From Basidiobolus meristosporus CBS 931.73 (lineage: Eukaryota > Fungi > Basidiobolomycota): a stretch of DNA of 64,000 nt. How positions within the stretch are numbered: the stretch's first letter is position 1; the number at the start of each line of letters is the position of its first letter. Of this stretch, positions 1 through 64,000 are shown one piece after another. The position numbers and the translations under genes are program-made. Below the pieces are notes generated by a model. That model worked only from the letters and a program-made list of their open reading frames with translations, had not been told where the DNA came from and made no database searches. The stretch spans positions 1 through 64,000 of the forward strand of contig MCFE01000302.1 of assembly GCA_002104905.1 (NCBI GenBank), in the 5' to 3' direction.

Positions 1-1496
1 GGAATACGTATGTGGCTCGAACTTCCAGTTATCTAGGATGTTCCCAGTGTTCGCTACAAGAGCTGAGCCAGCTCAACCAATATACTACCAACAAGTACAA
101 GTGATCCCTAGGCTGTCTCATCTAGAGTTTTATTGCCACACTGCCTAATGAAACTAATTGGTTACGCATGGTACATCTGGATGCTCTCGTGATCACATAT
201 TTGCGTATGTTGGCTGGAGCTGAGTGGTGTGTGGTGCGGATTGGCCTAGCCAAGCGGTGAATTCAGAACAGATTCTGCATAAGAAACATGGGCATTCTCG
301 TCGCACCGCTTGCGAGCTGAATACCTGGCGATAACAAAGTTGCATGTTGTGAGAGCAGGTCTGAATGATCTAATGAATTTCTGGGATAAAATTCCACCAG
401 ACACCCACATTCTTGTATGGGATTTGATCTACAGAAGCTGGCGTCCCAAGATTCGTGAGTAGAGGAATTAGTAAGGTCAACATAGCATAATTGGTAAACA
501 ATGGTAACTTCAGATTGAGGCGATCCAGTTTTGCAAAGCAATCCACTTTGTAGCGGGTGCTTCCTCACCGACGCTATATTCTGTAACCGGGACTATGGAT
601 ACATAAATGGCCCAATCGGAGAACAGATCCTGCTTACAAATACTATCCCAGAGCAACTACCTTCCAGTGAACGTTAAATGTTCGTGCATATCAATAGCCA
701 TGCTGTGGTAAGCCAATCGTTAAGCAAGCTTCAAAGATAGGCTAGGCAAATTTAGACTGTTCAGTGGGTATTTGCATAGAACATTCATGAAGAGATGGTA
801 TAAAGCAGGATACCGGTACATACAACCCATCTCTCTCTGAGGTCTGGGACTGCGAAAACAGCTGCCAAGAAACAATCTGGGTCAGATTGGTAAGATAGGT
901 TTCAGTCCTCTCTGCCTGATAACCTGTAGCAGAGCCATGTTCGGGATTGCTCCTGCTATAAACCAAGGACTTTGTGGTATACCGGTGCAAATAGGACTGA
1001 GTGCTGTGTGGGGCCCATATACGTATGAGTCTGTACTATACGACATGCTTGGAAACGAGAGGCACAGGTAGCATATTTTTGGAGATGGGAGACAGTGACC
1101 CAATCATTCAATTGAGTTGATATATCAGTATCTGCCTGTCTAGCATTCGTGGGCGCCTGAAGAATAAAAGGCTCGTACCAGCAGACTTCGTGAGTATTGC
1201 ACGAATCCTCAAGACTCCATGCGTTCCCTTAGAGTAAACAGCATACTTGTATTCAGCGCATTTGCAGAAATCATCTACAACCCAATCCTCCAGGGCTCAG
1301 TCCAGAAATCACCGGGCTGGGGAAGCTCTGCTCAATGATATATTGATGACTATTCAAGATGTGTCATGGAATTAGGGAAAATCCGAGATCGTGAAGGTGG
1401 CCAATAGGCATTGATATACGTAACGGGGCTTAAAAGTCTTGATTTCACGAGACGGAACTCTCCTTTTCCCTTGGTTCCTTATTAGATTTATTCAAA

Positions 1497-2385
1497 ATGG
1501 TATGTGTCTTCCTGAATGGATGGATGTGTTTAACTGGGGAATTGATAAACAATAATTGTTCAAACTTTTAACGATACTTTCTTCCATGTGTAGGCTCGTG
1601 GACCCAAGAAGCACTTGAAGCGCCTCAATGCCCCCAAGCATTGGATGTTGGATAAACTCACTGGTACATATGCACCCAGACCCTCCAGTGGCCCTCACAA
1701 GCTTCGTGAATGTTTGCCTTTGGTCATCTTTTTGAGGAACAGACTCAAGTATGCTCTCACCAAGAAGGAAGTTCAAAGCATCCTTATGCAGCGTCTTGTT
1801 AAGGTTGACGGCAAAGTTAGAACCGATACTACCTATCCTTCCGGATTCATGGACGTTATCAGCATCGAGCAAACTGGCGAACATTTCCGTCTTGTTTATG
1901 ACACCAAGGGCCGTTTCACCGTTCACAGAATTTCTGCGGAAGAGGCCGGCTACAAGCTATGCAAGGTCAAGAAAGTTCAAATTGGTGCCAAGGGTATTCC
2001 CTTCGTTATCACTCATGACGGTCGCACCCTCCGTTACCCCGACCCTCTTGTCAAGGCTAACGATACTGTCAAGCTTGATCTTGAGACCGGTAAAATGACC
2101 GACTTTGTCAAATTTGATATTGGCAACGTCGCAATGATCACCGGTGGACGCAATATGGGCCGTGTTGGAATCATCACCCATCGCGAGAAGCATCATGGTG
2201 GCTTCGATATTGTACACGTGAAGGATGTGCTAGATCGCCAATTCGCCACCCGTATGTCGAACGTATTCGTCATTGGCCAAAGCAACAAGCCTTGGATTAG
2301 CTTGCCCAAGAACAAGGGTGTCAAACTCACAATCACTGAAGAGCGCGATCGTAGAAGAGAGAAGCAACTATCCGGTTCTGCTTAA
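1497..2385 (+). CDS. RPS4: 40S ribosomal protein S4 (eS4); ATG-only first exon 1497-1499, intron 1500-1593, exon 2 1594-2385
   Basis: ATG|gtatgt...tag|GCT CGT GGA CCC AAG AAG CAC TTG gives [23 protein letters not shown]...GGRNMGRVG, the canonical eS4 sequence. Confidence 0.98.
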
Positions 2386-2718
2386 ATATACGTGTAGTAT
2401 TCAATCCGAAATAAACATTTCTTTTTGTTGAACAGTGTATCATTAATCTGGCCAAGTGCCAAGTATAGATCAAAATAAAGTAACCAGGCGCTACACAACC
2501 CTACGGCAAAATGGGCAATGTTGTTCAAATCCTTATTTAATTTGTCTGCACTTATTGCGTGAACGTGACTACCAACGATATCACTCCAGGGTTAACGAAT
2601 CTCTGTAAATCAGAGCACACCCCAAATTTAAATAGTACCTGAGTTACGTTATCGTCAAGCTGAATATTCGAAAGCAAAACAATATAGACAACTCAACTTT
2701 CTGATTACCTCCAAAGCC

Positions 2719-3941
2719 ATGTCCTACAACGAAGTGGATGAAACTGAGCTCAACATTGAGCAAAAGATTAAGATTGCCTCTGGCTTCTTGTTGGCCAGCC
2801 CACCTGGCGAAGTCAACGACGTCTTCAACGGTAATATTTGGTTCTTCTTGGGATAAGTAGCCGAAGTGCCCCGATTTACACATCTTGTCTATTTGTAGAT
2901 ATTAGAAGCTTGATTGACGATGATGAAGTGCTTGTCGAGGGAATCATCGATACCCTTAGAGAATACAACACTGAGCAATTTGTTACCGTGGCTTTACCTG
3001 AACAGGAGCAGGAGGTATTAAGGAGAGCACGCTGGCCTCCCCAAAAAAGGCATTCTAACGGATTTCTTTACTTAGGTTGTTGTTTGCAAAGCTGGTGAGG
3101 TAGACGAGGTTCACTATCTGGATCCTCGCTCCAAGCAGGTTTTCAAGTTTGATCATCTACGCCAGGTATGCTCGCTTCCCCACTATAACGTCCTATTCAC
3201 GAGCTAAACTACCGTACTCTAGACTGTTGCTGACCTTGAAGAACATACCCCAGACGAAGAGATGGAGCCCTTCAGGTATTTTACTGGTATATATATACAC
3301 ATATATCCTCACTTGCTTACGCGGTTTCTCTCACCAGAGCTGCTTTGGAAGAAGCCGTCGATGCCTATTGTGCTGACCACTATCCCAATGGAACTGCATC
3401 CGTTTTCACCTCGGGAAGAGTCCTCACAATTGTCGTAGTTGACAACAAATACAATCAAGCCAACTTTTGGTAGTTTTTTACGTCAAGTCTACATCATCCT
3501 GTGATTTACTTAACAGGCTCTCTCATCAAAAGGAACGGAAGATGGCGCTCATTGTGGACCTTAGACTTGGATTCTAATGAGCTGAAGGGTAGCCTCAAGG
3601 TGCAAGTTCATTATTTCGAGGATGGCAACGTTCAACTCAACTCATCAAAGGATGTGACCATTGAAATCAATGCTGGCTCGGTAATTTACTGGTTGAAATA
3701 TCGCAACATGACCAAGCGCTAACATCGGTCAATGTAGAATCCCGGCCTCATCGCCAACCTTGCAATCAAGAAGATCACCAAAGCTGAGAGCGAATTCCAG
3801 GAAGGAATGAACAATGGCTATAACCAACTCTCAGATAGTACATTCAAGGGACTTAGAAGAACACTACCCGTGACCAGAAGTAAGATTGACTGGGACAAAA
3901 TGATGAATTACAAGATCGGCTCGGAACTAGCCTCGAAATAA
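2719..3941 (+). CDS. CAP1: F-actin capping protein subunit alpha (multi-exon)
   Basis: Spliced reading [26 protein letters not shown]...[15 protein letters not shown]...[17 protein letters not shown]...[26 protein letters not shown]; GT-AG introns, e.g. 2831-2898 and 3015-3075. Confidence 0.95.
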
Positions 3942-4461
3942 TTCTATATGGAACCTCTGGTTGATTGCTCTCATTCTTCACCTCCAACCAAGCGAACTCT
4001 GACTTTACTAGAGGTTTCTGCTCTCTAAGTTTATCACCTCACAAATAAATTTCATCAATATTGAATCATGGATGAATCTAAATGCGCATTTTGATCGAAT
4101 CTCTTGATTACGTCAATGCTGGTTGCCATGGGACATTCCTTAGCATAATTCCAAATTAACTCAACTTGGTATGACACTAACCATGAATTAGTAGCCTTCC
4201 AGAAGTGGTTGGCTTTTTTTGCACGGACATTTGTTTAGCCCATCAAGTGTTTTATCGACCCACTGGTATGTGGACATCTGTGCGGTTGTATTATGTATGT
4301 TTACGTGATACGCAGAGGGCACAAGTGCATAAACGGAACATATTTATTCAGGATTTGCCCGCATGCATCTGCAACACATGCCTTTACATTAAACCTAGTC
4401 TAAGTCCTATCTAAAATCATGCCTTGATGTTCAAAATGGGATAACTGGGGCTAGTGATATC

Positions 4462-5653
4462 TTAGGGATTAAATAGATCAGTAGTCATTTGAAAGTGATT
4501 GATTAGCGCATTGGATAGAAGCTTGCTATCTCCTTCTAGTTCAGATGATAGAGAGACTGGTGTATGTTGTCGCAATTGAATACCAGCTTCACAGAACATC
4601 TCCGCAGTCTTCTCGTCCATACCGTACGCCTGGGAGTACACCACCTCTTGAACGCCAACTTGCACAATCTTCTTGGCACACCCTATAAACACTCAGCGGT
4701 TAGTGTGATCAACCAACGGATAATAGACAAGCTCGTAGGCCAGTACCTAAACAGGGACACGTATTGCAATAGAGAATAGCATGACCAGGGCCCTCTAAAC
4801 GCTCCCGTCCCGCTTCTAGTAGCGCATTCTCTTCAGCGTGAAGGCAGAGGCACGTTCCCAAGTCCACCCCACATTTGGCACCTTCGTTACATCTCTCGCA
4901 ACCCCCATCATTGCAATTTTTCAAATTACGAGGCTTTCCATTATACCCGGTTGAAATGACTCGGTTGTTCTTGACCAAAATACATCCGACTCGGCGCTTC
5001 ATACAGTTTGCGCGACGTGCAGCAAGCTCCGAGAGAAGCATAAAGTAAGTGTCCCACGAGGGTCTTAACCGATCGGGGTTAGTGATGTCTAGAGAATCCA
5101 GGTGCTTGTGAAGTTCCTCCACATTATCGAACGGATTAAGGATGGATAGCTCGGCCAATTTTGCCTGCTTATATACCGGGATAGTCATATCAGAATCATA
5201 AGATTTCTTGGAATGGTACATGAGCGCGTCACTCTCAAAGACGAAGTTGGCTAGCATGGCAGGATTGTTGTTTTCGAGGCTGTTTCTGCTCAACCATCTG
5301 TTGTATCTGACTATCAAAGGCGCGTCAACAGCCACCAGCAAGAAGAAAGGGCGTTTCCTATTTCAGGAAAGGGTTAGTGGCTCCGCAGCGTCAGTAATCT
5401 AGAACAACGATGCAACAAACCTATACAAATTAAGTTCATTTGCTGTGGAGATATGGCAGATTACATAGTTGGAGCGCCAATTTTTGGTCGTGAATTCTTG
5501 GATCTCCTTGGCAGAATCGAAAGTGAGCGCGTTGAACTCCTTTGCACGCGGATCGGTGGTGAGTGTTATGTATTGAAATTGGTGAGCCTCAATGAGGTAC
5601 CTGGCGATTGTGTGCTTTCCGCTGCAAAGGGTTCCTGTAAGTCCGATGAACAT
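4462..5653 (-). CDS. DCD1: dCMP deaminase with N-terminal P-loop-like domain (multi-exon)
   Basis: RPSWDTYFM, RRANCMKRRVGC, STGYNG, HAEENAL and PCL..CAKKIVQVG zinc-deaminase motifs; N-terminus MFIGLTGTLCSGKHT. Confidence 0.93.
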
Positions 5654-6936
5654 GATAGTAGCTAGGAGTTTGGCAACCCAGAGGTGTTGTGAATAAGTTG
5701 TGCAAAACAACCTACTCCATAAGAGTCCATATTCATCGAAGATACTCGTAATCGGTCGTTGATTGGATAGAAATAGGTCTCGATTTGGTAACGTCATATT
5801 TTGTGTAAACATTCGACTTCTGTTAACTGGGCCAAACTGTAGTCAACCTTTGAAGATCGATGACGAATTATGCTAATCACAATCAACGATATGGTTTATT
5901 TCATGAATGGTATGCCTGTGGCATGGTGTAATCACCATCATGATTTTATTCAGAGCCAGTGAGTAGCCCCTGAGCCTGAAATAGTTACGTAGGCTGCCGG
6001 TCATCATCGATTCAAAGGCTTCCTATCGAATATGAAATAAGCAATCACTTGTGACCTCTCTACGGAGAGTTTTGGAATTCGATGCACCTGTGAGACATAA
6101 CATCAATAAATTGTATCAGGACAGTATTCAGGGCACATACCGCAAACACACTCAAACAACGGATGTCACCTCCTACAAATCCCAAGCAAACTGATGCACC
6201 TGCGTTGCAGCTAGGATGGTCCATCTAGTTTTACAGCAACCAGACCATGGAGGTTTGTATTACAACAATGTATAGAAACCAGATTAGTGGCGTCTGTAGG
6301 CTCCTAGACTTGTGAGAAAACCCAAGTTCCCAAGTACAGTCATCTCTCAGATGTACTGTCTACTACACAGTGTATGAATTTCTATTGTGTCAAAGCGCAC
6401 AATATCTAGTCACCACAGAAAGTAGGGGAACTACTTGACTGATAACTATCCTCTTGTGCATGAACTCCAACACTACTCCAGACTTTATGCATGGCGAGTG
6501 GCGTGCCATGAATAACCTCAATTCAACTGAGCTTTTTGCGGGAATCCTTACGAGCACCATTGCAGATAGGTGCATGCCCAGCACGGCACTAGTATTTGGG
6601 TTGCACAAAATAATGAGTATTGCTCCAGCTCAACGGCCATCTAAGATTCTTCCCTGATGTCTGAAACCAATAGTATTTGGCGATTTCCTAGGCTGGGTAA
6701 AGGGTAACAGTGTGATACAACAAGAAACCATCCAATACCATGCTTTCAGTAGAAAAGTTGGAGAGCTCTGATTGGGAAATGTGACCGCGAATATACATAC
6801 TGCTGATTTGGCTTTAGCCGGATGTGGGTGAGCCCAAGTATATATGAATTTTATCAATATTTTAAGGGCACCAATCTGACGATTCTCCTTCTGGTTGAAT
6901 TTCCATTATTTTTGAACGCAAATCACCTGATCTGCG

Positions 6937-8533
6937 ATGGATTTCCTTTCCGGTCCAATTTCATATAATAATCCCTTTCCGTTCCTCTCCGGCTCCAATT
7001 TTGTAACTCTTCTACTCATGGCTCAGGTCATTTCTTCCTCTTTGACTTCGTCGAACAGTACTTATAACAGTGGTACCCTCACCAACCACAACCAGAATAT
7101 TCTCTCCAATCAGGTTTCCCCTGAAAACAACGAAGTGAGCGAGAACGCGCTTGAAAATCCCGCACAAAAGAAGAAGAAAAAGGCCACTCGCGCATGCTTC
7201 CATTGCCAGAAAGCGCATTTGACTTGCGACGATTGTATGTTGTTGTTTTGCCGTCTTATTGCAAAGAGGTATATTTTTCTGATCATATCTCGTGTCTCCA
7301 TAGCTCGCCCCTGTCAACGCTGCATCAAACGAAACCTGGCTGGTTCTTGTAAAGATGGAGTCCGTAAAAAGGCGAAGTATCTTCAAGATGCATACGACGA
7401 AAGTCCAGAGCCTGGTACGTAGCAATTTCCCTCATAACGTGTCCGCACTTTCGTGACTTCTAATCCCCGCACAAACAGCCGTGAGTGACAGCATCGGTTC
7501 GAGCGAGATGTTCAATAATTATCAAATCAAACATAACCATGGATTCGATTCTGAGGCGTTAAATTTGGAATATTCGATGCTCAGTACCATGCTTGCTAAT
7601 CCCACCTCCACTGGTCTTCCTGATCCAGCGACATGGGGGGCCATAAGCGAAGTCCCTACCCACAACCTGTTTGCTATTAGCAACATGATGCAAAGAAGCC
7701 CAACAATGATCAATACAGTTCCTGCTATCAGTGCAATATATCACAACCCTACCGCACCATTTAACTATACCGAAGGATTTCACTATCTCCTAAGATATAT
7801 ACGAGAAAGGTACTCAAGGGCTGTGTATACATCCATTTGTAGTAATACTCTAATAACGAGCATATCAACAGAATGGACAAAGATGCAATCATGCGGATTT
7901 GCAAAGCCATGGCGATATTCAGACCGTCGTTCATAATCCTAATTAAGAACCTGACGGAGGAGGATTTGATCTTCATGGAAAAGAGTTTTCAACGCATTAC
8001 GTTGGTATGTCCCCTTGTATAACCGTGTGACCGATTGCCAAATACTTAGGACGAAAAATTTTAGGAATTCGAGAAATTGATTAGTTTCTCGGGAACGCCA
8101 ACAATACTGTGGCGACGAACAGGTCAAATTGCATTGGTTGGGAAAGAGTTTTCATTATTGACGCAGTGGTCCAAAGAGGACCTTTTGAGTAAGCCTACGT
8201 ACATCTATGAGGTACAATTCAGCTCCTTTCTACCAATAGCTGACAATTTGCTAATCATCTTAACCTAGCTTATGGACAACAATTCAGCGGTCAATTATTG
8301 GGAGAAGTTCGCAACGCATGCTTTTGACAACTCGGAGCAATCCGTCATGACCAAGTGTACACTGATAAGTTCTACTGGACGCGCTGTCCCGTGCACTTTT
8401 TGCTTTACCTTCAAGCGCGATATATTTGATATTCCTCTGGCTATCGTAGGCAATGTAAGTTCGTCTAAGTTGATACTTCTCAAGACTCCCGAGATTCATA
8501 TTCTATTTCTAGTTTCTACCCATCCTTGGATAG
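6937..8533 (+). CDS. Zn(II)2Cys6 transcription factor with C-terminal PAS-like domain, ERT1/AcuK/RDS2 gluconeogenesis-regulator family (start could be 7018)
   Basis: [26 protein letters not shown]...[14 protein letters not shown]; later exons [56 protein letters not shown]. Confidence 0.9.
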
Positions 8534-9089
8534 GTTGTGGGGTTGCTTAGAGTAACAGAGAACTGTCAGGCACAGACTCTTATCGCGATTTCATACATTC
8601 CTACTCGAGTTACGAAATACTCTCCCTATCTTTGTGTCCGTCTGATCTTGTTACGGGTGGATGTCTTTATGATTGATATTCTTGGGACTCGGTCACGCAC
8701 ACGAACACACACATATATATAAATACGCATGGTTATGGCTGCAGTGCTGAATGTTTGATATCCTTGCAAGAGTGCGCTACGATCCTCATAGAAGCGTCGA
8801 CTAGATTGCCTGGTCTTCTTCGTTGCCTTTCAGCTGTGCTTTTGGCTCCTCAAAGCCAAGTTTCACGCGAGAGTCACATGCTCTTGCCGAACCAAGATTC
8901 CAAGTCACAGAGTTCAATAAATGGTACAGCATGGAAATGGAAAGAACCTTCTGGAACGAAAGATCTAAATCGGTATTTATTATCGCATTGCATCTGTCTA
9001 TGAAATATTTCCCGCAAATCCAATTCCGATTCTCCCAAATAGTAAGATAGCTTATGAAAATCCGAGCGAGCACCCCATATCGAGGTATA

Positions 9090-9527
9090 CTATGCTGCAC
9101 TCTTCTTAGCATAAATAGATTGTGGGGGAGTGAGTAAAATCTTGGGATACTTATGGGCAGTCCCTTCATGGACTGCTTTCAGGGTTGGTGAGGACATTGG
9201 TTGTGTGAGCAGCTCTGAGCTAACTCCTAGTGAGCCTTGCTTGGGTCTAGGGCATTGTTTCCTCGGCCGTATCAGCTGAACTGTGTACCCTACTATTGTG
9301 AAGAGAACTACAGCTGCGAGAAGGCTGAGTAGGATAAGCAGTGTCAAAATCAAGGCTCTACTCATGCTGGTGTGATCGTAAATGACGGTTGAGGTCGTGG
9401 AGTTCATGTGAGCCAAGACAAAAGGAATCCCTTCGTTGATGGGTTTGTCTATCGCGACCCCACCCACCAGTGGGGCAATAAATGGAGAAAACAGGAGTGA
9501 AATTTTGGCTGCAGCACCGCCAGTCAT
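9090..9527 (-). CDS. Hypothetical small single-pass membrane protein (start may be 9407)
   Basis: 145-aa ORF with one strong hydrophobic segment (ALILTLLILLSLLAAVVLFTIVGY) followed by basic residues; no family recognised. Confidence 0.3.
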   Translation of the reverse strand: MTGGAAAKISLLFSPFIAPLVGGVAIDKPINEGIPFVLAHMNSTTSTVIYDHTSMSRALILTLLILLSLLAAVVLFTIVGYTVQLIRPRKQCPRPKQGSLGVSSELLTQPMSSPTLKAVHEGTAHKYPKILLTPPQSIYAKKSAA

Positions 9528-12247
9528 TGGTATCTACAGTGAACTATCTACGGGTTAAGCTGGTGATTTCGTTTGCTGAGATGGTCACTGCATTGCTTTA
9601 TATAAATACTGATCCGAAGTGGACAAAGGCTAGCTGACATTGCATGAAGAATCAACGGTGTCGAACTATTTTTAGCCTTCACTTTGTTGACCTCACCCAC
9701 CACAATGGTCATTTCGGACTAAATTCCCTCCACATGATTGATCTCCTCCACGCTAAATATGCAAGGGTGACACAATGACGAGGAGAAAAGGATCTATTCC
9801 TTATTATTGTAAGAAAATGATCGCCACGCGCTTGCCGATTTTGTGGAGCCTTCATTGTAAAGAGTGATATATGAGCTAATGCAGCAAAGAACACAAGGAA
9901 TCAGTAGGGTCATTCGGTACGAGTTGATATTCGTAGGATTATTATGTCGTATAGATGTCTTGTGGTGAGCCCATGAACCTGTTGCCCCTATAGAAATCAT
10001 GGTCTGGAGAGTAGCAGTCTAAATTGTTGGACTGTACATAAATCCTAGGGAGGGCCTCGCTTCATTCCAGTATATATGTGCAGTTCCAGAAAATATCTTC
10101 GGAAATTGGATTACCAAAGCACAGAGGAGCTGTCTGAAACTAAATCATTGTATGCAAGGTGAATAGTACTATCATACTTTGGCTGAGCTTATTTAGCTTG
10201 GAGACCTTATTTGTTGCGATCATACCATAGGGGGTTTTCAGATTTCCAGCAGTATGGGCTCCTACAAAGCCTGCTGATACTTGGGACTACTCGGACTGGC
10301 GGCAGGGTGTGAGACCCATTCCTCGATAATTCCCTCGGCCATCATTAATAAACCACTTGCAAAAAGCCGATATCGTACATCCAGTTATGCATGAAGTTGA
10401 TATCCCATTCCCATATCTATGTTAATCTTGTATATTTGAGTCTTTGCATAAACTTAATCATGGTTCGTATAGCTAAAGACGACCCCACCATTGCCTTTTC
10501 ATGCTGCTGGGGTGGGAAACTATACATGTACGTGAATAGCAATTCGCATTGCTGCTCTTAGCAGCGTAGCGTTCACGTGATTTGTATTTTGCAACTAGAG
10601 CAACATCCGTTGCACTGTTCTTGCAGTAGTCATAATCTTGAGTGCCAACTCATTCAAAGATCATCAAGGTCTTGCTTCTAGATTGCCCCCATGATGTAGT
10701 CGCCCGCTAATCTTGCATCATTATTGGTCATGGATCTCTCGTGTTGTGAGATACAGCTGACCAGTGACTCGATTGCTGAACAGGCATCGAGTGGATTAAT
10801 AACAATATTTATGTATATCGTGATAGCTAGCTACTAACGAAAATATGGGAGAAAACTGAAGGGTGGATAGAGTGATGCATACAGCGAGACCAGTTAATCT
10901 CTGGGTGCTTCAGCAGGCAAATACCGGATTAAGCAACGGCCATTGCACTCTAGGGCAATTTTCAATTGTTGGAGCTAGCACCAATATTGCTTTTTCATCA
11001 ATGACATTCAACAATTTAGTTATACCTTCGGAATTTCATGGCTTGATTGCTCAGAAGTCCTGAGAAGCCGGTCTCACAGTGCGCTTTGGGTTGGTGGTAC
11101 AGGTTTTGGAATGAGCATATTGTTCAAGTATGATGCAAGTCCCGGCGTGGACACTCTTTCTGATGGTTTTTTACCGAGCGGGTTTTCGCATGTCATATGC
11201 AATGTCCGAGCCCACCCATGCCTAGGATTTCGTTGCCTGCAGAATCGATTATACCAAAATGGAAACTAAAGGCAGGCAACGTCACATGCATCGCGGTATG
11301 CAATGTACCACTATACTGTGGATCTTGAAGAAAGACGATGCGAAGGCTTCTAATGAAATGTTGTCGTCGTTGCTTTTTAATGCAAATGCCCTGGTATTCG
11401 GTTTCACTTGACTTACCATCCAGTGGTCAGCAGTCTGGCTCCCCATGAAGATTGAATTACCTGTCCCTCCACCTAGGAATAGGACCATTGAACAGCCATC
11501 TATTGGAAACCATGCATTTGCTCGATTGATGATCCCCAACTCACAGTGTGATGGTAGTCACTGCATCACACATTGGCCCGACACATTAGTTCATGTCACC
11601 GTATTGTTTTTTGCCCAGCGGACACAAGGTTGGCACGTAAAGAACGGCCCCGGATTCTGGGGAAATCAATGATCTGTGGAAATTTTCACCACTTGAACCT
11701 CATCCCCAATCTGCTCAGCCGCCACTCTGGTGCCCTTGGTTTGGGGTGAATGAAAATGTGGAATAAATGCAGCAATAACTAACCTGGCTTAGAGACGAAA
11801 CAAATACCAAATGTATTGATGTAACATTCGCGCTTAACACCAATAGTCTTGGTGCAATTGAGATGGTGTGCTTCGGCATGAACAGGCCGTGCCGTGTAGC
11901 CTCCGAGGGTGATGATCTCGAGAGCTGAGTATTGCTATTTGTGCCGCGCCTTTTCTCGACGTCAGAACAATGAGGCAGTCTTAAAAAGGCAATAAAATCC
12001 GGAGTACTCAACTACTGCAGTGAGATATGGGAGCAGGAGCAATGGTTCACAACCAACAGTCAGACAGATCACTAGCTAATGGCCATTGATTGGACGTCTA
12101 TGGCCTTATCTGAAATCTGACCATGCAATGGGTGAAAACGGACTCGGAGGATACAGGAAGAGATCAAGCCCATAAGAAAGACCTATAAGAACCAGCCATC
12201 TGCGCGCAGACCAATCTTTACTGGCATCAACGAGTGCCATTCAGATT

Positions 12248-12916
12248 ATGGTCACATCGTTCAACACCATATTCATTCCAGCAACTCCTCATTCCTACGG
12301 GGCAGTCCGGAAACCCTCAGCTCATGTCACCAACGATTCACGACAGTTTCTTGTCAGCCATTTCCCAAATCTTTCCACGGTGAGAATGACAGAATTTGCT
12401 GCGCACATCGTGTATTTTCTATGGCTCTCTCCGAGCACCACCATTTCTGATCAGAGCTTCAATCGATCCCCATTGTCTTCTGATTTGAAGGATGTATTCT
12501 CGAATATATTTCTAAACCTTGAGCTGCCCACTGTCACGATCGTTCTGGCCCTAAAATACATGTACAGGATACGAATCTCATTGAGTACAAGCACATTGGA
12601 TCTTGGGAACCTGACCAAGCTGTTCGTGACCAGCCTGCTGCTGACCACGAAGTACCATTTGGACTGTAATATACGAAACTCCGAGTGGTCGAGCAAGGTT
12701 GGGATTAGGACTGACGAGCTGTCAAGAATGGAGCGTTGGATGCTAAGGGAGTTGCGATACGACCTAGGGATCACCGTTGAAGATTTTCTAGCATGGGCGA
12801 AATGGCTAAGCTTCAGCTGGAATCAGTCCTCAGCCCACACCCGGAGCCGTGGCGTCTATCAGGAGAAGACGATCAATTTCCAGAATGCAGCCCATCAATT
12901 GCACCATGTTGCCTGA
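12248..12916 (+). CDS. Pho80/Pcl-like cyclin
   Basis: Cyclin-box pattern TIVLALKYMYRI...LFVTSLLLTTKYHLDCNIRNSEWS...ELSRMERWMLRELRYDLGI. Confidence 0.75.
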   Translation: MVTSFNTIFIPATPHSYGAVRKPSAHVTNDSRQFLVSHFPNLSTVRMTEFAAHIVYFLWLSPSTTISDQSFNRSPLSSDLKDVFSNIFLNLELPTVTIVLALKYMYRIRISLSTSTLDLGNLTKLFVTSLLLTTKYHLDCNIRNSEWSSKVGIRTDELSRMERWMLRELRYDLGITVEDFLAWAKWLSFSWNQSSAHTRSRGVYQEKTINFQNAAHQLHHVA

Positions 12917-13663
12917 GACCCCGATGGGGTTTCGTTTGGTTGGTGCATCTGAGGCTCAACGCATCTGTAAACCAGCAAGCCAAAGCAACTCCACTAATCG
13001 ACCCTTAGTCAATTGTACATATCTCTTCATTGGACCAACACCGCATGTAAAGCACTCTGTTGGTACACCTAATTTTTGTAATGTCTAATGTACGGGGAAC
13101 CACTTGGCCACCCATATGTCACAAATGTAACTTACTCTACTGGCCCGCACCATGCCAACTTCTGTTATTACCATCCAGCAAACCATCTAGCCAGTTGCGA
13201 CAGCGTTGTCAACGCCCAATAAAAACCCAAACGGGACCGTTCCTTGTAAATCGACCATCATCACCATCCATTCCGACCCCAGACCCCGGAACGACCATCG
13301 TAGCCTCCTCCGTCTGCAATCAATGTATAGCATAAGATCAAGCAGTCTATTGTACGCCACTAGCCTTCGCTGAGCTTGTGGGCCTGGTCAGCCAAAACAC
13401 AATATGAATTAAGCCCAGGGCATGAGCAATTTAAGCTGATGGATCAAAATTTCTAATTCGTCAATAGTCAAAAAATTTGCCATGTGGGGATTTTTTGATA
13501 CAAATGATGATCAAGTAGTCGAATTTGCTCCTTCTTTTACCAGAGTCTCAGCTACCATCCATTTGGTCAGTATTCATCTGTCGCATTCATTGACGTTTCT
13601 GCTTTGGCGTAGTGGAGATAAGGTGTTAATATGTCGGAATTTCTAGGTTGATTTCCACTCAAC

Positions 13664-14233
13664 ATGAAGGATATTTACAAGGAAGAAGAGCTTACTATTC
13701 CTGAGGGTGTGACTTTGGATATTAAAGCTCGCGTTGTTCGTGTGAAGGGTCCCCGTGGTACCCTTTCCAAGGACTTCCACCATGTCAACATGGAGATCAA
13801 AAAGGTCGGCGCCAACAAGGTCCGCTTGTCGGTGTGGCACGGTGCCCGCAAGCATGTTGCTTGTCTTCGCACCATCGCTTCTCTCATTCAAAACATGATT
13901 GTCGGCGTTACCAAGGGCTTCGAGTACAAGATGCGCTTTGTCTATGCCCATTTCCCCATCAATGTCAATATTTCCGACGACAAGAAGATCGTCGAGATCC
14001 GCAACTTTTTGGGGGAGAAGGTTATTCGCCGTGTGAAGATGTTGGAAGGGGTCACCATCACCCACTCCGAGGCTCAAAAGGATGAGATCATCCTTTCTGG
14101 AAACTCTCTTGAGAACGTCTCTCAATCCGCTGCCTCTATTCAGCAATCCACATTAGCCAAGAACAAGGATATCCGTAAGTTCTTGGATGGTATATACGTG
14201 TCCGAGAAGGGCAACATTGCTAAGGATGATTAA
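13664..14233 (+). CDS. RPL9: 60S ribosomal protein L9 (uL6), intronless
   Basis: [47 protein letters not shown]. Confidence 0.98.
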
Positions 14234-14525
14234 ATTTTGAATTAGCCGCTACATTACCCTTAGTTCAATTCTTCATTAATAAACCACACTTCACCCAGAG
14301 CGACTGCCAGGACAGGCTTGCTCCTCAGCAAGACGACCCGCCGCAGGGAATACTTACGCATAGTGTGCATGTGGTCTCCATTCATCGCAAGATTAAAACC
14401 TATTTATTCGTAGAATACAATCACGTTGCAGTAGAATGCGCGCATTAGCAATATTATGAGAGGTGCGATCTCTAGATGGGTGGAGATGGGTAGCGGTAGA
14501 GTCGAGGGCCTAGCCAGCGGTGAAT

Positions 14526-15848
14526 TTAAGCGAGACCGAGCGTCTCTTTGACTGCCATGATCTCTTCCATAGATCCGGTGTGTTTGGTTTGCTCATCACT
14601 AAGTTTGACCACCTGCTTGCCAGTAACCTCTCGCAGCTTAATGACGATGTTCATTGCTGGGCTCTTGGAGCCATCTCGAGCGTGGGTGAAATCATTCGTT
14701 AAGTTGGTGCCAATCCCAAATGTACATTGAATCCCTTTCTCGGTGGCGTACTTCTGTAGCTGAATGCATTTCTCAGGGTCCAGGCCATCAGAAAATACAA
14801 TAACCTTGGTAGCAGGGTCGATCTTCAGGGATTTATAGTGCGCAATGATTTTGTCAACAAATTCATATGGGCATCCGGAGTCTTGACGAACACCGGTTAA
14901 AGCACTTGCAAGATCATAGGAGAACTCGCGTAGGAACGCCTCGGTGGTAAAGGTGTCGCAGAGGGCAATACCGAGGTTATTACCATACACTTGCTGCCAT
15001 TTCTCCAGTGTGAGGCGATTGGCGTTCTTCGTGGTTTCCTCGGCACCGGAGATACCCATGACGAATTCATGAGCCATTGTTCCAACAGGCTTAAGGTTAA
15101 AGAGACGGGCAAGGTGGACGTTGCTTGTCCCAATGACAGCGCCCTGTTCTTGAATACCCGGATTCTTCTGGACGGCCTCGCTGTATTCTTTCTGTGCTTG
15201 AACAATGGCTGCCATAATGATTTCCTGTGTGCGATAGTCACGACGACGACGAGTGCCGAATTCCATGAACTTGCATCCATTTTCCAGCAGGGAGCGAGCT
15301 TTTTCGAGGGCGTTCTCATATTGGCCATCATAAGACCAATCGACATCCGAGAACCTGAAATATGCTTCACTGACCAAAAAGAGCAACGGGATTTCGTACA
15401 GGGTGACTTCGTGCCAGATTCCCTGGACGACGATGCTTAGATCGAGGCTTTCTGAGTTGAAATCCATGGATACATGTTTTTCTGGAACGAACTGGAATCT
15501 CTCTAAATACTCTAAATATTGCGTTTTGAAGTAGGGGCAATTCTTTTCCAACCAGACGCGTTCCTCCGGCAATAGTCGCAAATCAGCCATGTCTAAGAGA
15601 ATGGGGTTAACGCTCAATGTGCAAGTGGGGTGTTCAAGGCCAACAAGCTATGGAATACTTTGGACTTGGGTTTTCAGCCACTCGTAGCCTTCAATGGTTA
15701 ATTTGCAGTTGGCGGTTCTGTTGTGAAATTGGAAAGTAACCTTCTCGTTGGGATACAAAAGCCATATAGCTTGTTGCATTGTGAACTTGTAAAGATCATT
15801 GTCCAACACAGAATGGACTCCGCTCGAGCTTTGAGTATCGGTCAACAT
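14526..15848 (-). CDS. NPT1: Nicotinate phosphoribosyltransferase; exons 15848-15659 and 15592-14526
   Basis: SVLDNDLYKFTMQQA, EFGTRRRR, GTSNV, GTMAHE, ALCDTFTT, GVRQDSG, VFSDGL, FGIGTNLTND, KLSD motifs; 66-nt GT-AG intron. Confidence 0.96.
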
Positions 15849-16468
15849 GAAGCTAGTGGTTTGCGTGCTTGAACAGACACTGACAATTAAGAAAATGAGT
15901 CTACACTGTAGAAGCGAGAAGTGCCCAAAATTGCCTTTATACAATCGCATATCCAATCATCTGCAGAATAGAAAAATTTACTACCGAGAGATTGGCCATC
16001 CGACTAACATTCTAGAAAAACGATCCAGAACACCGCAGATTCACGATCACATTTGTAAACCCATTAAGCATCAACGATATAATCTAACTTTTCATGGCAG
16101 ATCTATGCACCACACCGAATGGCCCATCACTTGGAGTTGCTACGGGTGGTTTGGCGACTACCATATAAGACGATCGGCATCCATCGTGATTTGTACATTT
16201 GTTGGTGTAGCCCATTCCCAAAGACATCCCGATTCACGTATGGTTGGCAATGGTGCTGCCGCTTTGGTTCGCTTAGTCCACACTCCATGAATCCCGGAAT
16301 ACCATCTCTCTGGTCCATTAATCACTTGATGAATGGCTTTTTTATTTCAACCCTCAACCGGATAAGGCTGTGGTTGATTAGAACAAAAATGGATACGTAA
16401 AAGATGCACGACACAGCTGTTTGCTTGTATTTCGCAACACAAGAGAATGGACTCTACATACTTTTAGT

Positions 16469-18208
16469 CTAATAGCCGTTGGGTTTGCGTGGTTCGGGCT
16501 GCCCATATCCGGTGGGCTTGGGTTGCCCATAGCCAGTAGGGCTGGGTTTTCCATATCTAGTAGGTCTGGGTTTTCCGTATCCGCCATCGCTAGTTGGTTT
16601 TGGTTTTCCATATCCGCCGTCGCTAGTTGGTTTTGGTTTTCCGTATCCACCGTAGCCCTTGTTCGGGACGGTCACTGTAACATACTTGTATGTGCCGGGA
16701 TAGGTTTTCTTAACGTACTTGAAGCCTGCAGGCTTTGTAACGACCTTCTCAGTTTTGTATGTATCTGGCAACTTGTACGGCTTCTTGACGTATCTGTCTG
16801 GGAGCGTCTCCTTCTTGTACTTGAATCCTCCAGCCTTGACAAGAACCTTCTTGTTCTCATATCTGTCAGGAAGCTTCACCAGCTTGTATTCGTAATGATC
16901 AGGCTTGACCACCTTCACATACTTGTAACTCGCAGCCTTGATGATGTATTTCTCATATCTATAAGGGAGTGGATATTTCTTTTTCACATACTTGTCTGGC
17001 TCCTGCTGCTTGATATATTTGTACCCACCACGGCTGACTAGTACCTTCTTTTTCACATAGCGGTCTGGCGTGGTATACTTCACCTTCTTATACCCGCCCG
17101 GAAGAGTTTTTTTAACGTATTTATATCCAGCTGGCTTTGTGATCACTTTCTTTGTTTTGTATGTGTCGGGCAGTTTGACGGTCGTGGTGCAGTCAGTACA
17201 CGGCACTGTTTTCTTGACGTCGACATATCTTCCAGGTTTGGTCACTACCTTGACTTTCTTGGATTTCCCGGGAAGTTTGACCTTCTCGTATTTGTATGTA
17301 GGTGGCAAAGTCACAAGCTTGTACTTGTACCCTTCCGGCTTAGTGATCACCTTGACCAGTTTGACCTTCTTCTTGCCTGGCATATATTTGTACTCGTACG
17401 TGTCCGGCTTCCTTACTTCCTGCTTTTTGTAATACGCAGGCCTCGTAATATACTTCACCTTTTTGTAGGTGTCGGGTGTCGTGTATTTCTTGTACTTGTA
17501 CCGGTCAGGGAGTTTGACCGTTTTGTACCCATAGCCGCCGGGCTTATCGACCACCTTGACATTCTCAAATCTGTCTGGTAGGGTGATTGTCTGAGTGGCG
17601 ATTGATCCTGGCAGAGTGATGGTGGCAGTGCCAAATCCACCTGCCTTGACGAGGATCTTCTTGGTCTTGTACCCCCTTGGCAGTCTGAATTTTTGGTACT
17701 TGTATGAGCCGGGGATGGTTTTCTTGACATACTTGAAGCCTGCTGGTTTGGTGACGATCTTCTTTGTTTTCACCACCGGCGGAAGGTTGACAACGGTCTC
17801 TTTGTAAGTGTCAGGTAGGGTGCGGGTCACCACTTTGTAGCTAGGCTCCTGTATGACGACCTTCTGCTTCTTGTAGATCGGCTTGGAGGGGATCTCGGTC
17901 TGTTCGTATGTTCCCGGAAGTGTCTTGGTGACATACTTCCATGCGCTACCTCCGTAATAGTCGTGTTTATTTCCGTGATGATCGTACCTATTTGCAGAAG
18001 AGTCATAGTGCGAATACGAGCCTCTCCTCCCCCGTCTACTGTACGTTCTATCCGAATCCCTGTAGCTATCTTCGTGTATTCCTTCCAAATCCACCAGGGG
18101 GGAGGTCGAGGTAGGACCAGACTCAGGACCATGAGGGTCTTCTGCAGCCAGATTATAGCTGACCAAGGCGAACCATACCAGAGCACTTGGAAGCACCTTA
18201 ACCATCAT
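16469..18208 (-). CDS. Secreted Lys/Tyr/Pro/Val-rich repetitive protein (579 aa), putative structural or adhesive protein
   Basis: Long intact ORF, N-terminal signal-peptide-like segment, RRGRR dibasic sites, ~430 aa of Pro-delimited repeats and C-terminal GYG(K/Q)P tandem repeats. Confidence 0.85.
   Translation of the reverse strand: MMVKVLPSALVWFALVSYNLAAEDPHGPESGPTSTSPLVDLEGIHEDSYRDSDRTYSRRGRRGSYSHYDSSANRYDHHGNKHDYYGGSAWKYVTKTLPGTYEQTEIPSKPIYKKQKVVIQEPSYKVVTRTLPDTYKETVVNLPPVVKTKKIVTKPAGFKYVKKTIPGSYKYQKFRLPRGYKTKKILVKAGGFGTATITLPGSIATQTITLPDRFENVKVVDKPGGYGYKTVKLPDRYKYKKYTTPDTYKKVKYITRPAYYKKQEVRKPDTYEYKYMPGKKKVKLVKVITKPEGYKYKLVTLPPTYKYEKVKLPGKSKKVKVVTKPGRYVDVKKTVPCTDCTTTVKLPDTYKTKKVITKPAGYKYVKKTLPGGYKKVKYTTPDRYVKKKVLVSRGGYKYIKQQEPDKYVKKKYPLPYRYEKYIIKAASYKYVKVVKPDHYEYKLVKLPDRYENKKVLVKAGGFKYKKETLPDRYVKKPYKLPDTYKTEKVVTKPAGFKYVKKTYPGTYKYVTVTVPNKGYGGYGKPKPTSDGGYGKPKPTSDGGYGKPRPTRYGKPSPTGYGQPKPTGYGQPEPRKPNGY
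16490..16655 (-). repeat. Coding tandem repeats (33-bp GYGKPKPTSDG units, then 24-bp GYG(K/Q)PxPT units)
   Basis: Near-identical tandem copies of ccgccatcgctagttggttttggttttccatat on the + strand. Confidence 0.9.
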
Positions 18209-19018
18209 GATTCAGAGAATTGGTCTAATGGATTCGTGGTTATCGTATTCGTTCGGAGCATGGCTTATATATAAAAACGCCATCCCAAGGGCAAACCACT
18301 TTTCAACATGGAATGTGGAGGCACGTTTGAGGATATTGACTGACTCCATGAAGCAAGAGTGGCATCTGATACATGGCTCAAACCATTCTATATTATTCCT
18401 AGCGGGCGAAGTGTGATTTGTTATTCTTCCTACGTTGAAACTAGATATGAGTCGGTGGTTAGAAATCTGAAAGTATCCAGATCATCGAATGTTATGGTGA
18501 AACGCATCCGACACAGCAGCTTTGCAAGGGGGCAACCGAGTTGGATAGCAAGCATGAGTTGCTTGGGATCTGGTGGGGTCCACGTAAATAAACCCGCATA
18601 GTCTATTGATGAAGTGTAGATGGCTTATATATGTACCATGAATTCAGGTGTATTTCAAGATGCATGTGATGGTAGCCGCAGATGCAAATGTTGACTACAA
18701 GGGCAGCCTGGTCGCAGGAATCGGCCTTTGCCAATCTTCATTTGCAATGAAGGCTAGGGTCAGCAATAGAACCTTGCCAGCAATCTAGATGGCAGGCCTT
18801 GGTGGAAATCACACAGGATCCTTTAGCAACGACGGATTGGGGCGAATCATTCCCATCGTCGTGATTGATTCAATGATGGAATTACATATATAGCGATATC
18901 GCCCTTTTGGAATCAATATTCTACGGATATCCTCAGGCAGCACTGCCCCTTATAAAGCCCCAGCCATTTGGTCCATCAAATACCCTTAGCCCAAGGATAA
19001 TAGTCTGAATACAGCGAC

Positions 19019-20083
19019 ATGGCACTCACCAATACCAGCCTTGATTCTAGCTACTATCTACTGGACTACATGGAAAAATGCTGGGCTGGCGCTCTTAAAA
19101 AAACCCCTGAGCTCCAGAAAGTGGCGTCGGAGTTTCTGAAGGCCCCGGCATTTTATTTTCAAGAGAAGAAGCCTGTTTTCTGGATAGGTAACCTACTGAT
19201 GTGCATCTCGAGTCAGTTCAAACTCCATTTATTCACTGCGATCATCAAGGAACAAACACAAAGGATTCAAAGCGCTACCTGTTGCTATCGGAAGAGACCT
19301 ATTTGCAGTCCAAGCAAGAATTAGAACAGTCGTTGGATAAGGAATTACCAACCTGTGAGCCTTCTAATGGCTATAGCGAAATATGCTCGGTCGAATTCGA
19401 TGGTCCCAGCGCCTATTATAACACACTGAAGCAGATTTCAAAACACAACAAAAAGGTCAAGAGAGAGGAAAGGGAACGTCGGATGGCTGCTTCGTTGGAA
19501 AATGCTCGCAAGACTATCTGCCTGGAGAAATATATGTTCTTCGCAATTGATGTCGAATCGTATGAAATGGACCATTCATATGTCACCGAGGTAGGATGGT
19601 CGATGTTCAATTCGGCGGAGAACGTCTTCCAGGATAAGCATTATATCATCCAGGAAAACGTGACCCTGCGCAACGGAAGATACGTGGCTGATAACAAAGA
19701 CCGCTTTATATTCGGCAAGTCGATTTGCACCACTCTGCGAAACACTGTTCGCAGTCTCATGGCGGACTGGGAGAGTGGGTATCCTACAATCCTTATAGGC
19801 CATGACGTAGAAAACGACGTCAATTATCTGAAGACCATAGGTGCCCACATCAAACCTGTGGATGTATTTGATACCACTGATTTGTACATGGCGATAACAT
19901 CCAGTCAGAACAAACGGAAGCTCTCGAAAATCCTGACTGAGTTTGGAATTGACTTCCACTTCTTGCATAATGCTGGTAAGCAGCAGCTTCTACCCACATC
20001 TTGGGGATAAACAGTAACCCACATTCGTTCAAGGAAACGACGCTCACTATACCATGGAGGCATTCTTGGCGATGGCCCGCTGA
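19019..20083 (+). CDS. Gfd2/YDR514C-like DEDD (RNase H-fold) exonuclease-family protein, 3 exons
   Basis: FFAIDVESYE..VTEVGW, ILIGHDVEND, VFDT, spliced HNAG|NDAHYT; GT-AG introns near 19189-19249 and 19977-20033. Confidence 0.8.
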
Positions 20084-20562
20084 ATCTGCCAACACCTCTA
20101 GTGGCTTTCACAATCACAAAGTGTTGTGTGTGGACTGGTCCAACTTGACTTGACTTGACGAGAAGCTCTGGGCCCATGACAGAGTAAGTGGAACTAGGCG
20201 TCCAAATAGGACGAGTAGTGCCAAAACTCAGGGCTCGCATCAAACACGTTACAATAAAGCCAAAATATCTTTCAGCGATCTAGCCAACATGATCACGAAA
20301 ATAAGTCATTTCGATGCCCAGTCTCCTGATTCTTGGGCCTGCCCACGATGGTTTCATTGCCCGTCGATCCAGGTTGCCACGATCAATCAGAATCAAGCAA
20401 TTGCTAGGTAAAGCCTAGATTTATTATAGCCATACCTTACACATGTATGCATGGATTGCTTACAATATTTAATAAGGCTTGGGACGTTCTTGCATGTGAG
20501 AAAGAAATTCCAACTGAAACAACAGAAACGACAGGCAATGGACGGGGTGTGTGATTGGAAGA

Positions 20563-21740
20563 TCATGCTGCAGCACGACGTAGTACTGCTCTCTTGGTAG
20601 TTTGCGCCATGAAACCGGTTTTGATGGCCGAGACGGAACGGGTAGAGCCACAAGACTCGCATTGGAGGAAGAAGATACGATTCTCCTTTGAGAGGATTGT
20701 GTCTGGGGATTTGCAGGTTTTGCAGGTAACGTACTCTACGATATATCTGCGCAGCACGTTCTCGATTTGCTTCTGTTGGAATCGGCCCTTGATAATCAAA
20801 CTACCACTACCATCCACAGAGCCGCTTGTCCCTAATTCTGAGAACAAAAATTGAATGACATGCTCAGGTTGACGCCGCATTCTCCGACATATATCACCGA
20901 TGTTGGCGAACAGAGTCTTTTTGCTGCCTTCACGATGAATCGATGGGGGGACCATAGTATAGCGTCTCTTTTCGGAGATAAGCTCCGGGTTGTTGTGCTG
21001 GAGGATTTTAAAGACACGCCCTAGGAGCTGTGGAAGCGTGATGTCAATAATCAAGTGGCAGCAATTGGTTAAGGTAGACAAACCTCTTGATAAGTATAAT
21101 CACGATTAGATCCAAGCCATGCGTCTTCAGCTCCTTTACGCTCTGAAATGCAATGATAAGTGCACGAAGAAAGTGGGGCATCGTTGTAGCGAACTCACCA
21201 GCTGCTCTACTTCCGTCGTCTTGGGAAGCATCTTGATCGTTTTCATCGTTAAGGTCAGCCTCAAAAGCATCCAGGTCAGCCTTCTTGGATTTCTTCTTCT
21301 TTTTCTTTTTCATTTCACCAAAATCAAATGCTTCAGCATCTCCTTCCGCAGGAGTTGCATCTTCCGCATCCTCTTCAGTTAACTTCACGCTCTTCTTCTT
21401 CTTCTTTTTCTTGAGATCGGCGAATAGGGCGGTGGAGTCCTCGTCATTATTTTCCTCTAATTTCGGGCGTTAGTTAGTACAGCCATCATGTAACTATCTG
21501 TATGCTGCTAACTAACCAACTTCCGGCTCCGCCTCCGCTTCTTCTTGGTTCTCCTCTTCGACAGGGAGGTCATCCTCGAAAGCAACCTGCTTCTTCTTTT
21601 TCTTTTTCTTCTTCATGGAAGAATCGAAGATGAGGCTCTAAAGGAACAGATGTTGGTAATAGCTATGTTGTGAGGTTGGTAGATGGTGCACTTACCGAGT
21701 CCTCTTGCATCTCTTGAACCTCCTTTTCGACGTCCGACAT
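20563..21740 (-). CDS. SUI3: Translation initiation factor eIF2 beta (multi-exon)
   Basis: Three poly-Lys boxes; [64 protein letters not shown] zinc ribbon. Confidence 0.96.
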
Positions 21741-22539
21741 TTTCGAATAATTCAAAGTTCACACAGAGCGTTAGGCCTGTAGACACAGAATCCTTTATTC
21801 ACTAGACTATTCAAATGACTATCATGACGTCAACCATCAATGAACTGATATTGCTGCTGCGTCAGAATACAGATCCTACACCAGATTTTCAATTGGGGAT
21901 GTTGGGTTGATACGCCTGACCGCAACCTATCCTAGAGATTGCCATTTTGAAGATGCTACTGGGGGGGGCTCAGATGACACCCACTGGTTATGGATTTATA
22001 AAGGTCCCACCTGGTTGAATTACCGGAGTGCACTCAATGCATCGACAGAGTTACACTTTGAGAGAAATTTGATCCTTCTCGCGGAGCCTTGAGTGCTGCT
22101 TAGCCAGGTTGATCCGAGAAGGTGGGAGAAAATGAGCCGAGCCATGCAGGATCCATCATGATACTGGTTTCTGCACCCAACATGATGTATACATATTAAT
22201 TTGGTACACTATCATCTACATAATCATGAAGCAATCAACAATCCTGATCTCTGTATAGCAAGCCAATTATCCTTGGATTGCAGCTGTGCCTTGACAACTC
22301 GACATAGACGAAGCATTCACACATTCACGACGTTGATTGTATTTCCATGGTGCTTGAATCAAGAAGATTTGGCATCTGTAACAATACCTACGTGGAGATA
22401 TGGTCCCAATTTATTCATTGTACGTCACCGATATAGCCACTTGAATTGTCAATCCATATACCACTCACATCCACATATTTTGTTGGGATGTAAACATTCA
22501 TATAAAGAGATCCCCTCCCGATTACCAGCTGCTTACAAA

Positions 22540-22579
22540 CTAACCCAGCCTAACCTGACCTAACCCTACCTAATCCAAG
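22540..22579. repeat. Four degenerate 10-bp CTAACC-core repeats
   Basis: CTAACCCAGC CTAACCTGAC CTAACCCTAC CTAATCCAAG. Confidence 0.7.
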
Positions 22580-23597
22580 TTTAATTCCATGCTTTCCACC
22601 ATTCACCCAAGATTCCCCCTCTGGACTCTCTTTACTTCTAAGCTACCCGTGCATTTTTCCTTGGTTGTTATCCTCGCGCCACGTATAATATCCACGCTAC
22701 AGCTTCGGCACAGAGCCTCCAAATTCCTGTCGTTGAAGGTGAGGCCGTTGGGTAAGAGGTTTGCTCCTTTCTTCCAGGCCTCCATATTGTTTCTGCGAAG
22801 AAAGGCGCAAGGTTGGGTGGAAGAGGCTTGGCAAACCCTGTTACCGAGGCCTGGGCCGGCCCTCAGTCGCCCCTTGTACAGCCCACGTCTCAAAAGAAGT
22901 CCTCCGAATTCGCGCAACGCCACCCCAGTCAGCGCCATACGGATCGAACTTTTCTTACAGCGTAACCTTGAGAGTACTCCACATCGCTACACCCATCCAC
23001 CCACACCTTACCTGGCATTAACGAAGCTTTTGTTCACCCCAACAGGAATCATGACCAACAAAAACCAACGGGTATCCGAAGGGTTCGCCTTGGTATCCCC
23101 TCAAAAGATGAAATTCATTGCTGGTAAGTGTCCGCGCTGCTACCATGAAATACACATCACTCCACATTACTTTGCTAATGCCCTACGCTAGCACCGAGCA
23201 CACCATTCAACAAACTGAAGAGGCTCGATCGGAAGACGCTGAGTGTCTATCCTCAAATTGCTTAGTAACCACCTGAGCGGACCCTGCAAGGTGTTGTACA
23301 AATCGTAAATAGAGAAATTCCCACCTAAACCCATATCAATGTATGGTTTGTTTGAAGCCGCAAACGCTTTCTTCCATGCATACATCTGCAACCTTGTATC
23401 CATCGTTTGTTGAACAGTGAATAGCGAAACATCGACACCCAGTCACTGATATAAAGCGGTTATTTTAATAAGGATTCGGGATAAACTCTTTGCAGGTGTT
23501 TAAAGAAGTAACTCATTCCAATGGGGATAAATCATAATAGCACTGAGGGTGTCAGACGAATAAGAATTGGGTGGTGCGCGGTGTCGCAACCATAATA

Positions 23598-23894
23598 TCA
23601 GTGTTCAACATGCCACCGATGAAGACTGCCAAAAATGGATCCTGCGGAGGAGAGGTCAGCGTCCGAGCCGATGTAGTTGTTCGAGACTACTTACTTGCAA
23701 AAAACGACTGGCTCTTGGAAGAGCCGTCTTTTGAGTCCTTGCGCGATTTTTTGGCCGAGTCAGAGGTCTTCAGCTTGGGTTCTGACTTGTGAAGTGCCTG
23801 ATGCTGGAGAGAGGTAGTCATACGGATGGCTGTGAATCAAGTTTAGTTTGCTGTTTAGGGGGAAGTCGGCTATGGAAAGGTGCTCACCGTCCAT
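23598..23894 (-). CDS. Predicted 61-aa three-exon microprotein (23894-23888, 23829-23695, 23641-23598)
   Basis: Two canonical introns (GTGAGC..ctaaac..cacag, 58 nt; GTAAGT..gctgac..cgcag, 53 nt) keep one frame: MDAIRMTTSLQHQALHKSEPKLKTSDSAKKSRKDSKDGSSKSQSFFARSIFGSLHRWHVEH*. Confidence 0.6.
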
Positions 23895-25692
23895 CTTGCA
23901 GACTCTCGCTTTGGTTTTGAGTATGGGGAGGCTTGTTGGTTCGGAGGAGAGGTGCAGCAACAATCGAGGGAGCAGAGAGGGCTTTCGAGTACTGAGTGGG
24001 GACTATTCTTTGGTTAGGAAAGGTGGAATTAAACTATATCAACGTCACGTCCAACGTGGTGAGCTTGTTCAGAGAAGAAGTAAAAAGACATATGAAAGTG
24101 TAGCTCAAGTCCAAGGAACTATAGAAGTTATTGCCCGGCTAACGCAGGGAAGATAATTAGAGTGGTTGTTCCCAAAGGTAGCGTTCGTGCGGTAGGAATC
24201 GGTGAGAAGAGACGAAAGAGTACGAAGGCAATCACGCCAGCAAGGGTGCTTTTATGGCTTGGGGATTGGGCGACATGGCGATAATTTTCCTGGTTTGATG
24301 AGTGTCTCGGCTTAAATTAGCAATACAGATAAATCAAATTCCACTACATTGCAGGAAAACACAAGTCACCGCAAAAATACCGATATCCCGGAACCACCAC
24401 CCTCTACCCCATAATTTATGAGACCACGCTGACAGATCAGACGGTTAAACGTGAGAACGATCATGGAAGTGGTTGATTTTCGGGAGATCGTGGAATGGAT
24501 GGGAGAAAACACTAGGGACCCCTCTCAAGGTGGAATTTTCGATTATTTAGGGTTACTACTTGCTTCGCAACCAGTACACCAACCCGCCCTTTTCTTCAAA
24601 ACCTTTAGTTGAAACCCCCCTCCCCCAAGAAGCCAGGTCATTCCACCTGCAGCCAATTTTTCTCATACGGATAATTCATTCCAGCTCAGTGTAGCCTCTT
24701 GATGGTATAGCAATTCTTGTGCAGGACTGTTCAGACAAGGCTCCCTTGGTAAGGCTGGGCATCATGGGTCGGTGAGCTGTCGTTAACGACTACGCTTTGC
24801 GACGAAGAGATCTTTGGTAAAATATAAGCATTGGGCTTATATTCTAGCGCGTCACAAGTGCTGGCATTTGCCTACTCAATAGACTTGTTCCTATTTCAAA
24901 AACATCACTGCTGCTGCTACCATGAACACCTGGGGCCCATGCTATGATGATGAGTAAGCAAGAATAATCACACGGAAGTGATTGTTCAATAGGTATCACG
25001 ATGATAAACCAAGTAGTGATGAATCCCAACTAATACGTAACTTGTCTATCACCTTTTGCGTTAGCAGGAATTGCACAATGCAATGACAATATCAGCCTTC
25101 CCAGAATGTGGATATCATGTGGCTCCAAGTCGCCTCAACACCAAGTAATCTCCCAATGATTCATCATGACGCCTCACCTCTGCATTTGAAAAGAGTTGGT
25201 TGCCAAGAGAACTAATTAGCTGATTGACTCGTATTGCGTCATGGATTAGGGTGATCCAAGTCCCAATGTTCCTGTTGACAGGCACGCAGATTGGAATAGG
25301 GCGGCCTAGTTCGGAACAACATGCTGGATCCCTGGTTTTCATAAATCAGATTATGTATACACTAAGACTATGCCTGCTTTAGGGCCTTCACCATTGATTA
25401 CCCTTACCCATATGGATTGCCCCATCGAAATAAATGCGAGTCTGCGGTTAGTCACAACCACTACTCATCGGTCACGAATCCCACACATGGGGTAGCCACC
25501 TCTAATCCAAAGTACTACAATGCACAGCAGTCCGTAGCAGGGAATTCATCTCGGCACCGAATGGTGAGGCCCACCCCAGAGATCCCGTTCGGTGGATAGC
25601 TGGCAACTTCGGAGTAGAAAAGGAAGGCGAGTGCGTGGAACAATTCGGCAACGTCAATCCTTCACTTCAGCCCGTTCTCCTTGATTCTAGCA

Positions 25693-27303
25693 ATGCCCAC
25701 CAGTACCGTTGACATGTCCAAGTTGTACGACACCGTACTCATACTGGACTTCGGCTCGCAGTTCTCCCACCTGATCACCCGTCGTGTGCGTGAGGTCGGT
25801 GTCTACTGCGAGCTTTTCCCGTGCACCCAAAGAATCAGTGATTTGCCTTTCAGCCCCAAAGGTGTCATCCTTTCGGGCAGTCCATACTCTGTTTACGATG
25901 CCGATGCTCCTCATGTGGACCCGGCAGTATTCGCCCTTGATGTCCCCGTGCTTGGCATCTGCTACGGCCTCCAGGAACTTGCCTGGGTCAATGGGTGCCA
26001 GGTTATTCCCTGTAAACATCGTGAATATGGACATGCTAAGCTGGACATTATCAAGCATGAGAGTCACCCCTTTATGGATCGGCTACTCAACACCTTGGAA
26101 GGTGAGATGCAGGTCTGGATGTCTCATGGTGATCAATTGGCTGAGCCGCTCCAGGGATATCACGTGATCGGACGGACCAGCACCGCGCCCTACGCTGCAG
26201 TCGCCAATGGAGTGAGACCGATCTTCGGGATTCAATTTCATCCGGAAGTAACCCACACGCCTCAGGGAAAGATTCTCCTTCAGAACTTCGTGGTGGATAT
26301 ATGCCAGTGCGAGCCGAATTGGACGATGGAAACATTCATTGAAAAGGAGATCGAAAGAATCCGGACGGTGGTTGGTCCAACCGCGCAAGTGATTGGAGCG
26401 GTTTCCGGGGGAGTGGATTCCACAGTTGCCGCCAAGCTGATGTCGGAGGCCATCGGGGACCGTTTCCACGCGATCCTGGTAGACAACGGTGTTATGCGAC
26501 TGAACGAGTGCGAGAACGTCAAAGCCATCCTTGGTGAACACCTGGGTATTAATCTGAAGGTCGTGGATGCCGCTGACCTATTTCTGGGAAAGCTCAAGGG
26601 GGTTTTGGATCCCGAAAGGAAGCGGAAGATTATCGGGAATACCTTCATCGAGGTATTTGAATCCGAAGCAGCCGTCATCGACAAGCAGTCCATGATGTCG
26701 GGGAGGGGGAAGATCGAGTTCTTACTCCAAGGTACACTCTATCCTGATGTCATCGAATCCATCTCTTTCAAGGGGCCCTCGGCCACCATCAAGACCCATC
26801 ACAACGTTGGGGGTCTGCTAGAGGATATGAAGCTGAGGCTTATCGAGCCATTACGAGAATTGTTTAAGGACGAAGTTCGCTCCCTGGGTAAGGTTCTGGG
26901 GATTGATGAAGAGCTCGTTTGGCGCCACCCTTTTCCTGGGCCTGGCCTTGCCATTCGAATTCTCGGCGAGGTTACGAAGAGCCAGGTTGATATTGTCCGT
27001 CACGCTGATCACATCTTTATCGAGGAGATCAAGAAAGCAAAGCTGTACCGCGAGATTAGTCAAGCCTTTACTGTGCTTCTCCCCATCAAGTCAGTTGGCG
27101 TTATGGGTGACAAGCGCACATACGAGCAGGTGATTGTATTACGGTCGGTAGAAACAACCGACTTCATGACCGCAGACTGGTATCCAATGCCGTATGATGT
27201 TATCCAGAGGATCTCCAGTAGAATCATCAACGAGGTGCCAGGCATCAACCGCGTAGTGTACGACGTGAGCACCAAGCCTCCCTCCACTATCGAATGGGAA
27301 TGA
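25693..27303 (+). CDS. GUA1: GMP synthase (glutamine-hydrolysing), intronless
   Basis: [68 protein letters not shown]. Confidence 0.98.
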
Positions 27304-27831
27304 ATCGCTGTTTTGCAAGGTTGCGCAAACAAAAAACCATGAAATAAAAGAATTTCCCGAGCCTGCACTACATAGGATTGAATGAAGTCAGAGATGTACC
27401 CGGGTATCATCGGTCCTCATGTGGAAAATGTGAACCGATTCATTTCAGCCACCATACCATCCCCTCCCTCATCGGCCCCCGCGAAAGCCGGAAGAATACA
27501 CGTAACTGGTGAGTAAGATTGATTGGTTGCAACTGTATTATTAAGAAACAACGGTATACTTTTGTCGAAGGGTATTTTGCGTAGAGGTCAGACAACATGG
27601 CATGCGACGGTGGGAAGAAGGGAGCAAAAAGATGTGTACAAAGCAACGGAACCCCACCAAGTGATGTTCCGAAAAAAGGGTTCTCGATAGAATAGACAAC
27701 GGGAAATGGCCACTATACATTCATGGATTGCCATGCTTAAATATCAGAGTTTAACGTCACCACGGATGAGTCATGAAACTGGAGGGGGTGAGGGAGAGAG
27801 AGGGAGGGGCGGAATGACAGGAGATGATGGA

Positions 27832-28737
27832 TTAGATGAATAATGCTTTTTTTAGTTTACCTAAACACTTAACCCAAAATCGGGACTTCCGGGGACGGGA
27901 CACACGGGAGGCGGATGGGCGTTGCAAAGTGGGGGATGGGGCGGATCTGGTCGATGAGTCCACTTTTTCCGACTGGACGAGTTCACCGCCTACATTTGGT
28001 TTGGAAGAAACCCCAATCTCGATCAAATTGTCAATATCTAAGGAGCGGTGGTTCAACAAAAATTGGCGCGATTTGCTGCTCAACGGGAATGTATGCCGGG
28101 TGGACAGCACGGGTAGGTTTTCCATATCCATCTCTATGATCTCTGGCCCATTGGTACTTGACTCCGAGGATAGGGACTGCTCGAAGAACCGCTCCACATC
28201 CAAAGTCCGTCGATTGTTCGCAATGGCGGAACGGCTCGGGACCAGGCTGTCAGGATAAGTTCCAATTTGTATTAGGTGATCGATATCCATGATAGGGGGG
28301 CTGGAGAGAGGGCGAGACGAGAGATTGACTGGAGGAATGGACAAGGAAGTTTCGGAGGGAGTCTTGGGAAGGATGTCGGCGCAAGTTAGAGCGGAATCCT
28401 CTGAACTTAGAGAATCTATGGATTCGTTGGAAAGTAAGCCAGGCACCATACTCTCCTTTGTAGTGGCCTGGATGGTAGGGGTGAATGAATCGGCACGGCG
28501 GTAGTCCATTGTATTTTTGCCCAAGGTAACTAGATGGTCAATGTCGAATGGCATGGTGGTGTATTGGGATTTATTCAATCGCGGTAGGGTTTGGGTGGGA
28601 GAGCCTCTTGCGACGGTGTATTTCTCGGTTTCTTGGTGGCCCATATGGAGGATGCTATCGATGTCAACAGCGGGTTGCTGCTCAAAGATATACATGGTGG
28701 GGATTTCTTGCTGGATTTGATGTGATAAAACGGTCAT
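27832..28737 (-). CDS. Hypothetical Ser/Pro-rich disordered protein with repeated DIDxL motifs
   Basis: ~300-codon intact ORF, TATA-like tttatataat about 60 nt upstream of ATG 28737, four copies of the motif. Confidence 0.65.
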   Translation of the reverse strand: MTVLSHQIQQEIPTMYIFEQQPAVDIDSILHMGHQETEKYTVARGSPTQTLPRLNKSQYTTMPFDIDHLVTLGKNTMDYRRADSFTPTIQATTKESMVPGLLSNESIDSLSSEDSALTCADILPKTPSETSLSIPPVNLSSRPLSSPPIMDIDHLIQIGTYPDSLVPSRSAIANNRRTLDVERFFEQSLSSESSTNGPEIIEMDMENLPVLSTRHTFPLSSKSRQFLLNHRSLDIDNLIEIGVSSKPNVGGELVQSEKVDSSTRSAPSPTLQRPSASRVSRPRKSRFWVKCLGKLKKALFI

Positions 28738-30411
28738 TAGATATTTTTCAGCGGGAAGAAAAACTTTCAAAGGGCGACGATGAGATCAAAAAATTATATA
28801 AAGCAAGGAGGCTTGGGGAGGGTGCTTATGTTCAGAATGGAGGAAACAATAGAATATGGTTACAGGAGAAGAAAGAAAGGTTGGCGTTTTAAACGTCAGA
28901 GGGATAGCTTGCTGTGGGGATGCAGTCGTTTTATATTCCCTTGGCGGATCAGTTTCTTATTTCGATCGCCCTGAATCCAAATAGGGTGACCTATTTGATG
29001 TGAAATACTGAATTAGTGTAATTATGTGTTAATTCCATTCAGGTGCCTACAGAGGTAATTACTGATCAGAGAGGTGCAGCTGATGCGCAGAAATCATTTC
29101 ACTTCGATAGAATCAGGAGCAGTGATCTAGGATGGATATTAAGAGTTTGATACTGTAGGTTTCATATTCATTTAATGGGCAGTCAGCAGCCAATTATTAT
29201 CGGCAAGCATGCGTTATCATTGTCATCGAGGATTCCTATTGATCGACCCGAAATAGGTAAACTAAAAATAAGCCAAACTAGTGCTCAGTCAAAGTGTCGA
29301 CGTTGATTGAGATCTAGTGATTCTGAATATGACAGTAGGCGATGTCTCACTCTGCAGCTCGCTGAGGCACCTATATTGATGACAGTTGATAACAGATGGT
29401 GGGCTTTGTAAGCTCACCAGAAGATCCAATATCCCTACGCAAGATCCTCCACTCGTACCAGCCCTAGTGGTTGGTCAATCGGTATCCCTAGTCCGCCTGG
29501 GGCATTAGCCATCGATAGTTGCTACCTATTTGCTTGAGCAATCTAAATAAATTCATTGGTGCACACTATCTCCCTCCTTGTGGACAATGATGCGTGCACC
29601 ACTAGTAGAGATCACACAAAAAACTCGAACCATTCCCGTATCATTGTCGGCAGTGGAGCGTTCCTGCTTGTGGTTGGGATTATTAATGAAGAGCGAAACA
29701 ATCTTGATTTTATTACTCAATGATGATTTAGTAGTACTGCATAGATTCAATCCTGTTGTCTATATAATTTTACTGCGGGAACAATAGGGCGCATATTCCA
29801 GACTTCATATGGCTGCAACAATTAGTGAGAGGGCTTTGTATTTGCAGCTTAGGATGGAGATGCAACAGTACAGGCTGGCAGTACTGACTAATGATAGTCA
29901 CAACGAAACTGTGGTACACCTGGTATCATGTGTAGGTGGAGGGTCAGCGAAACACATCCCTGTAAGTTTTCTAACTTCGCGCCTCTAGAAAGCCATGGCT
30001 CAAGTAACGGAGGCGTTCTCCGACTTCCATGTGGTTCAGTTGCTAATCTCCCCAGCTCCCACGGGATACTTGCCCTGTTCTCTAGATTGGCCAATGTTGG
30101 GATGATGCTAATTGAAGAAATCGCACATCAGCAAACATTAGGCTTCAAATCATATGATCAAAGCGCGCTAGTTGATTGGCCCTCTCCCAAATCATATGAT
30201 TCTCGCAATATTTATACATGAACACGAGCAAAATGTGGTATTTGCGGACAACTGGTTTGTGTTGTTTTTGAAGTGGGTTGCACCAGCTCCACAGACAGCC
30301 CCTGGGTATTCATAGGAGATGGGGAATCGGTTTACCTGTCGGGCGCCTCACTGGCCGGTCAGAACAAAGCCATTAATCGTGTGGTCTCGTATACTCGGCT
30401 AAGTAGCACTC

Positions 30412-31552
30412 TCACGAGCGGATCGCCGAGTGGCATAGGAGGCTGGACCTTGGGAAACCACCCAAGTCCTTCCGAGAAGCCCACCCAATGTTACGCCAAT
30501 TGATTGCCAATTTGATCCGTTTTCGACGCACTGAGCATGATTCTTCTGTTCAGTACGATCAATATGAAGCGTTTAAGGAATCGGTGGTGCAACCCGTGAT
30601 CACACAGAGTCCAGCCATCAATATGAAAGTAGAATGTATATGACTATCTCACCTGATGATCTTTGCCCTTTGCGTGATAGCCATTCCTCGAGTGAACAGG
30701 CCAATTGTTGGGGGTGTTTGACGCGCAACACGTTGAGACGCATTTAAATCTTATGAATGACACGTTGAGGCTACTCATAGATGGACCTGGACAAGCCACT
30801 CTGGGTACGACGAGTATGGGCGGTTGCAAAGGTATTGATTCCGAAACATATTTGGAAAACCCCCGAGTAGCTTGGTAGCTATCAAGACAGCCTGGGAAGT
30901 TTCAAAAGATGTCGAGTGCATGCAAAGCCTCAAACTCCTTTTATGAGGTGAAACAAGTAACGAGAGGTGTGAGAACCATCGGGTTTCGTCAATGTTCCCA
31001 AAGCTTCCTTCCCGGTACAGGTTATTCAGCACTGTCTCATCACAGCATGGTTGATGTGGACAGATTCCTAAACCTTGGATGCTCCTATCTTGGGTCTTAT
31101 GCACCTTTTTCCACAAGAACCACCGAGAAGTCGGCGTCGATCCGTTGGGCAGCTTCTGGGCTTTCCCAGAATTTCTGGGAATTACCAGAATCATGTTACT
31201 CAGCTTTCGGATACCGCCTATGCTGATGGTTTGAATGAAACCGTTTGCCGGGATTGGAGGCGCTGGTAAGATAACGGATTGGTGGTCTTTACCTACGGAT
31301 TTGTTATTTCGAAATGGTACACTTGTTCCACACGGCTGGCCCCCTACACTGAGTAACTTCCAGCCATGGTCTCCGGGCTTGCACTCTACAATAAAGCTTT
31401 GGCTGCAATTGGGCGTTTGCACCTGAGCAGCCGGATAGGGAAATCATAGGATTCTGAAAATCAAGCTTGCTTTGGCCTGATGGGAGTGACATATGCCACA
31501 CGAATATACGGTGGAAGTGACGAAGATTCTCATCTAATTCATTAGTTGCCAT
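30412..31552 (-). CDS. Hypothetical multi-exon gene; exon structure unresolved
   Basis: 215-aa open stretch (30775-31422) plus GT-AG-bounded segments; normal CpG content; no family recognised. Confidence 0.3.
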
Positions 31553-32653
31553 CGATCAACCTTTCTTATTTCTCGATTACCAAGTGGATAGTGTTCCGTA
31601 GTCGGAGTATTGCTATGGCTTGCATATGTTTGCTCTAACACGACACGTTTGGTAACCCGAACGTGTATAAGTCACAGCGATTCCAGTATTTTTCCAGGCG
31701 CGATGTTTATATCATTGAATAGTACTCTCTCTAGTCCTTAAACTCCAACTGATCCAATGCGTGGCAAGTTGATATTCAAATTAACAAGTCAGATGGAGTC
31801 AAGAGAATATGCCCTTCTCACTAGCTGGTACCTAAATACTGCAATTATGTAAATATGTCATTTGTAGAACTTTTGTAGTCAAACAATAAACCCAAGGGAG
31901 GGTGTGCTGTGAAGCGTGCAAAGCTATGACTCTTCAGCCTGTTGCAATTGGCTGTTGAGCATCCAATCTATTCATAAATCGTAAGTTTGTAAGTTTCTAC
32001 ACTCCTATGCTCAATCCAACAATACCTTTGGGGAATTGAAGTCCTAGAGTGCTCTCTGCAGTAACTAGAGAGCTGATCTATATTTTGGCTATATATCAAT
32101 AGCACTACAAACAATAAATTCATAATGCAATATCTCATTTTGTGTCAATGTGGTACTCACTTATTATAAGATTAATGCTTATGCCCCTGACCTAATTCCA
32201 CACACTATCCTTTTATATCTGAGAATGGCTCATGTATTGATGGTCATCTGGTTGCTTAAATGTATCCCAAAGACTGCAAACCATTCACCTAGTTGTTGTA
32301 TTACATATAGTGCTTTGACAGTACTCTCAATAGTTCTACTGATATAACTTCCCTAAGAAAAATCTAGAAACAGCCAGCAGAATGCCATCACAATATCAGC
32401 TGAATTACAAGTTTCTCAAAACTGACATCTTTTAATATCTTGGGTACTTGCTGTTAGCCAGACAAGGTCACATTTTCCAGGATAAGATTACACCAATTAA
32501 AACAATACAAGATTTGGTAATAGGCTGTTCACTACTTCCACCAAAAGTAGCAACTAAAAATCTGAAGAAAAAATACCAGCTGAAGCCAGCTATACACTAT
32601 TTGACACCATAACAACAGGAGCCAGAAATCAGATGAATTCCAAGTTTGAGGTT

Positions 32654-33404
32654 AGACTTGTTCTGATGGATAGTGCCAGCTAGTTTATAGTGCCAGATAG
32701 ATCTGGCTCTATAATATCTACCATGATGCCAGTGGTAGGACACAGTTACTAGTAATTCTGCACAATCTTACTTATATTGCTCAGAATAATGCTTTTCTTG
32801 CTTTATTAACTCTTCATAATGCTCCAGACACATTACTCTCACAGCATGTCTTCCTGTATAAGTACACTGCATATTAATAAATATCTTACTATTTTACCTA
32901 TTCTGCTGTTTTCTCTAGTATATGACTTTCCTCTGTATTTACATGCCAATATGATGAGTATCTTTAGATATCCAAATGTATGCTCTACTCTCACTCTGAA
33001 GGATTAAATATTTCATTGTAGTGCTTCTACTTCCTGCTAAGCACACAATTCCTTGGCTTCCTATAAGCTGTGATGCATCCTAATATCTGACAACCCACTC
33101 CTGTATAAGCTAGGTCTGCATTACATTTCTACCCTCTACTGAATTCTGGATGATCCTCTACCCAAAGTGCTTTTACATGCTTACTTCCAGCAAATGGCCC
33201 ACTAAACCAGATGATGTTACCTAGAATGTCAGATAGTGCTTGAAACTTTACACAGTATGCCTTGTATTTGCCAGAATAAAAGTGGCTCTCCCCTCTAGAA
33301 GGTCAGTTAATCCTCATTGGGAAGGTATTCAAAATACTCCTAATATGGAACATGCTGCCAAATACTCTGGGATATGGAATTCAATTGGAGCTTCTGAACC
33401 TAGC
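32654..33404 (-). mobile_element. Truncated Pangu-type PHIS transposon (right end plus 3' part of transposase), degenerate
   Basis: Begins AGACTTGTTC..GGATAGTGCC and continues as the reverse complement of 37457 back to ~36680. Confidence 0.85.
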
Positions 33405-34788
33405 CCCTATCAGAAATAATTAGGTCCCTCAGGTGGATCCAATCCTGATCAACCATCAGGATCCTGCAATGAGACCATGATGATGCTGGCAGCTTGGAAC
33501 TATTAACCCTCTACACAATCTTATGACAGGATTGTGATGGTGTTTTTCTGATTTTACTGCCAAAATAGAGCTAAAACTTGATGGTGTTTTAGCAGTCTTA
33601 TGACAAGAATTGCATGGCATTCCAACAGTCTTGATGCACTCTATATTTATTTGAGCAGACCTAGCTGGCTACTGCATCCAATTGCCTTAAATGGCATGAT
33701 ACTTGACAGTGTTCAGATGGCCTCATTGCAAACCTTTGTTGGCATTATTATGGTAGTGTGGTGGCCTACAATTGGTACTGGATAATGCTATGGTTCCAAT
33801 ATGCCAAATGGTATTTCCTATTTCTACCTCCCCTTGTGACATTCATATTTCCACTGCAGAGTCACCCCTCTCTATTTGCTTACCCACTACTACCATGAGT
33901 ATTTCACATAGAGTTTAAATCAAACAAAACCATGGCCTCCTGGTTACTAACAGCATTTATCTTGCAAGCATATTCTTGATTGCTGCCACTTTTGCCATAA
34001 ATACCTCTTGAATATCTGCAAAGAACTTCTGGGTATTGAGCCAATAGACTTGTTCCATCATACCGTGCCAGGGCACGCGGCGCGATCCGTGGTTGCAAAG
34101 AACGATTGGGCGCAATATTATAGCTACCAGAAGGCAGGATCATTCTTGGACAATTTCACACTATGCGGGACAATCTTGCACACTATGGCACAATCTGACA
34201 CAATGAGGTTGGCGCGGATAATTGCGCCAACTCGTAATGCTTGCATCACGTGCGCGATTGGATACCGCTATAATGGCAGGTAAAATCCGGTATTTGGATA
34301 TGTTTCTTTAATGTAAATGGAAATAAATGTGTATCACACTATAAACTACACTGATACTTACCATTTTGGTTACCCTCACTCCAATTGGATGGTATCTCAG
34401 TGGTTAATTGGTCCAAAAGTATCCTGAAGCTGGCAGCCCCCAATTGGCTCATTGACTACTGAAAAAGCTACCTGATTCGCCATCAAATACCCCATTTTGC
34501 CCATTGAGCAAGTAAATCCCTGATCCTAGTGATTGGGCAAGGTGTCATAGCTAGCACGCAAGCAATCGTGTAGGTGCAAAACAAATCCAATAGCTGCACT
34601 GGTATTACAGATGACGTATATATATGCAGGGTGTTTATTTATAGGGGTTCTGTCTCAAATGTGAGATGACCTTGATATTACTTATATCAAAAATTTGATG
34701 ATCACTGATTTGCGATGGCTCGATTTGGATCGCAAAAAAAAAGGGTTGTCGGGATCATTACAAATGTGAGCGATTCAAAGCAATCGCA

Positions 34789-36030
34789 TCATCTTCTCCT
34801 GGGTTTTTTTCTCACAGGGATTACTACTGAAGCATTTGGTAGTGACTCACTTTGCACACCTATACTACTTCCTGGCTGACTATCATCTTGGCTACTTGTG
34901 TATTTGTAGTCAGTATTTTGCCTCCTAGTTGATGAGTGCGATGCTGCAGCTTGGCCGCGCTGAATTGCTCCGACTGAACCAACTGAACCAACTGAACCGG
35001 CCTGTAGTGCCACACGCTGACGTGTTCTTTTATTTGCCAAGGGCTCCGGTGGTTGAGGCACTTCATGTTGGTCATCATCAGTCAGTTCACCAGAAGTAAC
35101 TTGCTGATGGTCAGGCAAAACGGCACGCGCAGGCACGCCTTGACATGTTGAGATGGCCCTTGGCTGAGTTCAATGTGATGCCGCATGTTGATGCGACTTG
35201 GTCCGCTCCAATGGACTTGTGTCTAAATGAGCAGTTTGGCGAGTTCTGGTAGTTTTGCTCTGAAGCGTGCGCGTTGACTTGACGCGGGGCGTTCTGGTAA
35301 AGGGTGTTGGCGTGGTCTGGACTGACGTGCGCTGGCGCGCTGTGGTTGCAAGAGATGGTAGGGAATCCAGCAAGGCGTGCTGGCGCGATCTGGACAATGT
35401 TACTCGCGGTCTGTATTCTTCCTCCTGAAGCTCACCATCTGATTCCTCAAGGTATTCACTTACCCTCTGTCTGATACTTTGGAGCTGTTGCCTGGATGAG
35501 TCCTGTGTATATTGCTCTTGGAAGCCACTTAGCTCTACTAATATATCACGTAGTACATTAGTCATTTGAGGCAAAAACTCATTCAAAATCTCTTTGGTTC
35601 CCAAAGTTGAGGCACGAACGGATGCGTCCGGCCTGTACTGTGCAAATTGCGCGCGAAATTGTTCCCGCGTGGCTTCCTCGTCAAATCCCCTCACTCTCAG
35701 CTCATTCTTGATTTCAATACTTGTCTTGTTATATATCTTTTTACATACATCGGCTGGCATCTTGATGTAGAACTCATGCCACAGCTTTCTACTCATATTC
35801 TTCCATCTTTGTCAACTCTCTGAGGTATCTAGTTCTGCTAGATTAATCAGTAGTGCCCAAATATCTGTATGAAGGCTCATCATAGACACTTGGGCCATAC
35901 TAAAATCATTTGGCAAGAACTCGAAAGGATCCAACATCGACTTTTCTGGTCCGGACCGCGCTTGTGAGCTGGGGGATGGGTTTTGTCTGGGTTGTACTAA
36001 AGATGAGTTGAGACTTGGTATGGGGACCAT
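34789..36030 (-). pseudogene. Transposon ORF2, putative Myb/SANT-like (trihelix) DNA-binding partner; two in-frame TGAs or introns
   Basis: ORF-track entries 35812-36030, 35170-35796 and 34789-35136 lie in one frame separated by single TGAs; ELRVRGFDEEATREQFRAQFAQYR resembles trihelix domains; ends with NLS-like PVRKKPRRR. Confidence 0.6.
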
Positions 36031-36389
36031 AGCAACGGATTTGGATACTTATACAGCAGTATATTGGCATCAACCTGGTCTTATATGAAATATATATGAA
36101 AACTAAAGTGATTGTTGAATTTTCCATATATTATGCATGATGCATCTCGGATGGCGTTGACATGGATCAGATCACATCAATCGCAGATTTCCTATTTGAT
36201 TATAGACCTATGATTAAAGCATCAATAAAAGTACCAATGCATTGTTTGCGGATGATTTTTGCGACATAATGATGGGATACATGGCAATTGATGGAGATTT
36301 AACCATAATGTGTTAAAAATCAGATAAATAACGCAGATCACGCCAAATCAATTCAAACCGCCTCCATACAATCATCCATCAATTTTAAT

Positions 36390-37274
36390 ATGACTTACTC
36401 ATCTGAATGGTCTTTTCTCATCAATCCCATCACTACCACTGGATTTCCTTTTGACACACTGGAGGAGATCTATTCCAAGTACTGTGGACCATCAACCCCA
36501 ATTTACTCAAGGAGATCCCTTGTTAAGCTTCTCTGCTATTACAAGAACTATTGCCCTACAAGGTTTCATCCCACCATCCATGGCAACAAAAGTCCTAGAA
36601 GCTTTCATTCCCAGCTGACAGCAATGGAGAACCACCTTGCAGAGGGTATGAATGACTTAGAGCAAGCTTGGAATACTAGGTTCAGAAGCTCCAATAGACT
36701 TCCATATCCCAGAGTGTTCAGCAACAGGTTCCATATCAGGAGTATTTTGGATACCTTCCCAGTGAGGATTAACAGACCTTCTAGAGGGCAGAGGCACTTT
36801 TATTCTGGCAAGTACAAGGCACACTGTGTGAAGTTTCAAGCACTGTCTGACATTGAGGGTAACATCATCTGGTTTAGTGGGCCATTTGCTGGAAGTAGGC
36901 ATGACAAAGCACTCTGGGTAGAGAATCATCCTGAATTCAGTAGAGGGGAGAAATGTATGGCAGACTTGGCCTATATAGGAGAGGATTGTCAGAGATTAGG
37001 ATGTATTACAGCTTATAGGAAGCCAAGAAATTGTGTGCTTAGCAGGAAGCAGAAGCTCTACAATGAGATATTTAATCATTTCAGAGTAAGGGTAGAGCAC
37101 ACATTTGGATATCTGAAGAGATTCAGCATATTGGCAGGTAAATACAGAGGAAAGTCATATATAGGAGAAAACAGCAGAATAGGTAAAATAGTTAAGATAC
37201 TTATCAATACACAGTATGTTCATACAAGAAGACATCCACTGAGAGAAATGTGTCTGGAGCATTATGAAGAGTAA
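36390..37274 (+). CDS. DDE transposase (DDE_Tnp_4, Harbinger/IS5-like), intact 294 aa
   Basis: ILDTFPVRINRP, FYSGKYKAHCVKFQ, GPFAGSRHD, MADLAY, FRVRVEHTFGYLKRF catalytic motifs. Confidence 0.92.
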   Translation: MTYSSEWSFLINPITTTGFPFDTLEEIYSKYCGPSTPIYSRRSLVKLLCYYKNYCPTRFHPTIHGNKSPRSFHSQLTAMENHLAEGMNDLEQAWNTRFRSSNRLPYPRVFSNRFHIRSILDTFPVRINRPSRGQRHFYSGKYKAHCVKFQALSDIEGNIIWFSGPFAGSRHDKALWVENHPEFSRGEKCMADLAYIGEDCQRLGCITAYRKPRNCVLSRKQKLYNEIFNHFRVRVEHTFGYLKRFSILAGKYRGKSYIGENSRIGKIVKILINTQYVHTRRHPLREMCLEHYEE

Positions 37275-40200
37275 ATAAAGCAAGGAAAGCACTATTCTGA
37301 GCAACATAAGTAAGATTGAGTAAAATTACCAGTAACTGTATCATACCACTGGCATCATGGTAGAAATTATAGTGCCAGATAGTGCCGTAGAGTGCCAGAT
37401 TGATCCGGCACTATAAACCGGCTGGCACTATGTGGCACTATCCAACGGAACAAGTCTAATATATTCCTTTGCCCTGCTGGATTCTAGTCCCCCTTATAGG
37501 TGCATTCTGGCTCTTGTTTGTGTGAGCTCAGCAATGGATGGTGAGGAAGCTGACTTGTGACCAAGAGAAACCTGGCATACTTTGGTAAAGATATACTATT
37601 AAAAATTGTGTGCTTGTTGTGCCCAAGTCACTTTGCATTAGGCAACTTATTACACACACATTGAGGCTGCTTAGCTTCTCAATGCAAAAATTCTGTCCTT
37701 GCATTTGTATTGCTGGATATGTATATGAATGTTGATGGGGCCTATGAGAAATACACTGGGTAGCAGATACTCTGTAATATCTGGCCAATTCATTCAAATC
37801 TTGCTGGTATCTTGAAGGACTCAATTAGCCTGAAATATCTCAGGTACAACTAGGTGATCAATATAGGGATATTGTTGAAAAGCAGATGTATTACTCCCAG
37901 AGGAAAGCTCTTGCTCCAAAAGATACCATCTTTCCAAAGTTTCTCCAGTTTCTAATTAACTCAATATTCTGCCCAATTGCTTATAGCTTGCCAACTTTGC
38001 TGCAATTGCATGCTTACTTTAGTATGTTCTCTATGTGGGAAGCTGATGCTTATAGTGTTGGTGTTTGTATAATAATAATGAGTGTGAATTATAGAGTAAA
38101 TCCCTGGGATCTCACACATTTGACAGCAATACTATCCATTGTGCCCAGAAAAGCTGGCTATCTTGCCAATGGACAGGGTATCTCCAATGCCAATAATAAT
38201 ATGCACTTTGATATGATGGCTATTTACTGTTATCCTGCTGGAAAGCCTACAAAATTCATCCAACAGTGGATACAGGTAGCTATCCAGGTTAGACAGTGAT
38301 ATGGGCCCAGATACCGGTGAGACTACTATCAGATTTCTGCTCTGATACCATAAGACAGGTGGTAGATTAAGGTTGATGAGAGTCAGCAGCTGGCACAATT
38401 TGCTGGCAGAGTAATTGTTCACTCAGAATCCATCAAGTACCTAGGCAAAGGTATGGTCATACATGCCTTTATAGTAGCCCTTGCATCTTAGTTGTTTGTG
38501 GTGATTGCCATCAAACATATCAAAATGTTTGTGCTTCATTTATGCTGAGTGCAGTACTTCATAGTTTAAAAATATTTGTTGAACTGCATAAGCTTCTCTA
38601 GATGGGGTATTACTGGAATATATCTGGAGTGTGAGCAATATATTCCTTCAATTATGGTTGATTCCTGACAAGTTGTGCACCTTGCAACTATGGCATTTCC
38701 TGATGTCAATGCCATGCAACTGTTGACACTTGCTTGTATCAGAATGGTGTCTGGGTCATATGTTGCCAGCTGCATGATGGTTTCCATTTGTACCACATAC
38801 ATGGTAAGTAACATTCTGGAGTGATTTTAGCAAGAAGCAGGAGTAAATTCTCAAAGCCCCATTACTGATATTAGTGCACATACACAACTTCTCTAGCCAC
38901 AACATTACATCATTCACCAGTAGATGGATTACTGGGCTCACTTGGCTCCATAAAGTATTCTTGGCATTTTTTTCACAGGTATTGTCTCATTGCAAATTGG
39001 GATTTTGCTAGGCTTATATAGTGTAATGTTGTTGGGGGAGATAGGCTCACAATCCATCAATGAGCCTTATTCTTCAGAGCTATTGCTCTGTGTGCTATAT
39101 TCAGAAGGCTATGGTGAGCCTTAAGGCATCACAAACTCACCTGACTCAGTTTGCACAAGGTCATAAATACAGCTAGGTACCTTTATGGAAGTATCAAGTG
39201 GCTGGCAAGATATTGCTGGTACAGTAGTGACTGATGAATGATTAAATATGACTTGTGTTGCAAAACACTGGTTTTGATCCATGTGATACTACCTATGCTG
39301 TCTGCATACTGCATGGCCAAGAAGCTTGTCACAATAGCCACATGGTCTTTTTTCTCTTCTCTGAAGATGTCGGGTCAAAGTGGTCTTCACCCTGGGGCAA
39401 ACAGGCTTAAACTCAACAAAACAATAGACTTGTTCCATATACCATGCCTGAGCATGCGCCACAATCCATGGTTGCAAAGAACAATTGGGTGCAATATTGC
39501 AGCTATCAGTAGGCAGGATTGCTCTTGGAAAATATTACACCATGTGGGACAATCTCTCACACTATGGCACAATCTGACACAATCAGATTGTCATAGATGA
39601 TTGCACCAACTTGTAATGTTTGCATCACAAGCACAACTGGATACCACTATTGTGGTAGGTAAAATCCAGTATATGGATATGTTTCTTCAATGTAAATGGA
39701 AATAAATGTGTATCACACTATAAACCACACTGATACTTACCATTTTGGTTACCAATACTCCAATTGGATGGTATGTCAATGGTTGATTGGTCTAAAAGTA
39801 TCCTGAAGCTGCCAGCCCCCAATTGGCTCAATGGCCAATACACAAGCCACCTGATTTGCTGTCAAATATCCCATTTTGCCCATTGAGCAAGTGAATCCCT
39901 GATCATAGTTATTGGACAAGGTGTTGTAGCAAGCACATAACCAATTGTGTAGGTGCAAATCAGATCAAGTAGTTGCACTGGCATTACAGATGATGTATAC
40001 ATATGCATGGTGTTTATTATATGGGCTCTGTCTCAAATATGAGACCACATTGATATTACTTATAACAAAAATTGGCATAGCCCTTGTTTGAGCTTGATGT
40101 AATGTTACATATTGACACAACTTGACCTGCTCAAACAAACTTGTGTCTAAATGAGCAGTTTGGTGAGCTCTGGTAGTTTTGCTCTGAAGCACACACATTG

Positions 40201-41924
40201 ATCTGAGGCACATTGACTTAATGCAGGGTGCTCTTGTGAAGGGTGTTGGCATAGATTGGACTGATCTGCACCTGTGCACCAACATTGGAAGGGATGGTAA
40301 GGAATCCAGCAAGGCATGCTGGTGCAGTCTAGACACAATTGCTTGTGGTCTGTGTTCTTCCTCTTGAAGCTCACCTTCTGATTCCTCAAGGTATTCACTT
40401 ACCCTCTGTTTGATGCTGTGGAACTGTTGCCTTCATGAGTCCTGCTTATATTGCTCTTGAAAACCACTTAGCTCTACTAATAGACTGTATAATACATTAG
40501 TCATTTAAGGAGAAGACTCATCCAAAATCTCTTTGGCTCCCAAAGTCAAGGCACAAACAGACACATCAGGCCTGTACTGTGCAAATTGCATGTAGAGTTA
40601 CTGGTATACAGCTTCCTCATTGAATCTCCTCACTCTGGGCTCATTTTTGATTTCAATACTTGTCTTGTTATATATCTTCTTACATACTTCTGCTGCCATC
40701 TGGATGTAGAACTCATACCACAGCTTTCTACTCATATTTGTTGATATCTGTCAACCCTCTTAGGTATCCTGTTGTTCTAGATTAATGAGTACTGCCCAAA
40801 TATCTGTATGAAGACTCATTAAAGACACTCAGGCCATACTGAAATCATTTGGCAAGAACCCAAATAGATCCAACATCAACTTTTCTGGTCCAGAGTGTGC
40901 TTGGGAGCTGGGGGATGGGTTTTGTCTGGGTTGTACTAAAGATGAGCTAAGCCTTGGTATAGGGACCATAGTAATGGATTTGAATACACATGCAGTAGTG
41001 TGCTGATATAAACCTGGTCTTATATGAAATATATATGAAAACTAATGCAATTGATGAATTATCCTTATATTATGCATGATACATCTTGGATTGCATTGAT
41101 ACAGATCAGATCACATCAATTGCAGATTTCAAATTTGATTATAGGCACGCAAATAAATCATCAATAGAATCACCAAGTCATTATTTGAGGATGATTTTTG
41201 CAACATAATGACGGGATACATGGCAATTGATGGTGACTTAATCATAATGCATGGAAAAGCAGATAAATTAAGATGATTGTGCCAAAGTGATTCAAATCAC
41301 CTCTATTTGATCATGTACCAATTTTGATGTAACTTACTTATTGGAATGGTCTTTTCTCATCAATCTCATCACTTCCACTGGATTTCCTTTTGACTCATTG
41401 AAGGAGGTCTATACCAGGTACTGTGGACCATCTACCCCAATCTGCTTGAGGAGATCCTTTGTTAAGCTTCTCTTCTATCACAAAAGCTATTGCCCTACAA
41501 GGTCTCATCCCACCATTCATGGTAAGAATTTCCTAGGAGCTTTCACTCCCAGTTGACAGCAATGAATAACCACCTTGTGGAGAGTATGAGCAAATTAGAG
41601 CAAGCTTGGAATATTAAGTTCAGAAGCTCTAATAGACTTCCATATTGCAGAGTGTTCAGCAACAGGTTCCATATGAGGGTATTTTGGATACCTCCCCAGT
41701 CAGGATTAACAGACCTTCCAGAGGGCAGAAACACTTTTATTCTGGAAAATACAAGGCACACTGTGTGAAGTTTCAAACACTGTTGGACATTAGCATAGCA
41801 TCATCTGGTTTAGTAGGCCACTTGCTGGAAGTAGGCACAACAAAGCACTCTGGGCAGAGAATCATTCCAAATTCAGTAGAGGGGAGAAGTGTATGGCAGA
41901 CTTAGCTTAAGTAGGAGAGGATTG

Positions 41925-42273
41925 TGTTGTAAGAGTCTTGGAGATATTGGAAGTGATTGGGAGAACAAGTAGATTATGTGGTTTTCACTTAATGATTTAT
42001 TGAATGTAAAAGTAGTATTTATACTTTTACCTGGTCTTGACATTACAAACACGTAGAATAGGTTAAGGAAGGTCCCAAGAACATGTGTGCAAAGTTTGGG
42101 GCTGTTTGGAAAACTTTGAGAATTTTCATGTTCTGGGTACCTGGTATTTTAGTGAAAATATTCCAAGTAAATCCCAACAAGGGATTTGGTCAGTATTCTC
42201 TAGGATTTGAAGGTGATGATCTAAGTGACTAAGTTAGATGAATATTTAAGTGGAAATACAAATTTTTACAACA
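41925..42273 (-). repeat. Copia 3' LTR
   Basis: TGTTGTAAGAGTC...TTTTTACAACA; 11 differences from the 5' LTR by manual count; adjacent to PPT (ctcccac on + strand). Confidence 0.95.
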
Positions 42274-43163
42274 CTCCCACTCAGCTAAATGTTCATACTG
42301 ACTAGTCCTAATTTTGACCTAAGATATTCAAACTTGTCTCTAGCTAATGGTTTGGTAAATAAGTCTGCAAGCATTTCATCTGTAGGACAGTAAACTAAGC
42401 TAACTAAGTTATTCTCTATAGCTTCTTGTATGAAATGATGTCTAATATCTATGTGCTTGGTTCTAGCATGAAAAGTTGGATTTCTACCTAATTGTATACA
42501 TCCTTGATTATCTTGAAATAAAGTAATAGACATTTTTTGACATAGGCCTTAATCTGTAAAGAGCTTTCTTAACCACATTGCTTCTTTTGTAGCTTCACAG
42601 GCTGCCATATACTCTGCCTCTTTAGTAGAAAGTGCTACGGTTGGTTGCTTTCTTGAATTCCATGAAATGGCTCCTTTACAGTAAAGAAAGGTGTATCCTG
42701 TGGTGGATCTTCTGTCTTCCAAATTTTGTCCCCAATCAGCATCAGAGTATCCCACAAGATCCTGTTCTGAATCCTTATAAGTGTATCTTAAGCAGATATT
42801 AGCAGTTCCTTTTAGGTGTCTAAAAATCCGCTTAACTGCTGCAATATGATCAGATCCATAGTTCTGATTATGTTGGCTGACAACTCCCACTGAATATGAG
42901 ATATCTGGACGTGTTCCAAGCATGATATACATCAGACTGCCGACCATAGATTGATAAGGAAAGTCAGGGCTTTCAGATGGCACCAAGCTCTCTTGATTTG
43001 GTTGAGTTTTGACCAAGTCAAGGTTTGTCTCCATTGGGGTAGCTGCCGGTTTACAGTCTTCCATTTTGTACTTCTTTAGTATATCTTGAATATACTTGGA
43101 TTGGCTTAGGGTAATAGTCTGGGTACTTCTGTCTATGGAGAACTTAATCCCTAAGTAGTAACT

Positions 43164-43899
43164 AGACTTGTTCCATTGGATAGTGCCACATTGAGCCATG
43201 AGTGCCAAATAGTGCCATTGCATGCCAGAGAGGCATAGCAGACCTAAATTTGGCCCCAGAGTGTGAAACATAGCTCTTCATCTTCATGCAAAGCAACCCC
43301 TGCGTTTCACCCATTATGATGGAGAAAATCCATTTTTTGATCTTTTTTTTTTGGATCAGTGTTGTGCAGGATGTGTAAGAGGACAGAAGGACTGAAGACA
43401 TGCATCTGGTACTCAATACCCATGGCACTCTGAATCTAGCTTCTGTAGCTTGCATCATGTCACAAAAATGAATGGCACTATCTTGGTCCACTGGTACTAT
43501 CTGGCACTATATTTAAATATTAGCCCTAAAGTAAGACCTATACAAAGCACTTATAGTGCCATATAGTACCAGTGGACCAAGATAGTGCCATTCATTTTTG
43601 TGACATGATACAAGCTACAGGAGCTAGATTCAGAGTGCCATGGGTATTGAGTACCATATGCATGTCTTCAGTCCTTCTGTTCTCTTACACATCCTGCACA
43701 ACACTGATCCAAAAAAAAAAGATCCAAAAATGGATTTTCTCTAACACAATGGGTGAAAGGCAGGGGCTGCTTTGCATGAAGTTGAAGAGCTATGTTTCAC
43801 ACTCTGTGGCCAAGTTTAGGCTCACTTGGCCTCCCTGGCATGCTATGGCATCATTTGGCACTCATGGTTCAATGTGGTACTATCCAACGGAACAAGTCT
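43164..43899. mobile_element. 736-bp foldback MITE with Pangu-type termini, inserted in the copia RT
   Basis: ACT TSD (43161-43163, 43900-43902); 347-bp inverted arms and a 42-bp spacer; removing it restores SNLGELSYYLGI in the RT. Confidence 0.93.
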
Positions 43900-46800
43900 A
43901 CTAAGTTCTCCTAGATTGGACATCTTGAACTCCTTGGATAGGCTGGATTTAGTTTCTTCCAATGTTTCAAGGTTAATGGCGGCTATAATAAGATCATCCA
44001 CATATAGAGCTAATAGAACTGGATTTGCTCTATCTGGCTTATAGTATATACCATAGTCAGCATTACTTCTTTTGAAACTCAAAGATTCCAAATAAGAATC
44101 TATCTTGCAATTCCAGGCTCTTGGTGATTGTTTGAGACCATATAGTGACTTTTTAAGCTTGCAGACCAAATGGGGGTTTTCTTGGTCAACAAACCCATCA
44201 GACTGGTCCATATACACCTCCTTGTCAAGTTCTCCATTCAAAAATGCAGTTTTTACATCCATTTGATGAATAAAAAACTTATATTTGGCTGCAATAGCCA
44301 ATATTAATCTGATGGAATTAAACTTGGCTACCGGTGCAAAGGTCTCAGTATAGTCAAGTCCTTTTGTTTGAGAGTATCCTTTGGATACAAGTCTTGCTTT
44401 GTATCTTTCAATTGTACCATCAGCCTTGTATTTTGTCTTGAAGACCCATCTGCATCCAATTGATTTTTGGTTGATTGGTAATTTGACTTAGTCCCAAGTT
44501 TGATTTTCCATCAGGGCCTGATATTCCTCAGTCATTGCAGATCTCCAAAACTTTGTCTGAGGGCTATTTAGGGCCTCTTTTACAGTCTGGGGTTCATCAA
44601 TATAGACTGAATAGGCATAGGCTAAGTTTGTACCCTCATTGATATAGTAATTTGGGCTATTTCTTGTCTGATTTGATCTCTGGGCATTTGATACTGGAAT
44701 GATAACTTCTGGGATATTCCTGGGCACTGATTCTGGCTGAACCATGGTTGTAGAGTCCTCTGGAGTGAAAAAATTTTCATTGTTTTGCTCTGATTCAATC
44801 CTGACAATTGGTGGACTTGAGATCTAATTTTTGTCATCATCTGATGTCATTTTTTGTGAAATTTTTGAATTTTCATCAAACAACACATCCCTGGACTTGA
44901 TCAGCTTCTTTGCTTTGGTATTGTAGAGTCTGTATGCCCTACTCTCACTACAGTAGCCCAAAAATATGCATTTTACACTTTTTGGCTCAAATTTTGACTG
45001 ATTTCCGGCCAGTTTTTTGGCATATGCTGTGTACCCAAATATTCTTAGATGTTCTGCACTTGGTCTGTATCCATACCATGCTTCAAATGGAGTAGAATCA
45101 CAAAGTATTCTGTTATAACTCCTATTTTTCAGGTATTCAGCAGTGGCAACTGATTCCTCCCAAAAATCATAGGATAATTTTTGATCATGGATCATAGATC
45201 TTGCCATATCAGTTATTGATCTGTTAGCTTGTTCTGCTACTCCATTTTGCTGTGGGGAGTATGGTACAGTAGTCTCTTGCTTTATCCCATGAACTTTGCA
45301 GAAGTGGATGAAGAGTTTTGAGGTATATTCTCCACCATTGTCAGAGTGTATTTTCTTGATTTTTTCACCAGTTTCTCTCTCCACCATGGCTTTAAACTCC
45401 CTGAACTTAGACAGAGCTTCTTCCTTTCTCTCCATGAAGTAGACCCATGTGTATCTTGTATAATCATCAATAAAAGTGATTAAATACTTCATCCCGCCTA
45501 AGGATGAATTTTGCATAGGTCCACACAGATCTGAGTGAATTGGAACTAATTTTTTCTTAGTTTTGATTAACCCAGAGCTCTTGAACAATTGTCTGGCTTG
45601 TTTCCCATATATGCAGGCTTCACAGTGCTCCAAACTAGCTGGGGGATCAATTTTCACTGCAGAAATTAGCTGATCTTTGATCATTTTACGCAGATAATCA
45701 AAATTGATGTGCCCAAATCTCCTGTGCCAAAGCATTGGTGTTTCTTCATTTAAGTTACTTATATTGGCTTCCAAATATGATGGAATATAAGTCAACTTGT
45801 ATAGATTTTGATCTCTGATGCCCAAAGCAATATGGGCACCATTTTGATCAGTGATCCTGCATCCAGAATTGTCAAAACTGAAACTGAGTCCTTCTGCTGT
45901 GGCCTTGCTTACAGAGAGTAGGTTCTTGGCTATTTCTGGTACATAGAGTACTTCTTTAAAGGTCAGTGTATGGCTTCCTTCACTGCTTCTAAGGTTTACT
46001 TGGATAGTTCCTTCTCCCACTGCATCAAGTGTTCTATTGTCACCCATGAAAACCTTCTTAATTGGAATTTCTTGATATTGGGTAAAAAGTTCTTTTTGGT
46101 GTGTAAAGTGTTGAGATGCTCCAGAATCAATATACCACGTCTGAGAATCCTTGTTTGTGGTCATATTTAGTGCAGATATGAATAGTCTATCTTCAGTTGT
46201 TGCAGCATTTCCATATTCAGGCTTCTTTTCCTGATTATCTTTCTTTTTGAGACATCAGTCTGATGTGTGTCCTTTCCTTTTGCAGTAGTTACAAAACAGG
46301 TTGCTGTTGCCTTTGTAGGGTCTTGGGTACCTCCTGTGTTGGTTATCATTGCTTATTAAAGCATTTTCTTCTTCCTTCTTATTTGCGCTTGATTTTCTTA
46401 ATTCTTCATCCAGGAGCCTTCCATATACATAATTTAAGGTCAAATCTTCAGTTCTGGACTCTAGGGCTGATACAAGGCCCTGAAACTTGTCTTTCAGGCT
46501 ATTAAGGATGGTAACTATCACATCCTCATCAGTAGTTGGTACACCCACAGATTCCATCTCATCTACCAGCAGGGTAATTCTGTTAATTAGATTTTTCATT
46601 TCTTCTCCTAGCAGCATCTTTGTAGTAAAGAATTTTTGTCTCAGATACATTTTCTTGGCAGCTGAACATGACTGGTAGGTGTCTTCTAATGCTTTCCAGG
46701 CATTCTTTGCCGTTTTTGCTCTTGAGCATTGAATTAGCAATTTGTCCTTGACATTAAGGCAAATGCAGTTAAAGGCACTTTGTTCTTTCTTCTGGTACTT

Positions 46801-46997
46801 CAAGGCTTCCTCTCCCACGTTTTTTGGAGGGCATTCTTCCCCCATTACAATATCCCAAAGGCCTCTTTCTTGTAGCAGCATCTTCATCTTCACCTTCCAC
46901 ACTTGGTAGTTAGATCCATCCACTTTTCAGCAGAGGGAAAATTCCAGTAATAGCAGTAGTAGACATTGCAGAGAGTGACAGCTTGGGGCTCATAACC

Positions 46998-47346
46998 TGT
47001 TGTAAGAGTCTTGGAGATATTGGAAGTGATTGGGAGAACAAGTAGATTATGTGGTTTTCACTTAATGATTTATTGAATGTAAAAGTAGTATTTATACTTT
47101 TACCTGGTCTTGGCATTACAAGCACATAGAATAGATTAAGGAAGGTCCCAAGAACATGTGTGCAAGGTTTGGGGCTGTTTGGACAACTTTGAGAATTTTC
47201 ATGTTCTGGGTACCTGGTATTTTGGTGAAAATATTCTAAGTAAATCCCAACAAGGAATTTGGTCAGTATTCTCTAGGATTTGAAGGTGATGATCTAAGTG
47301 ACTAAGTCAGATGAATATTTAGGTGGAAATACAAATTTTTACAACA
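46998..47346 (-). repeat. Copia 5' LTR
   Basis: Same sequence as 41925-42273; followed on the - strand by the PBS. Confidence 0.95.
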
Positions 47347-48148
47347 GATTGTCAGTGATTAGGACATATTACGACTTGTAGGAAGCTAAGGAATGGTGTG
47401 CTTAGCAGGAAGCAGAAGCTCTACAGTGAGATATTCAATTGATCCAGAGTGAGAGTAGATCATACATTTGGATATCTATAGAGATTCAGCATATTAGCAG
47501 GCAAATACAGAGGAAAGTCATGTACAGGAGAAAACGGCAGAATAGGTAAAATAGTTAAAATACTTATCAATGCCAGTATATTTGTACAAGAAGACATCCA
47601 CTCAGAGAAGTGTGTCTGGAGAATTATGAGGAGTAAATAAAGCAAGAAAAGAACTGTTCTGAGCAACATAATTAAGATTGAGAAAGATAGAAGTAACTGT
47701 ATCCTACCATTGGCATTATAGTAGAAACTAGAGTGCCAGACCAATCCAGTACTATAAACAGGCTGGCACTATGTGGCACTATACAATGGAACAAGTCTGA
47801 TATTGTTATATCACTTTTTTATCAATATTTTAGGAATTCAAGACAGTCTTGTATTTTCCTATGAGAAATTATTGTGATGATCCCATCAAAAGGCTGTCAC
47901 AGATTTGAAGTTCTGTGACTAAGCGGTACTGATCCTGTCAGGACACTGTGAAGAGACCATTGAAAAACAATTGCACCCATGATTTCACAAAAACTTGTTC
48001 AGAATTTTTCATCACAGTAGTATATAAGTGGCTTTTGACTGGTTCCCTGCCAATATGCTGACTTTCTGATACCAGACACTTGATAGTCTCCTACATTTGT
48101 GAGCAATGATTGGCTGTTGCCTCTATTTCACACTCCTTACTTCCTGAC

Positions 48149-48497
48149 TGTTGGAAAAATTTGTAATTCCACCTAAATATTCATCTAACTTAGTCACTTG
48201 GATCATTACCATCAAATCCTAGAGAACACTGACCAAAATTCCTTGTTGGCACTTACCTAGAATATTCTCACAAAAATACCAAGTACCTGGAACATGAAAA
48301 TTCTAAAGTTGTGCAAACAGCCCCAAACTTTACACACATGTTTTTGGGACCTTCCTTAGCCTATTCTATGTGTTTGTTATGCCAAGACCATGCAAAAGTA
48401 TAAATTCTACTTTTATATTCAATAAGTCATAAAGTGAAAACCACATAATCTACTTATCCTCCCAATCACTTCCAATATATCCAAGGCTCTTACAACA
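48149..48497 (+). repeat. Solo LTR of the same copia family, opposite orientation
   Basis: Reverse-complement match to 41925-42273; no clean 5-bp TSD. Confidence 0.88.
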
Positions 48498-48599
48498 GAC
48501 TCAACCATTTCTCTTACTTGTCATGTGTACAAGCTGATTTAGTTCTGCTGAAACTTCAGTTGTATCTCAATTGCCAATTGTATTGACCTATACAAGTCC

Positions 48600-51500
48600 C
48601 TATACCCTACACTAACATTAAGCCCAACCCCACACTCACAAGTATCTCCATTAAAATCCACCAATCAATAAGTATTTCTGCTGTAACACTTTGCTTCCAT
48701 GACTCTGGTGGGAGCCCAACAGCTTTATGCCACTGTTCATTCACTGGTTCCCACACATCCTGGCCTTCAGCCAGCACAGCCAGGTCTAGCACCTCTTCTG
48801 CCAGTCTTTGCAATAAATCCTTGCAATATTCAAGTGCATTTTCTTGAGCACTACTCTTGAAGAAGTGCTGCAACCTCTTGGTGTACCTATTAATGTTCCA
48901 AAATTCAACTGAAGGTATTGTGATAGTCTTACAAGTTCTTGATGTTGTAGCCTTGTCTGTTGGTGGGATCACCACTCTGTCAACAATGGAGGATGTGGAG
49001 GCTGTGGTAGACAAATTGCCTTTCTTTGCAAACCCATTGACCTTACTGGATTGTAGCTCAACTGGCTGCACTTCCAAATCTTGTGAAAACAGCTATTTTC
49101 TTGTTGGTAATTTTTCTTTGCTATGATGGAATTCAGTCTGTTCTGGGCTTGTAACATTAATTGGCAAGAACTGCAATTTTTTTGCATGCTTCCCTGTCTC
49201 AGGCTTGAGTAGACATTTTTCCTATTTCCTTTTCCTGTATCACTGCCAGGTCTTTCACTGCTACTTTGTCTGAGTGCTTCTTGTAATGAATACATTTTCT
49301 CCTTGATAAATTCTGTTGTGTTGTATTATGATTATTTTAGGGCTTGTTCTACAATATAGAGGCTAATCAACAATATAAAACAACTTTCAGTAAGCTATTA
49401 CTGAAATAGTTTGTTGGGAGTTTGATATACCAATAGAAGATATAACTTTCACTAATATCCTCAATCTTAGGCTCAAAACATACTATAGACAGTGATTCTC
49501 ACTTCTACAGCAGTGTTCTGACCTTCTGTTGGCTAATGGGCTTATTTACTTTTATAGTAACTTTTACTTATTAGGAAGTCACTTTCCTTTCTGAGAAAAT
49601 ATTTCCTAATATGGAAATTTTGAACTCCCCTTTAACCTAAAGGGGTATCTTACAGTGTTCTCTAAAGTGGCCTTTACACTAAAGGGGTGCCTTAAAGGGG
49701 TCTCTAAAGGGGTCTTTGGACTAAAGGGGTGTCCAAAGGGGTGTCTTTAGAGTAAAGGGACTTCTTAGCGGGGACTTTTCCAACAGAAAAGTAGTGGTTT
49801 CTTGTAGAACTTAGATTGGATTCTTGTGAGCTTTGCAGTCTCTTTACTGATGTAATACCAATCAAAGTCAGAATACTCAACAGTGCAAGTGATGCAGGGG
49901 AAGTCTTATAACCTTTGAACTTGTAATTGTAGTGTGGAGATTCTGGAAAGTGAGGCTCTCTTTTATTTTTCAGCTGGGCAAGTCATATATATGAAATTTC
50001 TGAAGGATCAAAGTGTTTGGGCAATTGCACAAGCAATACATATGATACAAAGCTCAAATCTTGCAGAGTTGCAGATGGGACATAGGCGCAGCACCTTTGA
50101 GCATTTCACGTGATTTGATTGGCTGGTCCAAAAGTTACATGTGATCAAAGTCACCATAGTAATCCTAGCAATAGAGACCTAGTATATATAATAATTGGAC
50201 TCTTTAGGTCATAACTCCTTAAGTACTGCTTCAGATGGGCTGCAATTTGAAACATGTGTTGGCTACTGTGTGTTCTGTATGACATAATATTCCTGGGTGG
50301 ATTGCTTGTCAGGGTCTGGAGTGTTTGTCCTTCAAAGTTTTAAATTCTTGATCTTTCACCTGTGTGTTACAATAGCAAAAAGCAAAATAAAGAAATGAGT
50401 GCAATATTGATTTTGAGATATTGTAGTAATGGAATACTCTCCAATACCACAATTCTTCTCTGACCCATCTGTTTTGGCCTGCTTGTCCCTTGCTAATACT
50501 CTCCTGGCAACCTGATATTTCTTTTCCACTTGTTTCAAGCTCTCAGCTGTAGTTGTGGCAGGCTCCTGAGAAAGCTGCTTATTTTTATCACTGCCAGGCC
50601 CTTCACTGCTACTCTGACTGAGTGCTTCTTGAGTGGTACTACTCTTTTTCCTTGATAAATGTTGTGCTGGTGAATCTGTGTCTGCCTGCTTGTCCCTTGT
50701 TGGCACTCTTCCAGCTACCTGACAACTCTTTGATGCTTGTTTGGAGCTTTTGGCCCTGCATGTAACAGCCTCTTGGGAAAGCTGCTGGTTTTTAGCCACA
50801 GCACCCTTGTTCTTATGCCTTTGATAGTTTCTATTATTCTTAAGATACTTTCTTAGCATACCAATGCTGACCTAAAATCCATTTGCCTGTTTGAATCCAG
50901 GATAATGCTGATGAAGCAAGTCAAGCAAATTTAGCTTGGCCTTGAGTTCTTGATGGTCCAATGGTATGCTGGCCTTAAGGTGATGGCGTGCTAGACTTCT
51001 AATGGTCTCTGGAATATTAGCCCACTCTTTATTATTGCACTTGGCAGCTTCATAGATCTACAGTTTCTTTTGATTTTAGGATATGGTATAAACACTGCAT
51101 TGTCTCCCACCCATGCTGTGATAGGCTTTTCTGTGGGCTTTATCTTTGTGCACTGTTATTGTGCTTCAAAGACTGTACAGTGTTCCTGTGCTGTTGCATT
51201 ACATATGGCACAATTCTTAGCTGTGATATTGAGCTACTTGAGTTCCTTTGTTGCAGCAAAGACACTGCTTTTTCTACCTGGATTATCAATTGCTCCACAT
51301 GAATTATTTGCTCATGTTATTTCTGGACTATTTCCTGATTTTTCTGGGTCATTGTATCTATCCTATTGGCCACTGCACCTAATTGCATCATTAATGCATT
51401 GGTATGAGCTGACAACATACTTGCTAATATGGGTGGTGGTGATATTATGACTGCCACTTGCTGGTCTTTAACTGAGGGTATTGTGTTTTCTACTTTCTCA

Positions 51501-51760
51501 TCTACCTGAGCAAAATGATCAGCTTGCAGCTCAGCAGAGGTACTTGTTTGCCTACTTGACCAAGTGCCTGAGGAATCCACATTATTACCTTCAGTGGGCA
51601 CACTTTCAACATGGCCTATTTTGGATAAAGCCCAGCCTGCTGCACTAAATGTCAAAGCAAGCTCTTGTCTACCTGTTCTTCTGCCACCATCAGCAGTGGG
51701 GTTTGGTCTGGAACTAGGTGACTCTTATCTATTTTTTGGTGGCATATATATGGAAGTGAG
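48600..51760 (-). pseudogene. Degenerate repeat-associated ORF remnants (probable CACTA accessory gene)
   Basis: 50680-51790 is homologous to 55290-56410; internal duplications at ~49230-49310/50580-50670 and ~50480-50580/50680-50790; many stops. Confidence 0.5.
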
Positions 51761-51806
51761 TCAAACCAAAGGGGAAATGGTGCTACATATATGTATATAT
51801 ATATAT

Positions 51807-52624
51807 AACCACCTTGCAGAGGGTATGAATGACTCAGAGCAAGCTTAGAATACTAGGTTCAGAAGCTCCTATAGACTCCCATATCCCAGAGTGTTCTGCA
51901 ACAGGTTCCATATAAGGAATATTTTGGATACCTTCCCAGTCAGGACTAACAGACCTTCTATAGGGCAGAGGCACTTTTACTCTGGCAAGTACAAGGCACA
52001 CTGTGTGAAGTTTCAAGCACTGTCTGACATTGAGGGTAACATCATCTGGTTTAGCGGGCCATTTGCTGGAAGTAGGCATGACAAAGCACGGTGGGTAGAG
52101 AATCATCCAGAATTCAGTAGAGGTGATAAATGTATGGCAGACTTAGCTTATATAGGAGAGAATTGTCAGAGATTAGGATGTATTATAGCTTATAGGAAGC
52201 CAAGGAATGGTGTGCTTAGCAGCAAGCAGAAGCTCTACAATGAGATATTTAATTATTTCAGAGTGATGGTAGAGCATACATTTGGATATCTGAAGAGATT
52301 CAGCATATTGGCAGGTAAATACAGAGGAAAGTCATATATAGGAGAAAACAGCAGAATACGTAAAATAATTAAGATACTTATCAATGCACAGTATATTCAT
52401 ACAAGAAGACATCCACTGAGAGAAATGTATCTGCAGTAGTAGGAAGAGTAAATAGAGCAAGGAAAGCACTACTTTGAGCAACTTAAGTAAGATTGATTAA
52501 AATTACATGTAACTCTATCCTACCACTGGCATTATGGTAGAAATTATAGTGCCAGATGGTGCCATAACAATCTGGCACTATAAACAGGCTGGTACTCTGT
52601 GGCACTATCTAACAGAACAAGTCT
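51807..52624 (+). mobile_element. Third Pangu-type copy, 5'-truncated (3' transposase plus right TIR)
   Basis: ORF 51891-52439 is nearly identical to the C-terminal part of 36390-37274; ends GAACAAGTCT|AAT. Confidence 0.9.
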
Positions 52625-54304
52625 AATATATTTGGTGAAAGATCTGAACAGACCTTGGTCAATGGCAGCTTTAGAAGTGATAACACCATCTTCTTGATTA
52701 TATCCAGTGTAAGACTGTATCATAACAACCAAGTTAACCCTGTTGGGTTGTTCCTCCATCTTTAAGGTGTCACACATCAAAGTATTAACAAGAGGAACTT
52801 GTGCATATTCAAAGAAATTGATGCCACCAGAAGTAATAGTAGAAGGAAAGTAAAGTTGCATACCTTGCTTAATTATGGCAGAAGCAAAAACATTACAAAC
52901 TGACTGGCTGTGATTGGCATAAGGAACCATAGAGGCAGAAATACCCACCATAACCCAAGGATGAATTTGCATTTGATTATACATTAGGTAGTGGCCATGA
53001 TACCCAATGTCACCCAAAAAGACTTGAGATTGCTCATCAAGATCAACAAATTCTATCTTACCAGTATCAAGAAGTTGAGACCAAGAGAGGCAAGTTAATT
53101 TGTTCCAATCTAAGGGGGGACCACAAAGTTTAAGCAAAGGTCTCATAAATTGGCCAGAAGAGGATTTAACATAGAAGATGCAGGGGATGTACCAGCATAA
53201 AACCCAACCATGGATTCATCAAAAAGTACAAGATACTTAACGTCACAATTATCATAGGATAAGTTTTCTTTCAACTAACTCCAGACATCAGAAAGTTGTG
53301 TGTCAGAAATGGTAGGAAGAAGGCAAGTGAGGGCAAGATGTTTGATAATACAAATGTTTTTACCCCTGGGAACTTCACACATATAGACATATCCTAACTA
53401 GGATGAATGTGGAGAAGCTGTTGACCTTCTTTAAGCATATTGACAAGTTCATCTTCCAAAAGAGTTCAAAGTCAATATTTGGAATTGGCGACTTTAATAG
53501 CACAAGTTAAGATTTGGTTGAGAAGGAGATTGGAAGCTTTACCAATCTTGTTACCATAATTGTCACAGTCCATAGGTTGAAGGAGACCCATTGCAGTCAT
53601 GAGAGCAAGATAAGTCAACAATATTGGGAGAGTGGGAGGGGAGGTATTTAGATTCAAGAATGCTTAGTTCATCAGGGGAGATGGTATTATCAGATTTGGT
53701 CATAGAAACTAAAAAGATAGTAGAGACAGTATTAACATGAGATCTGTTGGTGACAAGAAGGGCAAGGATCTTGTATATTTTACCAAAGCCAAAACCTGAA
53801 CTATTTATGACCCAATAAATAGAAAGACATTTGAGACCATTAAGATCATTGTGGGAGGAGGAGACATCAAAATAGAGATCAACAGAATTATTGACACAGA
53901 CACGTAAAGGAAGTGTGGAACCTTTAAGGCAAGTTTTGGAAGAGACAAGATTATCAGCAACAGAGATGTAAGGGATGAAGATGTTGTGTAATTCTTGAAT
54001 AAGAGCAACACATTTGATGCCATCAATGATGTAATAACCTTTGTTGTTGATGAGGGGAATATTGCAGACAGGTTTGCCATTGCAGTGGATGTGATGTCCT
54101 TTGTAAGTAAGTTGATGAATGATAGCATCATCAGAAGTTATTTTTAGGGGATGAATTTATGCCATAACCAAATTTATCTTCAAGTTTGGATTTGAATATT
54201 TCTAAGATGTGAGTATGGGAGCGCAAGATGTTAGCATCAAAACTGTATTCAAGGAAGAATTTTTGTAAATGGTTGGAGTAAAGATCAAAGAGGGAGGGAG
54301 GCAT
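52625..54304 (-). pseudogene. Compact, intronless DNA-directed RNA polymerase beta (Rpb2-like) pseudogene, probably virus- or plasmid-derived; 3' part removed
   Basis: Collinear Rpb2 motifs across frameshifts: DAIIHQLTY, NIP..KGYYIIDGIKCVALIQE, DCDNYGNK, EVP.GKNI.IIKHLALT, GQFMRPL, IEFVDLDE, IHPWVMVGISASMVPYANHSQSVCN, YTGYNQEDG, IDQGLFRS. Confidence 0.85.
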
Positions 54305-56969
54305 AATAGGGTGCTATATATTAGTGGTAGAGCAAGGATGAAGAGCTGCAAAATAATTCTAAGTAATAAGTTTAAATGTAATTAGTCAGCACAAGTAAAT
54401 TTAAACTGGGACTAATTGTGGTTTTGAAATTAAAGGCAAACTATCATGTTACCAAAAATACAATCTATTAATAGGGTTATGTCAGAGTTGTTTGATGAAT
54501 CAAAGGTATATTTGTCAGAGCCATTAGCAACAGGAGGGCCATATATAAGAAGATTGGTAATGTATATATACAAAGGGTAGACAGATCCAAAGGGTTTGTG
54601 CATTACAACAGTAAGAAGTCCAGAGGGGCTAATGTTATGATACAGTGGATTATATGAATTGCACAAGGGGAGACAGAAAAAGGAAAAACCTTTTGGTTAA
54701 CTAGAATAGTAACATTATACAGTACTAGCGGTAGGCTGCCATATTGCCACTGAAATACTGTCAGGTTTTTTGCCGTATAAGGCAATTGGATGTCCTGGCT
54801 GGTTGGATCCAATTAAAGTAGTTGTAGAGTGCAATAAAATTGCAACAATGCCATGCAATTATCATCACAGCACCTATCAAATCTTGTCAAGTTTTATAAC
54901 ATTATTGGGCAGTAAAATTAGCAAAACACTGTTGTAATCTTGTCATACAATTGTTAAGAGGGTCACTAATTCCAAGCTGTGTAACATAAGGATACCATAT
55001 ATGGTATGAAAGTGTTAGGGATAATGATGTGGCTTTGTCATGTGTTACATGTACTGGAGCAGGTACTTGCCTAATATAGAAGCACTAACATCAAGTAATC
55101 TTACATAAAGTGAGGGATAACATATGCAATAAGGTAAGCAGTTGTGATAATCAGCCAGCTTATGGGAGAGTCTGATCAAGTAAGACAAATAGGATAAAAC
55201 TAATATAAGGGTAGTAAAAAATGGGGTAGTAGAAAATATTGGAATGAGCACATCTGTCAGTGGGTGTCACTGTGACCCCACTATACATTGTTTGCCTGCT
55301 TGTCCCTAATTGGCACTCTTCCAGCTACCTGACATCTCATTGATGCCTGTCTGGAGCTTTTGGCTCTGCTTCTAACAGGCTCTTAAGGAAGCTGCTGGTT
55401 TTCATTTGTGGCACCCTTGTTCTTCTGCCTTTGGTAGTTTCTGCTATTCAAAGGATACTTTCTTAGCATACTAATGCTGGCCCAAAATCTGTTTGCCTGC
55501 TTGAATCTTGGATAATGCTTATGGAACATGGCAAGTGCATTCTGCTTGGCCTTGAGTTCCCAATTGTCCCATGATATGCTGGGCTTAAAGTGATGGCATG
55601 CTAGACTTCTGTTGGCCTATTGAATATTAGATCCCTCTTCATTATTGCACTTGATGGCTTCACAGATCTACAACATCTTTTGATTCTTAGGCTTTGGTAT
55701 AAGCATCAGATTGTCTCCCTCCCAAGCTGTGATAGGTTTTTCTGTGGGCTTTATCTTTGGTCACAGTTGTTGTGCTTCAATGACTGAACATTATTCCTCT
55801 GCTGTTACATCAGAAAATGACTCAATTCTTGTATGTGAGATTGATTTACTTGAGTTCCTTCCTTGCAGCAAAGATACTGCTTTCTCTACCTGGAATATTG
55901 ATTGCTCTGCATGTATTATTTGCTCATCCTGTTTTTGGACTATTTCCTGATTTCTCTGGGCTATTGCACTACCCTATCTGCCACTGCACCTAATTGCTTA
56001 ATTAATGCTTTGGTATGAGCTGGCAACATACATGCCAATATGGGTAGTGGTGATGTTATGACAGCCACTTTCTGGTCTTCAACTGAAGGCACTGCACTTG
56101 CTAAATTTTCATCTACCTGAGCATAACAGTCGGTTTGCAGCTCTGCAGAGGTTCTCAATTGCCTACTTGACTCAGTGACTGAGGAGTCTGCAATATGACC
56201 TTCAGTGGGCACACTGCTAGCATGGCCTTTGTTGGATGTAGCCCTGCTTGTTGCACTCAATGTCAAAGCAAGCTGCTGTCCAACTGTTCTTCTGCTGCCA
56301 TCAGCAGTGGGGTTTAGTGGGGAACCAGGCAACTTTACTTTATTTTTTGGCAGCATATATATGGAAGTGAGTCAAACCAAAGGGGAAATGGTATTACATA
56401 TACATGTGTATACAGTGCCAAAACTTTATTAGTAATGCTCACTTTGGCAGGTCATCATTGAATCCTACATTGATGTAGGTGCAATGTCTCAAATACAATA
56501 CTGTCTTAAGTTCCCATGAGTATTGACCAAAAAGTGATATAATAGCATTTTGTTGTTGACAGTCAAACTGTTTGCCCTATGGACAAGACTACTTTGATTA
56601 AACAACATAAGAGAAGGGGAAAAAGACCATGTGGCTATTGTAATAAACCTCTCAACCATGAAACATGCAGACAGCATAGGAAGTATCACAAGGATCACGG
56701 CCAGTGTTTTGCCACACAAGTCATATCTGACCATTCATTGGTCACTACTGTACCAACATTATCTGCCTGGCCAGTTGATACTTCTATATTATCACCTGGC
56801 CATCTTTGTCACCTTGCACAAACTGAGTCAGGTGAGCTTGTGATGCCTTTAGGCTAACCTCAACCTTCCAAAAATGGCACACAGAGTGATAGCTCTGACA
56901 AAGATGGTTAACAGATGGATTGTAAGCCTATCTCCCCTAACAGCAGTACCACATATGTGCCTGGTCAAG

Positions 56970-57338
56970 TGTTATGATCTACCACTTAAATGTTTAAGTT
57001 AGATTAGTTTTTAGTTAAATTAATTAGTTTTATGTTTAGCCTATCAGTACATCAGTGTTATCTCTCAAATCAGTAGTATTAGTCAGCAGATGAATTAGCA
57101 GATCATGATCAGACAGAAATAGTTATATTAAATAGGATCCAATTGGGTGATGATGATGCAATCAAATGAGTCATCAGCCACAGCCTACATTAGGAAATAC
57201 AATTAGTCAGCAAATGATCTGGCAAAATGTATATAAGGAGCTGCTGGAACCTCAATAAAAAGCAGTTCAAGTTTTAGTGAATACAATACTAGCTAAACTC
57301 CCTATTCCTCTACAACTCTTATACCAAGACTTGTAACA
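56970..57338 (+). repeat. Gypsy 5' LTR
   Basis: TGTTATGATC...CTTGTAACA. Confidence 0.95.
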
Positions 57339-60300
57339 TTGGTAGCAGCAATAACCAGAAACCTCCCTCCTGAAGAAAGAAGAAACCACCCTCAAGATGA
57401 TGGACAATCAAGAATGGAAGAATGCCATGCAGCAAATCCTGGCCCAACAGCAACAGTTACTCCAGATCCTCAGCCAACAGCAACAAGGAATGACTACCAT
57501 AGCTCAGAGCCAGCAAAGCCCTGTCATGAGCAACTTTAGTGTAAAGGTCAACCGGTACCATGGCAGAGTCAACAAAAACCTGGGAACTTGGCTCTTTCAG
57601 ATTGAAGAAGCTTTTAAAGCTAAAGGAATTGCTCCAGAAAGCAAGTTGCTTTATGCAGCTTCTTACCTGGCAGATTCAGCTTTACAGTGGTACCACAACA
57701 AGATCAGGTCAGCCACTATGATGGGATGCTCTACAATCTCTACCTGGGATGAGTTTGTGTCAGAAATTCAGGATGCCTTTGAGCCCCCACACCAACAGAC
57801 ACTACTAAGAAGAAAGTTGAAGACACTCAGATAAAAAGGAATGATCCAAGAGTACATCTATGAATATAGATGTCTACTTAGGCAAATTGAAAGAATGGAC
57901 CCTCTGGATCAAGTTGAATACTTTATTGATGGATTGAAAGAAAGAACTTGTAAGGAAGTGAATTATTGAAGACCTCAGACTATTGAAGAAGCCATCAAGA
58001 TTGCCATTGACTATGACTCAGCTATGTTTGGAGTTGGGAAGCCTACAATGACTAATCAGATAGGCTACAATCACTATGAGAGAAAACAATCAGAAGCAGC
58101 GCCAATGGAAATAGATGCTATGCAGAAGAATCCTACCTCAGAAGAATGTAAGAAGTAAGGACTTTGCTTCAATTGCCACCAGCAAGGACATATTGCAAAG
58201 TACTGCCCTCAGAGAAGAAATGGACACCAGCCAACAAGAACCTTCAACCATATTGAGTCCCATGAACACAGTAATGTGGAAGATGAGCATGAAGAAGACT
58301 TGGAACTCACCTTCCATATGACAGAAGAGTACTTGTCCCAAATGACCTCAAACTCAGGGAAGTTATTGTACTTGAATGGAGTAATCAATGGAGTACCTGG
58401 CAATATCATGATTGACTGAGGAGCATTGCATGAGTACATGTCAGAGCAATTTGCTCTGAAAGCTGGAATCAACTTGGAACCTACCAAATCAACCTCAGTC
58501 TGAACAGCTGATGGGAACTCTGACATAATCAACCGTATTACTCAGCCAGTAAGAATGAGGAGCAATGACTATGAAGAAGACCTACAGGCTTATATATTTG
58601 GGAACTGCAAGTTTGACCTTGTACTTGGAAAAACCTGGCTATTTTGTTGTAATCCATCAATCAACTGGAGAACCCATGCTACTCAGATCCAAAAGGACAA
58701 CAAGACCTATGAGCTAATACCTGCCAGGCTGGATTTCAACTTGGTCAATTCCAGTATGTGTGAGACAAGTGAACTTAGCAAGACCCAGTTCTGTAGAGCA
58801 CTTAGAAAAGGTACTCAGATGTTCCACATGGCAGTATTACATGAGGATTCCTCTACCCCAGCACCCCAGCAGGTCCAGACTCTCTTGAAAAAATATTCAC
58901 ATGTGTTTCCAAATGAGCTTGTGAGCCCACCACCAGACAGAGATGTGGATCATGCCATTGACACAGGAGATAGCCCTCCAGTGAGCAAGACACCTTACAG
59001 AATGAGTCCATTGGAATTGGAGGAAATGAAGAGACAAATTGATCAGCTATTGGAGCAAGGATATATCAGACCCAGCAAGTCACCTTGGGGAGCACCAGTG
59101 CTTTTTGTGGAGAAGAAGAATGGAACACTTAGGATGTGCGTTGACTACAGAGCCCTGAACTCAGTTACCGTCAAGAATGAGTACCCCATACCTTGGATTG
59201 ATGAGCTTTTGAGCCAATTTAATGGAGCCACCATATTCAGCAAGATTGACCTCATGTCAGGATATAACCAGATTAGGGTGAAACCAGAAGATATCCCTAA
59301 GACAGCATTCAGGACCAGATATGGACATTACAAGTACTTAGTCATGAGTTTTAGCCTTACCAATGCCCCTGCAACATTCATGACCCTGATGCAGACTGTC
59401 TTCCCAGAGTACTTAGACAAGTTTGTGATAATCTATCTAGATGACATATTGATATACAGCAAGACAGAAGAGGATCACTTGGTACACATTGAAAAGGTCT
59501 TGAAGAAGCTAAGAGAGAACAAGCTATACGGAAAGCTAGCTAAGTGTGAATTCTTCAAGGAACATGTTGAATATCTGGGACTCATAGTGACTAGCACAGG
59601 AGTGACCTTAGACCCTAAGAAGGTTGAAGTTATCAAGAATTTGAAGCAGACCCATAGCATATCAGAATTCAGATCATTCCTTGGAATAGCATCCTATTAT
59701 TGGAGATTTGTCAAGTCCTTTGCAAGCATTGCAGCCTCTTTAACTGATATCCTCAAGAAAGACAACACCTATAAGTGGGACATAGCCTGCAAGACTGTGT
59801 TTCAGATGCTCACAAATGAACTCGCTAAGCCGCCAAGCTTAAGAATACCAGACTTCAGAAAAGAGTTTACCCTGTGCACAGCTGCTTCAGATTATGCAAT
59901 GGGTGGAGTACTAAGCCAAGAACACAAGGGAAAGGACTACCCAGTTGCCTTTGAGTCCAGGAAACTGAACTCAGCAGAACAAAATTATGCTGTGCATGAG
60001 AAGGAGATACTTGCTATAATACACTGCCTGAAGACATGGAGATGCTATATTGGAGGAGTCAAATGCACTGTAAAGACTGATCATGTCTCACTGAAATATA
60101 TATTTAATCAGAAGGTTCTATCCAGAAGAATGACAAGATGGAGTGAATACATTCAGCAATTTGACTTGGACATTGCCTACTGCCAAGGGAAAAACAACAC
60201 GGTTGCTGATGCCTAATCAAGACTAGAACAAGTGGCACAACTCAACTTGGTGCATGAATTAGATTGGCCTAGCTTATTACCACAATACTTGGAGGACCAA

Positions 60301-61540
60301 GCCATTCCTAATGAGGTGGATGAAGAGATACAGAAGATAACCTGGGATGAAGCCAGCAAATTTGTTGTACAGGACAAAACACTCTACCAAATTGTTGATG
60401 GAAGCCCTATTGCCCATTGTCCTTATGTTGCTTGCCTGGATTTAATACATAAGCTACACAATGGATAAGGACATCTTGGGATTGAAGGAACTTATAGCCT
60501 TGTGAAAGCCAAAGCATGGTAGCCCAGAATAAAACAAGATATTGAGAAGTTAGTGAAAACATGACCAAACTGCCATATCAATCAAGGCCAGCTACAAAGA
60601 ATTGCCAAACTCTTCCCTTTGGAGCCTATAGACCATTTGAGAGATAGGGAATTGACTTTATTGGAAGACTGCCAACCACCAGGAAATACAACTGTTGGAT
60701 CCTGCTAGCAATTGACCATGCCACTAGATGGTCAGTTGCTAAAGCTGTACCAATAGCCAGTGAGCACGAAGTTGCAAGTTTCATTTACCATGAGATCCTG
60801 ATGAAGTTTGAATGCCCTGTGGAAATCTTATCTGATAGAGGAGCAAACTCTATGGCAAAGACATTAGAGGCTTACCTGGAAATGCAGCAGGTTAAACACT
60901 TGAAAACCTTGGCATATCACCCCAGAACTAATGAAGTCACTGAACACTTTAATGGATTATTTGGAAAAATGCTGACCAAGTATGCAAATGGAGCTGTCAG
61001 TAGATGGGATGAGTATATAGATCAAGCACTTTTGGCCTGCAGAGTTAGAGTGCACAACACTACCCAATAATCACCATTATACTTAGTGTATGGATGTGAA
61101 CCAAGGATTCCAGGAGATCTCACACAACCCAAGCTTACAGATGCCTTAGAAGATAAACTTAGTCAGCTCAGTAGACACCAGCAATTTGAAACAAAGATGA
61201 CAAGAGGCACAGGCCAAAGTATCTCAAAGTGCAGAAAAGATGAAGCAGAGATTTGATAAGACTATAGCACCAGAAGCATTGACAGTTGGGAACTTTGTAT
61301 TACTAAGAAACAACATTTGGAAGAAGTTTGAGCCACAATGGACAGGACCATTCAAGATCATCTGAGAATGTCCATTTGCAACTAACCAACTAGTGGATAA
61401 ACAAGGGAATATCTGGGAAGATTTATTTCACAGAGACAGACTCAATCTTGCAAGACTTGCTGACAATACTGAACCATCACAATATTGGTATCACAAGAAA
61501 AGAGATTCAAGAGAACCCTCTCAACTTTGGTGGGGGAGAA

Positions 61541-61909
61541 TGTTATGATCTACCGCTTGAATATTTAAGTTAGATCAGCTTTTAGTTAAGTCACTTATTT
61601 TTATGTTGAGCCTATCAGTACATCAGTGTTATCTCTCAAATCAGTAGTATTAGTCAGCAGATGAATTAGCAGATCCTTATCAGGCAGAAATAGTTATATT
61701 AAATAGGATCCAATTGGGTGATGATGATGCAATCAAATGAGTCATCAGCCACAGCCTACATTAGGAAATACAATTAGTCAGCAAATGATCTGGCAAAATG
61801 TATATAAGGAGCTGCTGGAACCTCAATAAAAAGCAGTTCAAGTTTTTGTGAATACAATACTAGCTAAACTCCCTATTCCTCTACAACTCTTATACCAAGA
61901 CTTGTAACA
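61541..61909 (+). repeat. Gypsy 3' LTR
   Basis: Direct repeat of 56970-57338. Confidence 0.95.
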
Positions 61910-64000
61910 AAAGTCCCAATATGCAATGAATAACACCCATTGAGACAAATGCCAAGAATTCTCTGTGGAGCCAAGTGAGTCCAGTAATCCATCTACAGGT
62001 GAATGATGTAATGTTGTTGCTAGAGAAGTGGTGTGTTTCCACAAAATTCAGTGCTGGGTTTTTGAGGATTTATTATTACTTCTTGGCTAAGTCATTCCAG
62101 GATGCAACTTAAAATTTACATGGTACAAGTGGACAACTGTCAAGTGGTTGGCAACATATGACCCAGAGACTGTCCTGATTCCAGCATGTGTTAACAGTTT
62201 CATGGCACTCAAATTCAAAAATGCTACCATTTAAACGTGTCCAAATTGTCAGGAATCCAACCCATTGAGGTAAAACATTGTTCACACACCAGATAAATTC
62301 CAGAAATACCCTCTATAAAGTAGCTAATGCAGTCTAACAATATTGTAAAGCTACACCATACCGCATTCAGTATCAATGAAGGGCAAACATACCCAACATG
62401 TTCAATGGCAATTATTACAAACAGCTAAAAAGCAAGGGCTACTTTGAAGGTATGTATGACCATATCTTTGCTTTATCACTTGATGGATTCTCACTAAGCA
62501 AGTACTCTACCAGCAAATCCAGCTGGCCACTGATTCTCATCAATCCAAATCTGCCACCCATCTTGCGGTATCCAAGCAATAATCTGATGGTAGTCTCACT
62601 GGTATCTGAGCCTCAATCACTGTCCAGCCTGATTAACTGCCTGTATTCATTGCTAGATAAATTTTATATGCTTTCCGGCAGGATATCAGTAAATGGCCAT
62701 CATGTAAAAGCACATATTATTGTCTGCATTGGAAATACCCCAGCTATTAGCAAGATAACAGGTTTTTCTGGGCTCAATGGATAGTGTTGCTGTCAAATGT
62801 GTGAGATTCAGGGAACTTACATCATAAATCACACACACTGTCATTACCCAGATACCAGCACTAAGTACATCATATTGCCACAGAAAGAATGTACGGAAGC
62901 CAGCATGCAGTTGCAGCAAAGTTGGCAAGCTATAAGCCATTGGTCAGAATATGGAATCAATTGGAAACCTGAGATACTTAAGATAGAGGGTATCTGTTGG
63001 AGCAAAAGCTTTCCACTAGGAACAATGCAATTGCTTTTCAACAATATTCCTGTACTTATGACCAAGCTGTATATGGGCATTTCAGCTAAATGAGCCCTTT
63101 GAGATACTGGAGAAGTTTGAAAGAATTGGCAAGATGCCACAGAGTATCTGCTACCCTAAGTACTTCTCATGGGCTCCAATCAATATTCATACACATTTGC
63201 AAAAATACAAATGCAAAAAATTGAATGAACTGGATACATATTTATTCAAGTGACGTTCTGAGGCCATTCCTACCAAGATTACATTGAAAACATTGGGAGT
63301 CATATGCGGACATTGTAGGAATATTTATCCAGAAGCAGATCACTAAAGCCAACCTGATGCATCTACAGCTGTAGTGCAAGCAGTTTGTAACAGGTTTTGA
63401 GCGGCTATACTACAGATATTTAGCAGAATGCATGGATATTCTGCTGTTACTGTACCCTCTCTGCACTCTATCTTGCACAGTGTGTGGAGAATATTGGGCC
63501 TGCTTCACCTTTTCAGAATTTACTATGGAGTTGATTTGCGAGGAGATAGGAAGACAAGTCAAGTTGCAGGTACTACCATATCCCAATCTCATCAAGAATA
63601 TTACCTCCATGTAGGACTTGAGTTGAGCAGGGAGAGGGAATACACTGGCCGGGTTCCAAAAAGTACTCTGCAGTTATTCAAGAGAAATTCATTGCAAAGG
63701 TGGTGGCAATCAAGTATATGTTTGCAGGATCTTTATGTTAACAGAAGTACAAGATGTATGGCAGCTTTGCAGGTATTATACTGCAAAGCCATAAAGTTGC
63801 AGTGTAGGAAATGTGTCAATTGCAGCAGGTATGTGTCTGTGTGATGGTGTCTAGGCAGGAGATGGTAATTTTTTTTGATTTTAATTATATGTGGAATATT
63901 CACAGTTGTAGTGGGTTGGCAAAAAAGTTGAGGTGAATCAACAATGATAGATATAAATGGCATAAGGGAAGGTAGCAAAATGAAATACCCTTTGGCAAAT

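Follow-up and report, generated by a model that had tools for sequence, protein, structure and literature searches.

A decayed two-gene fragment of a probable fundsalphavirus-type element in Basidiobolus and its high-depth counterpart in another sample

Endogenous elements resembling nucleocytoplasmic large DNA viruses (NCLDV) and known as fundsalphavirus have been reported from early-diverging fungi, two Basidiobolus species included, with PolB as the defining marker in the available part of that paper (Gong, Zhang & Han 2020, PMC7017919). In the moss Physcomitrella patens, NCLDV-like regions are described as methylated, silent and devoid of capsid or packaging ATPase, and the authors left open whether they derive from a virus, a helper-dependent element, a plasmid or a transposon (Maumus et al. 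2014, PMC4083422). For the Mycodnaviridae, a contig coverage of about 50-fold in a single strain first pointed to active replication (Myers et al. 2026, PMC13533422). The question whether this small set of genes makes up a complete tiny virus, belongs to a larger virus or represents an element lacking a capsid has stood since 2014. In view of the fungal and moss elements, the original prediction made for the locus presented here, that it marks a possibly undescribed lineage, has to be given up as far as these partly accessible sources go.

We consider this locus to be, very probably, a dead fragment of a fundsalphavirus-type giant-virus-derived element in the Basidiobolus genome, made of the front of a compact Rpb2 gene and the stub of its neighbour. 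The window (the whole stretch of DNA analysed, 64,000 nucleotides) is gene-rich from 1 to 31 kb, with, for example, RPS4, a ribosomal L6 family gene, NAPRTase and GMP synthase as single ORFs, and from 32 to 64 kb it is a block of Pangu-type, Copia, Gypsy and tnp2 family transposons with a CpG observed/expected ratio (o/e) of 0.0-0.16 in 15 of 16 bins. The gene-rich part also holds a 580-codon open frame (16469-18211, minus strand) with 33/102-bp repeat units, a strong strand skew and no Pfam match. Using the 173 ORFs of four relatives as queries, we found no viral genes in the window, PolB included, beyond Rpb2 and the stub. The relic was compared with B. ranarum P0013 (an open frame of 570 residues) and with contigs from runs X4, X5 and X6, which represent one other sample from one study with the same species label and in which about 2 kb of the element were probed. 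Its features are as follows.

52625-54304, minus strand: 5' part (~60%) of a compact Rpb2 gene of viral type, broken (segments 59-69% identical to P0013 by tblastn, with E 7e-100 and 9e-75)
54304-54152, 54147-53629, 53621-53412, 53409-53191 and 53188-52628, minus strand: frame segments of the relic, from its reading frames
53474, 53468, 53400 and 53277, minus strand: in-frame stops, from the reading frames
54304 (ATG), 54111 (LTY), 54060 (IP..GYYIIDG), 53570 (DCDNYGNK) and 53376 (EVP.GKN..IIKHLAL), minus strand: motifs 1 to 5
53155 (GQFMRPL), 52966 (IHP..HSQS), 52705 (GYNQED) and 52663 (GLFRS), minus strand: motifs 6 to 9
53610-53629, minus strand: private deletion 1, ~7-9 codons plus frameshift (P0013 residues 149-157 without match; extra letters at 53610-53617 in the X5 and X6 contigs)
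53399-53412, minus strand: private deletion 2, ~42 codons plus frameshift (P0013 residues 229-270 without match; 135 letters replace 8 in X4, X5 and X6)
53189-53192, minus strand: private deletion 3, ~23 codons plus frameshift (P0013 residues 344-366 without match; 69 letters replace 2 in X4 and X5)

Read from the ATG, the relic thus falls into five frame segments with four frameshifts, four in-frame stops and three private deletions, and 317 of its 478 residues aligned to P0013 are identical. The nine motifs sought (the eight of the original prediction and the N-terminal start) all occur in order, and the last ORF matches Pfam Rpb2_6 (E 2.9e-16), so the broken multisubunit RNA polymerase gene announced on this strand is indeed there. 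To say that nearly every conserved motif is present was an overstatement, as private deletion 2 takes out a conserved stretch aligning to vertebrate Rpb2 456-500 and the part of the gene beyond the cut is absent: a search for the 3' half to the left of the transposon found nothing within the window. The extra letters of the other-sample contigs lie exactly at the three gaps, which are therefore private deletions of the relic, amounting to about 72 residues.

The relic is intronless and AT-rich (36.6% GC), and its CpG o/e is 0.06, versus 0.85-1.15 in four intact Rpb2 relatives and 0.89-0.90 in three host genes; neighbouring transposons have 0.04-0.09. Arginine is its least conserved residue, only 3 of the 17 arginines of P0013 being retained, and 12 of the 17 have become TGY, CAC, CAA or TGA (cysteine, histidine, glutamine or stop), changes of the CpG-transition type. 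The claim that motif deviations are of this type holds for these positions, but one of its examples was ill chosen: the relatives read SARN, not the SVRN taken as reference. The expected decay at CpG sites after integration is borne out by these ratios, and the relic would have decayed by methylation-driven deamination once integrated, methylation being read here from base composition.

The Asp of GYNQED is residue 538 when the relic is read through its frameshifts, in agreement with the predicted codon of about 539. Its equivalent in yeast Rpb2 is residue 837. The N-terminal part had accordingly been called some 300 amino acids shorter, and most of this shortening does come from a compact clade to which the relic belongs, whereas the ~72 residues of the private deletions are a product of decay.

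By its sequence, the relic can be grouped with compact Rpb2s of Basidiobolus, Mortierella/Linnemannia and metagenomic origin, which form one clade. Relatives were sought among 1.84 billion representatives (2782 matches, the best 150 of which were used) and by a profile search (11 matches). Nearest to the relic are P0001 of B. meristosporus (75%) and P0002, P0003 and P0013 of B. ranarum; named members come from B. meristosporus, B. ranarum, M. alpina and L. elongata (P0023), those named for Basidiobolus or Mortierellaceae hosts being P0001, P0002, P0013, P0018 and P0023. Among the matches listed, full-length relatives measure 822-1021 aa and carry the GYNQED Asp at 523-684; in vertebrate RPB2 (P0309), it is found at 792. 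Gaps relative to vertebrate Rpb2 68-103, 128-145, 156-179 and 417-437 are common to the relic and to 9/9, 8/9, 9/9 and 9/9 full-length members, respectively, and residues 827-840 and 875-890 are also absent in 9/9 and 8/9 of them. Beyond the ~72 residues of private decay, the compact form is thus inherited. We take the lost segments to be parts of the protrusion and of the wall/flap, surfaces used by host initiation factors in Pol II structures; if these domain names apply, the clade tells us what portions of its surface a multisubunit polymerase can do without. A predicted model of one member (P0015) folds as a whole Rpb2 (pLDDT 85.7); in a fold search its matches to viral Rpb2s are about as good as those to cellular ones, five of the top eight viral matches being labelled Pithovirus and the second being a mimivirid. 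A further cluster (P0019) comprises 14 near-identical compact Rpb2s from ENA metagenomes; 13 of the contigs concerned have a length of 39-92 kb and are possibly near-complete units of the compact lineage.

Could the relic simply be a decayed duplicate of the host Rpb2, Rpc2 or Rpa2, shortened after duplication? Three deletions are, after all, private to it. It shares, however, only 26% identity with the Rpb2 of Puccinia, 22-23% with the Rpc2 of Nematocida and 19% with the Rpa2 of Halteromyces, as against 69-78% with the Basidiobolus compact proteins; Puccinia Pol II Rpb2 itself is 70-73% identical to five other eukaryotic Pol II sequences. Rows were reduced from 308 to 215 by fill and 80% identity in the larger tree; the smaller one kept 40 of 57 rows. 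The relic falls in the compact clade with a support value of 100 in both trees (22 of 215 and 15 of 40 rows), and the clade stands outside the Pol II clade (96). In AU tests, grouping the compact clade with fungal Pol II, represented by one Rpb2 from Puccinia, was rejected (p=0.002); grouping it with fungal Rpa2, a single long-branch row, gave p 0.56, and grouping it with five viral-type rows without family label (L007, L065, P0062, P0118 and P0122) gave p 0.65, both scoring better than the free quick tree. Since the Pol II grouping is rejected and the other two are not, the tree excludes a Pol II copy and names no sister group. The assertion that the gene is no copy of host Pol I, II or III consequently stands for Pol II; for Pol I, the Rpa2 grouping leaves it to the low identities, as the Rpc2 values do for Pol III. 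As the main deletions are also common to intact genes lying in virus-type gene clusters, we regard a host duplicate as extremely improbable. Scans of viral contigs with P0013, P0016 and P0021 gave no matches, and those with the alignment A1 listed mostly other Rpb2s, 3 of the 80 metagenome loci and none of the 80 viral loci listed being in the clade. Viral and cellular Rpb2 were not told apart by an NCBIfam scan, and a cluster look-up put a name to 1 of the 10 tree anchors intended.

The gene neighbours of intact relatives say more about the kind of element. L081 has PolB, XPG/FLAP, Rpb5, RP1c, Rpb2, D5, TFIIS, UDG, DUF5757 and HET; L082 has Rpb5, D5, Rpb2 and SNF2; L083 has DUF5757, Rpb2, a capping enzyme, SNF2, Rpb5 and a helicase; L161/L164 have RP1n, DUF5757, Rpb2, a helicase and MutS with HNH. 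The NCLDV-like gene set (PolB, D5, SNF2, capping/methyltransferase, RPB2, RPB5 and RPB1) is found in the four intact members taken jointly; the window has Rpb2 and the stub only. Rpb1 is split: a 610-aa ORF of L161 (RP1n) holds Rpb1 domains 1, 2, 4 and the start of 5, and a 348-aa ORF of L081 (RP1c) the rest of domain 5. The Rpb2 ORFs of the four relatives are stand-alone, 862-1021 aa long, and end in Rpb2_7, and the PolB of L081 is of the PF00136 family with an exonuclease, alongside a D5 primase-helicase. Protein-primed PolB forms a separate Pfam family from PF00136. These neighbours support the idea of a streamlined polymerase of the NCLDV type. The other half of that proposal, a yeast-type cytoplasmic linear plasmid such as pGKL2, might seem attractive for a short, AT-rich and intronless relic, the more so as a high-copy form would suit a plasmid way of life; but ORF6 of pGKL2, compared here by description from the accessible part of the source, is a beta-beta' fusion (PMC6211774), and the clade has stand-alone Rpb2s together with separate RP1n, RP1c, Rpb5, PF00136 PolB and D5. 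A pGKL2-type fragment is therefore scarcely conceivable to us.

Two further genes may be mentioned here. The MutS with C-terminal HNH on L164 (18152-20905, minus strand) is of MutS7 type and lies on a compact-clade contig, and the HET-domain gene of L081 (20822-22429, minus strand) adjoins the viral cluster. MutS also adjoins one B. meristosporus viral PolB in Figure S2 of Gong et al., as far as that source could be seen (PMC7017919).

No capsid protein, A32 or VLTF3 was found among the 58 main ORFs scanned from the four partial relative contigs, the scan covering 22.9 kb of a 72.4-kb contig, the whole of one of 15.3 kb, 15.3 kb of one of 18.9 kb and 26.3 kb of one of 51.7 kb. These ORFs comprise a set of 38, 18 out of a set of 23, and a further 2. 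One has to keep in mind that Pithoviridae are described, in the part of the source at hand, as having a divergent capsid protein only (PMC9546926).

On the other side of its ATG, the relic faces the remains of a second viral gene, one of the two new observations made here, the other being the high-depth version in another sample.

54305-54445, no strand assigned: spacer of 141 bp between the two divergent viral genes, spanned by the same contigs in X5 and X6
54446-54640, plus strand: 5' stub of a second viral gene, ~65 codons with one early stop, head-to-head with Rpb2 (match to L081:9132-9911)
54641-54979, no strand assigned: high-copy host repeat bounding the viral piece on the right (65% to 33490-33856; depth jump and 27 loose ends at 54641)

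Among 2529 ORFs, the stub is matched best by L081:9132-9911, which occupies the corresponding place upstream of Rpb2 (E 0.057 with phmmer); the pair score of 59, over a match spanning 44-67 residues of one ORF, was equalled by none of 5000 shuffles, and the ATG-to-ATG distance is 142 in the window versus 75 in L081. That L081 ORF scores 0.95 and 0.94 to Nucleocytoviricota clusters of the Atlas, with DUF5871 on 13% of the members. The stub is thus likely to belong to the DUF5871/DUF2738 family, which presumably has a single-stranded DNA-binding role. Searches of PDB sequences and Pfam gave no function for the L081 ORF, two publications that mention DUF5871/DUF2738 give none, and its single-sequence fold has a pLDDT of 32.5. 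The plus strand is purine-rich over 52625-54640, that is, over both divergent genes and their spacer (GC skew +0.20, +0.40 and +0.33; AT skew +0.14); this skew tracks the strand rather than the gene, and four metagenomic relatives have weak skews only.

The left end of the relic abuts a transposon of the Pangu type. Pangu elements are characterised, in the accessible part of their description, by an ANT target duplication, terminal inverted repeats (TIR) starting with AG, a DDE transposase and a length of ~3.4-3.5 kb (Han et al. 2015, PMC4482050), and the full copies in the window do have AG-starting ends, ANT duplications and a DDE transposase.

50451-52624, plus strand: truncated Pangu (PHIS/Harbinger-type) copy, its right terminal repeat abutting the relic (92% to the 3'-terminal 828 bp of the full-length copy at 34046-37457)
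51849-52439, plus strand: DDE transposase remnant in this copy (DDE_Tnp_4, E 3e-22)
52625-52627, plus strand: AAT, candidate ANT target site of this copy, on one side only
34046-37457: full-length Pangu copy, 3412 bp, with perfect AAT/AAT duplications
39426-47798: second Pangu copy, AAT/GAT, split at ~41925 by a Copia element
41925-42273 and 46998-47346: Copia LTRs, 97% identical, in the second Pangu copy
43164-43899: Pangu-derived miniature element, 736 bp, with two 358-bp inverted arms and ACT/ACT, within the Copia element

The relic end reads GAACAAGTCT|AAT, and 42 contigs have loose ends at 50451. That a Pangu insertion cut the gene, as first proposed, agrees with the Pangu-type end and the AAT at 52625; we found no convincing left TIR in 47800-52000, and the partner AAT is absent. 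Since the copy at the relic, unlike the published Pangu elements (PMC4482050, partly accessible), has no left end, a later deletion or recombination would have taken the rest of the gene. Contigs of X4-X6 run on past 52624 without the transposon. As for CpG content among the repeats, bin 34001-36000 keeps its CpG (o/e 0.73), unlike all other repeats of the window, and bin 36001-38000 is depleted (0.16).

Sequencing runs extend the picture beyond the dead copy. In X1, the likely source run of the window, the relic-like contigs all lie at a depth of 81-142; four match the relic exactly, and another four, which show 29-48 differences, are further diverged copies. No contigs of X3 aligned to the window. 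In the other sample, low-depth relic-like records (14-16 in X4, 12-16 in X5 and 5-10 in X6) coexist with records at 6582 and 8457 in X4, 6522 and 7750 in X5 and 2878-3288 in X6, a ratio over the same stretches of about 390-540 in the three runs, bearing in mind that depth is not equal to copy number. Two high-depth X4 records are 82-84% identical to the relic, and one of them, read by hand, continues the frame beyond the cut as RHVNVCELLG, as in P0001; three high-depth loose ends have 8 CpG in 90 letters versus 4 in 2016 in the relic, and one 1550-nt record at a depth of 3288 covers both Rpb2 and the upstream gene. Transposon-like contigs of X4 lie at 18-25, so the fungal chromosomes are likely at low depth.

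We believe this high-depth, CpG-intact version to be a freely replicating form of the element with reasonable, though not strong, confidence. It is also conceivable, with a clearly smaller chance, that the contigs stem from a recently amplified chromosomal array, from library bias or from another organism's element: all three runs come from one sample and one study, and the depths, which are no copy numbers, concern about 2 kb probed without a single-copy host gene as baseline. Against this speak the similar ratio across the three runs, the kept CpG and continued frame of the high-depth ends, and the X4 relic-like and transposon-like contigs at 14-25, which make it likely that the fungus itself lies at that depth. 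Starting from a freely replicating form, one may speculate further that the lineage replicates extrachromosomally, at hundreds of copies per genome and without a capsid, as a cytoplasmic element that descends from Nucleocytoviricota, resembles a plasmid and has a stripped RNA polymerase; we hold this to be doubtful for now, and such an element would represent a second route to the yeast killer plasmid way of life.

Taken together, a giant-virus-derived element would have integrated into the Basidiobolus genome, where CpG methylation probably silenced the copy; afterwards three deletions eroded it, and a Pangu transposon and a second repeat cut it off. In its living state, the element would transcribe its own genes in the cytoplasm with a trimmed polymerase (an Rpb2 of ~820-1020 aa, Rpb1 in two genes and Rpb5), a capping enzyme of its own and an SNF2 helicase, and would replicate by PolB and the D5 primase-helicase; a high-copy, likely replicating form is present in the one other sample of the same label. 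The relic alone is one more Rpb2 copy among the viral fossils reported from Basidiobolus; the high-depth sample makes the question of virus or capsid-less element testable from existing reads.

How does this element compare with the known systems? It is likely of the fundsalphavirus/moss NCLDV-like type, a link drawn from the names of the hosts, the gene set and the gene order. As far as the accessible text goes, fundsalphavirus elements share with it the hosts (B. meristosporus, B. heterosporus and Mortierella/Linnemannia), the gene set of RPB2, RPB5, RP1n/RP1c, D5, SNF2, methyltransferase and PolB, and broken copies lodged among retrotransposons (PMC7017919). The L081 order POL..RPB5..RP1c, RPB2-D5-TFIIS-UDG, HET is also that of the M. 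verticillata element in the part of Gong Figure S2 at hand. In contrast, the Basidiobolus entries in the accessible part of that paper are PolB, D5, RPB5, RP1n and SNF2, with no RPB2 and no Basidiobolus row in the RPB2 tree; a shortened Rpb2 is not described there, and the elements are known as endogenous relics only (PMC7017919). In the literature on fundsalphavirus, on Basidiobolus with Nucleocytoviricota and on broader topics, most subscription journals being outside this scope, we found no report of a replicating member or of a trimmed Rpb2 of the lineage.

An NCLDV-derived sister lineage separate from fundsalphavirus, or one related to Mycodnaviridae, would be in line with a clade so deep that the relic is 25-40% identical to its members outside Basidiobolus, and with trees that contain no labelled fundsalphavirus Rpb2 or PolB. 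Hosts, gene set, split Rpb1 and gene order nevertheless match the published elements in the parts of these sources at hand, which makes this alternative unlikely. Mycodnaviridae, compared by description, resemble the locus as integrated fungal giant-virus DNA; unlike it, they reach up to 350 kb, have a major capsid protein, lie near Imitervirales/Algavirales and live mainly in zoosporic hosts, according to the accessible text (PMC13533422). We thus retain the fundsalphavirus-type assignment. The moss regions have the same compact gene set with SSB, FLAP, UDG, TFIIS and a split RP1, but a plant host, a size of at most 13 kb and 16 genes, and no replicating form reported there (PMC4083422).

The pGKL1/pGKL2 plasmids are, in the accessible part of their description, likewise cytoplasmic fungal DNA elements with their own reduced multisubunit polymerase, capping enzyme and helicase, and differ from the stand-alone Rpb2, Rpb5 and D5 of the compact clade by the beta-beta' fusion (ORF6), an ORF7, terminal proteins and an affinity with poxviruses (Sykora et al. 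2018, PMC6211774). In the visible part of Gong Figure S2, the Zancudomyces element has LysM/ChtBD1/GH18 zymocin-alpha-like neighbours and elements of anaerobic fungi have ChtBD1 (PMC7017919), cargo that recalls the yeast killer plasmids. From what its description offers in the accessible part, pGKL2 may serve as a possible model for the working of a capsid-less form.
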